64,000 nucleotides of DNA, taken from contig LSRY02000001.1 of assembly GCA_001643675.2 (NCBI GenBank), positions 62,001 through 126,000 on the forward strand, in the 5' to 3' direction. Positions 1 through 64,000 of the stretch are shown piece by piece. Position 1 is the first letter of the stretch; the number at the start of each line of letters is the position of its first letter. A program made the translations under genes and the position numbers. The notes under the pieces were generated by a model, which was not told the origin of the DNA, made no database searches, and worked only from the letters and a program-made list of their open reading frames with translations. The DNA comes from Monocercomonoides exilis PA203 (Eukaryota > Protista > Preaxostyla).

Positions 1-660
1 TTCCAGATATCGTAAGTGTTGAAAGTGTTGCAGCCTTTATCGAATAAGGGGTGAAATGGCTTGGAATTCCTGCTTCCTTTAACGTCTTCTTTGCCAATCG
101 TCTGATTCCTTCCACCGTTAGAGGATGAAATGTTTCGGTATTTGAAAACAATTTCTTTCCATCGGTCTTCTTTTCTGTATCTCCTCCTACAAAACCTGAA
201 CGGCTGAAGCAGGATAGATCGAAGGGTTATTATTCAAAAACAAAACGGCAATCTCTGTTCGATTAAGCGATGTTTTTAGCCTTGTGTCCAAATGTATTCC
301 TTCCTGCTCGAATCTGGATCGTTCCATGTCTACTCTTTCCAACTCTGAAAACATGTTCGCAGTGAATAGCATGGTGAGCACAATGGCTTTCATTGTCAGA
401 TGTTTGAAACTCAATCTCTGGTTTTCTCCAAGTTTAGAAAAATACGTCAATATGGTATTCGGATTCCAATTTTTTAGAACCTTCTTCTTTCTTGTCATCT
501 TTGTTCTTCTAAACCATCTGAACAATATTTTTATTATTGGAATATCCCCCAAATTTGTGTTGAAAACCAAGCTAGTGAAGAATGAAACCGCTGAGCGGAT
601 GAGTTGCAAACATGACAGTTTCATTTCCTTATCTTTAAGTGGAATAAATATTCTGGAACA
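1..660 (-). pseudogene. Tyrosine recombinase domain of the DIRS element (interrupted)
   Basis: ORF 187-624 (WNPNTILTYF..LTMKAIVLTMLFTANMFSEL..PASAV), then a stop, then EAGIPSHFTPYSIKAATLS, resembling the YR box II region. Confidence 0.8.
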
Positions 661-879
661 TTGAGCTGCACACTCGTGAATATCCTCCTAAATAATGCCC
701 ATATCACTTTTTTCCCACTGTTAACCAAATTGTTCGAAGCCGAATAAATATCCGTCCCAATTCGACCGAGAAATTCCTTATTTGCACTCCTTCACCAATA
801 AAACTTGGAATAATCTTTATTCCTATGCCCTTTTCCGCCAGCTCTCTCCTTTTTCCCTGTGGATTGATTAATATTACTC

Positions 880-2740
880 TAAATCTGCCTGGAGGAAGAC
901 ATGCACATATGTTTGTCATTGAAGGCCCCTTTCTCAACACTGTTCTCAGACTCCTCCATTCGAATTTCCGATGAGGCGTCTTCTCCAATAACACATTCCA
1001 GTTCTTCCCCTTCCAGTTCGGCTAGAGAAATACTACTGGTACTCTCTCCTTCTGAACCTTCCGAATCGTCATTAAAATCAGAGGAATTGGGTGGTGTGCC
1101 TGAACGCACTCGTTTTTCCATAAATATGCAAGACCGTCTTCTCACAATGGGCTTCCTATTCCGCACCAACGCTCAAGCTTGTGGTTGTGTTGAGCTGCAA
1201 AGGCGTCCAGTGTTGGAGAAACTTGAAGCACCGCAAGAATCTGAGTAAGTTCTTCGTCTGTAATGCTGTAGTCTCCCGCTCTTTCCAGGCGGAACAAAGA
1301 ATTGGCTCTTGTGTTTATCTATCCGGGGAGATGAACCGCTCTCAGAACAATTTCCAGTTTCTCCTTTAATGTCCATATCCTTTTGAGTGTCGGGCGAAGA
1401 TTCATTCCTGCATTCGATTTGTTCACGTTGAAAACGACTTCCGAAATGTCTGAACGAAATTGGAACTGTGATATCTGACTCACTGATATGACTGGAGCAA
1501 AATGTGATAGAGCAAGTTTTACTTCTTTTTATTCCTTGTTGTTGGATGATTGGTTTTTCACTGCGAAAGGAAAACGACTATTACAATCAAGTGACATTTT
1601 GTTTATTCTGAGGGTTGCTCCCCAGGAGAATTGTAATGCATATGTGGTTGGTCCGTCTTCTGGAATAAACACTTGTGTGAGTCTGCGTCCGGGGTTCTAC
1701 CTCAATGTCCATCTCCATCTTCTTATCTGCAGGAGGATTGACGCATTCAGCCTCATCATTCCATCCCATCCGTTTGTTAAAATTCCTTTCTGCAACAATT
1801 CGAAGATTGATCGGAGGTGCAAAGATGCGTCTGGCAGAATGAAGCATGGAGAGCTGAGCTTTCCCACGAATGATGCGAAGTCCTTCACTCTGACAGTCTT
1901 CGCTCTTATACACCTTCTCTCCCACTTGTGACACAGCTCTCGCAATGACTTTTTTCTTTCCTCCGTTAGGCACACATCGAAGCTGGTTGTGTTTCATTCG
2001 ATTTTCAGGAAGCTGAACTGCATGCTCGGGATGAGGCTGCATTTTTTTTTGTTGATTGGAAGACCAAGGCCTTCAAAAAACACGATAATTTCCTGAATTA
2101 TTATCTTTAAATCTGGTTGATCTTGATGTGGGAAAATAAGATCGTCTCAATAGATGACGACTCTGACATTCCATCTTCTTCTTGTCTCCGCTGCAACCTT
2201 CCTCATTATGTGTGTGAACAGGCGCGGTGCATCTACAAAGCCGAAAGGTATGCCTTTGAAGGAGTTGTCTTTTCCCATGAATCTGAATACAAGATAGGGC
2301 ATTAGTTCTTTTGAAACTGGAATTTAATGATAAGCTTGTTTCAAGTTTAGGGATACGGAGTAATCTTTCCGTCTTATCAGTCGTTCCACTGTTTTCTCTC
2401 CATCGTTCTTGAAATGTGTTCTTTTCGCCACTGCATTTTGTTTCCGACAATAAAAAATTTGTCTTTCGCTGCCTGACTTCTTTTGAATGAGAAATACATT
2501 GTTTCTATGTTTTTCATCCTTCTGCTCCATTGAGATAACAACTGCTGTTCGTATCTGTTTTTCTAACATCTTCTTGAATTCCTGGATCTTTTGTTGGTTG
2601 AGAAGCAACGCTCCATCTATGAACTGTGCTTGGCTGAGAGATTTTCTGGCTTGGTTGCTCTTCCACATGGCCTGCACTCCTTTGCACATCAATTTCTCTC
2701 CTCCGATTCGCTTCCATGCCGAGATAAACAAAGCGGTTAC
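880..2740 (-). pseudogene. pol (reverse transcriptase, RNase H, methyltransferase-like) of the DIRS element
   Basis: Fragments in ORFs 2324-2731 and 1697-1975 and in unlisted frames. The catalytic YxDD reads TAT TGA GAC GAT. Confidence 0.85.
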
Positions 2741-4122
2741 CCCTCCTATCTGCCTCCTCTACTATGTTTCCTTGTGAACTGGACTTAAAACTGTTGACTC
2801 CCTTTTGGTCTCCTGCTCCAACTGCTTTGGTTCTTCCTTCTTCCAAATTGATGTCTTCTTGAAATGGCTGAGGACCGGGGTGATATCCGAAAAAACCGCG
2901 GGTTAGGACGAGGAAGGGGATAACTTCATCTTCTTTGAAGTGAATCTGGTTGTTATCAAACAGGGTTCTGAACTCGCGTAATAGGAAGTGTTGGTATTTG
3001 GAAGTCTCTTTCAAGTTTGGCTTCTTGCCTTGTATCTTTGAGAAACAAATCCTGTCTTTTCGTGAGGATTCCTGCAGAAGTGTCTGTTCTCATCGCTGTG
3101 GCAGCCCTGAAACAAAACCTACCTTGAATTCGAATAGTTCGTGCCTCTTGAAGAGCTTTGGTAACTATAATAATGATGTCAGCCAAACTTTGTTCTTCCC
3201 CTTCCTTAGAAGTCGGTATCTCAGCAAAGCCTATGAGCTCAGCCTTTGTAGTTTGGAAAAGAAAAATCTCCACCTTGCAACAAGCCTGATCAAACACATC
3301 GTTAATCCAGTTTTCTGTTCTCTAAGCAGCTGGTGGTTCCAGAGATAACAACGGGATAAAATCCTGTGTTGCAAACTCCTCAACTTCATCTTTAACGGAT
3401 CTTGATGAAAGCCTTAGATAAAAACTTGAAAAATTTGGTGCCTGTCCAAAAATGTCCTCAAACTCCTGATGAATACGTTGGGATATGTCTAAGCCATCTT
3501 CATTTTCCTTTCTGTCAGCTGAAGGGGTCGCCTCCTGTGTTAAACTTTATGATGAAGAAGGAGAAAAAAATTGAAGAGGAAGAAAAGGTGTTCGGTTTAG
3601 ATAATTTCCCTGGTTGCCTTTGCGCCACACTGTGCTGCATTGCAGCTTCAGCCGACGGCGTAAGTCCAACAATAGGAGGGTATTGTGAAGCAGACAACAT
3701 TGATCAAATGTAGCGACTGACCCATTGATTGTGGCGACTCTCAAACAAGAGAAAGAATGTGTGAAACACTTTTTTGATGATTAATGTGTCTTTGCACTAT
3801 AATTTAAAAAACAAAGTGAGCTATCAAAAATCATAAGTGCATATTTAGTTGTTCTTATTTCCATATGTGTTGATAAATAAATGTATTATCATATTTTAAC
3901 TTTATAATAGTTAAATATTTGGGGTGAACATTTAGCAGTTTATGAAATACACAACAGTTTGTTCCAAATTTTTTCTCCACCGAGATCATGTGTAGAATAA
4001 CATTAGCATGCACCACAATAAAGAAAATTAGAAAAAATCGAAACAATTTCAGAATAAATTGATAAAAATAATTTTCTCATATCAAAAGTTTTCGTTCCAT
4101 TTTCGTTTAATTATTAACAAAT

Positions 4123-4424
4123 GGGTGATTCTTTTGAAAAGTTCCGTTTGTATAATTTTCAGGTAATATTGAAAATTAAATATTTTCATTAGAATTTTAT
4201 TCAAACTCACCAACTTTCAATAGTTTGAAAAATTTTTCATTGTCAAGATTTTGATTTCATAATAGCGAAATTTGGTGAGTGGGAGAAGAAAATTGGTGAA
4301 AATATAAAATTGTTATAATATTTGTAAATTAAACAAAAGGAACTTTTCACAAAAAATTTAGACATATGAAATTTTTAATTTATTTGAAAATTAAACATTT
4401 GTGACTTTTCAAAAAGAATCACCC
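4123..4424. mobile_element. MITE-like element with GGGTGATT terminal inverted repeats and a 4-bp flanking duplication (AAAT)
   Basis: GGGTGATTCTTTTGAAAAGT at 4123 versus ACTTTTCAAAAAGAATCACCC ending at 4424. Internal inverted pairs at 4136-4161/4323-4348 and ACTCACCAA/TTGGTGAGT. AAAT flanks both sides. Confidence 0.7.
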
Positions 4425-5372
4425 AAATGGATAAGACAAGAACTTTATTAAAAATCTCAAACATAATGGAAGAGATCTGAATAATAATAATGAAAAGATG
4501 AATAAAGGATTTAATGGAAAAAAAAATTTCGAACGCAAAATTCTTGCCTTTTGAATATCTGTATGTTTTGCTTGAGTGATTACAAATTGTTTTGAATCAC
4601 AGTCTATTTCAGAATCTCTGGATATGAAGTCAATTCATCTAATGTATCTATTTTTCTATTTCTGAAAGAAAAACGAGGGGAGCATCGTTTTCTCTTTGTG
4701 ACAGAGCTATCTGAAGCGAGACTTTTTCGAAAATTTGGCAACCGAAATAGACCGGAGATCTCATAACATAAAATATGTCAAAAGTTTTTGTGAACATTTT
4801 TGGAAGTGGAAAGTGGTTTAAGGTTAAGGTTGGTGATAATGTGATTTATTATTCACGCACAACGAAACATGTATTCGAACAGAACCTGGGACTTGGAAAT
4901 GAATTGATTATTGAAATATCGTCTTGAGAAGAATATATTAAGAGAGCAAGAATAGAGAGTATATGTTGAAAGAGTATTTGATTGAAATGAAAAATAACAA
5001 AGCTCAACATCTATCAAGAAGAAAGAGGATAACTAACAATCGAAGGGGAAATGTTATCAGTATTCTGTGCAAAGAAAAACATTTCTTCGAAAATGAATAT
5101 AATTGTTACGGAAATGAAAAGTATTATTATTATAATAATTATTATTATTAAATATTTTTAAGAGTTTTTGAGTTTTTGAAAAAAAAGATCTATTTTCTTG
5201 ATTGATGATTGTTGTACTTGTTTTTAGCATTATTTAAGATTATTTGGAAAAAGAAAGATAATAAAAATTTTTTGATGAATATTTGAAGAATAATATGGGT
5301 CATGGTGATAATAAGAATTTTTCCTGCGCATTCTTGCTTGCAGCTCAGAGCAAATAGCACTTCAGCAGAATA

Positions 5373-8300
5373 ATGAACATAGTGTTTGTGATAATTGCAA
5401 GAATTCTTGCAGTCAGCGAAGTTAAAGAAGTACAAGGGAAGGAAATATGTGGTTTGGATGAAAAAACTGTGTTCCAACTGCCAGGAAGCAGGAATGATTG
5501 TTGTGCACAAGGAAACAAACAGCGCAGCACGATTCTATCGACATTTGTTGCAATGAATTGCTCGCTTAACACAGCAAATGTGCTGCAGATTCAGTTGGAA
5601 GGAAAAGCTTGCTTTTTCGTTTGTGAGAGGTCAATACTTAACATGAGAGGATGCGTGATTTCAGTCTCATCAAATGTGAGACCATTTGCGATGGATGGAG
5701 GAAGTATCAATTCGGTGAATCTCTCTCTTTCCACTGTGAATCCGTTTGAACATATTCCGCAACTTTTTAGCTCATCCGTGCAGAAGGCTTCCAGCAATGT
5801 GATTTGTGACGTTTCTCTCTCTGACTCGTCATTTTCATCATTTAAACTATCGTCTGTTCCGTTTCTTTCACCGAATATTAGCTGTTTGGTGAAAGTCTCT
5901 CATCTGAAGATGGCAAACATTTCTGTTGCTTATGGGGCGCAAAGAGAATTGGATCTGAGAGTAAATACGGAAACAATGATTGAAGGTTGCATATTCTGCA
6001 AAGTGAGTGATGTTATTTATGGAGGAATTGTGAAATCGATGAACACCCCAAGCATATCGCTAACTGTGTTGAATTCCTCATTTGAATGCTGCTCTCGATT
6101 GAAAAATGTGAACGAATCACACAATCATAACATGACAAAACAGACTCTGGAAGAAAATGACACGCATGCATTTTCTGATTGCGAATGGCATAATCCAGGT
6201 TTCTCACCTGCCGGAAGTGCGATTTATTTGAATGGAAGTTCGACCCTTGAATGTGTAAGATGTTCTTTTATTAATATGAGTTGCAACAACGATGGAGCTG
6301 TTTGCATTCATTCTGCAACATATGTAAAATTGTCATGTTGCAGCTTTGTTCATTGCGTTGCTAATAGCAATACAGGTGGGATGATAATGTACTATTTAAA
6401 AGGTGATTATAATATATCTGAATGTTCTTTTTTCGAATGCAGGTGCATAAATGCATATTCAGGTGGATTACGTATTTTTCATCCACTTGGAAAAACGAAT
6501 TCAACAATTGAAAAATGTAAATTTATTTTCAATCAAGCCGCATCCTATGGTGGAGGGTTATATATAGAGCAACAACAGAGCCCTTATTTAATCTCAGAAT
6601 GCGAATTTGAAGGGAACAAGGCAAATGGAGCAGGATCGGGAAATTTTGAAGGAGGCGGTGGAGGTATTTTCATGAGAACATCAAGTTGGATGGAGACTGA
6701 TTCAACTCCAGAGAGAATATCATTTTGCTTTTTCACAGGAAACAAGGCAAGAAACGAAGAGGGACATGATGTTAAAATAAAAAATGAATATCTGAAAGGC
6801 TCACCATTTGAGTCATCGTTCTCAACAACCCCCTCAAATAGAGTGTTTTATAATAACAGTCAAACAAATTACGATGAATGGCTCCCAACGGTTCGAACAA
6901 CATATACAAGTGCAACCGGTGTTGAAGGACCTGTTTGTGGTCTTTCTGAAAGCAGTCCATGCAACAGGATTGAACAGGCATTTAACATGATTGAGAAAGG
7001 AGCAGAGGGAACAGTAAATATCCTTCGATCTTCGTACTCTTCAACGGCTCTATTCATTGGAGGGGGAGATATTTCATTCAAAGGCGAAAGCGAAAGCGAG
7101 TGTGTCATTTCCACAAAATTGCTGAATTCACATGAGTGTTTGTTCACATTGGATTCGGGATCGATGGGATTGTCTTTGGTGACTATTCAACACAACAGCG
7201 AAGAATCATCTTCTTCGTTGTTTGTGATGCACACAGGAGAACAGTTACTGACACTGAAGAACGTGATCATATCAGGGGCAGAAGATGGGCAGACTCACAC
7301 ATTTGATGTTTCACCATTCAAAGTTGTTTTTGAGAAAACAAAGATGGAAAACTGTTTGATTGAGGATATTGGTCTGAGAGATTGCTCTTTGTTAGAGGAA
7401 GAGGAGGAAAGTGGAGTTGGGAGAGGGATGCTAGGTAATATGACGATGCAAAGGATCAGTCGGATGAGAGGGGATGGGGTGATATTCAACACTGAAAGCG
7501 AGAGAAGCGATTCATGGGAGCTGGAGAACACCACGTTCAGAAACTGTGTGAGCAAGGAAGGGAATGGAGGGAGCATTGCTTGGAGAGTGGATGAAAGTGG
7601 GATATTCAAGATTGGCAGAGGAAATGTTGTAACAATGATTGGAGATTGTGGGGCAGAGAAGGGAAGAGGAGAGGAGGAGGGAAGAGGAGGAGGGGTGTAT
7701 TTGGAGCTATCATCCCCATCAAGTGTGTTTGAGATTGTGAATGTGGGATTTGAAAATAATCATGCAAAACATGGAGTGAATGTGTTTATTGCTTCAAATC
7801 AGCTGGAGCATATACCAAAAGAGAGGTTTGGATTTGTTTCTCATTTGAAAGAAGATGTGCATGAAGTGGAAGGGGCAGGAGATACTAGCAATGCAACACT
7901 AGTGATTCCGATTGTGTGCTATCTTCTTGATGTTCCGAGAAGTGAGATCTATGTTTCAGCTTCAGGAGCTGATCATCCTCAATGTGGACACACATTTTTC
8001 GAGTGCCGAACACTGAATTGTCCGATTGAGAGGGAAGAGAACACACCAGCAGATGGAACAACAACAGCGACAATCAAAGTCGGAAATGGAATTGAGGTTG
8101 GTTCGACAGTAGTCTTTTCGAAAATAGCAAGGGTGATAGAAGGAACAGGGGATGATGGATCTCTTGTTGTTAAAGGTGATGCAAGTTGCAAAGGTGATGA
8201 GGATGGATGCTTTGGGGTGTTTGTGGTGTTGAAGGAAACAAGGATGAATAAGATCGAGCTGGTGGTTCCATCTGTTCTTGAGTATCATGAGGCGATATTC

Positions 8301-11300
8301 CAGTTGAAAGGAGAAACACTGAACTTGAGTGAATGTGTTATCACATTTGGAGCAGAAGTGAATTTTGTCGAATACAGCTTGATCATTGTGGAGTGTGGAG
8401 AGGCGAATGTGACTTCACTGAGATTGGATTCAATGAGATTTGAAAAGCCTGCGATTATAGTGAACGGGGGATTATCATCTGTGGCGTTGAAAAATGTGGA
8501 GCTGAATGATATGACCTTTGAAGGAGAAATGGGATTTGTTGTTTGCAAGGGAGGAAGCACACTCACAGCTGAAAGTGTGATTGTCAGTGGGTGCGAAATA
8601 GGAGGAAGCAGCTTGATTTTAGCAGGGAACAGCTGTATTGTTCGAATGAGGGAGTCTTCGTGGAGCTCATGCAATTTTGTTGATTCAGGGGTGATAAGAT
8701 GGAGTGAAGCAAAGGAGATATCGATTTGGGGATGCAATGGGAGTAATGTACGAGTGAGTGAAGGAGATGGAGGGATGGTGAGCGGAGTGGTTGGGGAGGG
8801 AGGCATGGTGGATGTGTGGAACACGAGCGTTGAGGGGTGTGTGGCAGAGAAAGGGAATGGAGGAGGGATGAGGATAGAAATGAAAGGGAATGCACAATTG
8901 AAGATCAGGAGCGAAACAGAAAGCACACTGATGAAAATATGCACAGCAGGAATAGAAGGAACTTTGAATGGAGGAGGGTGCGGAGGAGGGTTGTGGCTGG
9001 GGATAGAAGGAGAGAGATGCGGTTTTGATCTCAGTGGAGTGAAGTTTGAAGGGAATAGAGCAAGGAGTGGGAGGGATGTGTATGTTGTGTGTGATGATTT
9101 GAGGAGGGTTGTGAATGGAAGCAGTTTTGCATTCAGTGGAGAGATGAGTGAGAAAGAGAATTCACTGATGGGGAAGGATAAGTTGAAGTTTGTGAATGAG
9201 GTTGATTTGTTCATATTCATTGATGGATACAGCTCGTCGATCATCGAAGTGGAGAGTGAAAATGGAGACAATGGAATATGGGTGGGATGCAGAATTGTCC
9301 GTGTGGGAGTGTGGATTATGGTATTGGGAGGCTTGGTGGAGAGGGAGAAAAGAGAATTGTGATAAGAGGGAGCACAAGTGTTGAGAAGGTGACAGATGTG
9401 AGTGGAGTGAGGATTGAAGGGAAAGACAACAAGAAAAAGAAGGTAGTTGTGGAGAAAGGAATTGAAGGAGAAGGGGAAAGTGTTCTTGATTCGAAAGGAG
9501 TGAGTGTGTTTGTGAATGTTGGGTTTGAATTGCCTGGATCATTTGAACAGAGGAGAGAAGTGGTGATAAGCTCAGGAGCAGCAAATGGTGTTTTGGAGAT
9601 GGAATTGTGTTCGTTTGGGATGCAGGAAGGGGATGAAGTGGCAATAGAATATAGAATCATCAGAAGCACTGGACAAGCTGTGATGATGAAGTGGATATCA
9701 ATAAATAATATCAGGACAAGAAAGTGCCTGATGGATCTTGCTGTTTTTGGAGCTGAGCGGAATGGGGCAGAGAATGAAGTTGTGAGCATCAGCAACTGCT
9801 CGTTTGGGAGCCTGTCAGTTGTTGGTGCAGATGAATCAGCTGTGATTTGTGCCGAGGTGAGGAGAGTGATGAAGATAGAACAGAGCAATATGAGTGGCAT
9901 CACAGCTGATGAATGCTTGAATGGTGGGGCAGTGAGGGTGAATAACCTTGATTCAGGAATGATTTGTGTGAAGGAGGGGATGATGGAGAAATGTTTGGGA
10001 GAGAAGGCGAGTGGTGGGAAAGGAGGATGGATGCATGTGAACTGCAGTGAAAGGAGGGGAGGAATTCCATTCAAGTTTGAGAGAGTGAAATTTGATGGGA
10101 ATGATGCATTTTTTGGGAAGAACATGTTCATTTTGGATTCAGATCTGAATGTGACAGCGAGGAGTGAGACATTTGCGATTGATGTTGAAGGGATGGAAAA
10201 CGATCCGAATCTGTTTGTTGGAAGTGATGAGAAGCGGATCAACACAGATCTGTTGAGATTTATCATCGAATACAGGAGTGAGAGGATTGTGGTGTGGGAA
10301 AGGGGAGATGATGTTGTTCGATGTGGGAGTGAAGAGGATCCGTGTGAGACATTGGAGATGGGATTGAAACATATTGAGAGAGGAAAAGAGAGAAAAGTGG
10401 TGAGGGTGAAGGAAAAGATAAGAGTGGAAGAGGAACATGATTTGAGCGGGATTGAGGTGGAATCTGTGGGAGCAGGATATGATGAGATGGAATATGGAAC
10501 AGTTGTGATGGGGAGTGAAGGAGAAAGTGGAACAAAAGTGTGTCTTAGCAACAGTGGAGCATTCACTCTGAAAGCACTGGAGATGTGTGTGATGAATGTA
10601 AAGGGAAGTGTGGAAGCAGGGATGATTATGAGTGAGGGAGAGAGAATTGAATGGGAAGACTGTTCGATCTCATGGAAGGGAAAGAGAGAAGGAATGGGGA
10701 ATATTGCATTTTGTGTTGTGAAGAAAGGGGAGCTGGAGATGAAGAAGTTAAAAGTGCTTTCGTATTTTGGGAAGGGAAGTGTATTTGTAGTGGGAGGAGA
10801 AGTTGTGAGTGTGATAGATGAATTCACAGTCACAGAAGCCACATTGGAGAGTGGAAGTTTGTTTGAAATTGAAGGAGAGGGAGCAAATGGAGGAGGTGAG
10901 ATGAGGATGAAGAATTGCAGTTTCGGATCAGTTGATGGGGAAGGAACAGATCCGAGTGTTATTTTGAGCAAGAGTGGAAGTGAAGTGAAGCTTGTTGTTG
11001 AAAATTCACTGTTTGAAGGATGCAGCAGTGGGAGAAGCACAAAGGGAGGTGCGATGCTGTTTGAGTTGAATGAAGGAGGATTGTTCCATGTTGTGAATAC
11101 AAGTGTGAAGCAGTGTGGATGCTCTGTGAGCGAAGGGAAAGGAGGCGGGGTGTATCTGAAGACTGAATTGAGGGGAGAGCTGGATTATGTGTTTGATAGG
11201 GTGATATTCCGAAGGAATACAGCAAGCATCGGGAATGATGTGTTTATTGTGTGTGACTGCATCGAGAGGCAGATCAATGAAACACAGTTCAACATCGACT

Positions 11301-14300
11301 TCCGGAATAAAGAGTTCATCGAACAAAATGCAATCTATGGGATGGATGCTGGAGAGCACAAAGAGGAGGCGATGGACTTGATGAGTCTGATTGTGAAATA
11401 CCAATCAGACACGATTGTTGTGTCGAGCAAAGAAGGGAAAGGAGGGAGGAATGAACAGCAATGTGGAAAGCCTTTGCTTCCTTGTGCAACAATTGGGTTT
11501 GGGCTGAGGCATCTGACACATGATTTCTTCAGCCAGGTGTTTGTCGATGAAGAATCTGTAATTGATGAGGAAATTGGATTGGACACGCTCACATTGAGTG
11601 GGATGCATGAAGTTCAGAGTCGAGTGGTTGTGAAAGGGAGAATGAACTGTAGCAAAGAAATGATTGTGGAAACAAGTGGGCAGGTGTATGTGAGATGGAT
11701 TCAATTTTCATTTGAAGAAGTGGAATCAACACCGACTCCACTTCCAACGACTCATTCATCATTCATGAAGATTTGTTCGGGGAAGACGTCGATCAGCATG
11801 TGTTCGTTTGAGGGAGTGAGCTCGGCCGGGGAGGAAATGGCAGAAGTGCCATTCTGCCTGATATTTGTGGAGAGAGGGAAATGCTCAATGGGGAATGTGA
11901 GTGTTATGTGGCTTTCATTTTTGAGTGAAGCAGTGATGGTGATGGAAGAGGATTGTGAAGTGAGTGGGATGGCACTGAGAAATGTTGAGGGAAGCAAAGA
12001 CTGTTTGAAGATCGGTGGAGGTGGGAGTGTGAAGATGGAAAAAGTGGAAGCAGGAAATGTGAGGATGGAAGACGGATGGGTCATAAGAGCAAATGGAAAG
12101 GAAGAAGGGAGACACAACAGAGAGGAAGGAGAGTTTTCATTTTCGATTTTGTCATCTTCATTTGAGAACATCACGTGTGTGGATGAGCGTGCAGGAGCAA
12201 TTGAAGTGGAGGGGATGGAAGGAAATGCAGAGTTTTCGAACTGCTCTTTTTGTGGGTGTTCATCGAGAAGAGAGAAGGGGAAGATGATTTCGCTTTTGGT
12301 GTGCAAAAGAATTCAGATGAGGCAGTGCTTGTTTGATGGGAAGGCAAATAAAAAGGATTTGAATGAGGAAGTGGTTGATGTGTGCAAATGGAATGGGTCA
12401 GTTGTTGAGGTGAAGGAGAGCGCGGGGGAGATGAAGGATACCAGTTTTGTGAGCTGTTCGGGTGGAGGTCTTTCTGTATGCGAAGGAAGGATGAAGATTG
12501 AAGATGGTAAGTTTGAGAACAACAATCCTTCGATTGAAAGATATCCATCTGCCAGACGAAACATTCTCTGTTCAGACACAGGACCATTGAATGTGATGAG
12601 TTTGAAAGGAGGAGACGGATGGGAAAGAAACACATCCTTGTGGATTCTGGATGAAGGATGTGAACTGGATGGGATTGTCTCTGAGAGAGCATCCACTCTG
12701 TTCGTTCCAGTTGTGGAAGAGGCGATGAATGAGACAACATCCGATGGTAGAACAAGCATCTCACTGACTGGGAAACTTCTTCTTCCATGCAATGTATCGC
12801 TTCGTTTGAGCTTCAGGAATGGAAAGGAAGAAGTGGTCGAGATCTATGGAATTGGTGAAAGGGAAAGTGTATCAGAGAAAGAGATGGTTGCTGTTGTTTC
12901 ATCTGCTCAGATGACAGCGGTGGGAGCTGAGACAGAAGTATCTGTGAGTCTTCTGTTTGGAAAGATTGATTCGCCATCATCAACAGAATCATTTATTCTG
13001 AAGAACAAAAGTGAAAGTCAGGCAAATGGAGATGAAAAACTTGTTGAAGGAGGAAAAGAAGGAAAATCTTATTGGTTGTTGATTGTGATTGTGCTTGTTG
13101 CGATATTATTTATCGTGTTAATTGGCTTTATTATTTTTGTTGTTCGATGGAGAAAGCAAAAGAGAAGAACTGAAGAACTGGAAGAGATTGTGAATGACAA
13201 CATCAAAAAGGATCCGAAGGCATTCGAGATGGTGACGATGGAGATGTCTCCCGAGGAGCAGTGGAGGAGGGCAGAGAGGGAGGCTGAGAAGAAGAATGAA
13301 GAGAGGTTCAAGAAGAGGGTGTATGAGAAAAGCTTGGGACACTCAGAGTCATCTGAGCATCTTCTTTCTGAGAGTGGTTCCACTGAATACATTCTGGGGA
13401 AAGATTCAGACAAGATCCCAGATTGGGCATTGGAAAAGGTTGAAGAAGAAGAGATTCGAAAGAGATCACCTTCACCATCCATTTCATCCACTTCAACAAC
13501 AGACTCAGATTCAACATTTGTTCGAAGGGAGGAATTGTGTCCAACCACCTCATCGATGTCGAATCTCGTGGATGCAATGGCATGCTCGTCTCCTCATGAG
13601 AAGCTGATTGTGGATCTGAGGGATTCGCTGTTCATGCTGCTGCACGGAAAGAATGAGAAGAAAGAGATGGCCATTGGGAGCTTGAAGGAAAGAGAGCAAA
13701 CAGCTGCTCAAATCCTGTTCTGGGTGGCTGGCGGCGCACTCTTCTCCTTCGAAGACGGGGAGGACGATCTTCCCTCTCTGCCAAACCTCAGCCCCCACAT
13801 CGTGCTGTTCTCCGAGCACATGGTCATCTGCATCGCCCTCCATTCAGATTTCTCTTCTGAAGACTCCGACACATCCTCCATCTCTTCTTCAACCGTTGTC
13901 ACATCTGCAAGCGATGATGATGATGATGGCAGAAACGATAGAGACTCTCTGCCCTCATCTGCATTTGAGGAAGAAGATAGCTTCAAAAAGAGTGTTTGAG
14001 GTGGAAGGCGCCTGAGCTCCTGATCAACAAGAAGATGGGGGCAACACAGAAGTCCGTGGCATTCTCCATCGGGATGATGCTGTGGGAGTGTGTGACGCTC
14101 CAGATCCCGTTTGGCGAGTACGAGGCCGAGACTGCCGGCCAGAAGATAGCAAATGGCGAAAAGCCAGATCTGGGCGCGGCAGGCTGCTCCGCCTTCGCCC
14201 AAACCATCAACGCCTGCCTTTCCCAAAATCCAGATGCCCGCCCCAGCCCTGCCCAGCTCCAGCGCCAGTTCATCCAGCACTTTCCCGGTGGCGCTCCCAG

Positions 14301-14418
14301 CCTCACAGCTTCCGATGCCCTCTATTGTTACTGCCCCTTGCACCTCAACTGCTCCTCCGATCAATCTGCCTCCTATTCCGCAACAACCTTCACCGAAGAT
14401 CCCGCTGCCCCCTCCTGA
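5373..14418 (+). CDS. Giant (~3000 aa) single-pass receptor-like protein: beta-helix/Cys-module ectodomain, TM helix, pseudokinase tail; two frameshifts in this sequence
   Basis: ORFs 5373-9362, 9278-13999 and 13996-14418 join by 1-nt frameshifts at ~9281 (restores a GD..CG....PC module) and 13985-13989 (A5 versus A6 in the intact paralogue). GG(G/A)(I/L/V) and FxxN repeats. TM is YWLLIVIVLVAILFIVLIGFIIFVV. Tail is RWKAPE..SIGMMLWE..CLSQNPDARP. May be a pseudogene or carry sequencing errors. Confidence 0.85.
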
Positions 14419-15520
14419 TCCTTCTCCGAGCAGCTGAACATGCCCTGTCTTTTTCCATCCAGCTCTCCCCCAGCCCTTCCACATCCCGATGACTGGCTTG
14501 GAAGCTAGCAAGCGAAAAAGTCACATCTGCAGCTCAAATAAAGCGGAAATGACGCAGGCAAGATAGATGCTCACAAATGACGATAGCGCAGACTGCATCT
14601 CATTCTGTGCCTCTTGTCAAACGTAACAGTTGTTTTATTAATTTATTAATTGTTTGTCTTTTTTTTGGGAATACTTCCATATGTTTTCTGTTATCTGTTT
14701 TCCGTTTTCATTTTGCCAGCTCCGATTTTGTTGTTATTATGAGGACCAGGCTCGCCAAGCTGCGGCCGTGTAGCTTTTTGCATCCTTCCATTTTGTGTTT
14801 GTTTGTTTGTTTGTTTTGTACTCGCTTTGTATTCGGCGTTTTTCTTCATTCACAGATGTTGTGGTTTTCAAGCCATTTTCATCCCCATTTCATTGTCCTG
14901 TTCCCACCCATGTGCGCTCTTCACATCACTTCCGTTGGCGCGCTCTCTCTCTCTCTAAAATAAACAAATCAGGGCATTTGCACTTCTAGATGGGAAAAAC
15001 TCACAAACAGGTGCCAAAAAGAAAAAAGCAAAAATTGCGTTTCTGTCACAATTCTCTGTCTTTCTGAGAAAAAGAAAAGCAAACGAATAAAATGCGAATT
15101 TTTCTATCAATAAAAACGATTGAGTGCACACCATTCTCTTCGGCCGAGAAAATGTCAAAGCGCTCGCTCAGCAAGAACACTCACTTTGTGTGCTTGCCCA
15201 GGAAGCAACACGAAAACGGAAACAGCACCAAACTCAATTTAGAAAGAGCCATGTTAGCCTTGCAACATAAAGAATAACAATATCACAAACAGATGCATCG
15301 GATGATTCACAAATGAAAAGAAAAGAAAAGAAAAAGCTTTAAAAAAATGAATGAATGAATGAATGAATGAATGAATGAAGAGGACAAAATCCAAATCACA
15401 CATCTAACCAACACTCAAAAAGCACAGATAACCCCACAGACATTTCAAAAACCGGTTTGATGGATAATTAGCAACAACAAAAAACAAAAAAGCAACTGTC
15501 ATAACAGAGCAAACCAGAAA
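12999..15520 (+). repeat. Left arm of a ~2.5 kb inverted repeat
   Basis: Reverse complement of 16927-19446. Near-identical from 12999 to ~15400 (identical ORF translations on opposite strands), diverged over the last ~120 bp. Confidence 0.95.
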
Positions 15521-16926
15521 AATCAATACACACATATTTGATAAATCAATAAAAAATAATTTTTGTTCTTCTGAAAATTCTCTTCAAAATGTTGAAATAT
15601 TGCTTGTTTATATGCTTCATGAAACCAGAAAGTGGAAATATCATTCTCACAAAAAAGTGTTAAAAAAAGTTTAAAATGAAAACAAACAGTTTCAGGCAAA
15701 ATGGACAATCAACGAAGCCTCTTCAAATGTAGTGCTTCATTCGGTTACATCTTTCTCGGATGAATTTCAATCTGCAAAATCAATATTATTTGGTGGGTTT
15801 ATTTCACAAAAATCTGTAGCAGAAGGAGCATCCACTGCGTTCATGTGAAAACATTCCATCACAAAGCATTTAATGCAAAATTATAGTTTTTTTGCACCAA
15901 TTATTTATTTTTCCAATTGGCTTTTTCCTCGTGAAAGATCGATTTTATCTGTTTCTCTTTTTTGCAACAAATTCGACAGATAAATTGACTTCACAGTTCT
16001 CCATTTTCCCCATATGGATTTTATAAGCAAAAACGATGTAATTGCTCAATTCCTCGTGGGTTTTGATTTGTAATTTAATCGATTTGAACGTATATCTTTC
16101 AACAAAGCTCATTTCATTTCTTCAATGAATAACTACTTTTTTGTCATTTTATTTGAACAACAAAATATGTACACTATTTATTGGCTCAACGTGAGTTAGT
16201 CGAAAGAATTTCTGGCTCAATCTCAAAATTCTTTTTTTGTTTTTTTGAATAAATGCTCCCATACTAAAAGCTGATTTTTAAGCAAATGAAAAAACAGCAA
16301 TATTCGAAGTGTCATTTGGAGATGCGCAACAAAAAATGAGAATCAATTGGTGAAAGCAAAAAGAAACAGGGAAAGGCGAAGAAAGCATGCTTTTGAAAAA
16401 CCAGAAAAGGAGGTGAAGCACATTATTGAAATTGAGCAATGGCTTGAAGCAAGCAGGACAAAACATTGGATAACGCTCCAATAAATGAAACAATTAGTAA
16501 TCGGAATAGCATCCAATGGAGTTATTCAAAAAATGAAGAACAAAGGGAAAAAGAAGAAAAACAAGGATGGATGAAAGAATGACTGAAAAGGCAAGACAAA
16601 AAGAAATTGAAAATTTTCCCAGTGATTTTCACACACCCTCATTAAATGTGTGAGTGCTTAAAGGAGAGCGGAAAAAGAAGTTGATTGAAGAAAACAAAGA
16701 AGAAATTTCAGAAGCAAAAAGGTGAAGCGGGAAAGGAAATGGAAGGAGCGACTGGAAATAAAGATACTACGAAAAGATAACTGAGTAGAATTAGATGGAA
16801 CCAAAAACAATATTGATTCACTTTTTAAGATTCAATTTGCATATTATTAATTCATTTTGCAAACAAGGAGCGAAAAGAAAAGGATTTATACGCAATAAAG
16901 ACATTAATAACGACTAATTATTTGTA

Positions 16927-19446
16927 TTTTCTGGTTTGTTCTGTCGTAGCAATTGGTTGTTTGTTTTTTGTTGTTGATTGTTTGATTTGTTTGTTTTTGA
17001 AATGTCAGTGGGAGTATTTGTGCTTTTTGAGTGTTGGCCAGACGTGTGATTTGGATTTTGTCCTCTTCATTCATTCATTCATTCATTCATCCATTCATTT
17101 TTTTAAAGCTTTTTCTTTTCTTTTCTTTTCATTTGTGAATCATCCGATGCATCTGTTTGTGATATTGTTATTCTTTATGTTGCAAGGCTAACATGGCTCT
17201 TTCTAAATTGAGTTTGGTGCTGTTTCCGTTTTCGTGTTGCTTCCTGGGCAAGCACACAAAGTGAGTGTTCTTGCTGAGCGAGCGCTTTGACATTTTCTCG
17301 GCCGAAGAGAATGGTGTGCACTCAATCGTTTTTATTGATAGAAAAATTCGCATTTTATTCGTTTGCTTTTCTTTTTCTCAGAAAGACAGAGAATTGTGAC
17401 AGAAACGCAATTTTTGCTTTTTTCTTTTTGGCACCTGTTTGTGAGTTTTTCCCATCTAGAAGTGCAAATGCCCTGATTTGTTTATTTTAGAGAGAGAGAG
17501 AGCGCGCCAACGGAAGTGATGTGAAGAGCGCACATGGGTGGGAACAGGACAATGAAATGGGGATGAAAATGGCTTGAAAACCACAACATCTGTGAATGAA
17601 GAAAAACGCCGAATACAAAGCGAGTACAAAACAAACAAACAAACAAACACAAAATGGAAGGATGCAAAAAGCTACACGGCCGCAGCTTGGCGAGCCTGGT
17701 CCTCATAATAACAACAAAATCGGAGCTGGCAAAATGAAAACGGAAAACAGATAACAGAAAACATATGGAAGTATTCCCAAAAAAAGACAAACAATTAATA
17801 AATTAATAAAACAACTGTTACGTTTGACAAGAGGCACAGAATGAGATGCAGTCTGCGCTATCGTCATTTGTGAGCATCTATCTTGCCTGCGTCATTTCCG
17901 CTTTATTTGAGCTGCAGATGTGACTTTTTCGCTTGCTAGCTTCCAAGCCAGTCATCGGGATGTGGAAGGGCTGGGGGAGAGCTGGATGGAAAAAGACAGG
18001 GCATGTTCAGCTGCTCGGAGAAGGATCAGGAGGGGGCAGCGGGATCTTCGGTGAAGGTTGTTGCGGAATAGGAGGCAGATTGATCGGAGGAGCAGTTGAG
18101 GTGCAAGGGGCAGTAACAATAGAGGGCATCGGAAGCTGTGAGGCTGGGAGCGCCACCGGGAAAGTGCTGGATGAACTGGCGCTGGAGCTGGGCAGGGCTG
18201 GGGCGGGCATCTGGATTTTGGGAAAGGCAGGCGTTGATGGTTTGGGCGAAGGCGGAGCAGCCTGCCGCGCCCAGATCTGGCTTTTCGCCATTTGCTATCT
18301 TCTGGCCGGCAGTCTCGGCCTCGTACTCGCCAAACGGGATCTGGAGCGTCACACACTCCCACAGCATCATCCCGATGGAGAATGCCACGGACTTCTGTGT
18401 TGCCCCCATCTTCTTGTTGATCAGGAGCTCAGGCGCCTTCCACCTCAAACACTCTTTTTTGAAGCTATCTTCTTCCTCAAATGCAGATGAGGGCAGAGAG
18501 TCTCTATCGTTTCTGCCATCATCATCATCATCGCTTGCAGATGTGACAACGGTTGAAGAAGAGATGGAGGATGTGTCGGAGTCTTCAGAAGAGAAATCTG
18601 AATGGAGGGCGATGCAGATGACCATGTGCTCGGAGAACAGCACGATGTGGGGGCTGAGGTTTGGCAGAGAGGGAAGATCGTCCTCCCCGTCTTCGAAGGA
18701 GAAGAGTGCGCCGCCAGCCACCCAGAACAGGATTTGAGCAGCTGTTTGCTCTCTTTCCTTCAAGCTCCCAATGGCCATCTCTTTCTTCTCATTCTTTCCG
18801 TGCAGCAGCATGAACAGCGAATCCCTCAGATCCACAATCAGCTTCTCATGAGGAGACGAGCATGCCATTGCATCCACGAGATTCGACATCGATGAGGTGG
18901 TTGGACACAATTCCTCCCTTCGAACAAATGTTGAATCTGAGTCTGTTGTTGAAGTGGATGAAATGGATGGTGAAGGTGATCTCTTTCGAATCTCTTCTTC
19001 TTCAACCTTTTCCAATGCCCAATCTGGGATCTTGTCTGAATCTTTCCCCAGAATGTATTCAGTGGAACCACTCTCAGAAAGAAGATGCTCAGATGACTCT
19101 GAGTGTCCCAAGCTTTTCTCATACACCCTCTTCTTGAACCTCTCTTCATTCTTCTTCTCAGCCTCCCTCTCTGCCCTCCTCCACTGCTCCTCGGGAGACA
19201 TCTCCATCGTCACCATCTCGAATGCCTTCGGATCCTTTTTGATGTTGTCATTCACAATCTCTTCCAGTTCTTCAGTTCTTCTCTTTTGCTTTCTCCATCG
19301 AACAACAAAAATAATAAAGCCAATTAACACGATAAATAATATCGCAACAAGCACAATCACAATCAACAACCAATAAGATTTTTCTTCTTTTCCCTCTTCA
19401 ACAAGTTTTTCATCTCCATTTGCCTGACTTTCACTTTTGTTCTTCA
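16927..19446 (-). repeat. Right arm of a ~2.5 kb inverted repeat
   Basis: Reverse complement of 12999-15520. Starts at codons KNKSESQANG of the 18026-26056 gene. Confidence 0.95.
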
Positions 19447-22400
19447 CAACAATGGCATCGGTGAAAGAAGGACTGGAGGGGTTGCCGAACTGCAGCGCAA
19501 CCAACACATCTGCCTTGTCAGATGCATCAGCTATTGCATTTGCTGGGATGGTGCTGGCGATCTCGTTCTCGCTCACATAATCGTCATGAGAGAAGAGGCC
19601 TTTCTCCACAGCGTGTTGATCGCCGAGGAGGAAGAAGAGGGCGTATGAGAGGTTGCAAGGGAGAAGGAGGGAGCCGTTGCAGCGGATCTGGATGTGGGTG
19701 TTGTTGTGATGGGTGATGGCAGCGCTGGTGAGTGTGGGGATGAAGAACGAGGATGCTCTTTGAGCAGGGATGCCGTGGAGCGAGCATGCGGTTGTGTGGA
19801 TCCAGAGGGAAGTGTTTGGAAGGAGGCCGTCTCCGCCGGCGATGCTTGTGAGATGGAGGGCGGAGGCATTTGAGCAGATGATGTTGCGGCGGGCAGACTG
19901 GTAGTTGGGGATGGATGGGGTGTTGTTTGCGAAGAGGATCTTGCGTATGTGCGCAGACGCGGCAGAAAGAGAGAGGGCGCCCTGAGGCGCAGCGGTGAAT
20001 GCAGCGTCTGTGATTGCGACTGATGAGTCGGCGAAATGGACAAGAGACCCGTTCCATGTGCACACGTTGTCTGCAACTTCTCTGGCTGTGTTGGCTGTGT
20101 TGGATGTGCTGGATGTGCATGAGGCAGCGGTACCTGTGCCTTGGAAGATGCATGCTTCGATCTGGATGTTTGCACAATTAGCAAAGCGCTCCATCGTTCC
20201 TGTTGCAGATGCAGATGCGAATGTGGGTGTGGAAGTGGAAGAGGAAGTGGAAGTGAAGTTGGTGAAAGAGCAGTTGTGCTGGAGGATGGTTCCTGTGCAC
20301 GAAGTGCAGTCAATGCCGCATCTCTTGGTTGTTGCATGGGCAACAGCCACCCCGACCAGCTTCAGCAGAGAGGCAGGTTCATCTGGAGAAGGCTGGGTGC
20401 CTGGGGTTTGGGGGCAGCCGCACGTGATGAATGCATTATCTGCTGTGGAGTTGTGTATGGCGAGATCTCTGATTTCGATGGTGGTGCTTGGCTCGATGGC
20501 AAGCGCGGCGTTGCTGGTGGCAGTGCTGCTGATGTTTGTTTCTGTGCACACTGCAACAGCTGAGCTGCAGAAGAGGAGGAGATTGCGAGTTGTGGCGATT
20601 GAATGGAGGGAGGCTTTCCTCATCTCGAACACCCCGCTTGCCACAGAGATGAGTGTGGAGTTGAGGAGAGCTTCAGTTCCGGCAGATGTGAATGTGCATG
20701 AAACGACGAGCAAGCTGCCGTTGAGCTGGCGAAAGACAGAGTCGAGCTCGGACGCGAAGCCGGAGCTAATGGAGAAGTGGCAGCTGTCGAGCGAGCAATC
20801 GTTTGCAAAAGCGACGACAGCGTGGTGGGTTTGCTCGATTGCGATTGGAGTCTGGAGATGGACCAGGCAGATCAGCTTTGTTGCTGAGCGGAGGGTGAGG
20901 TCGGCGAGTGTTGTCTGGCGGGCGAAGGCAGAATCGGTGTGGACAACGACCATGTTCCAAGTGCCGCTGTCGATGTGGCGGATGCTGTTGTCGATGGTTC
21001 TGCACATGTTTGAGGTGGAGCCGCACTGGCGCGAGTCAGTTCCGAGGAGGCAGGCGTGGATCTGGCCGGCCTTGAAGAAGGTGATGAGCGGGATGAGATC
21101 GAGAAGGGTGCTGTCGGTGAATGTGGAGCCGCAGATGGAGTTGTTTGTCTGGAGAGAGGGCTGGGTGAAGTCGAGTGTGAATTGGGTTTCGTTGATCTGT
21201 GTGGCGACGTGGTCGGACCGGATGAAGATGTCTTTGCCGGCAAAGGCGTCGTTCAAGATGAAGCGGTCGTTGAGGATGCGGAGCGGGATGGGGTGGAGGA
21301 GGTCATCAGGAGCTGGGGGTGAAGATTGAGAATAAGATTGAGAATGGGATTGGGGCTGGGTGCAGTCGATCATGAGAGCACCGCCTTTGCCCTTTGTGCG
21401 CGAGCACACACACTGAGTGAGCACACACGAAGCCACTTTCAGAGAGGATTCGGTGGAGCTGAGGCACACACGCACCGCGCCTCCTTCGTCGATGGTTTCT
21501 CCCACGCAGTTTGTGCAGAAGCAGGAGTCGAGCACACAGTCGATGCTCTGATACGAAGGGAGGGCAAAGACAGTTGAGTGATTGGCGCGGGCAGTGATGT
21601 TTGTGAAGTTGGAGTCTGCGATTGTGAAGGTCAACTGGCTGTTTGTGGGGCTGTATGTCTGCTTGGATGCGTCTTCAGCGGGTGCAGCGACCTCGATTAT
21701 CCCTGCTGGCGAGGCATCCACCATGCAGGCGGACAAGTTCTGCACAGCTGCTTGGGATGCGGTTGCAGCGACAAGGAAAAAGGGATGGGCGAGAGTGATT
21801 GCAGAGACGCAGCAGTTGGCGATGTCGGCTGATCCGGCAAGCACAGACACAACAGCATAGCTGGTTGGAGAGGAAGGGGCTGTGGATGCAAAGGAGCAGG
21901 CAGAGAGGGAGAGGCGGGCAGATGATGTGGCGGTTTGGAGAAAAGAGAGGATGCTGTGAAGCGAGGGTGGAAGAGAGAAGGAGAGGTTGGCGAGGCGGAG
22001 GAGGATGGAGGAGGCGAGGAAGGCTTTGTTGCTGCCTTGAAGGGCTGGCTCGTGCACTGCGACTGGTGTGCCATGGAGGTTGCCATTTATTAGGAGTTGT
22101 GGATTGTGGTGTGTAGCAGAAGGCTGGAGGTGGAGGAGGATGGAGAAGGTGGTGCTGTGTGTGACTGTGATTGTGGAGGCAGAGGATGGAAGGTCGGGGA
22201 CAAACCGGAGCTGGAGAGCCTTGTCGATGGATCTGCAAGGTGCGACGTCAAAGCCGCAAGCGCTGAAGTCCCATCCATCTGTGCCGTCGACATAGGCATG
22301 GGCAGAGAAGTTGGTCCAGAGGTACACAACGAGCGGCACAGCATAGTGCTCGCCGCATGTTGCTCTTTCCCAGCCGTTGAGCTGGTGCAGCGACTGGAAG

Positions 22401-25400
22401 GCTGGCCCGTCCATGTCCCATTTCAGGTGGAGCGTGTCGGCCACGCTGTCCAGCATCTGTCCGGCAACAAACAGGCTTTTCCCTCTCCAGGCGCGGCACT
22501 CGTCGAAGGTCATGTTTTGGAGCACAAAATCCATCGAGCCTTCGCCTCCCTCGATGAACATTCCACCCCCAAGCCCTCTTTCTTCGGTGTCCTCGTTTTC
22601 TGCATCGACTTCTTCATCGGCCTCAGTCTCAGCATCGGAATTGGTATCTGCCTCGGGCGCGGAGCTCAATGCTGAACACTGTGTGAATGTGACTCCAGTC
22701 ATGGTGAGCTTCCTGCCGTTCTCCACAGATGCATACAGACCGCCGCCTTTGAGGGTGTGTGCGCGGATGCAGCAGGATGATATGGTGCAATTGGACAGGT
22801 GCATTGTTGTGCCTTGCTGGGTGTGCTTTTCCGCGATCAGGCACCCGCCGTCTCCATTTGCCCGTCTCGGCCGTGCTATTATGGTGCTGTTGATGGTGAT
22901 GCTGTGTGCGCCCGATATCAGGATCGGGGTGAAGGTGCTGAACTCGGCGTGTGTGCTGATTTGTGTGTTGGTGATGGTTGCGCTTCCCGATGCAAGGCGC
23001 ATGATGTAGAAGATGACTGGGTGGGATGGAGCACTGTGAAAGTCTATGCAGCAATGGTCGAGCGTGAAGGCTGCAAGCGAGTGGATGAAGCCGTGTCGGC
23101 CGGTGCTCATGGCAGTGGGGAGCAAAAAGCAGATGCTGGATGCGCTCATCTCAGCGGAAGCAGTGACAATGGCTTTGTTTGAGCACTGGCCTGCATCATG
23201 CACGTGCACAGCCTGGAGATGTGCTGTTGCAGAGGAGAGCAGGAAGGGGAGTGTTTCGATTGTGATCTCGGAAGCGAGCGTGGAGTTTGCAGCAAGAAGA
23301 ATGGTGGTGGATGCAGAGGTGATTCTGTTGGATGCTGCGAAGTGGACGGTCTCGCAGGCAAACACAGATGGGCCGCAGTGCAAATGATCTGTCCCGGCGA
23401 GTCCGTCGACATAGATGTTGTTGTCGTGGTGGCAGAGATATATCTCGAGCGGGATGGCAGGCTGGTCTGCACCGTCCTCAGAGCCGCTGAGTCTGGATGG
23501 ATCGGCAAAGCAATGGGTGTGGTCGACAAACTGAAGTGTGGTTGTGTTCACGATATCACTCAGCATCACTCTGCTTGTGCATCTGAGAAAGAGGTCTCTT
23601 CCAACCGCTGCTCTGTTTGGTGTGGAATTGGAGAAGCACACGCCGCTGCTTATCTGGAGGAGTGCTTTGGCGTTGTCGATATGCACCATCATCCCTCCGC
23701 CCTTTCCGCCCTTTCCACCCGTTCCTCCCGTTCCCTCTGTATCGGGCACACAGCAATCAGCGAAAGCAGCCGAGCCGTTCACAACCATCTCAGCGTCCTC
23801 GTCTGTCAGGTGCACACACACCCCTCCGCCGCACGAGCCATCCTGGCAGGCGGTGCAGCTGGAGAAAGATCCACCAGTGATGCACACTTGCGATCCAGCG
23901 ATGAGGGAGCATTCGAGGCCGCTTCCGCTTCCGCTTTGCCGGGTGATGGCTGTCAGGTTTGTGGAAGTGAGTGTGACGCTCAGTGCAGCCTCGGCATTCA
24001 CAGTCAGGGCAGCCACAGATGAAAGGCACATAGGGCCAATTTCCGCCGAATCGAACAGCACATGCCCTGCAGCCACAGTTATGATGGATGCAGCGAATGG
24101 TGCATCGGGCAGTGTTTCTGCTGCAGTGATTGTGCAGTGGGCGACTTCGAGGCATCCCTGCATGTCTGTCAGGTGGAACAGGTGGGAGTGCAGCGAGGCG
24201 CTTGCATTCCTGCGGAATGCGAGGGAGCTGAAAGTGGCACTGCCAGTTGTGATTTGCACGAGGGCTGTGCTGTCTGTGGCGTCAGCACTCAGCACTGTTT
24301 TGTCAGCGCCAGCGCCGCTGAAGGATATGGTGAGTGTGCACACATCGATCCTTGTTTCGTGGCACACACACTCCTCGACTGCAACAGCCTTTGTTTGGAG
24401 CAGCGGGTTGGCCACGCCCACTGCATATCCCACGGTTCTGCATCTTCTGCCTTGGATGTCTCCTGCATCAGCCGATCCGCATGCTTGGTGGTCGATGCCG
24501 CTGAAACTGTTGACGAGGATGGGATCGAAGAAAGTGTTTGGAATCCAGGAGCTGCATTCTTGCATCCCCTTCACAACCCTGTTTGTGGAGCCAGCTGTTG
24601 CGGAGCGGCAGAGCACAAAGCACTCATCATTGATGTTTGTCCAACCGCTGTCGATATACACATCGTGACCCATTTTTGCAGCAGAATTGTTTTCAAAGAA
24701 GCAGAAGCTCACTTTGGAAACATATGCGTTGCTTGAATTGTCCCAACAAATTCCTCCTCCATGTTTCTCACTCGAACAGTTTCTGAAACAACAATCAGTC
24801 ATGTTAACTCTTCCATTGTCATATAATCCAAAACATCCTCCTTGATAATCTTGTGTTTTCTTTTTGCAACTCTCAAAAATGCATGAATCTGTCAACCCAG
24901 TATTTTCACAGTCATATGTTATCATTCCGCTTCCAACATGTCCAGTCGTACAATTTGTTGTGACAGTATTCCTGATCAAAAATGAATTTAGAGTGGACAT
25001 ATCAATTGCTCCTCCCGAATGAATTGCATTGCAGCTATTGAAAAAAGTATGTGTTGAAATCAAATTTTTTCCTCCATTGTTCAAGGAAATAGCACCTCCA
25101 CGAGATGAAGAATTGCAGTTATTGAACATGCAATGTGAGATACTCAGTACTCCCGAAGACGTGAAGTGAATGGCTCCACCAGGTGAACCTGTCAATGAAG
25201 AAAAGTGGCAATCAACGAACGTTGCATCACCTGTTGAAATGTTCTGTCTTAACATTGAATGATTGCCAACCACTGGCTGGGCATTATGGTGTCTGTGGCA
25301 GTTCTCAAAGGAAGTGTTTGCTGATGAGTGAGTGAAAGATTTGGAGTTCAGTGCATGGAACAAGCCTCCGTTGTATGGGGATTCGACACATTTCACGGTG

Positions 25401-26056
25401 CATCCAGACATCACTGTTCTGATTTCGCGGGTGGGGATATCGAGGGGCTCATTCATGTTTGTGGTGTGGGTGATGTTTGTGAAGCATGAATGCAGCAGCT
25501 CAACATCGGATATGCCAGATGTGGCGACAAACGGGGAGCCATCACAGACGCAGCAGGAGTCGAAGAGGGATGAGGATATTGAGACTCTGCAGCTCGCTGA
25601 GCTGGCCGGATGGTCAGCACCGCTGGCAATGGATGAAACAGGAACAGCTGGGTTAGAGACTGCCAGCGAGATGTTGAACAGCCACAGGGATGCACTTTGC
25701 AGCTGGGCAACATGGTGGGTTGATTTGGCGGTGTATGAGAGAGTGCAAGATGTGAATGTGGCATTGCTGCTGGTGATGGCAAGGCAGGCGTGTGGTGCAC
25801 AGCATGCAAGGGATGTGTCAGACAGCAGGAAAGAGGTGTTGGCCATTGTTGCACAGTGGCGGCTGAGCAGCTGAGTTTGTTTTGGCGCACTCAACAAACC
25901 CTTGAAAAGGCATTGCTGTTTGTTGTTGGATGTGCCAATGGACTTGTTATTGAAAGGCAAGTGTGCTTTGCATGGTGAATGTTCCGAGCAGTTGGCAGCG
26001 CCATTTGATTCGCATGCAATGAAGCACAAAAACAAGAAAGTCAAATGGCACTTCAT
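18026..26056 (-). CDS. Giant (~2680 aa) single-pass receptor-like protein with beta-helix ectodomain and pseudokinase tail, intact
   Basis: Uninterrupted ORF 18026-26119. Likely start MKCHLTFLFLCFIACESNG (signal peptide-like, ATG 26056). GGAI/FxxN repeats, four G.D...CG....C modules, TM helix, kinase subdomain VIII-XI-like C-terminus. Confidence 0.92.
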   Translation of the reverse strand: MKCHLTFLFLCFIACESNGAANCSEHSPCKAHLPFNNKSIGTSNNKQQCLFKGLLSAPKQTQLLSRHCATMANTSFLLSDTSLACCAPHACLAITSSNATFTSCTLSYTAKSTHHVAQLQSASLWLFNISLAVSNPAVPVSSIASGADHPASSASCRVSISSSLFDSCCVCDGSPFVATSGISDVELLHSCFTNITHTTNMNEPLDIPTREIRTVMSGCTVKCVESPYNGGLFHALNSKSFTHSSANTSFENCHRHHNAQPVVGNHSMLRQNISTGDATFVDCHFSSLTGSPGGAIHFTSSGVLSISHCMFNNCNSSSRGGAISLNNGGKNLISTHTFFNSCNAIHSGGAIDMSTLNSFLIRNTVTTNCTTGHVGSGMITYDCENTGLTDSCIFESCKKKTQDYQGGCFGLYDNGRVNMTDCCFRNCSSEKHGGGICWDNSSNAYVSKVSFCFFENNSAAKMGHDVYIDSGWTNINDECFVLCRSATAGSTNRVVKGMQECSSWIPNTFFDPILVNSFSGIDHQACGSADAGDIQGRRCRTVGYAVGVANPLLQTKAVAVEECVCHETRIDVCTLTISFSGAGADKTVLSADATDSTALVQITTGSATFSSLAFRRNASASLHSHLFHLTDMQGCLEVAHCTITAAETLPDAPFAASIITVAAGHVLFDSAEIGPMCLSSVAALTVNAEAALSVTLTSTNLTAITRQSGSGSGLECSLIAGSQVCITGGSFSSCTACQDGSCGGGVCVHLTDEDAEMVVNGSAAFADCCVPDTEGTGGTGGKGGKGGGMMVHIDNAKALLQISSGVCFSNSTPNRAAVGRDLFLRCTSRVMLSDIVNTTTLQFVDHTHCFADPSRLSGSEDGADQPAIPLEIYLCHHDNNIYVDGLAGTDHLHCGPSVFACETVHFAASNRITSASTTILLAANSTLASEITIETLPFLLSSATAHLQAVHVHDAGQCSNKAIVTASAEMSASSICFLLPTAMSTGRHGFIHSLAAFTLDHCCIDFHSAPSHPVIFYIMRLASGSATITNTQISTHAEFSTFTPILISGAHSITINSTIIARPRRANGDGGCLIAEKHTQQGTTMHLSNCTISSCCIRAHTLKGGGLYASVENGRKLTMTGVTFTQCSALSSAPEADTNSDAETEADEEVDAENEDTEERGLGGGMFIEGGEGSMDFVLQNMTFDECRAWRGKSLFVAGQMLDSVADTLHLKWDMDGPAFQSLHQLNGWERATCGEHYAVPLVVYLWTNFSAHAYVDGTDGWDFSACGFDVAPCRSIDKALQLRFVPDLPSSASTITVTHSTTFSILLHLQPSATHHNPQLLINGNLHGTPVAVHEPALQGSNKAFLASSILLRLANLSFSLPPSLHSILSFLQTATSSARLSLSACSFASTAPSSPTSYAVVSVLAGSADIANCCVSAITLAHPFFLVAATASQAAVQNLSACMVDASPAGIIEVAAPAEDASKQTYSPTNSQLTFTIADSNFTNITARANHSTVFALPSYQSIDCVLDSCFCTNCVGETIDEGGAVRVCLSSTESSLKVASCVLTQCVCSRTKGKGGALMIDCTQPQSHSQSYSQSSPPAPDDLLHPIPLRILNDRFILNDAFAGKDIFIRSDHVATQINETQFTLDFTQPSLQTNNSICGSTFTDSTLLDLIPLITFFKAGQIHACLLGTDSRQCGSTSNMCRTIDNSIRHIDSGTWNMVVVHTDSAFARQTTLADLTLRSATKLICLVHLQTPIAIEQTHHAVVAFANDCSLDSCHFSISSGFASELDSVFRQLNGSLLVVSCTFTSAGTEALLNSTLISVASGVFEMRKASLHSIATTRNLLLFCSSAVAVCTETNISSTATSNAALAIEPSTTIEIRDLAIHNSTADNAFITCGCPQTPGTQPSPDEPASLLKLVGVAVAHATTKRCGIDCTSCTGTILQHNCSFTNFTSTSSSTSTPTFASASATGTMERFANCANIQIEACIFQGTGTAASCTSSTSNTANTAREVADNVCTWNGSLVHFADSSVAITDAAFTAAPQGALSLSAASAHIRKILFANNTPSIPNYQSARRNIICSNASALHLTSIAGGDGLLPNTSLWIHTTACSLHGIPAQRASSFFIPTLTSAAITHHNNTHIQIRCNGSLLLPCNLSYALFFLLGDQHAVEKGLFSHDDYVSENEIASTIPANAIADASDKADVLVALQFGNPSSPSFTDAIVVKNKSESQANGDEKLVEEGKEEKSYWLLIVIVLVAILFIVLIGFIIFVVRWRKQKRRTEELEEIVNDNIKKDPKAFEMVTMEMSPEEQWRRAEREAEKKNEERFKKRVYEKSLGHSESSEHLLSESGSTEYILGKDSDKIPDWALEKVEEEEIRKRSPSPSISSTSTTDSDSTFVRREELCPTTSSMSNLVDAMACSSPHEKLIVDLRDSLFMLLHGKNEKKEMAIGSLKEREQTAAQILFWVAGGALFSFEDGEDDLPSLPNLSPHIVLFSEHMVICIALHSDFSSEDSDTSSISSSTVVTSASDDDDDGRNDRDSLPSSAFEEEDSFKKECLRWKAPELLINKKMGATQKSVAFSIGMMLWECVTLQIPFGEYEAETAGQKIANGEKPDLGAAGCSAFAQTINACLSQNPDARPSPAQLQRQFIQHFPGGAPSLTASDALYCYCPLHLNCSSDQSASYSATTFTEDPAAPS

Positions 26057-26977
26057 GGATGCTTTCAGCATGGTGACACATAATTTTTTTTTTTGAATTT
26101 GATTTGTCAGAAAGTCCAAATTATGAGTTTTGTTTTTCTTTGAATGGGTCTTCGAGATAATGTCTTGGCAAATTTTATGTGCTTTTTAACTTTTGTTAAT
26201 TGCTGTTCTTTTACTTCGATGAACAACGAAAATTGTGTGATTGTTGCAATCATAACGAATATATATGATTTGAGCAATTGTGATGATTGTGAATCTCAAT
26301 AATTTAATTTTCATGAAAAATGTTTGATTTCATCCAGCTTCGTAATCATCTTTCTCTTTCTTTTCAAACGCAAAATCAAACAAATATCAAAAAAGTTGGC
26401 ATTGATGTTGTTATAATTCTCACTTTGACTTTCATTTTGCAGAAATATTATTCAGATAGAGAAAGACAATCCGAACTCTTAATTTTGCACCAAAAACAAG
26501 GAAAAGTCATTAACGTTTCAGATTGAAACAATTCATAAATTTTTCGTTATAGGAAAGTCTTTTAAAGAAGTAAATAAATTTTGAAAAAGTTATTAATTTT
26601 CGAATTAAAGGTCTATGATCAAAAGAACTTTATTGCAAGATCTGAAGAGGAAAAAATAGTCAAATAATATTTCAATCAAATACGATCTTCCATGATAAAG
26701 AAGAAACGAGGAATAGGTTTTTCGAATGTTTTCAAGAGTTTGCCGAAATGGACTGGCCTTGAATCGAAAATTCAAACAAAATCAGAAAGGTTACAGAATA
26801 TACAAATATTTTTGATGTCAAACATATAGAAAAAAATACATCAATATTTTAGAATACCATTTTTTCCGAAAATGAAACAACCAATTAATATTGTCATGCA
26901 GATTCTATTATATTGTTGTATTGAAATTTGACTGAAACAGATTCATTTGCCGATAGATATTTCTTATCCATCAATAT

Positions 26978-27233
26978 GGGTGATTATTTTTTGAGATCAT
27001 AACTTTTTTCGGGTTGTTGATTTTTTATCGGTTTTTTGTCACTGAGAAAAGATTTTGTATTAGAATGCTGAATTCTTCACAACTGTATCATTGACAAACG
27101 TTTTTGCTCAAATAAAGATGATGATGTCATTTATATGCCTTTTCATTTTTCAGTGTTCTTTTTTGGATGTTCAAGTGAAATATTCGAACCGAAAAATATG
27201 AAAGAAAAAATATGATTTCAAAAATAATCACTC
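26978..27233. mobile_element. 256-bp MITE nested in Merlin copy 1; 4-bp TSD ATAT
   Basis: GGGTGATTATTTTTTGAGATCATA ... TATGATTTCAAAAATAATCACTC with ATAT on both sides. Removing it plus one ATAT restores ungapped alignment with Merlin copy 2 (32920-32950). Confidence 0.88.
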
Positions 27234-27569
27234 ATATGTTTTTGGGCAAGCGTTGTTCAAGTTGTTTGCATACAAATATGAATTGAAATGATGCAAAATT
27301 AGGAGGATCTTGAAAATTCTTCGAAATAGACGAGGATGTTTGGAGGAGATGGAAATATGGAAGAGGAAGAAAGAAGGATTAGCTGTGGATTTTCGGATAA
27401 GCTGAGATGAAGGAAGGAGGAGGAGCTGGAACCAATTTTGAAATCATCGTTCCAAACAGGAAAAAAGAAATATTGATCCCTATTATTCAAGAAAGGATAT
27501 TAGCAGGCACAACAATTATAAGTGATGAAAGGAAAAGATGCAATTGTTTAAAAGAAATAGGATACGATC

Positions 27570-28040
27570 GGCATAATGATACTATATGGTATTCACTGAA
27601 ATAGAGTAAAATTTATATGGCATGATTTCATTTATTACATAATTGTTTTTTATGCTGACGATTCTGTACGGAAACGTTTTCTCAAGAAATCGAAATAATT
27701 AGAAAAATCTTGTTTTATAAATTATTAATGGGATAAGATCAAAAAATGATAATTGTTTAAAAAATCATAAAACCGAGATCCGGTTGTGCAAAAGATAAAA
27801 AAACGTTTATTATGATTGAGATGTTTATTTAGGAGATGGAGATGGTGAAAATTGCTTCGGAATTCATCTCTTTGATGTAATTAGAATTATTAAAAAAAAA
27901 GAAATGATTTATTTTTTATTTTTGTCAATAACACATTTCCGCAAACTTTTATCATACAGCACATGCTTAAAACAACATATATAATCAGAGTATAGTGTTA
28001 TTAGTGAAATTTGTAAAATGCTATATTGTACTTTTATGCC
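27570..28040. mobile_element. 471-bp non-autonomous element nested in Merlin copy 1; GGCATAA termini, 9-bp TSD
   Basis: GGCATAATGATACTATATGGTATT versus the reverse complement of the right end, GGCATAAAAGTACAATATAGCATT. Flanks are GATACGATC and GATATGATC. Absent from Merlin copy 2. Confidence 0.85.
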
Positions 28041-28628
28041 GATATGATCATATTACAGTCTGTAATAAAATAAACTTCAAAGACACTGAAACAGGTGCAT
28101 GTTCCAATACTGTTGAAGGTTTGTGGAGTCATTAAAGAGGATTTTTCCAAAGCATGGTGTTGGAAAATCGTTTACTGCAGATAACTTGTTTATATGGCTT
28201 GTTAAAAGATATTTGGACCCAAGTTTTGTTTCAAAATTGAAAATGATGTTTCGTATTATTCAAAAAAAAAAATTTCCCATTGTTGTTTATAAAGAAATTA
28301 TCAAAGAAAAAAATGATGATAATGGTGATGCTGACGATATCCAGCATGATCCGGACCATGATGAAATTGAACAAGTTTGAATATATATAGATGAAGGAGA
28401 AAATGCATGGAATGATTCAGATGATTAATAAGAAATATTCGGTTGATCTGTTTTAATAAAAATCAATTTTTTCATTGCTTTTTTAACATTTTCTGACATA
28501 TTTTTTCTCAACACAAAAGCTTAGTAATATCAAATAAATCATTAGAAACAAAAACAGTCTCGGGGGGAAAAAATCGAAACATCTCATTTTCTTAAAAAAT
28601 CTATTAAATAATTGGAAAAATTCAATGA

Positions 28629-30033
28629 TTATCCACGGACATATTTTCTATTTATATAATCAAATATTCCATGAAAGCTTGTGATAGTATCTTCGAACCC
28701 TTCTTTTTCCATCTTTTCAAACACTTTCCTTTTCAACTCTTGTCTTTTTGCTTCTTCCATTTCTTCTCTCTTCTTTTCTTTTAAGCTTTTGGTGATTCTT
28801 TCCAAAAACAATAAGTATTTTCGTATTTGGGAGTTTTCAACATTTGATTGATGAAACTCCTTCAAGCAGAAATCAACAACCCCGTTTTTCACCAGATCAC
28901 CTGCATCAACATCTTCCTTTTCTGTCATTTGCATCAAAACATTAAAGCACAATTGTTGAACATCTCTTTGATTTTTTGCAATTGAGCTGCACATCCTCAC
29001 AACACGTGTAATAAACTGCACGTTCTTCGCTTCATAATGAGGGTCCAAGCTGAAATAATGATATGCAGTGGTGAGCCATCGTTTGAAAATGCATATTTCG
29101 TTCATTCCTCCTGTTTTCTCTTCAACCCTCTTCCTCACCACAACCCTTTCAAGTTCTTCTAATTCTTTCGTTGCTTCATTCACAAAATCTAAGTTTCTTG
29201 CGGTGCTGATAAACAATTTTCTATTATCAATTCCAAATGTGAAAATGAGCCAAGCAGATTGGTAGGCAAGCAACGTGAGGTTGTGGTGCTCTTGATGGAA
29301 CTGGATAATTCGAGTAATCTCTATCCAATACAACTTATTATTGATTTTCTTTTTTGACAAAAAATATCAAAGAAAAGAAAAGAAAAGAAAAAGAAAAAAA
29401 AACTTGCTATAGTTCACAAAAAACATTTCACAAACCACATGACAGAAAATGTTGCTCAAAGCAAGCAAAGCCATTTCAGCTTCTTTCTGTGCTTCTTTCC
29501 CCTTCCCTTCTCTTGCTGCAACATCCAACAGGCAGTGAATGCAGATTGAAAGCAATTCTTTTGGAACACAATTGTCCACAAAATGAAGCAGAAGATAGCT
29601 TTCGCAGAGATCAGCCAACAATTTTTCATTTTTCCTTTTCCTTCTCATTCCTTCGTTATAAATCATCTCCTCAATTCTCTGGAACAGCAAAGACCTACTA
29701 AAACTGGAAGTCCACAAATCTTTCATCACATTACAAAATCCAATATTCTTCAGCAACAATACTGCAGCCTTTGTGGGCAATTTCCTATTTCCCATCAATT
29801 TGTCTATTTTATCAAATGTTTCTTTTGTCAAAACTGAATCCAGTTCCTTCCATTCCATTTCCCCAATTAATGCATTCATTTCGAGGATTTTTTGTATCTG
29901 TTTGCCATCACCACAACGCTCAAGCTCAGATAGTGTTTCTTTCAAAAGAAAGGGAAAGAAACTTATGTGCAATAAAATTCTTTCTTTTGAAAAACATGCC
30001 TAAATATCTATTCTCACAAGTTTCGATCTTCAT
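28629..30033 (-). CDS. Three-exon hypothetical protein resembling an expanded Monocercomonoides-specific family
   Basis: Exon 1 is 30033-30000 (MKIETCENRYL), intron 29999-29939 (GC-AG), exon 2 within ORF 29367-29972, intron ~29436-29349, exon 3 within ORF 28629-29360. Recalled family motifs: QKILEMNALI, EMALLALS, HQEHHNLTLLAYQSAW, MEKEGFED. Confidence 0.75.
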
Positions 30034-30061
30034 TGCAATCAATTCAATTCAACAATATATA

Positions 30062-32067
30062 GGGTTATTATTTTATCTTGACCCTTTTTCTTTATTCTGA
30101 CCCAAAAAAATGAAGTGTGAAAAGTTCAAAAAATAACTTCATTAAAAGAAAACAAAATCAGAATTAATTCTTCTGTTTACTTTCCTTTTTCCTTCACCTC
30201 GATTTAATGCATTATCTTTCTTTTCTTCATCAGAATCATCGTTTTTCACATGAAGAAATCTTCTTTTTATTTTTTTCTTTTCATCAACAACAGTCTTCAC
30301 TTCATCTTTCTCCTTTTCATCCATTTCATTTTTTCTTTCAATATTCATTTTCTAATTATTTTCCCATTTCTCTAAAAGATTTTCGTCGGTTATCACTTTT
30401 CCATAAAAGTTGAATCTATTTCTTCGTAATGGAAAAGGGTAAATAGATGAATCGGGCAGTTTCAAAAGAACTGGCCCAGAAGTATTGTGCAGAACACCAC
30501 TGCAGACGAAAGCTTTCTGAATTACAGTATATTATTATGCAGTGTGGACTGCTTGAGGAAAAATGTTTACAATTGCTGCTCGTTTGGAGGAAGATGAAGA
30601 AGAAGATGGAGCCTCAAATCTGTTTGTCAGTTCAGATTTGAACACAGCAAACACTCCTCTGTCCAGTGGTTGACAAAGGTGTGTGCTATGTTGCACGAAG
30701 GTTAAAACGTCGACTTGTTGTTTTTGGAATTCTCACCAGATCGATGGATCTGCGCGAGATGCACGCGAATCAAGAAGGAGAAGAATGTGTCCATTTTCAA
30801 GTGACATGCGATTTCTTCTTTCGATGATCGAAAGGAGAAGAATGGTGAGAGCATCCCTTTTGAAACATTTTTCCCATACAGAAGCTTCCATTTTCCCAAA
30901 TTTCAAGCGTTGAGGTGAAAAGGCTTTTCAGCTCCTCTGGAAGAATGATGCATGGACATAGAATAATTGAATGAAAGGCATATCAATCTGCTGCCACAGC
31001 TGACATGAATGAATAATTGATCATTCTTGGAGGTTCTTTCGTAGTACCTGCTTTCGTTTCTGCTGAATGCATAACAAGCTGTTTTGAATCTGTAGGAACA
31101 CGAGTTGAAGATTCGTCGATATTTATGATTAAAGCTGGATTGAAATAGTATTTCTCATGAAACTCGTCGAATGTTTTTTGTACCAGGGTTTTCAAACACT
31201 TCTGCACGAAACAGCCAGTCTGTTAATGTCCAAATTCTTCGGAGTTCCAGTCTTCAGCTCCGGATGACGCTTGACAAAGCCATATGTGGCAGACATTGAA
31301 ACTTCGTGAAATGGTGCGTCTTCATCGTCGTTGTCGTTTATAACATTTTCTATCTGAAAAGCAAATAATAAAAACATAAAAATAAAGCAAACCAATTCTC
31401 TTGTTTTTTTTAACGTTAAACATGTTCCAGACTTTGCTTCAATATGAATAATATCTAAAACTCTTTGTTCCTTTTCGCCCACTACTGCTGCAGGTCTGCC
31501 AATTTTTCCAACCAGCCTTCCTTTTCTCAGTGCTCGAACTGCATTCTTTGTTCCTGTGCTGCTGAATTCCTTGGAATTAAAAGCATCCGTAATAGGAACA
31601 ACTTCATCAAAAACGATGTGAGCCATTCGCTCCAGCCGACTGTTGTATTTTCTATGCTTGCGCGAAGACATTGCTCTTTGCAGTTTTTTCTGCCCTTCTT
31701 TTAATTTTATTTCTGTTGATATTTTCATTTTTTTTATAATATTTTTAAGATCATAATAATTCCTTATTTTTTGAATTGAAATGAAATGAAAATAAAAAAC
31801 GATACATAACATTTTTAACAAACTGAAGGTTTTATTCCATGTTTAACCCTCCAATTCCACACAGAAGTTCAATGAAGGGGTTAAACCCCCCCATCTCCCC
31901 CCCCCCCCCAGCGAAATTGGGTTTGTTTCAAAATGAATTTATTTTTATCAATTGAATTCATATATATACTTAAAAATCTTTTCAAATATGAAATTGTGGG
32001 AAAAGTTAATGATTAATTAAAAAAGAAGGTCAAGATAAAAAAAAAGGTCGAGATAAAATTATAACCC
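30062..32067 (-). mobile_element. pogo/Tc1-mariner superfamily DNA transposon (DDE_1-type), defective; TA TSD
   Basis: TIRs GGGTTATTATTTTATCTTGACC and (reverse complement) GGGTTATAATTTTATCTCGACC, flanked by TA. Transposase fragments GKIGRP, GFVKRHPELK, IINIDES, LLLDSRASR, LCQPLDRG. Confidence 0.9.
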
Positions 32068-32408
32068 TATATATATATCGAAAGATGTTTGTGGTCAATC
32101 TAATAAAGAATCGTTAACAATAAAAAACAATATATTACCGTCATTTCAACACTTCAAAGCTGATTTTGATGCTCTTAACAATTATGAATGATAAAATATA
32201 TTTTGAAAAAATTATAATGGTATTGAGCTCTCTCGAAAACTTCAAAACGAGAAGCATTGTGCGTATTGTATTTTGCCGAACACGGATCACGATATATAAT
32301 GATATTGTACCATAATAATTTCTGACAGAAGAAAAATTATCTGTTTGGATTCAATTTGAAGAGATCAGAAAAATGAAATGGTGAAGCGATTAGCATGATA
32401 AACATAAA

Positions 32409-33807
32409 GGCAAAATGAAAGTATATCGGAACTCTCAATTTTGCACAATAAAATAGTGAAAGTCATTTATATTATATATAGATACAATATGCAAATTTTC
32501 AGCTATCGGAAAGTCTTTTTAAGAAGTTTAAAAAAACATGGAAAAGTCAAAAAAATTCTAATTTATTGTTTATGATCAAAAGAGTTTTATGGCAAGATCT
32601 GAAGAGGAAAAAAATAGTCAAATAGTATTTCGATTAAATACGATCTTCCATGATAAAGAAGAAACGTGGAATTGGTTTATCAAACGTTTTCAAGAGTTCG
32701 CTTCCAAGGATTGCCCAAAATGCAGAAGCAAAAGGAGAATCAGTGAGGAAACAGAAGGTTTCAAATATCTTTGGTGTCAAACTTGCCGAAAAAAACCTCA
32801 ATATTTGAAAATACGTATTTTCCAAAATGAAACTACCAATTAATATTGTTCTGCTAATTCTTTCATGTTATTGGATTGGTATTGGATTGAAACAGATTCA
32901 TTTGCTGACAGATGTTTCTTGTCCAACAATAAGTTTATGGATAAGCGTTGTGAGAGTTGTGTGTTCACAAATTTGGAATGAAACGACGCCGAAATAAGGA
33001 GGGCTTGGAAAATACGTCGAAATAGATGAGGCTGTTTGGAGGAGAAGGAAATATGGAAGAGGAAGAAAGAAGGATTTGCTGTGGATTTTCTGAGGAGTTG
33101 TGAGGAAGGAAGGAGGAGGAGCTGGAACCAATTTTGAAATCATCGTTCCAAACAGGAAAAAAGAAATATTGATCCCTATTATTCAAGAAAGGATATTAGC
33201 AGGCACAACAATTATAAGTGATGAAAGGAAAAGATGCAATTGTCTGAATAATAAAGATTATGAACATATTGCAGTTTGTCATTAAATTAACTTAATAGAT
33301 TCAGAAACAGGTTCATGTACCAATACCGTTGAAGGGTTGTGGAGTCATTTAAGAGCGTTTTTTCCAAAGCATGGAGTAAGAAAAACATTCATTGCAGATT
33401 GTTTATTTATGTGGCTTGTTCAAAGGAATCTTAAACCAAATATTGCTGATATTTTTTACAAAAATTAATTCATATTATTCCAGAAGAAAAACCCATTATT
33501 GCTGATGAAGAAATTGATTTTTCAGAAAATGAAGAAATTCCTGATGCTGACGATATTCTGCATGAACAGCGTGATGATGAAAAAGAAGAAGATTCAAATA
33601 GCGTTGATGACTGAGAGGATGCTTCTGATTATTCTGATGAATAAGCAGAAATTTTCATTTGATCAGTTTGAATAAAAAATTATTGAAAGTTTTTTTAAAC
33701 GTTTTCCGACAACTTTTTTCACATTTCAACACTTTATGAACACAAAAGAAATCAATAGAAACAAGAATAATCATAATTTGAAAGTTCCGATATTCTTTTA
33801 ATTTGCC
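32409..33807 (+). mobile_element. Full-length Merlin (IS1595/ISXO2-like) DNA transposon, defective transposase; 8-bp TSD AACATAAA
   Basis: TIRs GGCAAAATGAAAGTATATCGGAACTCTCAA and (reverse complement) GGCAAATTAAAAGAATATCGGAACTTTCAA. AACATAAA at 32401-32408 and 33808-33815. Zn ribbon CPKC..CQTC, VEIDE, TIISDE, TNTVEGLWSHL. Confidence 0.95.
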
Positions 33808-36800
33808 AACATAAAAAGCAATATCAAAGGAGCAACAAACCAGAACATCGAAAAAACGATGAAGGATCATTTTGATATTTTGAGCCCGACGCTCGGATTG
33901 AAAACTTTCAAGGAAATTGAGTGCGAACGTCGAAGTTAATTTCAATGGCATATTCCTTTTGGTTTATTCATGTTGCAGAAACATGGAATTCTTCGAAAGA
34001 ATTTACTGGCTGTTTTTGTTTTTTCAAAAAAACAAAAACAATTATTTACAAATGAAATGTTTCAGACATTGCTTCATTTGTCTCTTCAAAAGGGGGAAAA
34101 AATGCAAATTTGAGACTTCTGCAACACTAACATTTTATTTATCTTGAATTTTTCCATTTTGTTGCTATTTTCAAAAAAGAACAAAAAGGAAACCTCTGAT
34201 CCATTGAAACTCACTTCCAAATGACAGCCGAAGAATGCTGGAAAGGTAGGAAAATGCAAGAAGTTTTTCTGTCGGGATGTTTTTAATCAGCCGAACCTTT
34301 AACGATTATTTCAAATGACACTCCACAGAATTAAATCTTAAAAGGAAAGAATTTCTGGTAGAAAACGAATTATTTGCAACAGCATCTGCAGCAAAGGAAC
34401 TTGTCTGGAACTCTTTTTTTCTTTTTGGGGCTAATCGTTGCAAGAATTATGACATTCGCAAATGGAGAGAAATTTGTGAATGTCATCAACATTACAAGAA
34501 GCATCCAGCGCTATCTTATGAAGACAAATGAATGATGAGTCATTTTTCATGTTTTTGCAATTTCTGCGACTGCAAACTCCAGCCAATTGAATATTGAATC
34601 ATTTTTTTTTTGCATTATTATTATGAAAACAATAATTGCATTCAGAAAAATGAAATGGATTGTTTCAAATACTCATACATTTCTGTTTTCAAGCTTATCA
34701 TCTTTTGCTTCATTCACTTTCTATCCTCAAGCTTAATCACCATCTCCCTCTTCTTCTTCTTCTTCTTCTTCATTTATTATTTTTCCTCTCCACAATGATC
34801 CAAATAACTCACAACCATTGTAACACTCATCACAAGTGAGATGGCGGCAGGTAATAAAACGCTCATTTTTTTGCTATCAGCCAACTTGCTGAGGCATTGG
34901 ACACAGCAAAGAACAATGAATGTTGTGTTTTCATTTTTCTTCCAGCAAGTGTCGCAGTTTCACAAGAAGAGCAAAAGATGTACAAGATCAGAAGCAGCAG
35001 TAAAAGTTCATTTGAGAGTGAATATCACAGCTGGATTTGTTTAGGCTGCTTTTTCGATTGGTGAATATCAATCGGTTTTCAGTCGTAAAGAGCAAATCGG
35101 AAATCATGAGAAGATGGCTACGGGCGAACTGCAAAATGCTTCGAATATGTTTGTTGTTGTTAGAGATGAAGAAAACCGAGGAGAAAGTATGGTTTATGTG
35201 AATATATTCATTAATTCGTCAAAGCAAGTCAGCAACAATTGATGGATCTTAAACGAAAGGATAAGGAAACTTTCATTATATGGTTGAATTTCTTTGTTTT
35301 GTGGTGAAAGAAATCAAGTTTGCTTTTTTTTCCTCAAAACTTTTTTATTTCTTTATTTATTTTCATGTCTATCAATGATAATTTTTCATATCCTTGCCTT
35401 ATGAAATCATTGAATATTTTTGAACTAGTTCTTTTTGCAACAATGGCAATCTTATGTTTGCAACTGAAATATGCTTATTTGATTCAAGAAATACAACAAA
35501 CAGATCCTCAACTATTCAGGGTATAGGAGAAAGAAAATTGGAGAAATTAAGAGAGAAAGTAGCGGGTGGACTTCAATCAGTTGAGCAACACATACTTGAG
35601 AAGCTAATTGGGGAGAAAAAGAACAAGCCTTTGTTGACAAAAGAAGTGGAACAAGAACAGGAACAGAAACATGTACTGGAGAGCAAAAAAGCGGGAAATA
35701 ATACAATCGAAGAGGGTGCATAAATGCAAAGTACTAAAGGAAAAGTGTCTTCTCATTTCCGCAAGAGCAACAGAACAGAGGTAACTGAAAGCGAATAATA
35801 TAGGGTTTTATAGACTCTTAAGTTTCCAAATACGCTCAGAAACAAACTGCGAGTGGACGTCTTTTGTTAATTGGTCATGATCATTCGGCAATCAGCATCA
35901 GAATCTTCTACTTTTATTTCTTGTTGGTGCAATTTCGTTTCAAAAGAACTTTGTTCATTGCTCTTGTTTATACTTGAAATTCGCTTTGAAGAAAAGGGCA
36001 GTGAATATTGTCAAACAGAGACGGCAAGCGAAGAGCAGATACAAACAAGAGTTAGTTTAGTGGATAATCTGAGTCTGTTTCTGAAACAGAATGTGGAAAT
36101 CAAGAAAATCTTTTCAGAGAAAAGAATCGCATTAAAATGCAGCTTGACATTCAAACCAAAAAAAGTGCTTTCGGAAGAATGTGGAATTGAATGAAAATAG
36201 CGAAAACTTTCAAAACCAAGCTCTTGTTATATAAAAGAAGAAGGAAAGCTCAAAAATCCAAAAAAATTTATGAATTAACACTGGGAAAAAATGAAAGATT
36301 TTGTGATCATTGAACACAATACTCGGACGAATGAACAAAAGTTACAAGAATACGATCTTTTTACAGATGTTGGTTGAAAAGACAAATCAACTTTTCGGCT
36401 GAAAAAGCAATTGGAGAATCCATCAGCATTGGAAGTTCCAGTTGCTCCTGAGTCATTTCCTCCGTTGCATCTGCTTTTGTTGCAGAGACTTATCTTCGAA
36501 CAATTGACAACATCCGCCCAGATGTTTTGAATGAAGTTCTTCTTCGGCTTTAGAAAGCTCACTCGTTCGTTTTTAGCACCGCAGCTCGTCACGATGACAA
36601 TTCTTCATCATTTGGCCTTTAGCTATTTGCAATCTTTTTTTCGCCAAAGCGTTCATAATTTGTATTTTTGATTATGAAAAATACGTTTCGTGTTTGGAAC
36701 AAAACTAAAAATTGAAAGCATGAGATAATTTCTGGATTCAATTCTGTCAATCTCAAATCAAAGGTTTGGAATTTCATTTATTGTTGCATTTTAAATCTAT

Positions 36801-37262
36801 CATTTATGCACTAACATCCTTTTGTTTGCTTTTAATTAAACTAAAAAACTCAAAAATGGATAGAAGCTTTCAAATTTGATCTGAAAAGTCAATGAGGGGA
36901 GCACAACTTTCACAACAGCCAAAGCGTTCTATTATTCAGAGAGGCTTTCTTCTGTTATTGCTTTGGTGCAAAGATAATTCGTTCTCGTTTCTCAATGGCC
37001 AATTCGTTCATTGTTTTTCTTTCTGTTTCAAAAGAGATTCATGAAGCAGAATTTGTAAAAAATATAACTTTTAACGCATGCTGTTCTGTGTATTCTTTTC
37101 GAAGAAGAACAGATGATTATCAACAAATAGGAAATAACAATTTGAATGGGATGTGTAATGCAATCAAAATGAAATGACGAAAATTTTTGAATATTTGGAT
37201 TTTATTCTTTGTGCAATTGAAAATGTTTATTTAAAGAAAAATGCATCAAATTCATAAGATTA

Positions 37263-39272
37263 GGGTCATCTTTTTATTGGCATTTTTTCTTTATTGGCAT
37301 TAATATTTTTTGAAATGAAAATAATTAAAAGCACATCAAAAAAATACAAAACTCGAATCAATTACTCTTCTAACTTTTCTTTTTCCATTTTCACGTTCAA
37401 AGAGGTCAAATTCATCACTTGTTTCTTCGTCATCATACTTTATTTTTCTGAATTTCCTTTTCACTTTTTTCTCCTAAGGCAATTCTTCTTCTTCAATTTT
37501 TTTTCATTTTCTGCAATTTCTTCAATTTTCTCCTTGCGTTTTTCATTATATTCATCCCATTCATCAAAAAGCTTTTCTTTTGTTATTTCTTTTCCGAAGA
37601 AGTCGAAACAATGTGAATGAGAAGGAATGAAGTATTGAGAAGACTGAGGAAGCTTCATATCCACATATCCAGATCCATTGCTGAGGACTCCACTGTTAAT
37701 GAAAGCTTTTTTGATCACAGATGGTGTGAATGCTGTGTGAAGGGCTTGTGGCAACACATCTGCAACAGCTGTTCTTTTTGAAGATGAGGAGGTGGATGAC
37801 GGAGAGCTGTAATTGTTTGATAGCTCTGACTTCAATACTGCAAATACGCCTGTCCAGCGGCTGCGATATGTGCGTGGTGTGTGGAACGAAGGTGATTACG
37901 TCAATTTCGGCTTCCTTGAACTGTCTCCATATAGTTGGATCTGCCCGTGATGAGTGCGAGTCCAGAAGAAGAAGGCAACGATGAGATTCTTTTAGTATTC
38001 GCTTTCTTCTGTCAATAATAGCTGGCAGCAGAACTGTTAAGGCGTATTTTTTGAATGCTGTTTTATCCATCCAGCCGTTTGTGTTTGGCCAAATGTCAAG
38101 CGACAGTGTTAACGGTTTTGTTTGTTCTTTCGAAAGAGTTGCGCTGGGACACAGCACGACAGATGGAAGAGAGAAGCCATCAGCAGCTATTCCAGCAACG
38201 AGAGTAGCATTTGGCATCCTTTCGGCAGTCTTTTTGAATCCAGCTTGTTCATCTGTAGTGTGATTAACAACACCACGTGAAGAAGTTGGAATTCGAAGCG
38301 AAGATTCGTCGACATTGAAGATTAATTCCTCTGGATATTTATTTTCATTGTGTAATACTTGTAATTCCGTATACCATGGCTAAAGGACTTTCTGGCAAGA
38401 AGCCGCAAGTCTGTTTATATCAACTTGCTTTGGCAGCGAGGACTTCAATTCTGGATGAAGCTTTATGAAGGCGTAAACTGTCTTTAGAGAAACTGTCTTT
38501 TTTATCTTTTCTTCATTTTCTCCTTCTTCTTCACCATCGTTAATTATATTTTCCATCTTAATACAAATTAATATACAATTCAAATATCAATTACAAACCA
38601 AATCGCGAGCTTTTCGTAATGTGAGGCTTGTCCCAGATCGAGATTCTATTGTAACTTCTTCCAAGAATTGTTTTTCTTTTTCTCCGCTAATAATTGGTGG
38701 ATGACCAACTTTTGCAATAGGCCTGCCGTTTTTTATGGCTTTAACTGCGTGCTCCAAAGGTTTTTTTGCTTATTCCGCCATATTTCACTCCGTCGACCAG
38801 CCTGACAACATTGTCATTAACAATGTGTGCAATCCTTTCTAATCTTGAACTATATTTTCTGTAATGAAATGTAGACATTGCTTCCTTCAGCCGCTTCTGC
38901 GCCGCTTCAGCTATCTTTTTCACTAATAATTTCATTTATATATTATGGGTAATGATCGTTAATAAATTTTTTTATTTTCCAATTCTCATTAAGAATTTTT
39001 AATTAATATTTAAATTTTTGAATGAATAAGAAATATTCACAAACCTTTGTGCAGTCCAATTTCTCATGAAAGCTCAATGGATGGACTTGAACACCCCCCT
39101 CCCCCCCATTTCCCCTCCACAAGAAATTGGATTTCTTTCAAATTTTTAATATAAAATACCTGACATTTGAAAATGTATCAAAAAATTTTTATTAAAATCA
39201 TTTGTGGTTTAGATGAATTTTATTTATTAGTAAAGTGCCAATATGAAAAAAGTGCCAATAAAAAGATGACCC
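37263..39272 (-). mobile_element. Second pogo-like DD35D transposon, defective; TA TSD
   Basis: Perfect TIR GGGTCATCTTTTTATTGGCA at both ends, flanked by TA. IFNVDES, NGWMD, LLLLDSHSSR, SQPLD (35 residues between the 2nd and 3rd Asp). Frameshifted. Confidence 0.93.
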
Positions 39273-39557
39273 TATTAAAATTTTTTTTTGAAAAAGGCAA
39301 AAATGAAATAATAAGATTAAATTATTGAAATTGATCGACAAGCCAAAAGAAAGAAAAGAAAAGAAAAGTTGAGATACAAAAATGAATGTCAATTAGGAAT
39401 ACTCAGACATTTGACGGAACGTCAAGTTCTTCGCCAAATTTTTCACCAATAAATTAAAAATATAAAATTTCTTGTTGCGACGAATAAATCCAGACGCTAT
39501 TTTTATGTTGATTCAAATAAAAAAATGAGAATATTCTCAATTCGAAAAGACTAACAT

Positions 39558-40700
39558 TCATGTGGAATCATCGGTGATCATCCACTTCGGTGGATCATCC
39601 ATGCAATATATTTTCCAAAACGCTGCCATTGTCCTACCAAAATTGTCGCTAAGAGTAATATCATGTCGCATCCACTTTGGTGGCTCTGTTTTTACGTGTA
39701 TTATCCATATCATGGCCATTGTGCATCCATTTTTATTGCAAAGTGTGGCATCATGTCTCATCCATTCCGGTGGCTCTGTCTTAACTTCTTCGATCCATGT
39801 CATGGCCATTGTCCATCCATCTTCATATGCAAATGTGATGTCGTGTCTCATCCACTTTGGTGGCTCTGTCTTCACATTTGCTATCCATAGCATTGCCATT
39901 GTCCATCCTTTGTTATCAGCAAGTGTGATGTCGTGTCTCATCCACTTTGGCGAGTCTGCTTTGACAAATGCAATCCATATCATGGCCATTGTCCATCCTT
40001 TGTTGTCAGCAAGTGTTATCTCGTTTCTCATCCAATGTGGAGGATCCGATTTCAACCAAAAAATCCACAGCATCGCCATTGAAAATCCTTTTTTATTCCC
40101 AAGCGTAATGTCATGTCTCATCCATTCCGGTGGTTCTATTTTGTCATTTTCGATGCATGTCATGGCCATAGTATTTCCAGCTTTATCGGCAAATGTGAGG
40201 TCGTGTCTCATCCATTGTGGAGGATCAGATTCAATAAATCTTATCCAGTACATTGCCATTGTCAATCCAAAATTGTCATGTTGAGCAATGTCATGTCTCA
40301 TCCACTCAGGTGGCTCTGTTTTCACGTGTATTATCCATATCATTGCCATTGTTTGTTTATCTTCGCTGGCAAGCTTATTGTCATGCCGCATCCATTTTGG
40401 AGGTTCTGTCTTAACAGTAATAATCCAATGCATTGCCATCGTCCTCCCCTCCTTGTTGCCAAGTGCATTATCATGACGCATCCATTCTGGAGGTTCCTTT
40501 TTGACGTTTATGATCCAATACATTGCCATCGTACAACCACTGTTACTACCCATTGTAATGTCATGTCGCATCCACTTTGGGGGTTCTGTTTTTTTCTCCA
40601 CGATCCAGCGCATTGCTTTCGTCCTTCCCCATTTATCCCTCTTTGCAAATTTTGTTTTCTTTTTTGACGAATTCACTTTTTTTCCACCATCGTAAATCAT
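39558..40700 (-). CDS. Intronless tandem-repeat protein, 12 x 30-aa units (GxTMAMxWIxxVKTEPPxWMRHDxxL), distantly ankyrin-like
   Basis: 380-aa ORF with an exact 90-bp period (TC(A/G)TGxCxCATCCA at 39661, 39751 ... 40561) and no indels. Basic N-terminus. Confidence 0.88.
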   Translation of the reverse strand: MIYDGGKKVNSSKKKTKFAKRDKWGRTKAMRWIVEKKTEPPKWMRHDITMGSNSGCTMAMYWIINVKKEPPEWMRHDNALGNKEGRTMAMHWIITVKTEPPKWMRHDNKLASEDKQTMAMIWIIHVKTEPPEWMRHDIAQHDNFGLTMAMYWIRFIESDPPQWMRHDLTFADKAGNTMAMTCIENDKIEPPEWMRHDITLGNKKGFSMAMLWIFWLKSDPPHWMRNEITLADNKGWTMAMIWIAFVKADSPKWMRHDITLADNKGWTMAMLWIANVKTEPPKWMRHDITFAYEDGWTMAMTWIEEVKTEPPEWMRHDATLCNKNGCTMAMIWIIHVKTEPPKWMRHDITLSDNFGRTMAAFWKIYCMDDPPKWMITDDST

Positions 40701-41777
40701 TACTATTGCACTGCTGCAATATATGTCTTAAAAATAATAAAATAAAAGGCGTTTTCCTCGATTAATCGAAAATATATTCTGATCCTCCCATCATTAAAAA
40801 CTATCTTGCCCAATAAAAAATAAATTAGGAAAAAGTTAATATGTATAAATAGTTGTTATCATAAAATGTCAAATAAAAAACTTTATTACACTGAAACATT
40901 CTCGTCATTTTTTAATTGAATAAAAAAACTTCTTTTTAACATTTTCGTTGAAAATGTTGTTAAACATTTGCAATAAGAAAAATTCATAAAGTTATTTAAG
41001 ATGGCATAACTGCCGATCATGGCATCTGATCGATCATTCCCAATATTAATCTTAAGGATTGGAAATTTTTGTTTTTTGTGCAAATAATGAAATAAGAATG
41101 TTAGAATAAATGTAACGAAATTGCATGAATTTCTGTATTTTAAATACTATAGGGTATGAAGCACTTCCACGATCCTCATTCATTTATTTAGTGATTTATT
41201 AAATTTAACTTTTGTCCTATTCAAAATGTGAAAATATAAATGACATTTTAAAACTTTATTGAAAACACAATAATAGACGTTCCTTGCACTTAAAAAACGG
41301 TATAAAATTGTGTCTTAATTGAAAATTTTCATTTATTAGTTTTGGAAACAATGCTGTTTTCTTATAACCTTTTAAAGTTGCATTCTCCACTATTATAAAT
41401 TTTTGTGAGAACATGTGATGAGTGAGTTCCTTCAAAATCAATTACAGTTTCAACAGTTATGAAGAGATATGAGTCAAATGAAAGGTCAAATTGGATTATT
41501 ATTGAATAAATTTTGGGGTTGATCAGTGAGATGCCATGATCGAAGGTCATGCATTAAGATTTTGTGAATATATAAATTAGTAAATGGTCAACTGAATTTG
41601 TGTATATGAACAAATTAGCAGCACACACAAGGTTCATTCTTATTTTTGATATTTCTTAATCCAGTTTATTCCGATTAACATTTAAAATCAGATTGTTTGC
41701 AAACTTTGATAAATTGTTTTTGAAAAAATTGAAGAGGAAATAATTTATGACAAATGAGAACAATTGGAGAACATGAA

Positions 41778-41835
41778 TTTTATTTTATTTTATTTTATTT
41801 TATTTTAGTTTATTTTATTTTATTTGATTTATTTT
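41778..41835. repeat. (TTTTA)n microsatellite
   Basis: Read directly from the sequence. Confidence 0.9.
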
Positions 41836-41899
41836 GATGAATTGGCTGTGAAATGCTAAATCACAATCTTTGAATAATGCAATGCTTGTTCCTTATTTG

Positions 41900-44800
41900 C
41901 TCTTGTTTTCTTGTTTCCATTTAAAGCAGCATAAAAAATTATAAGGTTCATTCAAAAAGTGAGATTCTATCAATTTATTGACACTGCATCCGAAATGTTT
42001 GAATATGAAAAAGAATTGACCACGCTTCTGATTCAAAATCAATGTATTTGGTATCTTTGTTAAATGATAGAGCAATCAATATATCTGTAAGTCCCAACTC
42101 CTCGATTATACGCACAGTTTGTAGGTTCAATCGTGCTGACTGCATAACAGTGAGCATGACACTTTCAATGCATCCCTTTTTGAAGCTGAACTCATGATAC
42201 AAAAGAAGTTCAGACCAGTATGGCAGTTTGAGTATACACTCTCTAATTGCGTTTTGTGATTTAGTGGAGCTTATAAAAAAATGACGATCAACCAAATGAT
42301 CTGGTTTGATCAATGAAACATAAAGAGAGGAGAATAAATAATGAGGAATTTAGGAGAAGAACTGAATTTGATTATGTAACATAGTTTTTGAAGATAAATA
42401 GTGACTGAAAATAATCTTTGCGCAAATGCAAGCAAAGTTCGTCCGAAAGGAAGGATTTGAATAAGTGGAAGATGTGAAATGAACGATTGTTGAACAGATG
42501 TCATCAAGCTCTGCTCTACAGAATTGGAAGTTGCATTGCACAAAGCTGACGAAAAAATCAACTAAGATGGTCGAAATCCGAGGAGACGTTAGCACGTAAA
42601 AGTGCTGATTCAAATAACGGTTTAATATGATGAGTTCCTTTGGTGTGAATACTGCATTTGATATGCAATCTGAATGATAGAGAAAAGACATAATAAGTTG
42701 GAGATAAATAACAATAAAACAATATGATAAAAAAATGAAAGAGAGAAAATGAAAGAAGGACAAATCACAATGAATTAGTTCTCCACAAATTAGTATCAAG
42801 TGAAAATCTTTTAAAAAAAATAAATCTATGAATCAAATTATTTTATGAAAAATCAATCAACGAGTATATTAATCAACATACTCAATGCACAGAATCTTCG
42901 AAGTGCAGCAAATGCACATATCGAATCCACTTCGCACTGTTTCTTTGAAATTAATGATATGAGGCTATCTAATGTGTATGTGAAAAACAACTCTTCTTCA
43001 TGCGTTGCAAACAACAGATAATATGCATCTGGTGCAATTCGCTCAATAGTCAGTAAATCTTTTTTGGAAAGTTCGCAAAATAAACTATGCTCACCATCTA
43101 ATTTATCCTGATCCAGGCCAATAAGCGCTACCACCCTCAAAATATGCCTCAGATCCGTCAATGTCTTGTTCTTCTTTTGAACCTTGATATTCTCTTTGAA
43201 CGATGCTTCTGCCATTTTGAGGTTTTCATGATGGCTGGATTGCTCTTTCTCTCCAAATGCATTTAGCATTTCACTCAACAACCCTTTGCTCAACAGAAGT
43301 CTCACCGCACTTTGATCAATCGGGAAGTTCAACACTTTATGGGGCAAAAGCAAACTCAAAGCTGGAACTGCATAACAGGATATTTGCCCAGAAAAGCTCG
43401 TCTCTGCTTCAGCAATCAATCGAATAAGATGTTCCTTAACTTCCTTCAAATTGTCCACAAGCTTCTTGAATGATGGATTCTTCAAAAGCAAATGTAAAAC
43501 AGACTCCGAAAAGCCCTTTGCGCTGTTTTCTGCGATTCTCTTGAGAAGAGTCATTACAACTGAAATGATCAGACTTTGGAGAGAAGGCTGCTTCCCGTAC
43601 ACCGCAATTACCGTGGAGAGCATCCTCCGTTGAATTGATAAATCACTGATGTCTGCTGTCTCAATTAGTCGCTCCAGAAGTTTGATTGCAATGAGCATCA
43701 CACCTGCACCAAGAAATGCCACTGAATCAGCAAGAAGCGCTGTTGCAGCCAGCCGCTTTGAACGGTTCAACTTCTGCTGCGTCCACTCCCAAAACAGCGT
43801 GCTCATCAGGCGATCGAACAGCCCCAAGTCAGATGCAGAAAGATGTCCACCGCACGATGGATTTTTTGATGCAGCTTTTGAAACCCAGCTTGAAAATAGT
43901 TTCAACACATCACATTTTCGAAGTTCTTCATAATATTCTTTTCTATTCTTTTCAACTCCAAGAAAAGCATCGATGAGAGAAAAAGAAAAACGAATATGGT
44001 TGAAACATTTTTGCTTCGTTTGAGCAGCCATTTGACTAATCTCAAAGATTTCTGAATTTTTCCTTGCTGATGAATCACTGCCATGACCCCTCAAATCTTC
44101 TTTGAAAGACCCGCTTTTACGTTTCATGCCAACAAGCTGATTCTTCTTGTTTGCCTTTGTTTTCGCTTCCTCCAGCCTTTTATCTGCATTTGAAGACTCT
44201 TCAAAGTTCTTTTTCAAGAGTCTGATTTCCTCTGTCATGCTTGTCAGCTGTATTTCTTCGGTACCATTTACGAGCAGAGCTCGCAGAAGCTTCAAGAGAT
44301 TGTTATTCAGATGCTTCGAGTGAATTATGTTCGAATGAATTGAGGTATTTTCAACCTTTTCTTTGAATTTATCACAAAATTTTTTGTCTTCTGATTGAGT
44401 TGTTAGAGCATCTGCTATTTCCAAACATTCTTTTCGAAGGTATCGAAGAATTACTTGTCCTAAATGGAACTCTTTTGCGACCTTTTGAACTTCACAGGAG
44501 AGACTGCACAGTGGAATAAGCAACCGACAGGACTGACAAGTTTGCTCAATCAAATCTTCAGTCAAACTTAATTTGGTGTGCAAAACAGAATTGGAAAAAG
44601 GACCTATCGAAGAAGAAAGTGAAGGAGAAGATAACGTAGAAAAGGAAGACAAAGAGGGTGCACAAGATGTTGATAGGCTTTCTGATGAGCATTCAACAGC
44701 TAGTTGATGTTGAAGAAGTGAGAAAGGAGATGAAGATGATGCCTGTGGAAGTGAGTCAGCGTTTTCATTTGAACAATTTTCATATTCAGAATGGAAAAAA

Positions 44801-47400
44801 CATTCTCGCTCACAATCCTTCTGCTGAAGAATCCCAATCACCTCTTCAATGGAATGCATCAAAGATATGTGAATTTGACTTTTTTCTAGAATGTGGATAA
44901 GATGGTGCAGTTGAGAAGGATACTCAGGAAAATCACTGCTGAAAGTGATGCTGATTGGAGGAGGCGAAGATGGCGGAGAAGGAGGAGGTGATGACGTTGA
45001 TAAGGAAGAAGAAGAGGAATGAGAATCATCGACAACCAAATAAAGCACTGGAACACAAGATGAGCAACTGTTTTCCAAAGATGAATGCGATGATGTTGAA
45101 GAAGGAGCACCAGAAGAAGTAGAAGAAGAAGAAGAAGAAGAGGCAGATGCAGAAGCAAAAGAGGAAGAGGAAGAGGAGGAAGAGGTAGAAGAAGATTGCA
45201 ATGAACGAGATGCTGATTGTTGCATCTTCTGCTCTTTCAGATACGTTTCATATGCCTTCTTTAAAAGCTTCTCGATGAGATTGAGAAGTGACAAGAAAAT
45301 CTTTTCAGAGTTGATGTTTTGTTCCACTAGAACAGCAAACTGGCCCGAGTCCAAAACACATTCAAGCACAGCCTGAGGCGCTTTTTCGAGAAGGAGCTGA
45401 ATAAGGTGATGGATTAAGAGGATGTGGTGTTCGTTTTCATCAGAAACTCGAAGAAAGCTGAAGAGACACAGACAAACTTTATTAAATAGAGGTATCTCGC
45501 TCAAAAATTCATAACTTTTCTCAAAAATGCAAAGAAAGCTCTCAAACACAGACATTATAGATGGACTTTGAATAAAATTTGATGAATTCGAAATCTGAAA
45601 CGTTTCATTTGACTTGCATTCCAATGCAACTTTGACATCCGAACAAACAGAAAAAGATGAGGTCAAAGCAACTGAATTGTCGCTCTCATTTTCCCTCTCG
45701 CAATCGTTTGCCAAAACAGATGCAAATGAATCAGGAGTCGCTTGAAGAGAAAGAGCAGGAGCTTCATTTTCTCTTTCTCTTTCGTATTCATTTTGTGCAA
45801 GTGACTGAACAAGCAACGCAACACCATCAGCAACATCGCCAATCATCCTTTCTTTGATGAACACACGGTGTAGATACAATGCTTCACTCAATTCAGCTAT
45901 CTTTTCTTCTTCCTCTTCTTTCTGACTGTTTGTCTTGTACTCAGCTTCCTCAAACAGCTTTCCCATTTCAGAATTCAAATCATCCTCATCAGCTTCTTCT
46001 TCCTCATCTCTCTTCTCTTCGAAATCATATTCATCATCACCATCATCGTCTTCGTCATCTTCTCTGCCTTTTTCTTCAATATCATCATCCCTTCGGAGAA
46101 ATATAGACTTTTCTTCTGACTCTATTCGTCCAAACAACTGAGACAAAACAAAAAGAGAGCACCATGCCACTTTAGCAGAGCCGATCAAGATGCCCTTCAC
46201 CAATAGGCGCAGCTGCGGAGTTCCAATTGTCATCTTTTCAGAATAAGTCGCTTTTGTATTTGATTTTTCTTTTGCTTTGATTTTTGTTTTTCCATTTAAA
46301 AATTTTTCTTCATTTAATTCAGATTCAAAACTTGAGCTTTTGCTATATTCGCTTATTTTCGGTTCATTTTCTTCATCAAAATCATCATTATCTTCATCTT
46401 CTTCATAGTCAAAATCGTCGTCGTCATCTTCTCCTTCGAAATCATTCGTTATGCTTCCATGATTTCTTTTACTAACAAAAATATCTTGGTTTTCTTTCAT
46501 CGTGTTTCTATGAATCATAAACCCTTTTACTGCCAAACAAAATAACTCTTCTCTCAAACACGCTATTTCTTCTTGTTTGCTGCATAATTTCACTTTTTTT
46601 TATTCCTTTTCACTCGAACATTTCAAAGCTTGTTGAACAATACCTTCCTCAAAGATCAACTCTCGATAAACTCCTTCCTTTCTGGTACAGAAATAAGTCC
46701 ACAGACGAAAGCATTCAACGCTCAAATCAATGTCATTCAAATTTTCATTCATAATACGGTGTGATAAAGATAAAATCTCTCTTGAAATTTCAACAGAAAG
46801 AACATTCGAAAATTGCTCGAGAATTTTACAAGAAACTTCAATGGCTATCTTTAAAGTCGCATTGTTTCCTGATAATCTTTGAAAAGTTTTGAAAGGAGCA
46901 TAGAAAATTAAACTCAGACCTGAGCAATTGAATCATATTTGATATAATTATTTTCGCATAACTTTCCCTCGAATTCTGAAATATAATATTTTGAACTGCT
47001 CAAATGAAATTAATTACAATTAACCTTATGCTGAACAAACTTATTTTTTGGTGAATGTGTGCCGAATAATGAAAGCATTTTTCGGTTCTTAATGACTGAA
47101 TAGTCTTTAAATTTAAGAGCATTTGCTTTATTGAATGAACGCAAGTTGATTTTTCTGTGAAACTGAGTAAGATGTTGAAACACATCGTTGAAATCTCATT
47201 ATTTTCTTCAAATCTCACAGCAGTTTTTGTTATTGCAAAAAAACTATTCTCTGGAATATCGTTTGCAAATTGAATAATATCACTTCGTTAGCAAAAAAGG
47301 TTTGAATAAATCGATACAAGAAAGGGAATATACTATATCTTATTCAATAAGTCCTTGACATCCACAACAGATTCATTATTCTCATCAATTATTCAATTCA
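41900..47400 (-). CDS. Large multi-exon hypothetical protein, probably alpha-solenoid, with acidic and poly-Ser tracts
   Basis: 1246-codon ORF 42853-46593 plus flanking exon-like ORFs (41975-42313, 42350-42700, 47000-47218). Leu-rich amphipathic helices. Outer boundaries uncertain. Confidence 0.7.
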
Positions 47401-48027
47401 TTCACTAATTCACAAAATGTCACATTATAATGCTCAAACAATTAAACTCCTAAGAAATTCATTTATTCCTTCTTGATTCATTTTTCACTTAATTTATTAT
47501 TCTTCCTGCAATTCATATAAAATCAAAGCAAGATCATTGTGCCCACTTTTTTCATTTTCTATTAATTACTCTATTTTTAAAATGATTATCCACAAAACAC
47601 ATTTAACAATAAAACATATAACGTCAACTCCTCTCTTTGTTATTGTTTTTTAAATTGCATTTTTTTCTTTTTGAAAAAAGAAAAGAAAAAGAAAAAGAAA
47701 AAGAGAAAAAGAAAAAAAGAAAGGAAAGAATTACAACCAGCGAAAAATGCAATGAAGATTTCTTAGAAAAAAAACAGGATTGATCAGAATTATTTGAAAA
47801 GAAAACAAACAATTCAGAAATAAAAACTAATTTTTTTTTATTTTCGGAAAAGAATTTGGACAAAAGAGTTGAATGAACAAAATAACATCAAAAATTTAAC
47901 ACTTTTCTCAACAGTTTCTTTAATATGATTTCAGCATGTTGAAAATCCTGATAACTACTCATTAAAATGAAAGCATAAAGAAGCAACGAAAAGTAAATAC
48001 AGATGCATTCATTTGCAGAAAACCGGG

Positions 48028-48034
48028 AGGGAGG

Positions 48035-48081
<47 letters not shown>
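48028..48081. repeat. (GA)n microsatellite between divergent genes
   Basis: Read directly from the sequence. Confidence 0.95.
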
Positions 48082-48085
<4 letters not shown>

Positions 48086-48398
48086 GAAATATTTGTATTA
48101 AAACAATTCCTCACTTTTCAAATGACAAAATCATATCAAAATCTTTTTTTCAAGGAGTAAATTGCAAATTATATTCATTTGTTAAAAAAATTATTAATGA
48201 AGCAGTACCAGTTGTTTTTAAAAATGAAATTCAATCAAAATAAAAAAAGGAAAAATAACATTCATTTTTATAAAACAGTACTCCTTCTAATTCAAAATTT
48301 TCCAACACAAGTATAAAGATTTATCTTAACGATATTAAAAAATTAATTATTTTTTCTTAAATGCTTTTTCATAAACACCTTTCACTTTTCATTATTTA

Positions 48399-51300
48399 AT
48401 GAAAGTTTTGTGGCAAAAAGGAAAATACATACTGTTGTCCCACAAAATGGCAAAATTTTTGTCCATTGTTCAATCTTTTTTTTCTCAAAGCATACAAGAT
48501 GATCCAACAAGTGTGGCAAGAAAAGTTGCAGAAGAATCTATAAAAGCTACGTTCAATGATGTTTATGAATCCGTGAATGTCGCTTTTTCTGTTCTGAAAA
48601 CATTGAATCATATAAATGAATCTTCACCAATTCCCCTTTCTTTAATTTCTCCACTTTGGATTGACGTTTCATTACATCTCATAAGGGATTTGTTTGGGCG
48701 TGAAGAGTTTACAAATTCTTTGCAAACAAATAATGAAATTGTCAAAACTATCGAGCATTGCTTTTTTACGGTTTGCACCCAAATATTTAGTGTAATTAAT
48801 TCTTTTCCTAACTACAGTGCAATTTTATCACGTTCAGAGCTCTTGAAGTGTACTGCAATTTCGAATTTGAGAAACAAAAGATTTCTTCAACTTCATCTGC
48901 TGATAATTTAAGTGATAACCCATACAACCAATTTCTTTCGAGCACTTACCAAATATCTTTTTTTCTTATTGAGATTGTTCGTCAACTTCCGTTTTCATAC
49001 TTCACCGACACAAATCAACTGCTCACTTTTTCAAGTGCCAATACAATTCTTCGATTTTTTGATAAATCTGCCCCTAACCAGAGTGCTACTCTGCAAATAC
49101 ATTTCATTATTTTTTGTCTTCGGTTCCTGATTTTGTATCAGAATTCTGAAAGCCGTCTGTCCGCTTTTCGCATTTCACCACCAAATTTTATACAACTTAT
49201 AAAAAGCATAAAACCGTTAAAGTCTCAGGTAGCTGGAATGGTTGCAGAAGCAATCAAAAACAACGAATTCCACGAAGACTCCGTCTGCTCTCTTCTGAAG
49301 CACTGCCTGTGCTGGGTGCAGTCGTTGACCAGCAGCAGTGCCTCTGCTTCTCCCCCACCCGAAATCTCATTAAAGTTGCAAAGACACAACTCAATCGCCT
49401 CCTCACAGCCTGCTCTGTATCTTTTTGAGTGTGTCCGGCCAGACTCCCTTTCGGGCGTGTGGAAAGGGATGAAGGACATCATCGACAGCTGCGCGGCCGC
49501 TCTGCAGAATTCCCCCGCTCATCTGCGCTGGGCCGGAGAAACGGAGAATTATTCGGCTGCTTCATGTGTTGTGGGCATTGTGGCTGAGCTGATTGAACAC
49601 ACGTCGCGTTGCTTTGCTGAGTTCTGGCACGCTTACTTGGCAAGCGAATTATCATCAACATCTTCCTCTTCCTCTTCTTCTCTTTCTTCTTCTCCTCCTC
49701 CCTCTTCTCCACCTTCCTCCTCCTCCTCTTCTTCTTCTTCCTCTGCTGCCCTGACAAAACTGTCCAAATTTGTTCGTTTTCTGTTCGTGATGAGCTGCAG
49801 CGCTGTCTCTTCTCTGTTTTCTGTGCCCTTTCTGTTCCATTCGCTGCTGCCTGTGCTGATGCGGCTGGTTGCTGTGATGATTGGAGCATTCGTGTCTGAC
49901 GCACATTCGGCTGAGAGAGGAGAGGAAGAAGAGAAAGAGAAGGAGAAGGAGAAAGAGAGAGAGAGAGAAAGAGAGAGAGGAAAAGAGAGAGGGAAATCAA
50001 TGTTTGCTTCACAAATGCAGGCTTATTCACAAAATTCTTCTTCTTCTTCTTCGCCTTCGCCTTCGCCTTCGCCTTCGATATCTTCATCAACAAAGCTGCT
50101 TGAAGATACAATGAAGAATGTGATTGACTCATTCAAAAAGACGATTCTGCCTCTTCTTCACAACAATCCTTCTTCTTCTTCTTCCTCTTCCTCTTCATCA
50201 TCATCTTCTTCTTCTTCAACTGAACAGAACTCATCAAACAACACATTCAATGACACTTCATTTACTTGTCCTATTTTATGCACAACATTATTTCAATCAT
50301 CTTTCTGTGCTTCTTCTTCTTCTTCTTCCTCTTCCTCATCTTCTCCTTCTTTCTCTCTTTCTCCTCTTCCTCTCAGCTCCACTTTCCACCTCTCTCCTTC
50401 TCGCTCTTATTCAGATGCTCTGCTCTTCTTCTTCTTCAATGAAATATTCACCATTTTGTGTTGTCATCCTGCAAATGACACGAAAAATGAAAGAAAGGAA
50501 AGGAAAAACAAAGAAGAAGAAGAAGAAGAAGAAAATGATGATGATGAAGAGAAATTTACAGAAGATAAAGAAAATAAAGATAAAAAAGAAGAATATGTAA
50601 ATTCTTCTGTTCTATCTATTTTAATGAAAAGAGAATGCATTCACTATCCAGTTATGTTTATGAGGAGGTTTGAGGAAGAGGCGTTGAAGGGATATTTGAA
50701 AGGGAAAAGAAGAAATGGAAGAGAAGAAGAAGAAGCTGATGATGATTTTTATTTATCCAATGAATTTTGGAGTGGATTGCATATACCTCAACATAATCAT
50801 CTATCAAAAACATTTTCTTCTTCTACTTCCTCCTCCTCCTCTTCTTCTTCTTCCTCTTCTTCTCCTCTCCCTCACATTCTATTTCATATGCCCCATCTTT
50901 CTTCTCTCCTCTCCCTCACTCCTTGTTCCTATCTGTCTGGCCTCTTCTTCTTCTGCTGCATCTCTTTCTGCTATGACATTCCCTCTAATCCAACTCCTTT
51001 CGTTTCTCTAACTCCTTCTCTTACTCCTCCAATCATTGAATATAAACAATATAAATCACAAAATTCAGTTATTTCTTCTTCTTCTTCTTCTTCTTCTTCT
51101 CTTTCTTCTTCTTCTTCTCCCTCTTCTTCTCCCTCTTCTTCTCCCTCTTCTCCCTTCCTCTTCCATTCATTGGATGATTTCTGTTCTCTTCGAACTGTTC
51201 TGTCTTCTGCTCTCATCGCCTTCTCTTCTCTTTCTCCTCTTTTCTTCTCAACCACCCCTTCCTTCAGCATCTTCACCACTCTCAGCAGTTTATTCTCTTC

Positions 51301-54300
51301 TCCTCCTCCTCCTCCTCCTCCTCCTCCTCCTTCTTCTTCTTCTTCTTCTCTTTCTTCCTCTTCTTCTTCCTCTTCTCCTCCTTCGTTCCTCTTCCTCTTC
51401 CTCTCCTCTTCTGTCCTCTATCTTTCTGCTCATCCTGGCAATGATGCTGAAGAATGGCTCTTTTCTATTCTGATTGATCCTTCATTGGCTGCCTCTTACT
51501 CTGCCATTGCAATTGAGAGAATGGCTGAAAGAATAAGATGTGATACAAACATTGATACTTCTACTTCTTCTTCTTCTCATTCTTCTTCTTCTAGTTCTTC
51601 TTCTTCATTAACACTTTCTTCTTCCTCCTCCTCCTCTTCATCTTCTTCCATTCCATCTTCCCTCCCCCACCCCCTCTTACCTCCTCTCGTCCTCCACCCC
51701 CCTCCTCTCCTCCGCACTCTCATTTCTCTTCTCTTCGCTTCTCTCCTTCACATCACACCACAGCGATTGATGACACCTTCCCCTCCTCTCGTCTCTTACT
51801 CTCCTCTCCTTCATCTCCTTCTCTTTGTGCTTTCCCTGCTGTTGGGCGTGACTATCAGTGATAATGACAATTCAATGGGGAATTCTTCGTCTTCATCTTC
51901 TTCTTCCTCTTCCTCCTCTTCTTCTTCTTTGAATGCTGATGATGGCAGAGGAAGAGGAGATGGAAGAAGACTGAGCGATCAAAGACTCCACAGATTGCAT
52001 TCACCTTCTCCTTCCTCTTCTCCTTCTCCTTCTCCTTCCTCTTCTCCCTCTTTATCATCATCATCATCATCTTCTTCTTCTTCTTCTTCTTCTTACAATG
52101 CTCACACTTATTCTCTATTTACAAGATATGTGGATGTCTTCAAGATATCTCCTCTCTTCCACAATCTTCAACCATTCAGATTTTATTCTTCTTCTTCTTC
52201 TTCTTCTTCTTCAGAAGCATATGATGTTACTTCTCTTGTCTTCTCTATGCAACACTTGCACACTTCAATCAATTCTTCTTCCTCTTCCATCTCTTCTCCA
52301 TCTTCGTCTTCTTCCACATCATCATCATCATCTCCTTCTTCTTCCTCTTCTTCCATTTCTTTCGATTCCTCTTCTCTTTCTCTTCATCTCCACCATCTCT
52401 TCAACTCTCTCTTGTTCATCCTCCAATCAACTGCTCATCTGCTTCCCCCAGAAGTCTTCCCTTTCCTCTCCAATTTCGTATTCACTTCACACTCTTTCCT
52501 TGTTATTCCTCCTGATTCTGTTCCTTCTTCTTCTTCTTCCTCTTCCTTTTCTTCTTCCTCTTCTTCTTCTTATCCTTCTTATCCTTCTCCTTCTTCCCTT
52601 GCCTTGCTCTCTTCTTTCTCCTCCTCTTTCCTCTTCTCCTCTTCTCCTGCCTCTCGTCTTCTTCAGCTTTTGCCTCTATCCAAATGGCCAGCAATGGAAA
52701 AAGCACAATTGTCTAATAGCTCAACCTCTCCTTCTCGTGCTATTGTGGAATGGCTGAGTGTGAATCCTTCTTCTTCTTCTTCTTCTTCCTCTTCCTCTTC
52801 CTCCTCTTCTTCTGCAGGGTCACAAATGAGTAATACAAAGGAAGAGAACGAAGAAGAACAAAGACATTGGAGAAGAAGAGCTTTTCTTCCTCCTTTCTCC
52901 ACTTCTTCATCTTTCTCGCCTCCTTCTTCTTCTTCTTCCTCCTCCTCCTCCTCTTCTTCTCAACAGCCTCAGCTGCTGCAGCCTTCTTCTCTTCCTCAGA
53001 TTCCACTTGAGCAGCTCATATCAACAGCAGTGGTTGTTGTAAAGGCATATTCTGAAGTGTCTAATGAAGAGGCAGGTGTGTGGCTGAGAGAGTGGGGGAA
53101 GATTGGAATGAAGGAGAAGAAGAGGAAGGGAGAAGGAGGAGAAGGAGGGGAAGAGGAAGAGGAAGAAGATGATGATAGTGAAGATGATTTGGATGAAGAA
53201 TCAGATACAGATGAATATTTTAGCAGCGAAAGAAAAAGCAAAAGCAGAAGAACAAGTAAAAATACAGACAATACAATGGAGAATAAACATGGATCGATAA
53301 AATCATCACAAAACCCACAAATATCTCAAACATCTTCCAATTCATCTTTCTCTTCTTCTCCTCCTCCTTCTCCTTCTTCAATTTCTTCAACAGCCTCATC
53401 TGACAAGCTGTGTGAAACTGGCGTTCCTCTCATTCTCTCCTGTCTGTTCTGTCTGGATTCTTTGCTCTCCTTTGGGAAGAAAGAGGGGACTAAAAGAATG
53501 GTGAAGGAGAAGACAGCATATGAGCTGTTGAGTGTGGTGCAGAAGCTGATCAGCAGAGGATGGAGACATCCATTTGCAGAGGGGGCAGTGAAGGCGACGA
53601 GGAGAAAGATGAAAGTGGAGATGATGATGAGGAAGAAGAAGAAGGAGAAGGAGAGAAAGAGGAGAATGGAGGAGGAGAGGGAGAAGGAGATGAGAATGGA
53701 GATGGAAGAAGAACAAGGAGAAGGAGAAGAAAGCGGAAAAAAGAAAGAAGAGAAAGAAGCGAAAGATGAATGTTACAAGTTGAGCAGAAAAGATTGGCTG
53801 AAGTTAGTTGTTTTTGAGTTGCATCGGAGAATTCTGAAGATCAGTGTGGATGTTATTGGAGAATGGGGAAGCTCATTCTTTCCTTCTTCTTCTCCCTCCT
53901 CTTCTTCATCCTCTTCTTCCTCTCCTCCTTCTGCAAATGCTGTGATTGCCCCCATCTTCCAGTCATCCTCAGCAAGTGTTGACAGCGATCAGCTCATTGT
54001 GGATGTGCTGAATGCAATGCCTTCTTTGCTTGCTCCTCCTCAAAAACCAATTTTCACTTCAAAAAAGTCAAACTTCTCGTTTGATGGTGAAGGGAAAGAT
54101 GGAGAGCTGTTCTTGATTCGAAGAACTTCTTCTTCTTCTTCCTTTTCTTCTTCCTCTTCTTCTTCTTTATTCTTTTCTGAACCTCTTCTTTCTCCTGTTC
54201 CTGTTCTTCTTCTCCTCAAAAAGCTATCAACATGCTTGCCTCATCCAAACAATGGGTCGTCATTTGCTGTTGCCTTTTCCACAACACTTGCTTTGTGTAT

Positions 54301-55570
54301 TCAGGTAGTGGAGAAGACATCTTGTAATAATAATAATGCAATAGAAATGGATGCTTATTCTTCTCCTTTGATGTCATCTTCTGTTTCTATTCCAAAAAGC
54401 AAAGAATATGGCTATGCGTTGTGTGTCAATGTTCTTCTATACATCTTGAGACATTCATGCATTACCTCAAATATTCTGTTACATGCAATTGCAAGCTCTT
54501 ATTCTTCTTCCTCTTCCTCTTCCACCTCTCCTTCCTCAACCACTTCACCTCCTTCTCAAATACCATCTGTCATCTTCATTGTGAAGAGGATGCTCCAAGA
54601 CAAACAATATTTCCTGTCTGAAGCAGCCAAGCGAGGCATGGGCTGGATGAAGAAAGCGGAGAAATACGAAAAGAACGAGAAAGCGCAGAAGAGGAAGGAG
54701 AATGGAGAGAATGAAAACGGCACACAAAACTTGCTTGGTGAAAAGAACGATGAAGCGAGTGGAAGGAGAAAGATGCGCAAGAGCCAGCAAATAATCTCTG
54801 ATGACAAAGATGAAGAGGGAGGAATAGGGGAAAATGGAGGAGAAAGGAAGAAAAAGGGTAATGATGCTGATGCTGCTGATGTGGATGGTGAAGACTCAAA
54901 GACAAGTCAATCAGGATTGCTGGAGAGCGAGCCATCTTCTTTTGCTTCGAGCAGAGGAGTGAGTGAATCACAAAGGAATGACGATGAGAAAGACGAAGAA
55001 GTTGTCAGCTTCTTCAATGAGATTAGCAGAAGGCAGCGTAACAACAAGCAGAGTAACAGCAACTTCTCTTCTTTGGAAGCCAAACGGAAGCGGGTGCTGT
55101 TCAATGCTGACCACATGTGCAAAGACGTTGAGTGGAAGTGGCTGAGGCCGATGGAACTGAAAGGGGAGTTAGGAAAGGGAGCATTATCTTCTCCATCACA
55201 ATCACAGTCACAATCACCTTCTTCTATTTCTTCTTCTTCTTCTTCACTTCAACCAGAAGACTCTTCCAATTCCACATCCGCTGACACTTCATCCCACGAG
55301 CAGGCCATCCACGACGAGTTCGCGTTCTCTTCTCCTCTTCTCTCCTCTTCTCTTTCCGACTTCCCTTCCTCGCTTGATGCTGGCTCTCCCTTTAAGCTCC
55401 CAACAGACAGCAATTCGAAGTACGTTTCGCAGCTGGATGAGCTGAAACACTTCATTTCATCACTTCGTATGAGAGAAATCGACAGCGACGCCTCAGCTGA
55501 GGAGAGGCAGGTTGTGCTGCAGATCAAAGAGAAGCTGAGGGAGATCAACGAATTGATATTGCAGATGTAG
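48399..55570 (+). CDS. Very large (~2370 aa) poly-serine/low-complexity hypothetical protein, one predicted intron (48771-48817)
   Basis: ORFs 48399-48911 and 48848-55570 join in frame via a 47-nt GTTTGC...CTAACTACAG intron. Many TCT/TCC runs and Glu/Lys tracts. Confidence 0.85.
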
Positions 55571-55879
55571 TTGTTGGGTCTTTCAATTATTCACAACTCT
55601 ATTTATTTTTTACTGTTTTTGTTTGGCATTTCTTTATTTTTTTCATCATAAACTCAATGAAACTTGCGTTCTCTGATAATTCACGCAAATACATTTCATC
55701 ATTTTCTCTTTTTATTTATTCCAATAAAAAAAGAAACAGCAATTTCTATTCCTTTTTTGAATTTTTACTTTGAGCTTGAACTATCATTATGTTTGAAGTG
55801 GAAGATATTTCCTTTGATTTTAAAAAAAATAGAATAGACAAAAACAAAAAATAAGCATATTTTTGAAATCTCTAAATTG

Positions 55880-56548
55880 TTACTTTGTGCCAATAATCTT
55901 AATCATTACTCTTTTTCTTCTTTTCCCATCAAATTCACCTTTATCATGAAAATTATTTTTGAATATCATAGAAATTTACATGAATATAAAACCAAAATTA
56001 GTTTATACAAACCGTAGAAAATTTGTTCCCATGGGCCAAAATCAAGTCTTCCATTTGTTACAGCAACAACTGTTTCTCTTCCGAATAGTTGACGTCTGAT
56101 GTGTGCAGAACCATTTTCTTCTCCAGAATCATTGTGCTTGTATTGAGAGGGATCCCATGGGACAATTCTCTCCAAAAATTGAGCAAAATCTTGATGAAGT
56201 CCTCTTTCATCATCGTTAATAAAAACTCTTTATTATATGAAATAATTCAATCATTTTTGCATGTATTTTATTGAAAAAAGTGAAATTTTCTTCGCATACG
56301 ATGCAGTTATATGCATTGCGTTAACCAGGCACAGTCCTTCTCTAATTCCACTTTCCCTTAAAGCGGCTTCAACTTGCGGAGTTATGTTGATGAATTCTGA
56401 AAAGCTCAAAGTGAAATTTTTTATCATTTATTTTTTTGCAAACCTTGACGATGAGAAGTCGCAAATGTTAGCTCTTTTTTGTATGACTTAAAAATTAATA
56501 TTTGTTTTGTTTCAAACGCAAAATATCAAAAAAATTGCACACAGTCAT
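55880..56548 (-). CDS. yjbQ: YjbQ/UPF0047 family protein (secondary thiamine-phosphate synthase), five exons
   Basis: Spliced translation [119 protein letters not shown]. Confidence 0.93.
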
Positions 56549-56618
56549 CACTGGGGTTGGTTCTGCCATTTGATCTGTTGCCAATATATTTAACTTTGAG
56601 CATAAAATTTCTTAATCA

Positions 56619-57301
56619 ATGTTTTTTAATTCTTCAAAAGAGAAAAAGTCAAAATACCTTAAACTTTTTGGAACCGTTTTTTCAGGAGCGTTATTTACTG
56701 CTGGACTTTGGCTATTTATTGACGGTTTGAATATTTTAACGATTTTGATAAAGAAACTTGTCTTTTTCATGTTTTCTATTTTTTGCAGGAGCTTATGCAA
56801 AAATTGGACACAAAATGCAAGCTCCTGGATATGTTGCATTCATATTTACCGCATTGGCTGGAATATTGTGTGCCAAAGATTAAAAATTATAGTTAATTCT
56901 TAATTCTATCTCTGATGCATTTATTTTAGATTGAATTTCTTAAATTGGGTTTGAACAGCATTTAAAATAATATTTCTAATTATTTATCGTTTTCTTTCAC
57001 TTTGTTCATTGAAAGTCAACTGTTGCTGGAACAAATGATGATTCTCCATTACAAAAGGGGATTGCTCGAATTCTCTTTTTCACAACGATAGTTGTTATGA
57101 TTGGGTATGCACGTTTTTTATTGTTGCATTATGTTAATTTTTTTGTTAACAAGTGGTTTTGCTGGATCATTTTGCGTTATGTATTATGAATACATTGTGC
57201 CTTCATATGAGAATCGTCCAGGAGTCGAAATATTTCTATCTACAATTATAACTATAATTTCATTTGCTATTTTCAGATTTGTACGAACGGATACAGAGTA
57301 G
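56619..57301 (+). CDS. TMEM50/Vps68 (UPF0220) family membrane protein, multi-exon
   Basis: N-terminal VFSGALFTAGLWLFIDG and C-terminal PGVEIFLSTIITIISFAIFRFVRTDTE match the TMEM50/Vps68 pattern. Hydrophobic exons separated by short introns. Confidence 0.78.
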
Positions 57302-57723
57302 ATGACAAAATATTTCATTGAAATTCTTTTTTTTTTTTTCGTTTATTATTAGAGTTTTGGTATCATCTCCTAGTCAAGTCATTTTGAGATTTTATTTTTT
57401 ATCAAAGATATCTTTTTTTTTCCTTTTTTCCCAGAACTTTATAACCTTACACCTTAGTTTTTATTGTTGTTTGAGAATTTTATTTCATATTTTTATGAAA
57501 TATGCGATTTTTCTAAGAAAAATTTGTGTATTTTTTTTTATTTTTCAATATTCATTGCACAGGGGGGAAAAAATCGAGCAAAAGCATCGGATTTTTGCAA
57601 TAGATGGTGAAGTGGGGATATACACATTCACAAGAAAACCGTTGTAACAAATTTCACTCCATCAAGTGCATCATTATTCTACGTATCGCTCAGAATAAAA
57701 CAAAATATAAAAATTTCCAAATC

Positions 57724-58680
57724 TTATCCTTCTTCTTTCTCTCTCTCTCTCCTCTCTTCCCTTTCTGTACGAATCCTCTCCATTCTCTCTGCTCTTCCCA
57801 GAGCATCCATTCTGCGCTTCAGTAGCTGCTTCTCATTCATCAGCCCTTCTTTATCCAGCTTCCATCTTCTTCTCACCTCAGCCTCCTTTTCCTTCAACGC
57901 CTCAATCTCGCTCTTCAGCTTCCCGATCTTCTCTTCTCCAACGCGCACCACGTTCATCGTGTGGGCTGTCTCAATTGCTCTTGCCTGCTCTTCTTCTTCA
58001 GCAATTTCTGCCTTCAGCTCTTTCACTTGATTTGCTGTCTGCGCTCTAAATGAGGTGACCATTCGAGATGTTGATGAGGTTATTTCACGTTGAATGGCTG
58101 TGATGTCGCGAGAAACTGCAGAGGAAGACTCTCTGAAAGAAAGTGAAAAGTGTTTTAATGAAATAATATTTGATCATTTGGAATGAAGTTCAACGCAAAA
58201 AAAGGATTAAATATTTTGTTTGAACATCATTTTAATAAGAACAAGATTGCATTAACAATAACAAACCTTAGCAATTCTCTTTCTTCAATCAAAGAACGCT
58301 GCTTTATCTGGAATGCCAATCGAGAACTCAAATATCCCTTTGTCTCTGACAAAAGCGCTTGTCTCAGGCTTTTTTCCTTTTCTGCTGCAGCCAATCTCTC
58401 TTTGCTGCAATTGTTCAAAGCAAATAAATGAACATTTATCAAATTTTTTTTAAAATAATTCGAAAAAGAATTGAGTATTAGTGTTAAAAGATGAAAATTG
58501 AAAAATATTTTTAACAGAAAATGATATTTGAAAATTCAAAAGATAAAAATAAAAACTCAAGACAAACTAATGCTTTTCAACGGCCTCTTCAATCTGATCT
58601 GCCAAAGCTCTTCTCTGTTGAATTAATGGAAGAGCAACTTTCTCAAAAGCTCGAAGCTGACAAAAATTTGAGTCATAGCA
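57724..58680 (-). CDS. Multi-exon coiled-coil protein, possibly CCDC77-like
   Basis: Exon ORFs 57724-58130 and 58227-58400. LRQALLSETKGYL and RRRWKLDKEGLMNEKQLLKRRM weakly recall CCDC77 motifs. Start uncertain. Confidence 0.5.
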
Positions 58681-58779
58681 AGAATGCGAAAAAATAAAAA
58701 GTTAATTTCAAATTTAGAAAACAAATAAAGTTACGCAAGGAACAAATCCAATGTATTACCAATTTAATTTATTGTATTG

Positions 58780-60567
58780 CAATCCAATAAATAAATGCTT
58801 CAAACCTTTTCTTTTCTTGTTCTTTCGAGTTGAGCCAATTGATTCATCATCCTGTCATAATCATCGTCTGGAAGAAAATGACGAAAGTCCTCAGTCTAAA
58901 TCAAGCAAAGAAAATCAAACATATGAAATTCATTCACAAAAAAATTAATAATCATCAAAAATATACATTTATAAAAAATATGTTAGAAGATTATTCAGAT
59001 GCTCATATGTTCATTTATAAAACAAATAATTCAAAATAATTATACTTAACCAAAAAAGAGAATCTCATAACAAACATCTGAGGGAACAATAACTGGAGTT
59101 TGCTTCTTCAAATCTTTGATTGGTGTTTGCGAAGAGGATGAATTTGAAGACGAGCGTCTTGTCAGGTTAAATGTGGGTGTAGGAGTCTGATGTCTTTTTG
59201 AGGGAGTCAAAACAGAAGAAGAAGAAGAAGAAGAAGCTGAACGGGAATTGGTTGAGCGTGAAGTGTGTTGAGATGGTGATGTGTTCTGTGCAATCCGCAC
59301 TTTTTTGGATGATGTGAGTGTGTTTGGCATTCCAAATGGCTTTGGAGGCGGCTGCGTTCGCGGTCTTGGTGCAGCTGTGTCGTCTTCTTCTGCGTCATCT
59401 TGCAAAAGACCCGGTTCTCTAGCTTCTGATGGACTTTGAGCGTCTTCCATTTGTTGCTCGCGATCAGTATCTTCCTCTTCATCTTCTTCGTCTCCGTCAT
59501 CTTTTTCATTTTCAATTCTGTCATTCTGTGAACGACTCATTGCTAGAAGTATTTCTTGATCTTGTTGCTCCATCATCTCTCTCATTGCTTTCTCTCTCTT
59601 CATTTTCTCTCTCTGCTTTGGGGTAAAGCACTCAATTGGATTCATAGTTTCGCGTAGTGGACGAGGGGGCGTATACTTTTTCCTCCGTTTTTCATTTTCC
59701 ATGTCTTTCTCATATTTTTCTTCCATTTTTCTTTTCACAAAAGAAGACGAAGGAGTGCGCATAGCTGCATCTTCCAATTCTTCTGCTCTGTTACGTGGAG
59801 GCGTTTTCTCTCCAAGAACTCCTCGGCGACGAAGCCTTCCAACAATTGATGGTTGTAGAAAAGGCTCTGGTTGGTCGACTAGAGTTGTTTTTGTTGGAAG
59901 GGGTAGAACAGAATGAATCATTGCTCCTGGGAATCGAAATGAAAAATAGCATTTTGAATATATGCAAAGTCTTTAATATGAACGCTTGAAAAATACCTTC
60001 TTCATCATATCCAAATGCATTAATATCACCTCCTCCCGTCGAACCCTTTGGTCCCTTTCGAACCCCTAAACTTGCTAATGTATTTCCAGCTGGGCGAGCC
60101 GCTGCAAGCAGTCTTCCAAGTTTTGTTCTATTTTCCAGAACTTTTCCTAAAATACACAAAACTTTGCTAAATAATTCTAAGTGGATGTTGTATTCAAACC
60201 TTTTAATCTCGAATTATCTCCTTTAATCTCGAGAACAGTACGCTTCTGTTCAAAGTCATTCAATTTCAGTTCATTGGATTTCATTAAAAGAGTTGTAATC
60301 TCTTTTTCCTTTTCAATGCATTCTAATTCTCTTCCATAATTTTCATCAATAAGATGTTGTAACATATCAAATCGAAGAAGAAAAACTGCTCGTTCTTCTT
60401 CATAGTCGACTGTTTCGCAAAAGTATAAATATATGATTGTCGATGCATATTAACAGTTAATCATCATAAATAATTGAAATAATGTTTTATTATTTAACGC
60501 AAGTAGCCAAACCTAAACGACTTCTGAAATGATGAACAAGCGCTTCGGAATATGGCTCGTTTTCCAT
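58780..60567 (-). CDS. Multi-exon hypothetical protein with a helical N-terminus and a disordered S/T-P-rich body
   Basis: ATG 60567 (MENEPYSEALVHHFRSRL). Exons within ORFs 60177-60365, 59791-60159 and 59046-59921, plus an exon at ~58806-58890. 3' end uncertain. Confidence 0.65.
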
Positions 60568-60711
60568 TTCAAATGTGATCTAACCCATAGCAAAATAAAT
60601 TTGATTTTTATTATTATTCAAACTTTTACTAATAATTGAAAAGAATTTCTAATCATGCAGTGGAAAATTAACATAAAAAAATAAGTGGAATGGAAAATGA
60701 CATGATTGCCT

Positions 60712-63198
60712 TTAATCAATGGAGCATTCCATCTTCTTTTTAGTGCTACTTGTTTTAGCAACCATTTGAGAGAAAAGATTAGCCAGTCGAAGTGCATTAA
60801 GTGATGGATTTGCGTCAAATGGAGAACTTGGAATACAGACTATCATAAGTCCTTTCGCTTCTCCATTCAAGCAAGGTTGGAGAACACTTGTAAGAACAGA
60901 TTTATTGTATGGAATGTTTGATGAATTTGTTATTCTTGCATTGATAACATCTTTAAAGGTAGCCAAAGATGATAAAGCAGAAGCAGAAGCAGCACAATTA
61001 CATTGATGTGAAATAGGATCTGAGTTGGATAAAGCTGACGTGAATGGAACAGATGATGAAGCTGATTGTTGAGATGAAAATGATAATGACTGACTAAGAG
61101 AAGGTGTGCAAGAAGATGATTGAGAAGATGTTGGAATTAAAGAATAAGATGAAAAAGAAGGGGATTGTGACCCAAAGGAAGAGCCTGAGATTTGTGAAGA
61201 TTCTTGTACCAATGATGATGATGATGGTGATGATGATGGCAATGAAGATGAAGTTGTTGCATTTGGAGAAGCGAAGGTGCCGAGCCATAATGAACCTTTT
61301 GTTGCTTGCCCAGTAATTGTGTTCAGTCCATTCAGAAACAAAATGCACACAAAATGTGATGTCTCGTATACTTCTTTGCTGTATGTCTTCCTCAGGTTGA
61401 AAATGACACTGATATATTTGTCAACATCAGCATCGTTGTCAAACTCAACTTTTACCAATTGATCCAATCCAGAAACAATTGCACTTGTCTCCTGCTGCTT
61501 GCATGCTTCTTCATCCATTGTGGAGGTTGTTGTTTGGGAAGCTTGTGTGAATTGTGCTTCAACTCCAAAAGAAGAAGAAGAAGAAGGTTGAGATGCTTGT
61601 TCTGATTTGCTTTCTTTCAAAACATCGTAAACGTGCTCGCAATAAACGCGAAGACAAACAGCAGAAAACGAATAATTCCATCCTCTTGCCCTCATTTCCT
61701 TTATCATTCCAAACAGCTGCTTCACTGCTCGTGGAATGATGCCAAAAGATGAACAACTATCTCTTAATGCATTTGATCCCTGTTGTGTTGCAAATGATTC
61801 AGTTGGCAAACCTGTGAAAGTTGATGGAGTTGCGCTTGACTGTGGAAGTTGCTCACTTGTTGTGCATTCTCCAATCATTGTGTAATGTTTGCCAGCTCCA
61901 TTGGGACCACTGCAGAATACACAGGAAGTGAAGCCATCAACAGCTGACTGAACTAATGAAGTCACTTCTTCATAAACAGAATCGTTTGTGGACGAATGAT
62001 TGAACACGCGATCAAACTGAAATGTGTATTTCAATAGTTTCTCTCCTTTCTTTCCGCTTTCGTCTTTGCTTAGTTTTTTGATTTCGATTCTCTGATCATC
62101 TCCATTTGACACGACTGCCACGCCACATTCTTTGTCTTTGCTTGTCTCTGCCAAAGCAGCTGTTCCATCACTCTGTAAAAGCGTTGTTGATTTCTGCTGT
62201 CTTGCAAAGCAGGCCTCTTCTTCTTCTGTTTTCGTCATTGGTCGAACTCTGCAAAAAGCCCTCATTGTCCCTTTCAGAAGGAGCAGCTTGTTATGAAGAT
62301 CTCTCCTGATCTTCTCATCATCATGTGCTTTCTCTCTCATTCTCAACAATTTGCAATCGTGCTCAGCCAATATTTTTCTCATCTCGTTGATTTCATTGTG
62401 AAGCAATTGTGATTTCGCTTGAAATGTGCTGACTTGTAACCTAATTTCGACCTGTTGCTGCTCTAGTGTCATTATTGTTCTGTTTCGACTTTCCAAGTTA
62501 TCCTGAAGAAAAGAGCAATCTTTTTTAGTTGATTCCAATTTTGACTGAACGCTTTCGATTTGATCTTCAATTACCTCTTTTTGCCTTTTCGCTTCTTGAA
62601 GTTGAAGCTCGACTTTTGTTTTTTCATTTTCCACCTTTTCAATTTCCTCTTTCCATGTTTCCAAATCTTTTTCAGCAATTCCAGATTTACTCTGAAGAGC
62701 AGCAATTTGTTGAGTGAGTTCGATTTCTCGAGAAGAAGAATCATTTAGTTTCTTCATAAGAGAATCAAACTTTTCTTCAAGATCCTCAAGCTTTCCTTTT
62801 ATATCCCAAGAAGGCCTCTTTCCAGCTGGCTTCGGTTTAGGAATTGATACTCGCGCTGCCACAGATTGAGCTGCTTTTGGACTTTCCAAAGGCAATATCT
62901 TGTGAGCAGATGTTGTCTGATAAGTTATCACTCTCTTTGATTTTATAACAATGTTTTGAATTTGCGTTTCATTTTTTCTTTTTGCTGCAGGACTTTGACG
63001 CTCAATGGAACGCGAGGAAGGTGATTTTTGTTGAGGTGAACTGACAATAGTTGTCACCCTAGTTGTTTTTTCTTTTGATGGTGTTTGAACAGATGAATTG
63101 GATGATAAAATATGATTTCTACTATTTTCAGGACTATTTGAAACTAAAATTTTTGAAACCTGCCGAACTCCAAATTTTGGAAGTGGAATTCGACTCAT
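60712..63198 (-). CDS. Kinesin-14 (Kar3/KIFC1/Ncd-type, C-terminal motor) with degenerate catalytic motifs
   Basis: Tail KRPSWDIKGKLEDLE, coiled coil, neck RRDLHNKLLLLKGTMRAFCRVRP, FQFDRVF, LVQSAVDG, GIIPRAV, IPYNKSVLTSVLQPCLNG. Confidence 0.92.
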   Translation of the reverse strand: MSRIPLPKFGVRQVSKILVSNSPENSRNHILSSNSSVQTPSKEKTTRVTTIVSSPQQKSPSSRSIERQSPAAKRKNETQIQNIVIKSKRVITYQTTSAHKILPLESPKAAQSVAARVSIPKPKPAGKRPSWDIKGKLEDLEEKFDSLMKKLNDSSSREIELTQQIAALQSKSGIAEKDLETWKEEIEKVENEKTKVELQLQEAKRQKEVIEDQIESVQSKLESTKKDCSFLQDNLESRNRTIMTLEQQQVEIRLQVSTFQAKSQLLHNEINEMRKILAEHDCKLLRMREKAHDDEKIRRDLHNKLLLLKGTMRAFCRVRPMTKTEEEEACFARQQKSTTLLQSDGTAALAETSKDKECGVAVVSNGDDQRIEIKKLSKDESGKKGEKLLKYTFQFDRVFNHSSTNDSVYEEVTSLVQSAVDGFTSCVFCSGPNGAGKHYTMIGECTTSEQLPQSSATPSTFTGLPTESFATQQGSNALRDSCSSFGIIPRAVKQLFGMIKEMRARGWNYSFSAVCLRVYCEHVYDVLKESKSEQASQPSSSSSFGVEAQFTQASQTTTSTMDEEACKQQETSAIVSGLDQLVKVEFDNDADVDKYISVIFNLRKTYSKEVYETSHFVCILFLNGLNTITGQATKGSLWLGTFASPNATTSSSLPSSSPSSSSLVQESSQISGSSFGSQSPSFSSYSLIPTSSQSSSCTPSLSQSLSFSSQQSASSSVPFTSALSNSDPISHQCNCAASASALSSLATFKDVINARITNSSNIPYNKSVLTSVLQPCLNGEAKGLMIVCIPSSPFDANPSLNALRLANLFSQMVAKTSSTKKKMECSID

Positions 63199-63261
63199 TA
63201 ATAAAATAAAAAATACTTTTAAAAATATAATAAATTCTATAAAGGGAAAGATCAAAGTTTT

Positions 63262-64000
63262 TCATTTTTCTTCATCAGGTTTTACCCATTCAGATCTTTG
63301 AGCAAGCAACCCTTCTGATATATGCGGCAATTCAGATGTTTGCGTTTCGCTTAATCCTTCCTGTTGTTCTTCTTCAATCACTTCTTGCGAATCATCAATT
63401 TTTTCTAAATCTTGACTGGATGAATTATTCTTTTCTGCTTTCCCTCTGAATGGCTCAAGCGGAGTGAAAGGAGTAAAGCGAGTATAGAATGTGTATGAAG
63501 GCAGCTCTGTCTTCTCATTCCCCACTGCTGGATAAGCAGGCGGAGGGAGAGGAGGAAGCTGAGAAAGAGGTGAAAGTGGAGAAAACAAAGGCAAATGAGG
63601 TGAAGCAGCAGAAGAATTAGAGCCAAGAGCAGGCATTGTGTGGAAGTATGGATGAATGCCATGTTGATTAAGAGCAGCAACAGCAGAAGGGGAAGAAACA
63701 GAGGAAGAAGAAGAAGAGGAAGAGGAAGAAGAAGAATAAGGCGATAGAGAAGCAGTTAATGTGCTCATCACCTTCTCCAGCTCTTCCAACTGTCTTTGAA
63801 GTTCTTTCTGTTGTCTTCTTCTCTGGCTGTGCTGATGCTCATGATGTCCATACGAATTGTGATGATATCCATTCTTATGCTCTTTGCCTCCTCTTCCTCT
63901 TTCTCCTCCTCTTCTTCTTCTATTTCTGTTTCCATTTTTATTTTTATTCCTCTTTCCTCCTCCTCCTTCTCTTTCTTCTCTTTCACCAAACCCATTTGCT
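63262..64000 (-). CDS. 3' part of a low-complexity hypothetical protein extending beyond the window
   Basis: The frame of ORF 63262-63789 stays open to 63999 (ANGFGEREE..RNKNKNG..QKELQRQLEELEK). Confidence 0.75.
   Translation of the reverse strand, partial: ANGFGEREEREGGGGKRNKNKNGNRNRRRRGGERGRGGKEHKNGYHHNSYGHHEHQHSQRRRQQKELQRQLEELEKVMSTLTASLSPYSSSSSSSSSSSSVSSPSAVAALNQHGIHPYFHTMPALGSNSSAASPHLPLFSPLSPLSQLPPLPPPAYPAVGNEKTELPSYTFYTRFTPFTPLEPFRGKAEKNNSSSQDLEKIDDSQEVIEEEQQEGLSETQTSELPHISEGLLAQRSEWVKPDEEK

What the first reader, a model, noticed from the sequence alone, without database searches (positions are those of the whole stretch)
24710..25280. Compositionally foreign beta-helix segment inside the ectodomain, between conserved anchors
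Seen: in the minus-strand gene, ~570 bp encoding the GGAIHF/GGAISL/GGAIDM/GGCFGL/GGGICW repeats is visibly more AT-rich, and C>G on the + strand. Both flanks are GC-rich and G>C. The anchors FENCHRHHN and VSFCFFENNSA..GHDV match FECCSRLKN and ISFCFFTGNKA..GHDV in the other gene, where the intervening ~6110-6715 is also AT-rich and different. Inference: a membrane-distal variable module exchanged more recently than the scaffold, i.e. cassette-type diversification loosely analogous to segmental antigenic variation.
Basis: partly seen in the sequence, partly recalled or inferred. Interest (0 to 1): 0.8.

Follow-up and report, generated by a model that had tools for sequence, protein, structure and literature searches.

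The report
Old variable tip in homogenised receptors
In the gut protist Monocercomonoides exilis, giant surface-receptor genes that are otherwise almost identical copies differ sharply in about 600 bases encoding the outer tip. That tip is an old, patch-swapped part with the genome's normal base make-up, not a recent foreign insert, which is a familiar way for surface-gene families to evolve.

Summary
At 24710-25280, inside a 2,681-aa minus-strand gene (gene B), GC falls from about 0.56 to 0.35-0.39. GC3 falls from about 0.60-0.65 to 0.25-0.32 while GC2 stays flat, so the shift is at synonymous sites.

The segment has the window's ordinary composition. The scaffold, with C3 near 0.50, is the odd part.

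Four paralogues are 95-100% identical to gene B over about 8 kb but only 55-62% identical in this segment. Synonymous divergence (dS) is 0.35-1.4 there against 0.02-0.08 in the flanks, with the same dN/dS of 0.2-0.4. Even the nearest pairs are older in the segment than in their flanks.

Gene B is a mosaic: like L009 up to aa 323, like L007 for aa 324-458, then like L009 again (p about 1e-23). Five subfamilies show the same dip.

The segment forms the middle rungs of a right-handed beta-helix at the N-terminal end of the ectodomain. Gene B's own version is transcribed. I found no silent donor, no switching and no excess of amino-acid change.

The family is the published "tyrosine kinase" expansion, whose ectodomain is undescribed. 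This scan has already reported the same mosaic receptor tips on other DNA of this genome.

The parts
18026..26071 (-). Gene B. It encodes a 2,681-aa type-I membrane protein: a hydrophobic N-terminal signal-like stretch, an ectodomain of about 2,200 aa, one TM helix, and a cytoplasmic tail with a kinase C-lobe.
   Evidence: ORF listing and translation. Pfam PF07714 scores 34.3 bits against a cutoff of 23.1. The closest named relative is M. exilis MONOS_9931fu9932.
25103..25309 (-). Left part of the variable region (aa 255-323, including anchor FENCHRHHN and GGAIHF). Its nearest relative is the L009/L010 type (80-100% in 15-codon windows), against 64-91% to L007.
   Evidence: Fine sliding windows and block dS. 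Breakpoint after aa 323.
24698..25102 (-). Right part and core of the variable region (aa 324-458, holding GGAISL, GGAIDM, GGCFGL and GGGICW). Its nearest relative is L007 (84-100%). Identity to the L009 type is 44-69% over most of the block (up to 89% in a short conserved patch at aa 424-443), with dS 1.39. GC3 is 0.25-0.33.
24659..24712 (-). Downstream anchor VSFCFFENNSAAKMGHDV (aa 454-471), which holds invariant family columns (C, F, F, N, G, D). All paralogues rejoin from about aa 459.
24539..25261 (-). Right-handed parallel beta-helix (aa 271-511; model residues 50-290 have pLDDT above 90). It has about 8 rungs, and the deepest divergence covers rungs 3-5.
   Evidence: AlphaFold2 model. 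VIA-align Z 19-20, rmsd 2.7-3.4 A over 210-225 residues to alginate lyases, phage tailspikes and the PfbA adhesin. Repeated 27-30% matches to a bacterial or archaeal PMP/Beta_helix repeat protein.
19454..24697 (-). Homogenised ectodomain scaffold (aa 459-2206), C3-rich (C3 0.50, G3 0.16, GC3 0.65). It is 93-100% identical among the five paralogues, with dS 0.02-0.07.
25310..26071 (-). Homogenised N-terminal flank (aa 1-254, GC3 0.59, dS 0.03-0.08).
26072..26240 (-). Probable 5' untranslated part of the transcript. RNA-library contigs run up to about 26240 and are nearly absent beyond it, whereas DNA runs continue.
   Evidence: tables 2 and 8.
19301..19375 (-). Transmembrane helix (aa 2233-2257).
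   Evidence: A 25-residue hydrophobic run followed by RWRKQKRR in the translation. Read from the sequence; no predictor was run.
18176..18466 (-). Kinase C-lobe, the only part of a kinase domain that Pfam recognises (profile positions 162-257 of 258). It is a possible pseudokinase.
   Evidence: That the catalytic motifs are missing is my reading by eye, not a test.
16927..19452 (-). Gene B arm of a 2.5-kb inverted repeat shared with gene A. It covers the last part of the ectodomain, the TM helix, the tail and about 1.1 kb of 3' flank.
   Evidence: blastn gives 98.5% over 2,532 columns, with only 7 differences in the first 2,360 or so.
12993..15521 (+). Gene A arm of the same inverted repeat.
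5373..13999 (+). Gene A, a distant family member convergent with gene B. It reads as two overlapping ORFs (5373-9362 and 9278-13999). Its scaffold is G3-rich and C3-poor.
6108..6716 (+). Homologous tip segment of gene A, between FECCSRLKN and ISFCFFTGNKA. Its GC3 is 0.28, with nearly the same third-position spectrum as gene B's segment. It is 92-98% identical to its one close paralogue (L043), so this pair shares one version.

Best explanation
The segment encodes the middle rungs of the N-terminal (presumably membrane-distal) beta-helix of a giant receptor-like protein. The protein belongs to the largest gene family of Monocercomonoides exilis.

Within each subfamily, almost the whole gene-sized unit is kept near-identical by recurrent gene conversion between paralogues (concerted evolution). 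That unit runs from a few hundred bases upstream, through the CDS, to about 1.1 kb downstream.

The tip segment largely escapes this homogenisation, so old, deeply diverged versions persist there. Conversion tracts that enter it end at different points, and this produces patchwork tips. Gene B, for example, is L009-like up to aa 323 and L007-like for aa 324-458.

The AT-rich, unskewed synonymous composition of the tip is simply the genome's default. The C-rich scaffold composition belongs to the homogenised lineage and fades into the tip along the same gradient as identity.

Shown: the different genealogies, the mosaic, the fold, transcription, and the recurrence in five subfamilies.

Inferred:
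- that conversion, rather than repeated duplication, keeps the flanks alike;
- that the tip is kept diverse because it binds different ligands;
- why conversion stops there (selection against homogenised tips, or divergence itself blocking recombination).
For: - Identity profile. Paralogues are 95-100% identical over about 8 kb but 55-62% (41-47% at the amino-acid level) in aa 330-420.
- Divergence. dS is 0.35-1.4 in the segment against 0.02-0.08 in the flanks, with equal dN/dS.
- Nearest pairs. They too are 3-7 times older in the segment than in their flanks (p 1e-4 and 4e-4).
- Deep against shallow distances. The distance from gene B to the sister gene on C28 is about the same in the segment (about 0.9) and in the C-flank (0.95). 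Within-subfamily distance differs about 20-fold (0.35-0.56 vs 0.015-0.04). The long-term rates are therefore equal and only the genealogy differs.
- Conservation between subfamilies. The beta-helix domain is the best conserved ectodomain part (42-59% aa against 14-38% elsewhere).
- Mosaic and incongruence tests.
- Gradients. Identity and GC3 fall in parallel over about 80 codons on each side. GC3 correlates with third-position identity (rho 0.45, p 1e-4).
- Same pattern in the B, C5, C18 and C19 subfamilies and in C8/C7.
- Extent of homology. It ends 20-640 bases upstream and about 1.1 kb downstream of the gene, so these are gene-sized units rather than large segmental duplications.
- Direct sign of recent conversion between very different family members: the 2.5-kb A/B tail inverted repeat.
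- Fold.
- Transcription. Gene B's own tip is in RNA contigs with 0 mismatches, and there is almost no RNA upstream of about 26240.
Against: - No polarised evidence shows that conversion is what homogenises the flanks. Repeated recent duplication followed by tip replacement from lost donors gives a similar picture.
- GC-biased conversion cannot by itself explain the composition. The homogenised upstream non-coding DNA (89-99% identical) is still 23-31% GC. The scaffold bias is strand-asymmetric (C3 0.50 vs G3 0.16). Singleton changes imply an equilibrium GC near 0.45, not 0.57.
- dN/dS in the tip is not raised, so selection for diversity is not demonstrated.
- Only five close paralogues exist for gene B, and only about 3.7 kb was available for the other subfamilies.
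- The AU rejection for the tip is marginal (p 0.036).
Confidence: 0.68

Rival explanations
1. The scaffolds are recent duplicates, and the tip was replaced afterwards by gene conversion from more divergent donor cassettes. The module would then be the more recently exchanged part.
For: - One short replacement (about 0.4 kb, aa 324-458, L007-like) in an L009-like gene is more parsimonious for gene B than two long flanking conversions.
- Truncated head-only open frames exist elsewhere in the genome. About 19 of the 149 module hits lie in frames under 1,300 aa, for example L041 at 575 aa.
- Earlier notes of this scan describe arrays of such copies (I did not check them).
Against: - The L007-like tract in gene B is older (dS 0.224) than the B-L007 flanks (0.065), and far older than the B-L009 flanks (0.020).
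- No copy closer than 87% exists in the assembly.
- Every B-type tip (53% aa identity or more) lies in a full-length frame, except the sister gene on C28 (53% aa), whose frame is broken in two.
- The truncated copies are at most 36% identical to gene B's tip, too far for homologous exchange.
- Tip sequences of the subfamily form one clade (98*), so nothing was imported from other subfamilies.
Confidence: 0.17
2. The tip undergoes local, AT-biased hypermutation. A targeted mutagenic process would raise both dS and dN and drive the segment AT-rich.
For: dN/dS is equal while dS is 4-15 times higher in four subfamilies. GC3 is low in every subfamily.
Against: - Between subfamilies the tip is no more diverged than the flanks: tree stems are equal or shorter and amino-acid identity is higher.
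- The within/between distance ratio differs 40-100-fold between tip and flank, which a rate multiplier cannot produce.
- The sharp parental switches need recombination.
- The tip's composition equals that of ordinary genes here.
Confidence: 0.06
3. This is a programmed, antigenic-variation-like switching system. One expressed gene would be rewritten at high frequency during growth from a cassette archive.
For: The architecture fits: a variable block between invariant anchors, with mosaics. The family is large, and cut-down head copies exist elsewhere (notes).
Against: - No joints or alternative tips appear at this locus in contigs of DNA runs from 2016 and 2022.
- The tip has 0 mismatches in DNA and RNA contigs. 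Tip-to-flank depth ratios are similar in DNA (about 0.3) and RNA (about 0.2-0.35), which suggests several paralogues are expressed together. Contigs hide rare variants, so this is weak.
- There is no silent donor for this subfamily.
- The exchanges seen are old (dS 0.14 or more).
Confidence: 0.05
4. The pattern is an assembly or polishing artefact. Multi-copy flanks would have been artificially homogenised by short-read polishing of a nanopore assembly.
For: The assembly is ONT-based, and the family overlaps 'unclassified repeats' (PMC8767320). A homopolymer-length difference (A5 vs A6) separates the gene A and gene B tails.
Against: - Polishing cannot erase 30-45% divergence.
- The flanks still carry 2-7% paralogue-specific differences.
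- Independent short-read contigs reproduce the tip exactly, and they show paralogue variants in the flanks.
- The same pattern holds at 25 or more loci.
Confidence: 0.02

Closest known systems
M. exilis 'protein tyrosine kinase' / tyrosine-kinase-like expansion (Karnkowska et al. 2019, PMC6759080; Treitli et al. 2021, PMC8767320)
   Same: This is the same family. It is the largest gene family of the genome (332 predicted members, 320 of them TKL) and overlaps 'unclassified repeats'. Gene B's tail hits PF07714, and its nearest named relatives are MONOS_ proteins with PF07714.
   Different: The papers count kinases only. In the text I searched, they say nothing about the roughly 2,200-aa beta-helix ectodomain, the variable tip, concerted evolution or composition.
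Chlamydial polymorphic membrane proteins (Pmp; Pfam PF02415) and the Pmp-like and BspA-like surface families of Trichomonas vaginalis (from my own knowledge of the literature)
   Same: Both have repeated GGA(I/L/V)-type rungs in a right-handed parallel beta-helix, form a large paralogous surface family, and are thought to act as adhesins or ligand binders.
   Different: Gene B scores 11.3 bits for PF02415, against a cutoff of 20.6. The second motif here is F-x-x-C rather than FxxN. The protein is anchored by a single TM helix with a kinase-like tail, not by an autotransporter barrel.
Entamoeba histolytica transmembrane kinases (TMK family; from my own knowledge)
   Same: Both are an expanded family of type-I receptor kinases or pseudokinases with variable Cys-rich ectodomains in an anaerobic gut protist.
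   Different: TMK ectodomains are CXXC-rich and not beta-helical. I know of no report there of a homogenised scaffold with a variable island.
Segmental gene-conversion antigen systems: Anaplasma msp2/p44, Borrelia vlsE, Neisseria pilE/pilS, trypanosome VSG mosaics (from my own knowledge)
   Same: All have a central variable block between conserved anchors, with mosaics of short tracts from relatives.
   Different: Those systems use one expression site plus silent donors and switch within an infection. Here the partners are full-length transcribed paralogues, the exchanges are old, and no switching is seen.
MHC class I/II genes, where the peptide-binding exon keeps ancient lineages while neighbouring introns and exons are homogenised by recombination (from my own knowledge)
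   Same: It shows the same genealogical signature: an island of deep coalescence inside recently homogenised flanks, with patchwork motifs.
   Different: In MHC the pattern involves alleles at one locus under balancing selection with raised dN/dS. Here it involves paralogues, and dN/dS is 0.2-0.4.

Membership tests
M. exilis TKL / 'protein tyrosine kinase' receptor family | Protein kinase domain recognised above the Pfam threshold | tested here: met
   PF07714 E 2e-8, 34.3 bits against a cutoff of 23.1. Only profile positions 162-257 (the C-lobe) match.
M. exilis TKL / 'protein tyrosine kinase' receptor family | Closest named relatives are annotated M. exilis proteins carrying PF07714 | tested here: met
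   P0001-P0004 are MONOS_ proteins of 2,417-2,755 aa, E 8e-133 to 1e-38.
M. exilis TKL / 'protein tyrosine kinase' receptor family | Intact catalytic motifs (active kinase) | tested here: inconclusive
   No N-lobe was detected by Pfam. By eye, HRD and DFG are not evident in the translation. No profile alignment was made.
Chlamydia-type PMP repeat proteins (PF02415) | PF02415 above the gathering score | tested here: not met
   Gene B: E 0.49, 11.3 bits against 20.6. Thirteen of 27 family tips give weak hits, best E 0.0036.
Chlamydia-type PMP repeat proteins (PF02415) | Repeated GGA(I/L/V) and FxxN motifs | tested here: inconclusive
   GGAI occurs three times, plus GGCF and GGGI. The partner motif reads F-x-x-C (FENC, FNNC, FNSC, FRNC), not FxxN.
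Chlamydia-type PMP repeat proteins (PF02415) | Autotransporter beta-barrel at the C-terminus | tested here: not met
   There is a single TM helix and a cytoplasmic kinase-like tail instead.
Right-handed parallel beta-helix fold | Stacked three-strand rungs superposable on solved beta-helices | tested here: met
   Model residues 50-290 have pLDDT above 90. Z 19-20, rmsd 2.7-3.4 A, 210-225 residues aligned. Foldseek alone was weak (E 0.019 or more), but all its hits were beta-helices.
Cassette-type antigenic variation (msp2 / vlsE / pilE-like) | Variable block between conserved anchors with mosaic tracts | tested here: met
Cassette-type antigenic variation (msp2 / vlsE / pilE-like) | Silent, truncated donor copies closely related to the expressed variable block | tested here: not met
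   For gene B's subfamily every copy is in a full-length frame, except the broken sister gene on C28, and the best is 87% identical. The truncated head-only frames elsewhere are at most 36% identical.
Cassette-type antigenic variation (msp2 / vlsE / pilE-like) | Switching within cell lineages on a short time scale | tested here: inconclusive
   No joints or alternative tips appear in contigs of DNA runs from 2016 and 2022 or in the RNA runs. Contigs drop rare variants, and raw reads were not available.
Concerted evolution with a conversion-cold island (MHC-like signature) | Synonymous divergence of the island far above that of the flanks for the same gene pairs | tested here: met
   dS 0.35-1.4 vs 0.02-0.08. 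The nearest pairs are 3-7 times higher, p 1e-4 and 4e-4.
Concerted evolution with a conversion-cold island (MHC-like signature) | Excess of amino-acid change (dN/dS above the flanks, or above 1) in the island | tested here: not met
   Median dN/dS is 0.18-0.40 in the island and 0.24-0.72 in the flanks. Site-wise models were not run.

The most novel reading that the evidence does not exclude
The variable beta-helix tip might be the target of a dedicated or at least favoured diversification process. In that reading, conversion tracts drawn from a genome-wide pool (full-length paralogues plus the truncated head-only copies noted elsewhere in this genome) continually reshuffle tip rungs. This would give a free-living-style gut protist a large, evolving repertoire of receptors for bacteria or host surfaces. 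It would function like an innate recognition repertoire, and possibly switch somatically.
Probability: 0.1. Interest if true: 0.85.

Novelty: new member of a known kind. Interest (0 to 1): 0.5.

Why it matters
The largest gene family of the only known eukaryote without mitochondria has so far been counted only as 'kinases'. These results show that its members are giant beta-helix surface receptors. They evolve in concert, except for one tip segment that keeps old, reshuffled variants.

This gives a concrete candidate for the ligand-binding site and a defined region to compare between strains. It is also a clean natural example of two things. A compositional boundary can mark a genealogical boundary inside one gene. 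And a 'foreign-looking' AT-rich patch can be the native part while the rest of the gene is the outlier.

It does not reveal a new mechanism.

Tried and rejected
- GC-biased gene conversion as the full cause of the GC-rich scaffold. There is a correlation (rho 0.45; 0.33 without the tip). But homogenised non-coding DNA upstream stays at 23-31% GC, the bias is strand-asymmetric, and singleton changes imply an equilibrium GC near 0.45. I keep it only as a partial possibility.
- Do breakpoints sit on the GG(A/C/G)(I/F) rung motifs? The four distinct breakpoints (aa 295-308, 323/324, 420-422) all lie within about 8 residues of a motif. With a 27-residue rung, that is expected by chance.
- Foldseek against the PDB gave no hit at E 0.001 or better. 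The full VIA-align scan was needed.
- Pfam on the whole ectodomains of genes A and B gave nothing at E 0.1 or better.
The other subfamilies were therefore analysed only on the roughly 3.7-kb loci around the tip.
- A literature search for Monocercomonoides plus 'polymorphic membrane protein' returned 0 papers.
- Large segmental duplication as the source of flank identity is rejected, because homology stops at gene-sized boundaries.
Full report
WHAT IS THERE

The window comes from contig 1 of an 82.3-Mb, 101-contig assembly. The closest named proteins are Monocercomonoides exilis MONOS_ proteins on a contig of the same length. The size and contig number match the published nanopore assembly (PMC8767320).

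The finding lies in a minus-strand ORF (18026..26119, first Met at 26071). It encodes a 2,681-aa protein with these parts:
- a hydrophobic N-terminus;
- a Cys-rich ectodomain of about 2,200 aa;
- one TM helix (aa 2233-2257);
- a tail in which Pfam recognises only the C-lobe of a Tyr/Ser-Thr kinase.

I call this gene B. A second, very divergent family member, gene A (5373-13999, + strand), converges on it. The family is the 'protein tyrosine kinase/TKL' expansion reported as the largest gene family of this organism (332 genes; PMC6759080). It overlaps 'unclassified repeats' in the assembly paper. In the passages I retrieved by term search, neither paper mentions the ectodomain. A search for Monocercomonoides with 'polymorphic membrane protein' found nothing.

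CHECK OF THE OBSERVATION

Every element is present at the stated coordinates.
- The five GG-motifs lie between FENCHRHHN (25283-25309) and VSFCFFENNSAAKMGHDV (24659-24712).
- GC drops to 0.35-0.40, and the + strand skew turns negative.
- The drop is at synonymous sites: GC3 0.59-0.65 in the flanks against 0.32 overall and 0.25 in the core, with GC2 constant.
- Gene A has the matching anchors and a matching AT-rich stretch at 6108-6716 (GC3 0.28).

THE COMPOSITION IS NATIVE, NOT FOREIGN

The segment's GC (0.389) equals the window mean (0.392). Its GC3 lies within the range of four unrelated ORFs in the window (0.28-0.43).

The tips of genes A and B have almost the same third-position spectrum (A3 0.29/0.33, C3 0.18/0.14, G3 0.14/0.13, T3 0.39/0.39). 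Their scaffolds are skewed in opposite directions: gene B has C3 0.50 and G3 0.16, while gene A has G3 0.29-0.35 and C3 0.10-0.12.

The module is present in at least 149 places in the genome (1,331 first-look candidates). Nearly all of these lie in open frames of 2,400-4,100 aa. The scaffold is therefore the compositional outlier.

THE SEGMENT HAS A DIFFERENT AND OLDER HISTORY THAN ITS FLANKS

Gene B has four close paralogues:
- L007 at C1:442.6-452.5 kb;
- L008 at C1:181.8-191.7 kb;
- L009 on C73;
- L010 at C1:5.6-15.5 kb.

A codon alignment shows 95-100% nucleotide identity over about 8 kb. In aa 330-420 identity is only 55-62% (41-47% at the amino-acid level).

Nei-Gojobori estimates:

| Region | dS | dN/dS |
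|---|---|---|
| Tip segment | 0.35-1.4 | 0.24-0.41 |
| Flanks | 0.02-0.08 | 0.31-0.57 |

The same holds in three more subfamilies (tip dS 4-15 times that of the flank, dN/dS 0.18-0.40). The dip in identity and GC3 also appears in a fifth.

Even the closest pair in each half of the tip is older there than in its own flanks. B-L007 has dS 0.224 against 0.065 (Fisher p 1e-4). B-L009 has 0.142 against 0.020 (p 4e-4).

NOT HYPERMUTATION

In maximum-likelihood trees of 27 family members, the distance from gene B to its sister gene on C28 is about the same in the tip (about 0.9) as in the C-flank (0.95). Distances within the subfamily differ about 20-fold.

Between subfamilies, the beta-helix domain is the best conserved part of the ectodomain, at 42-59% amino-acid identity at its edges and 27-36% in its core. 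The N-flank is at 14-29% and the downstream scaffold at 30-38%.

Long-term rates are therefore equal or lower in the tip. Only the within-subfamily genealogy differs, which points to homogenised flanks rather than a fast-mutating tip.

MOSAIC STRUCTURE

- Gene B resembles the L009/L010 type up to aa 323 (33 of 35 informative sites).
- It resembles L007 from aa 324 to about 458 (144 of 158).
- The switch is supported by a permutation p of 0.0005 or less and Fisher p 1e-23.
- L008 rejoins B/L007 at about aa 414, and L009 at about aa 459.
- The C-flank tree joins gene B with the L009/L010 type (100/100) and rejects B+L007 (AU p 1.4e-16). The N-flank rejects it at p 0.002.
- The right half of the tip joins B+L007 and rejects B+L009-type at p 0.036.
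- Clean parental switches also occur in the C18 and C5 subfamilies.
- Tips never cross subfamily limits: each subfamily is a clade in the tip tree, and gene B's has 98* support.

UNIT AND REACH OF HOMOGENISATION

Homology among the paralogues starts 20 to more than 636 bases upstream of the ATG. It ends about 1.1 kb after the stop. These are gene-sized units, not large segmental duplications.

Genes A and B, whose ectodomains are unalignable at the DNA level, share a 2.5-kb inverted repeat (12993-15521 / 19452-16927). It covers the TM helix, the tail and the 3' flank, with 7 differences in about 2,360 bases. In aa 2284-2460, gene B's tail differs from those of its own subfamily (dS 0.38-0.69, dN/dS 0.05-0.11). 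This is direct evidence of very recent conversion between neighbouring, otherwise distant family members.

WHY THE COMPOSITIONS DIFFER IS NOT SETTLED

Identity and GC3 fall together over about 80 codons on each side of the tip. GC3 correlates with third-position identity along the whole gene (rho 0.45, p 1e-4). Composition therefore tracks ancestry: scaffold-lineage DNA is C3-rich and tip-lineage DNA is default.

GC-biased conversion alone does not fit, for three reasons:
1. Homogenised upstream non-coding DNA is still 23-31% GC.
2. The bias is strand-asymmetric.
3. Singleton changes in the scaffold imply an equilibrium GC near 0.45 with no C-over-G asymmetry.

FOLD AND LIKELY ROLE

An AlphaFold2 model of aa 222-560, built on 27 family tips, has pLDDT above 90 for aa 271-511 and shows stacked three-strand rungs.
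- Foldseek hits were weak but were all beta-helices.
- The exhaustive structural scan gave Z 19-20 (rmsd 2.7-3.4 A, 210-225 residues) to alginate lyases, tailspikes, the PfbA adhesin and an autotransporter passenger.
- Sequence searches link the tip to bacterial or archaeal surface proteins carrying Beta_helix and Chlam_PMP repeats (E 3e-15). The Pfam PMP model itself stays below threshold.

The deepest divergence covers rungs 3-5 of about 8. Invariant columns are Gly, Ala, Ile, Phe, Cys and Trp of the rung motifs.

That the tip binds ligands, and that its diversity is functional, is inference from position, fold and analogy. The average dN/dS does not show positive selection.

EXPRESSION AND STABILITY

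Public runs hold the region. In two metatranscriptome runs, contigs with 0 mismatches cover 24674-25136 (X2) and 24764-25015 (X5). Coverage stops near 26240, although DNA runs continue. This argues for a real transcript.

DNA runs of 2016 and 2022 from one sample carry the same tip, and no joints were seen. Tip-to-flank word depth is about 0.3 in DNA and 0.2-0.35 in RNA. That is what several co-expressed paralogues sharing flanks would give. All of this is at contig level, so rare variants would be missed.

RELATION TO EARLIER NOTES OF THIS SCAN

Other agents reported the same kind of mosaic beta-helix receptor tips on other pieces of this genome, and also arrays of truncated head-only copies. 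My data agree on the mosaic tips.

For gene B's subfamily I found no truncated or silent close copy. Truncated frames do exist among distant members (for example L041, 575 aa).

VERDICT

The segment is a real, recombining variable module. But it is the native and older part of the gene, inside a scaffold kept uniform by concerted evolution.

It is a new, undescribed example of a well-known mode of surface-gene family evolution. No dedicated mechanism is shown.

Noticed in passing
window 12993-15521 (+) and 16927-19452 (-): Convergent genes A and B end in a 2.5-kb inverted repeat covering the TM helix, cytoplasmic tail and 3' flank. It has only 7 differences in the first 2,360 or so bases, around a 1.4-kb spacer. 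The two ectodomains are otherwise unalignable at the DNA level, so this points to very recent conversion between neighbours.
   Followed up: partly
window 9278-9362 and 13986: Gene A is broken. Two overlapping ORFs imply a frameshift near 9278-9362. A run of A5 at 13986, where gene B has A6, ends gene A before the kinase C-lobe. Either gene A is a pseudogene or these are homopolymer errors of the nanopore assembly.
   Followed up: partly
window 5373-13999 vs 18026-26071: Homologous scaffolds have opposite third-position skews on their coding strands: gene A has G3 0.29-0.35 and C3 0.10-0.12, while gene B has C3 0.50 and G3 0.16. Amino-acid compositions match the skews (Gly/Glu/Val/Lys-rich vs Ala/Ser/Thr/Leu-rich). 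Both give G>C on the + strand here, but gene B's paralogues L007 and L008 lie in the other orientation with the same sequence. The skew therefore belongs to the gene lineage, not to the chromosome strand.
   Followed up: partly
window 18691-19221 (gene B aa 2284-2460): The cytoplasmic juxtamembrane part is a second island of old divergence among gene B's paralogues (dS 0.38-0.69). It is under strong constraint (dN/dS 0.05-0.11), and in gene B it is identical to gene A's.
   Followed up: partly
L009 (G000:C73:5000-14900) and L010 (G000:C1:5600-15500): These two copies are 100% identical over most of the gene. They differ in the first 100 or so codons, and L010 has a truncated, divergent tail. 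This may be a haplotig or a contig-end (subtelomeric?) duplication.
   Followed up: no
L011 / L017 (G000:C28:245300-255200): The nearest outgroup of gene B's subfamily (53% aa identity in the tip) is split into two open frames of 1,421 and 1,301 aa. It is probably a broken gene.
   Followed up: no
L041 (G000:C58:1483609-1487259); other short frames: About 19 of the 149 module hits lie in open frames under 1,300 aa. L041, for example, is a 575-aa head-only frame. These truncated tip-bearing copies are all at most 36% identical to gene B's tip.
   Followed up: partly
window 22493-22753 (gene B aa 1106-1193): An acidic low-complexity stretch (Asp/Glu/Thr/Ala-rich) with indels is the only other place in the ectodomain where identity among the paralogues drops, to 92-93%.
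   Followed up: no
window 18026-26071: A motif of the form C-G-x(5-6)-C-x-T/S-I/V recurs at aa 899, 1272 and 1683. This suggests the ectodomain is a chain of several beta-helix units, of which only the first is variable.
   Followed up: no
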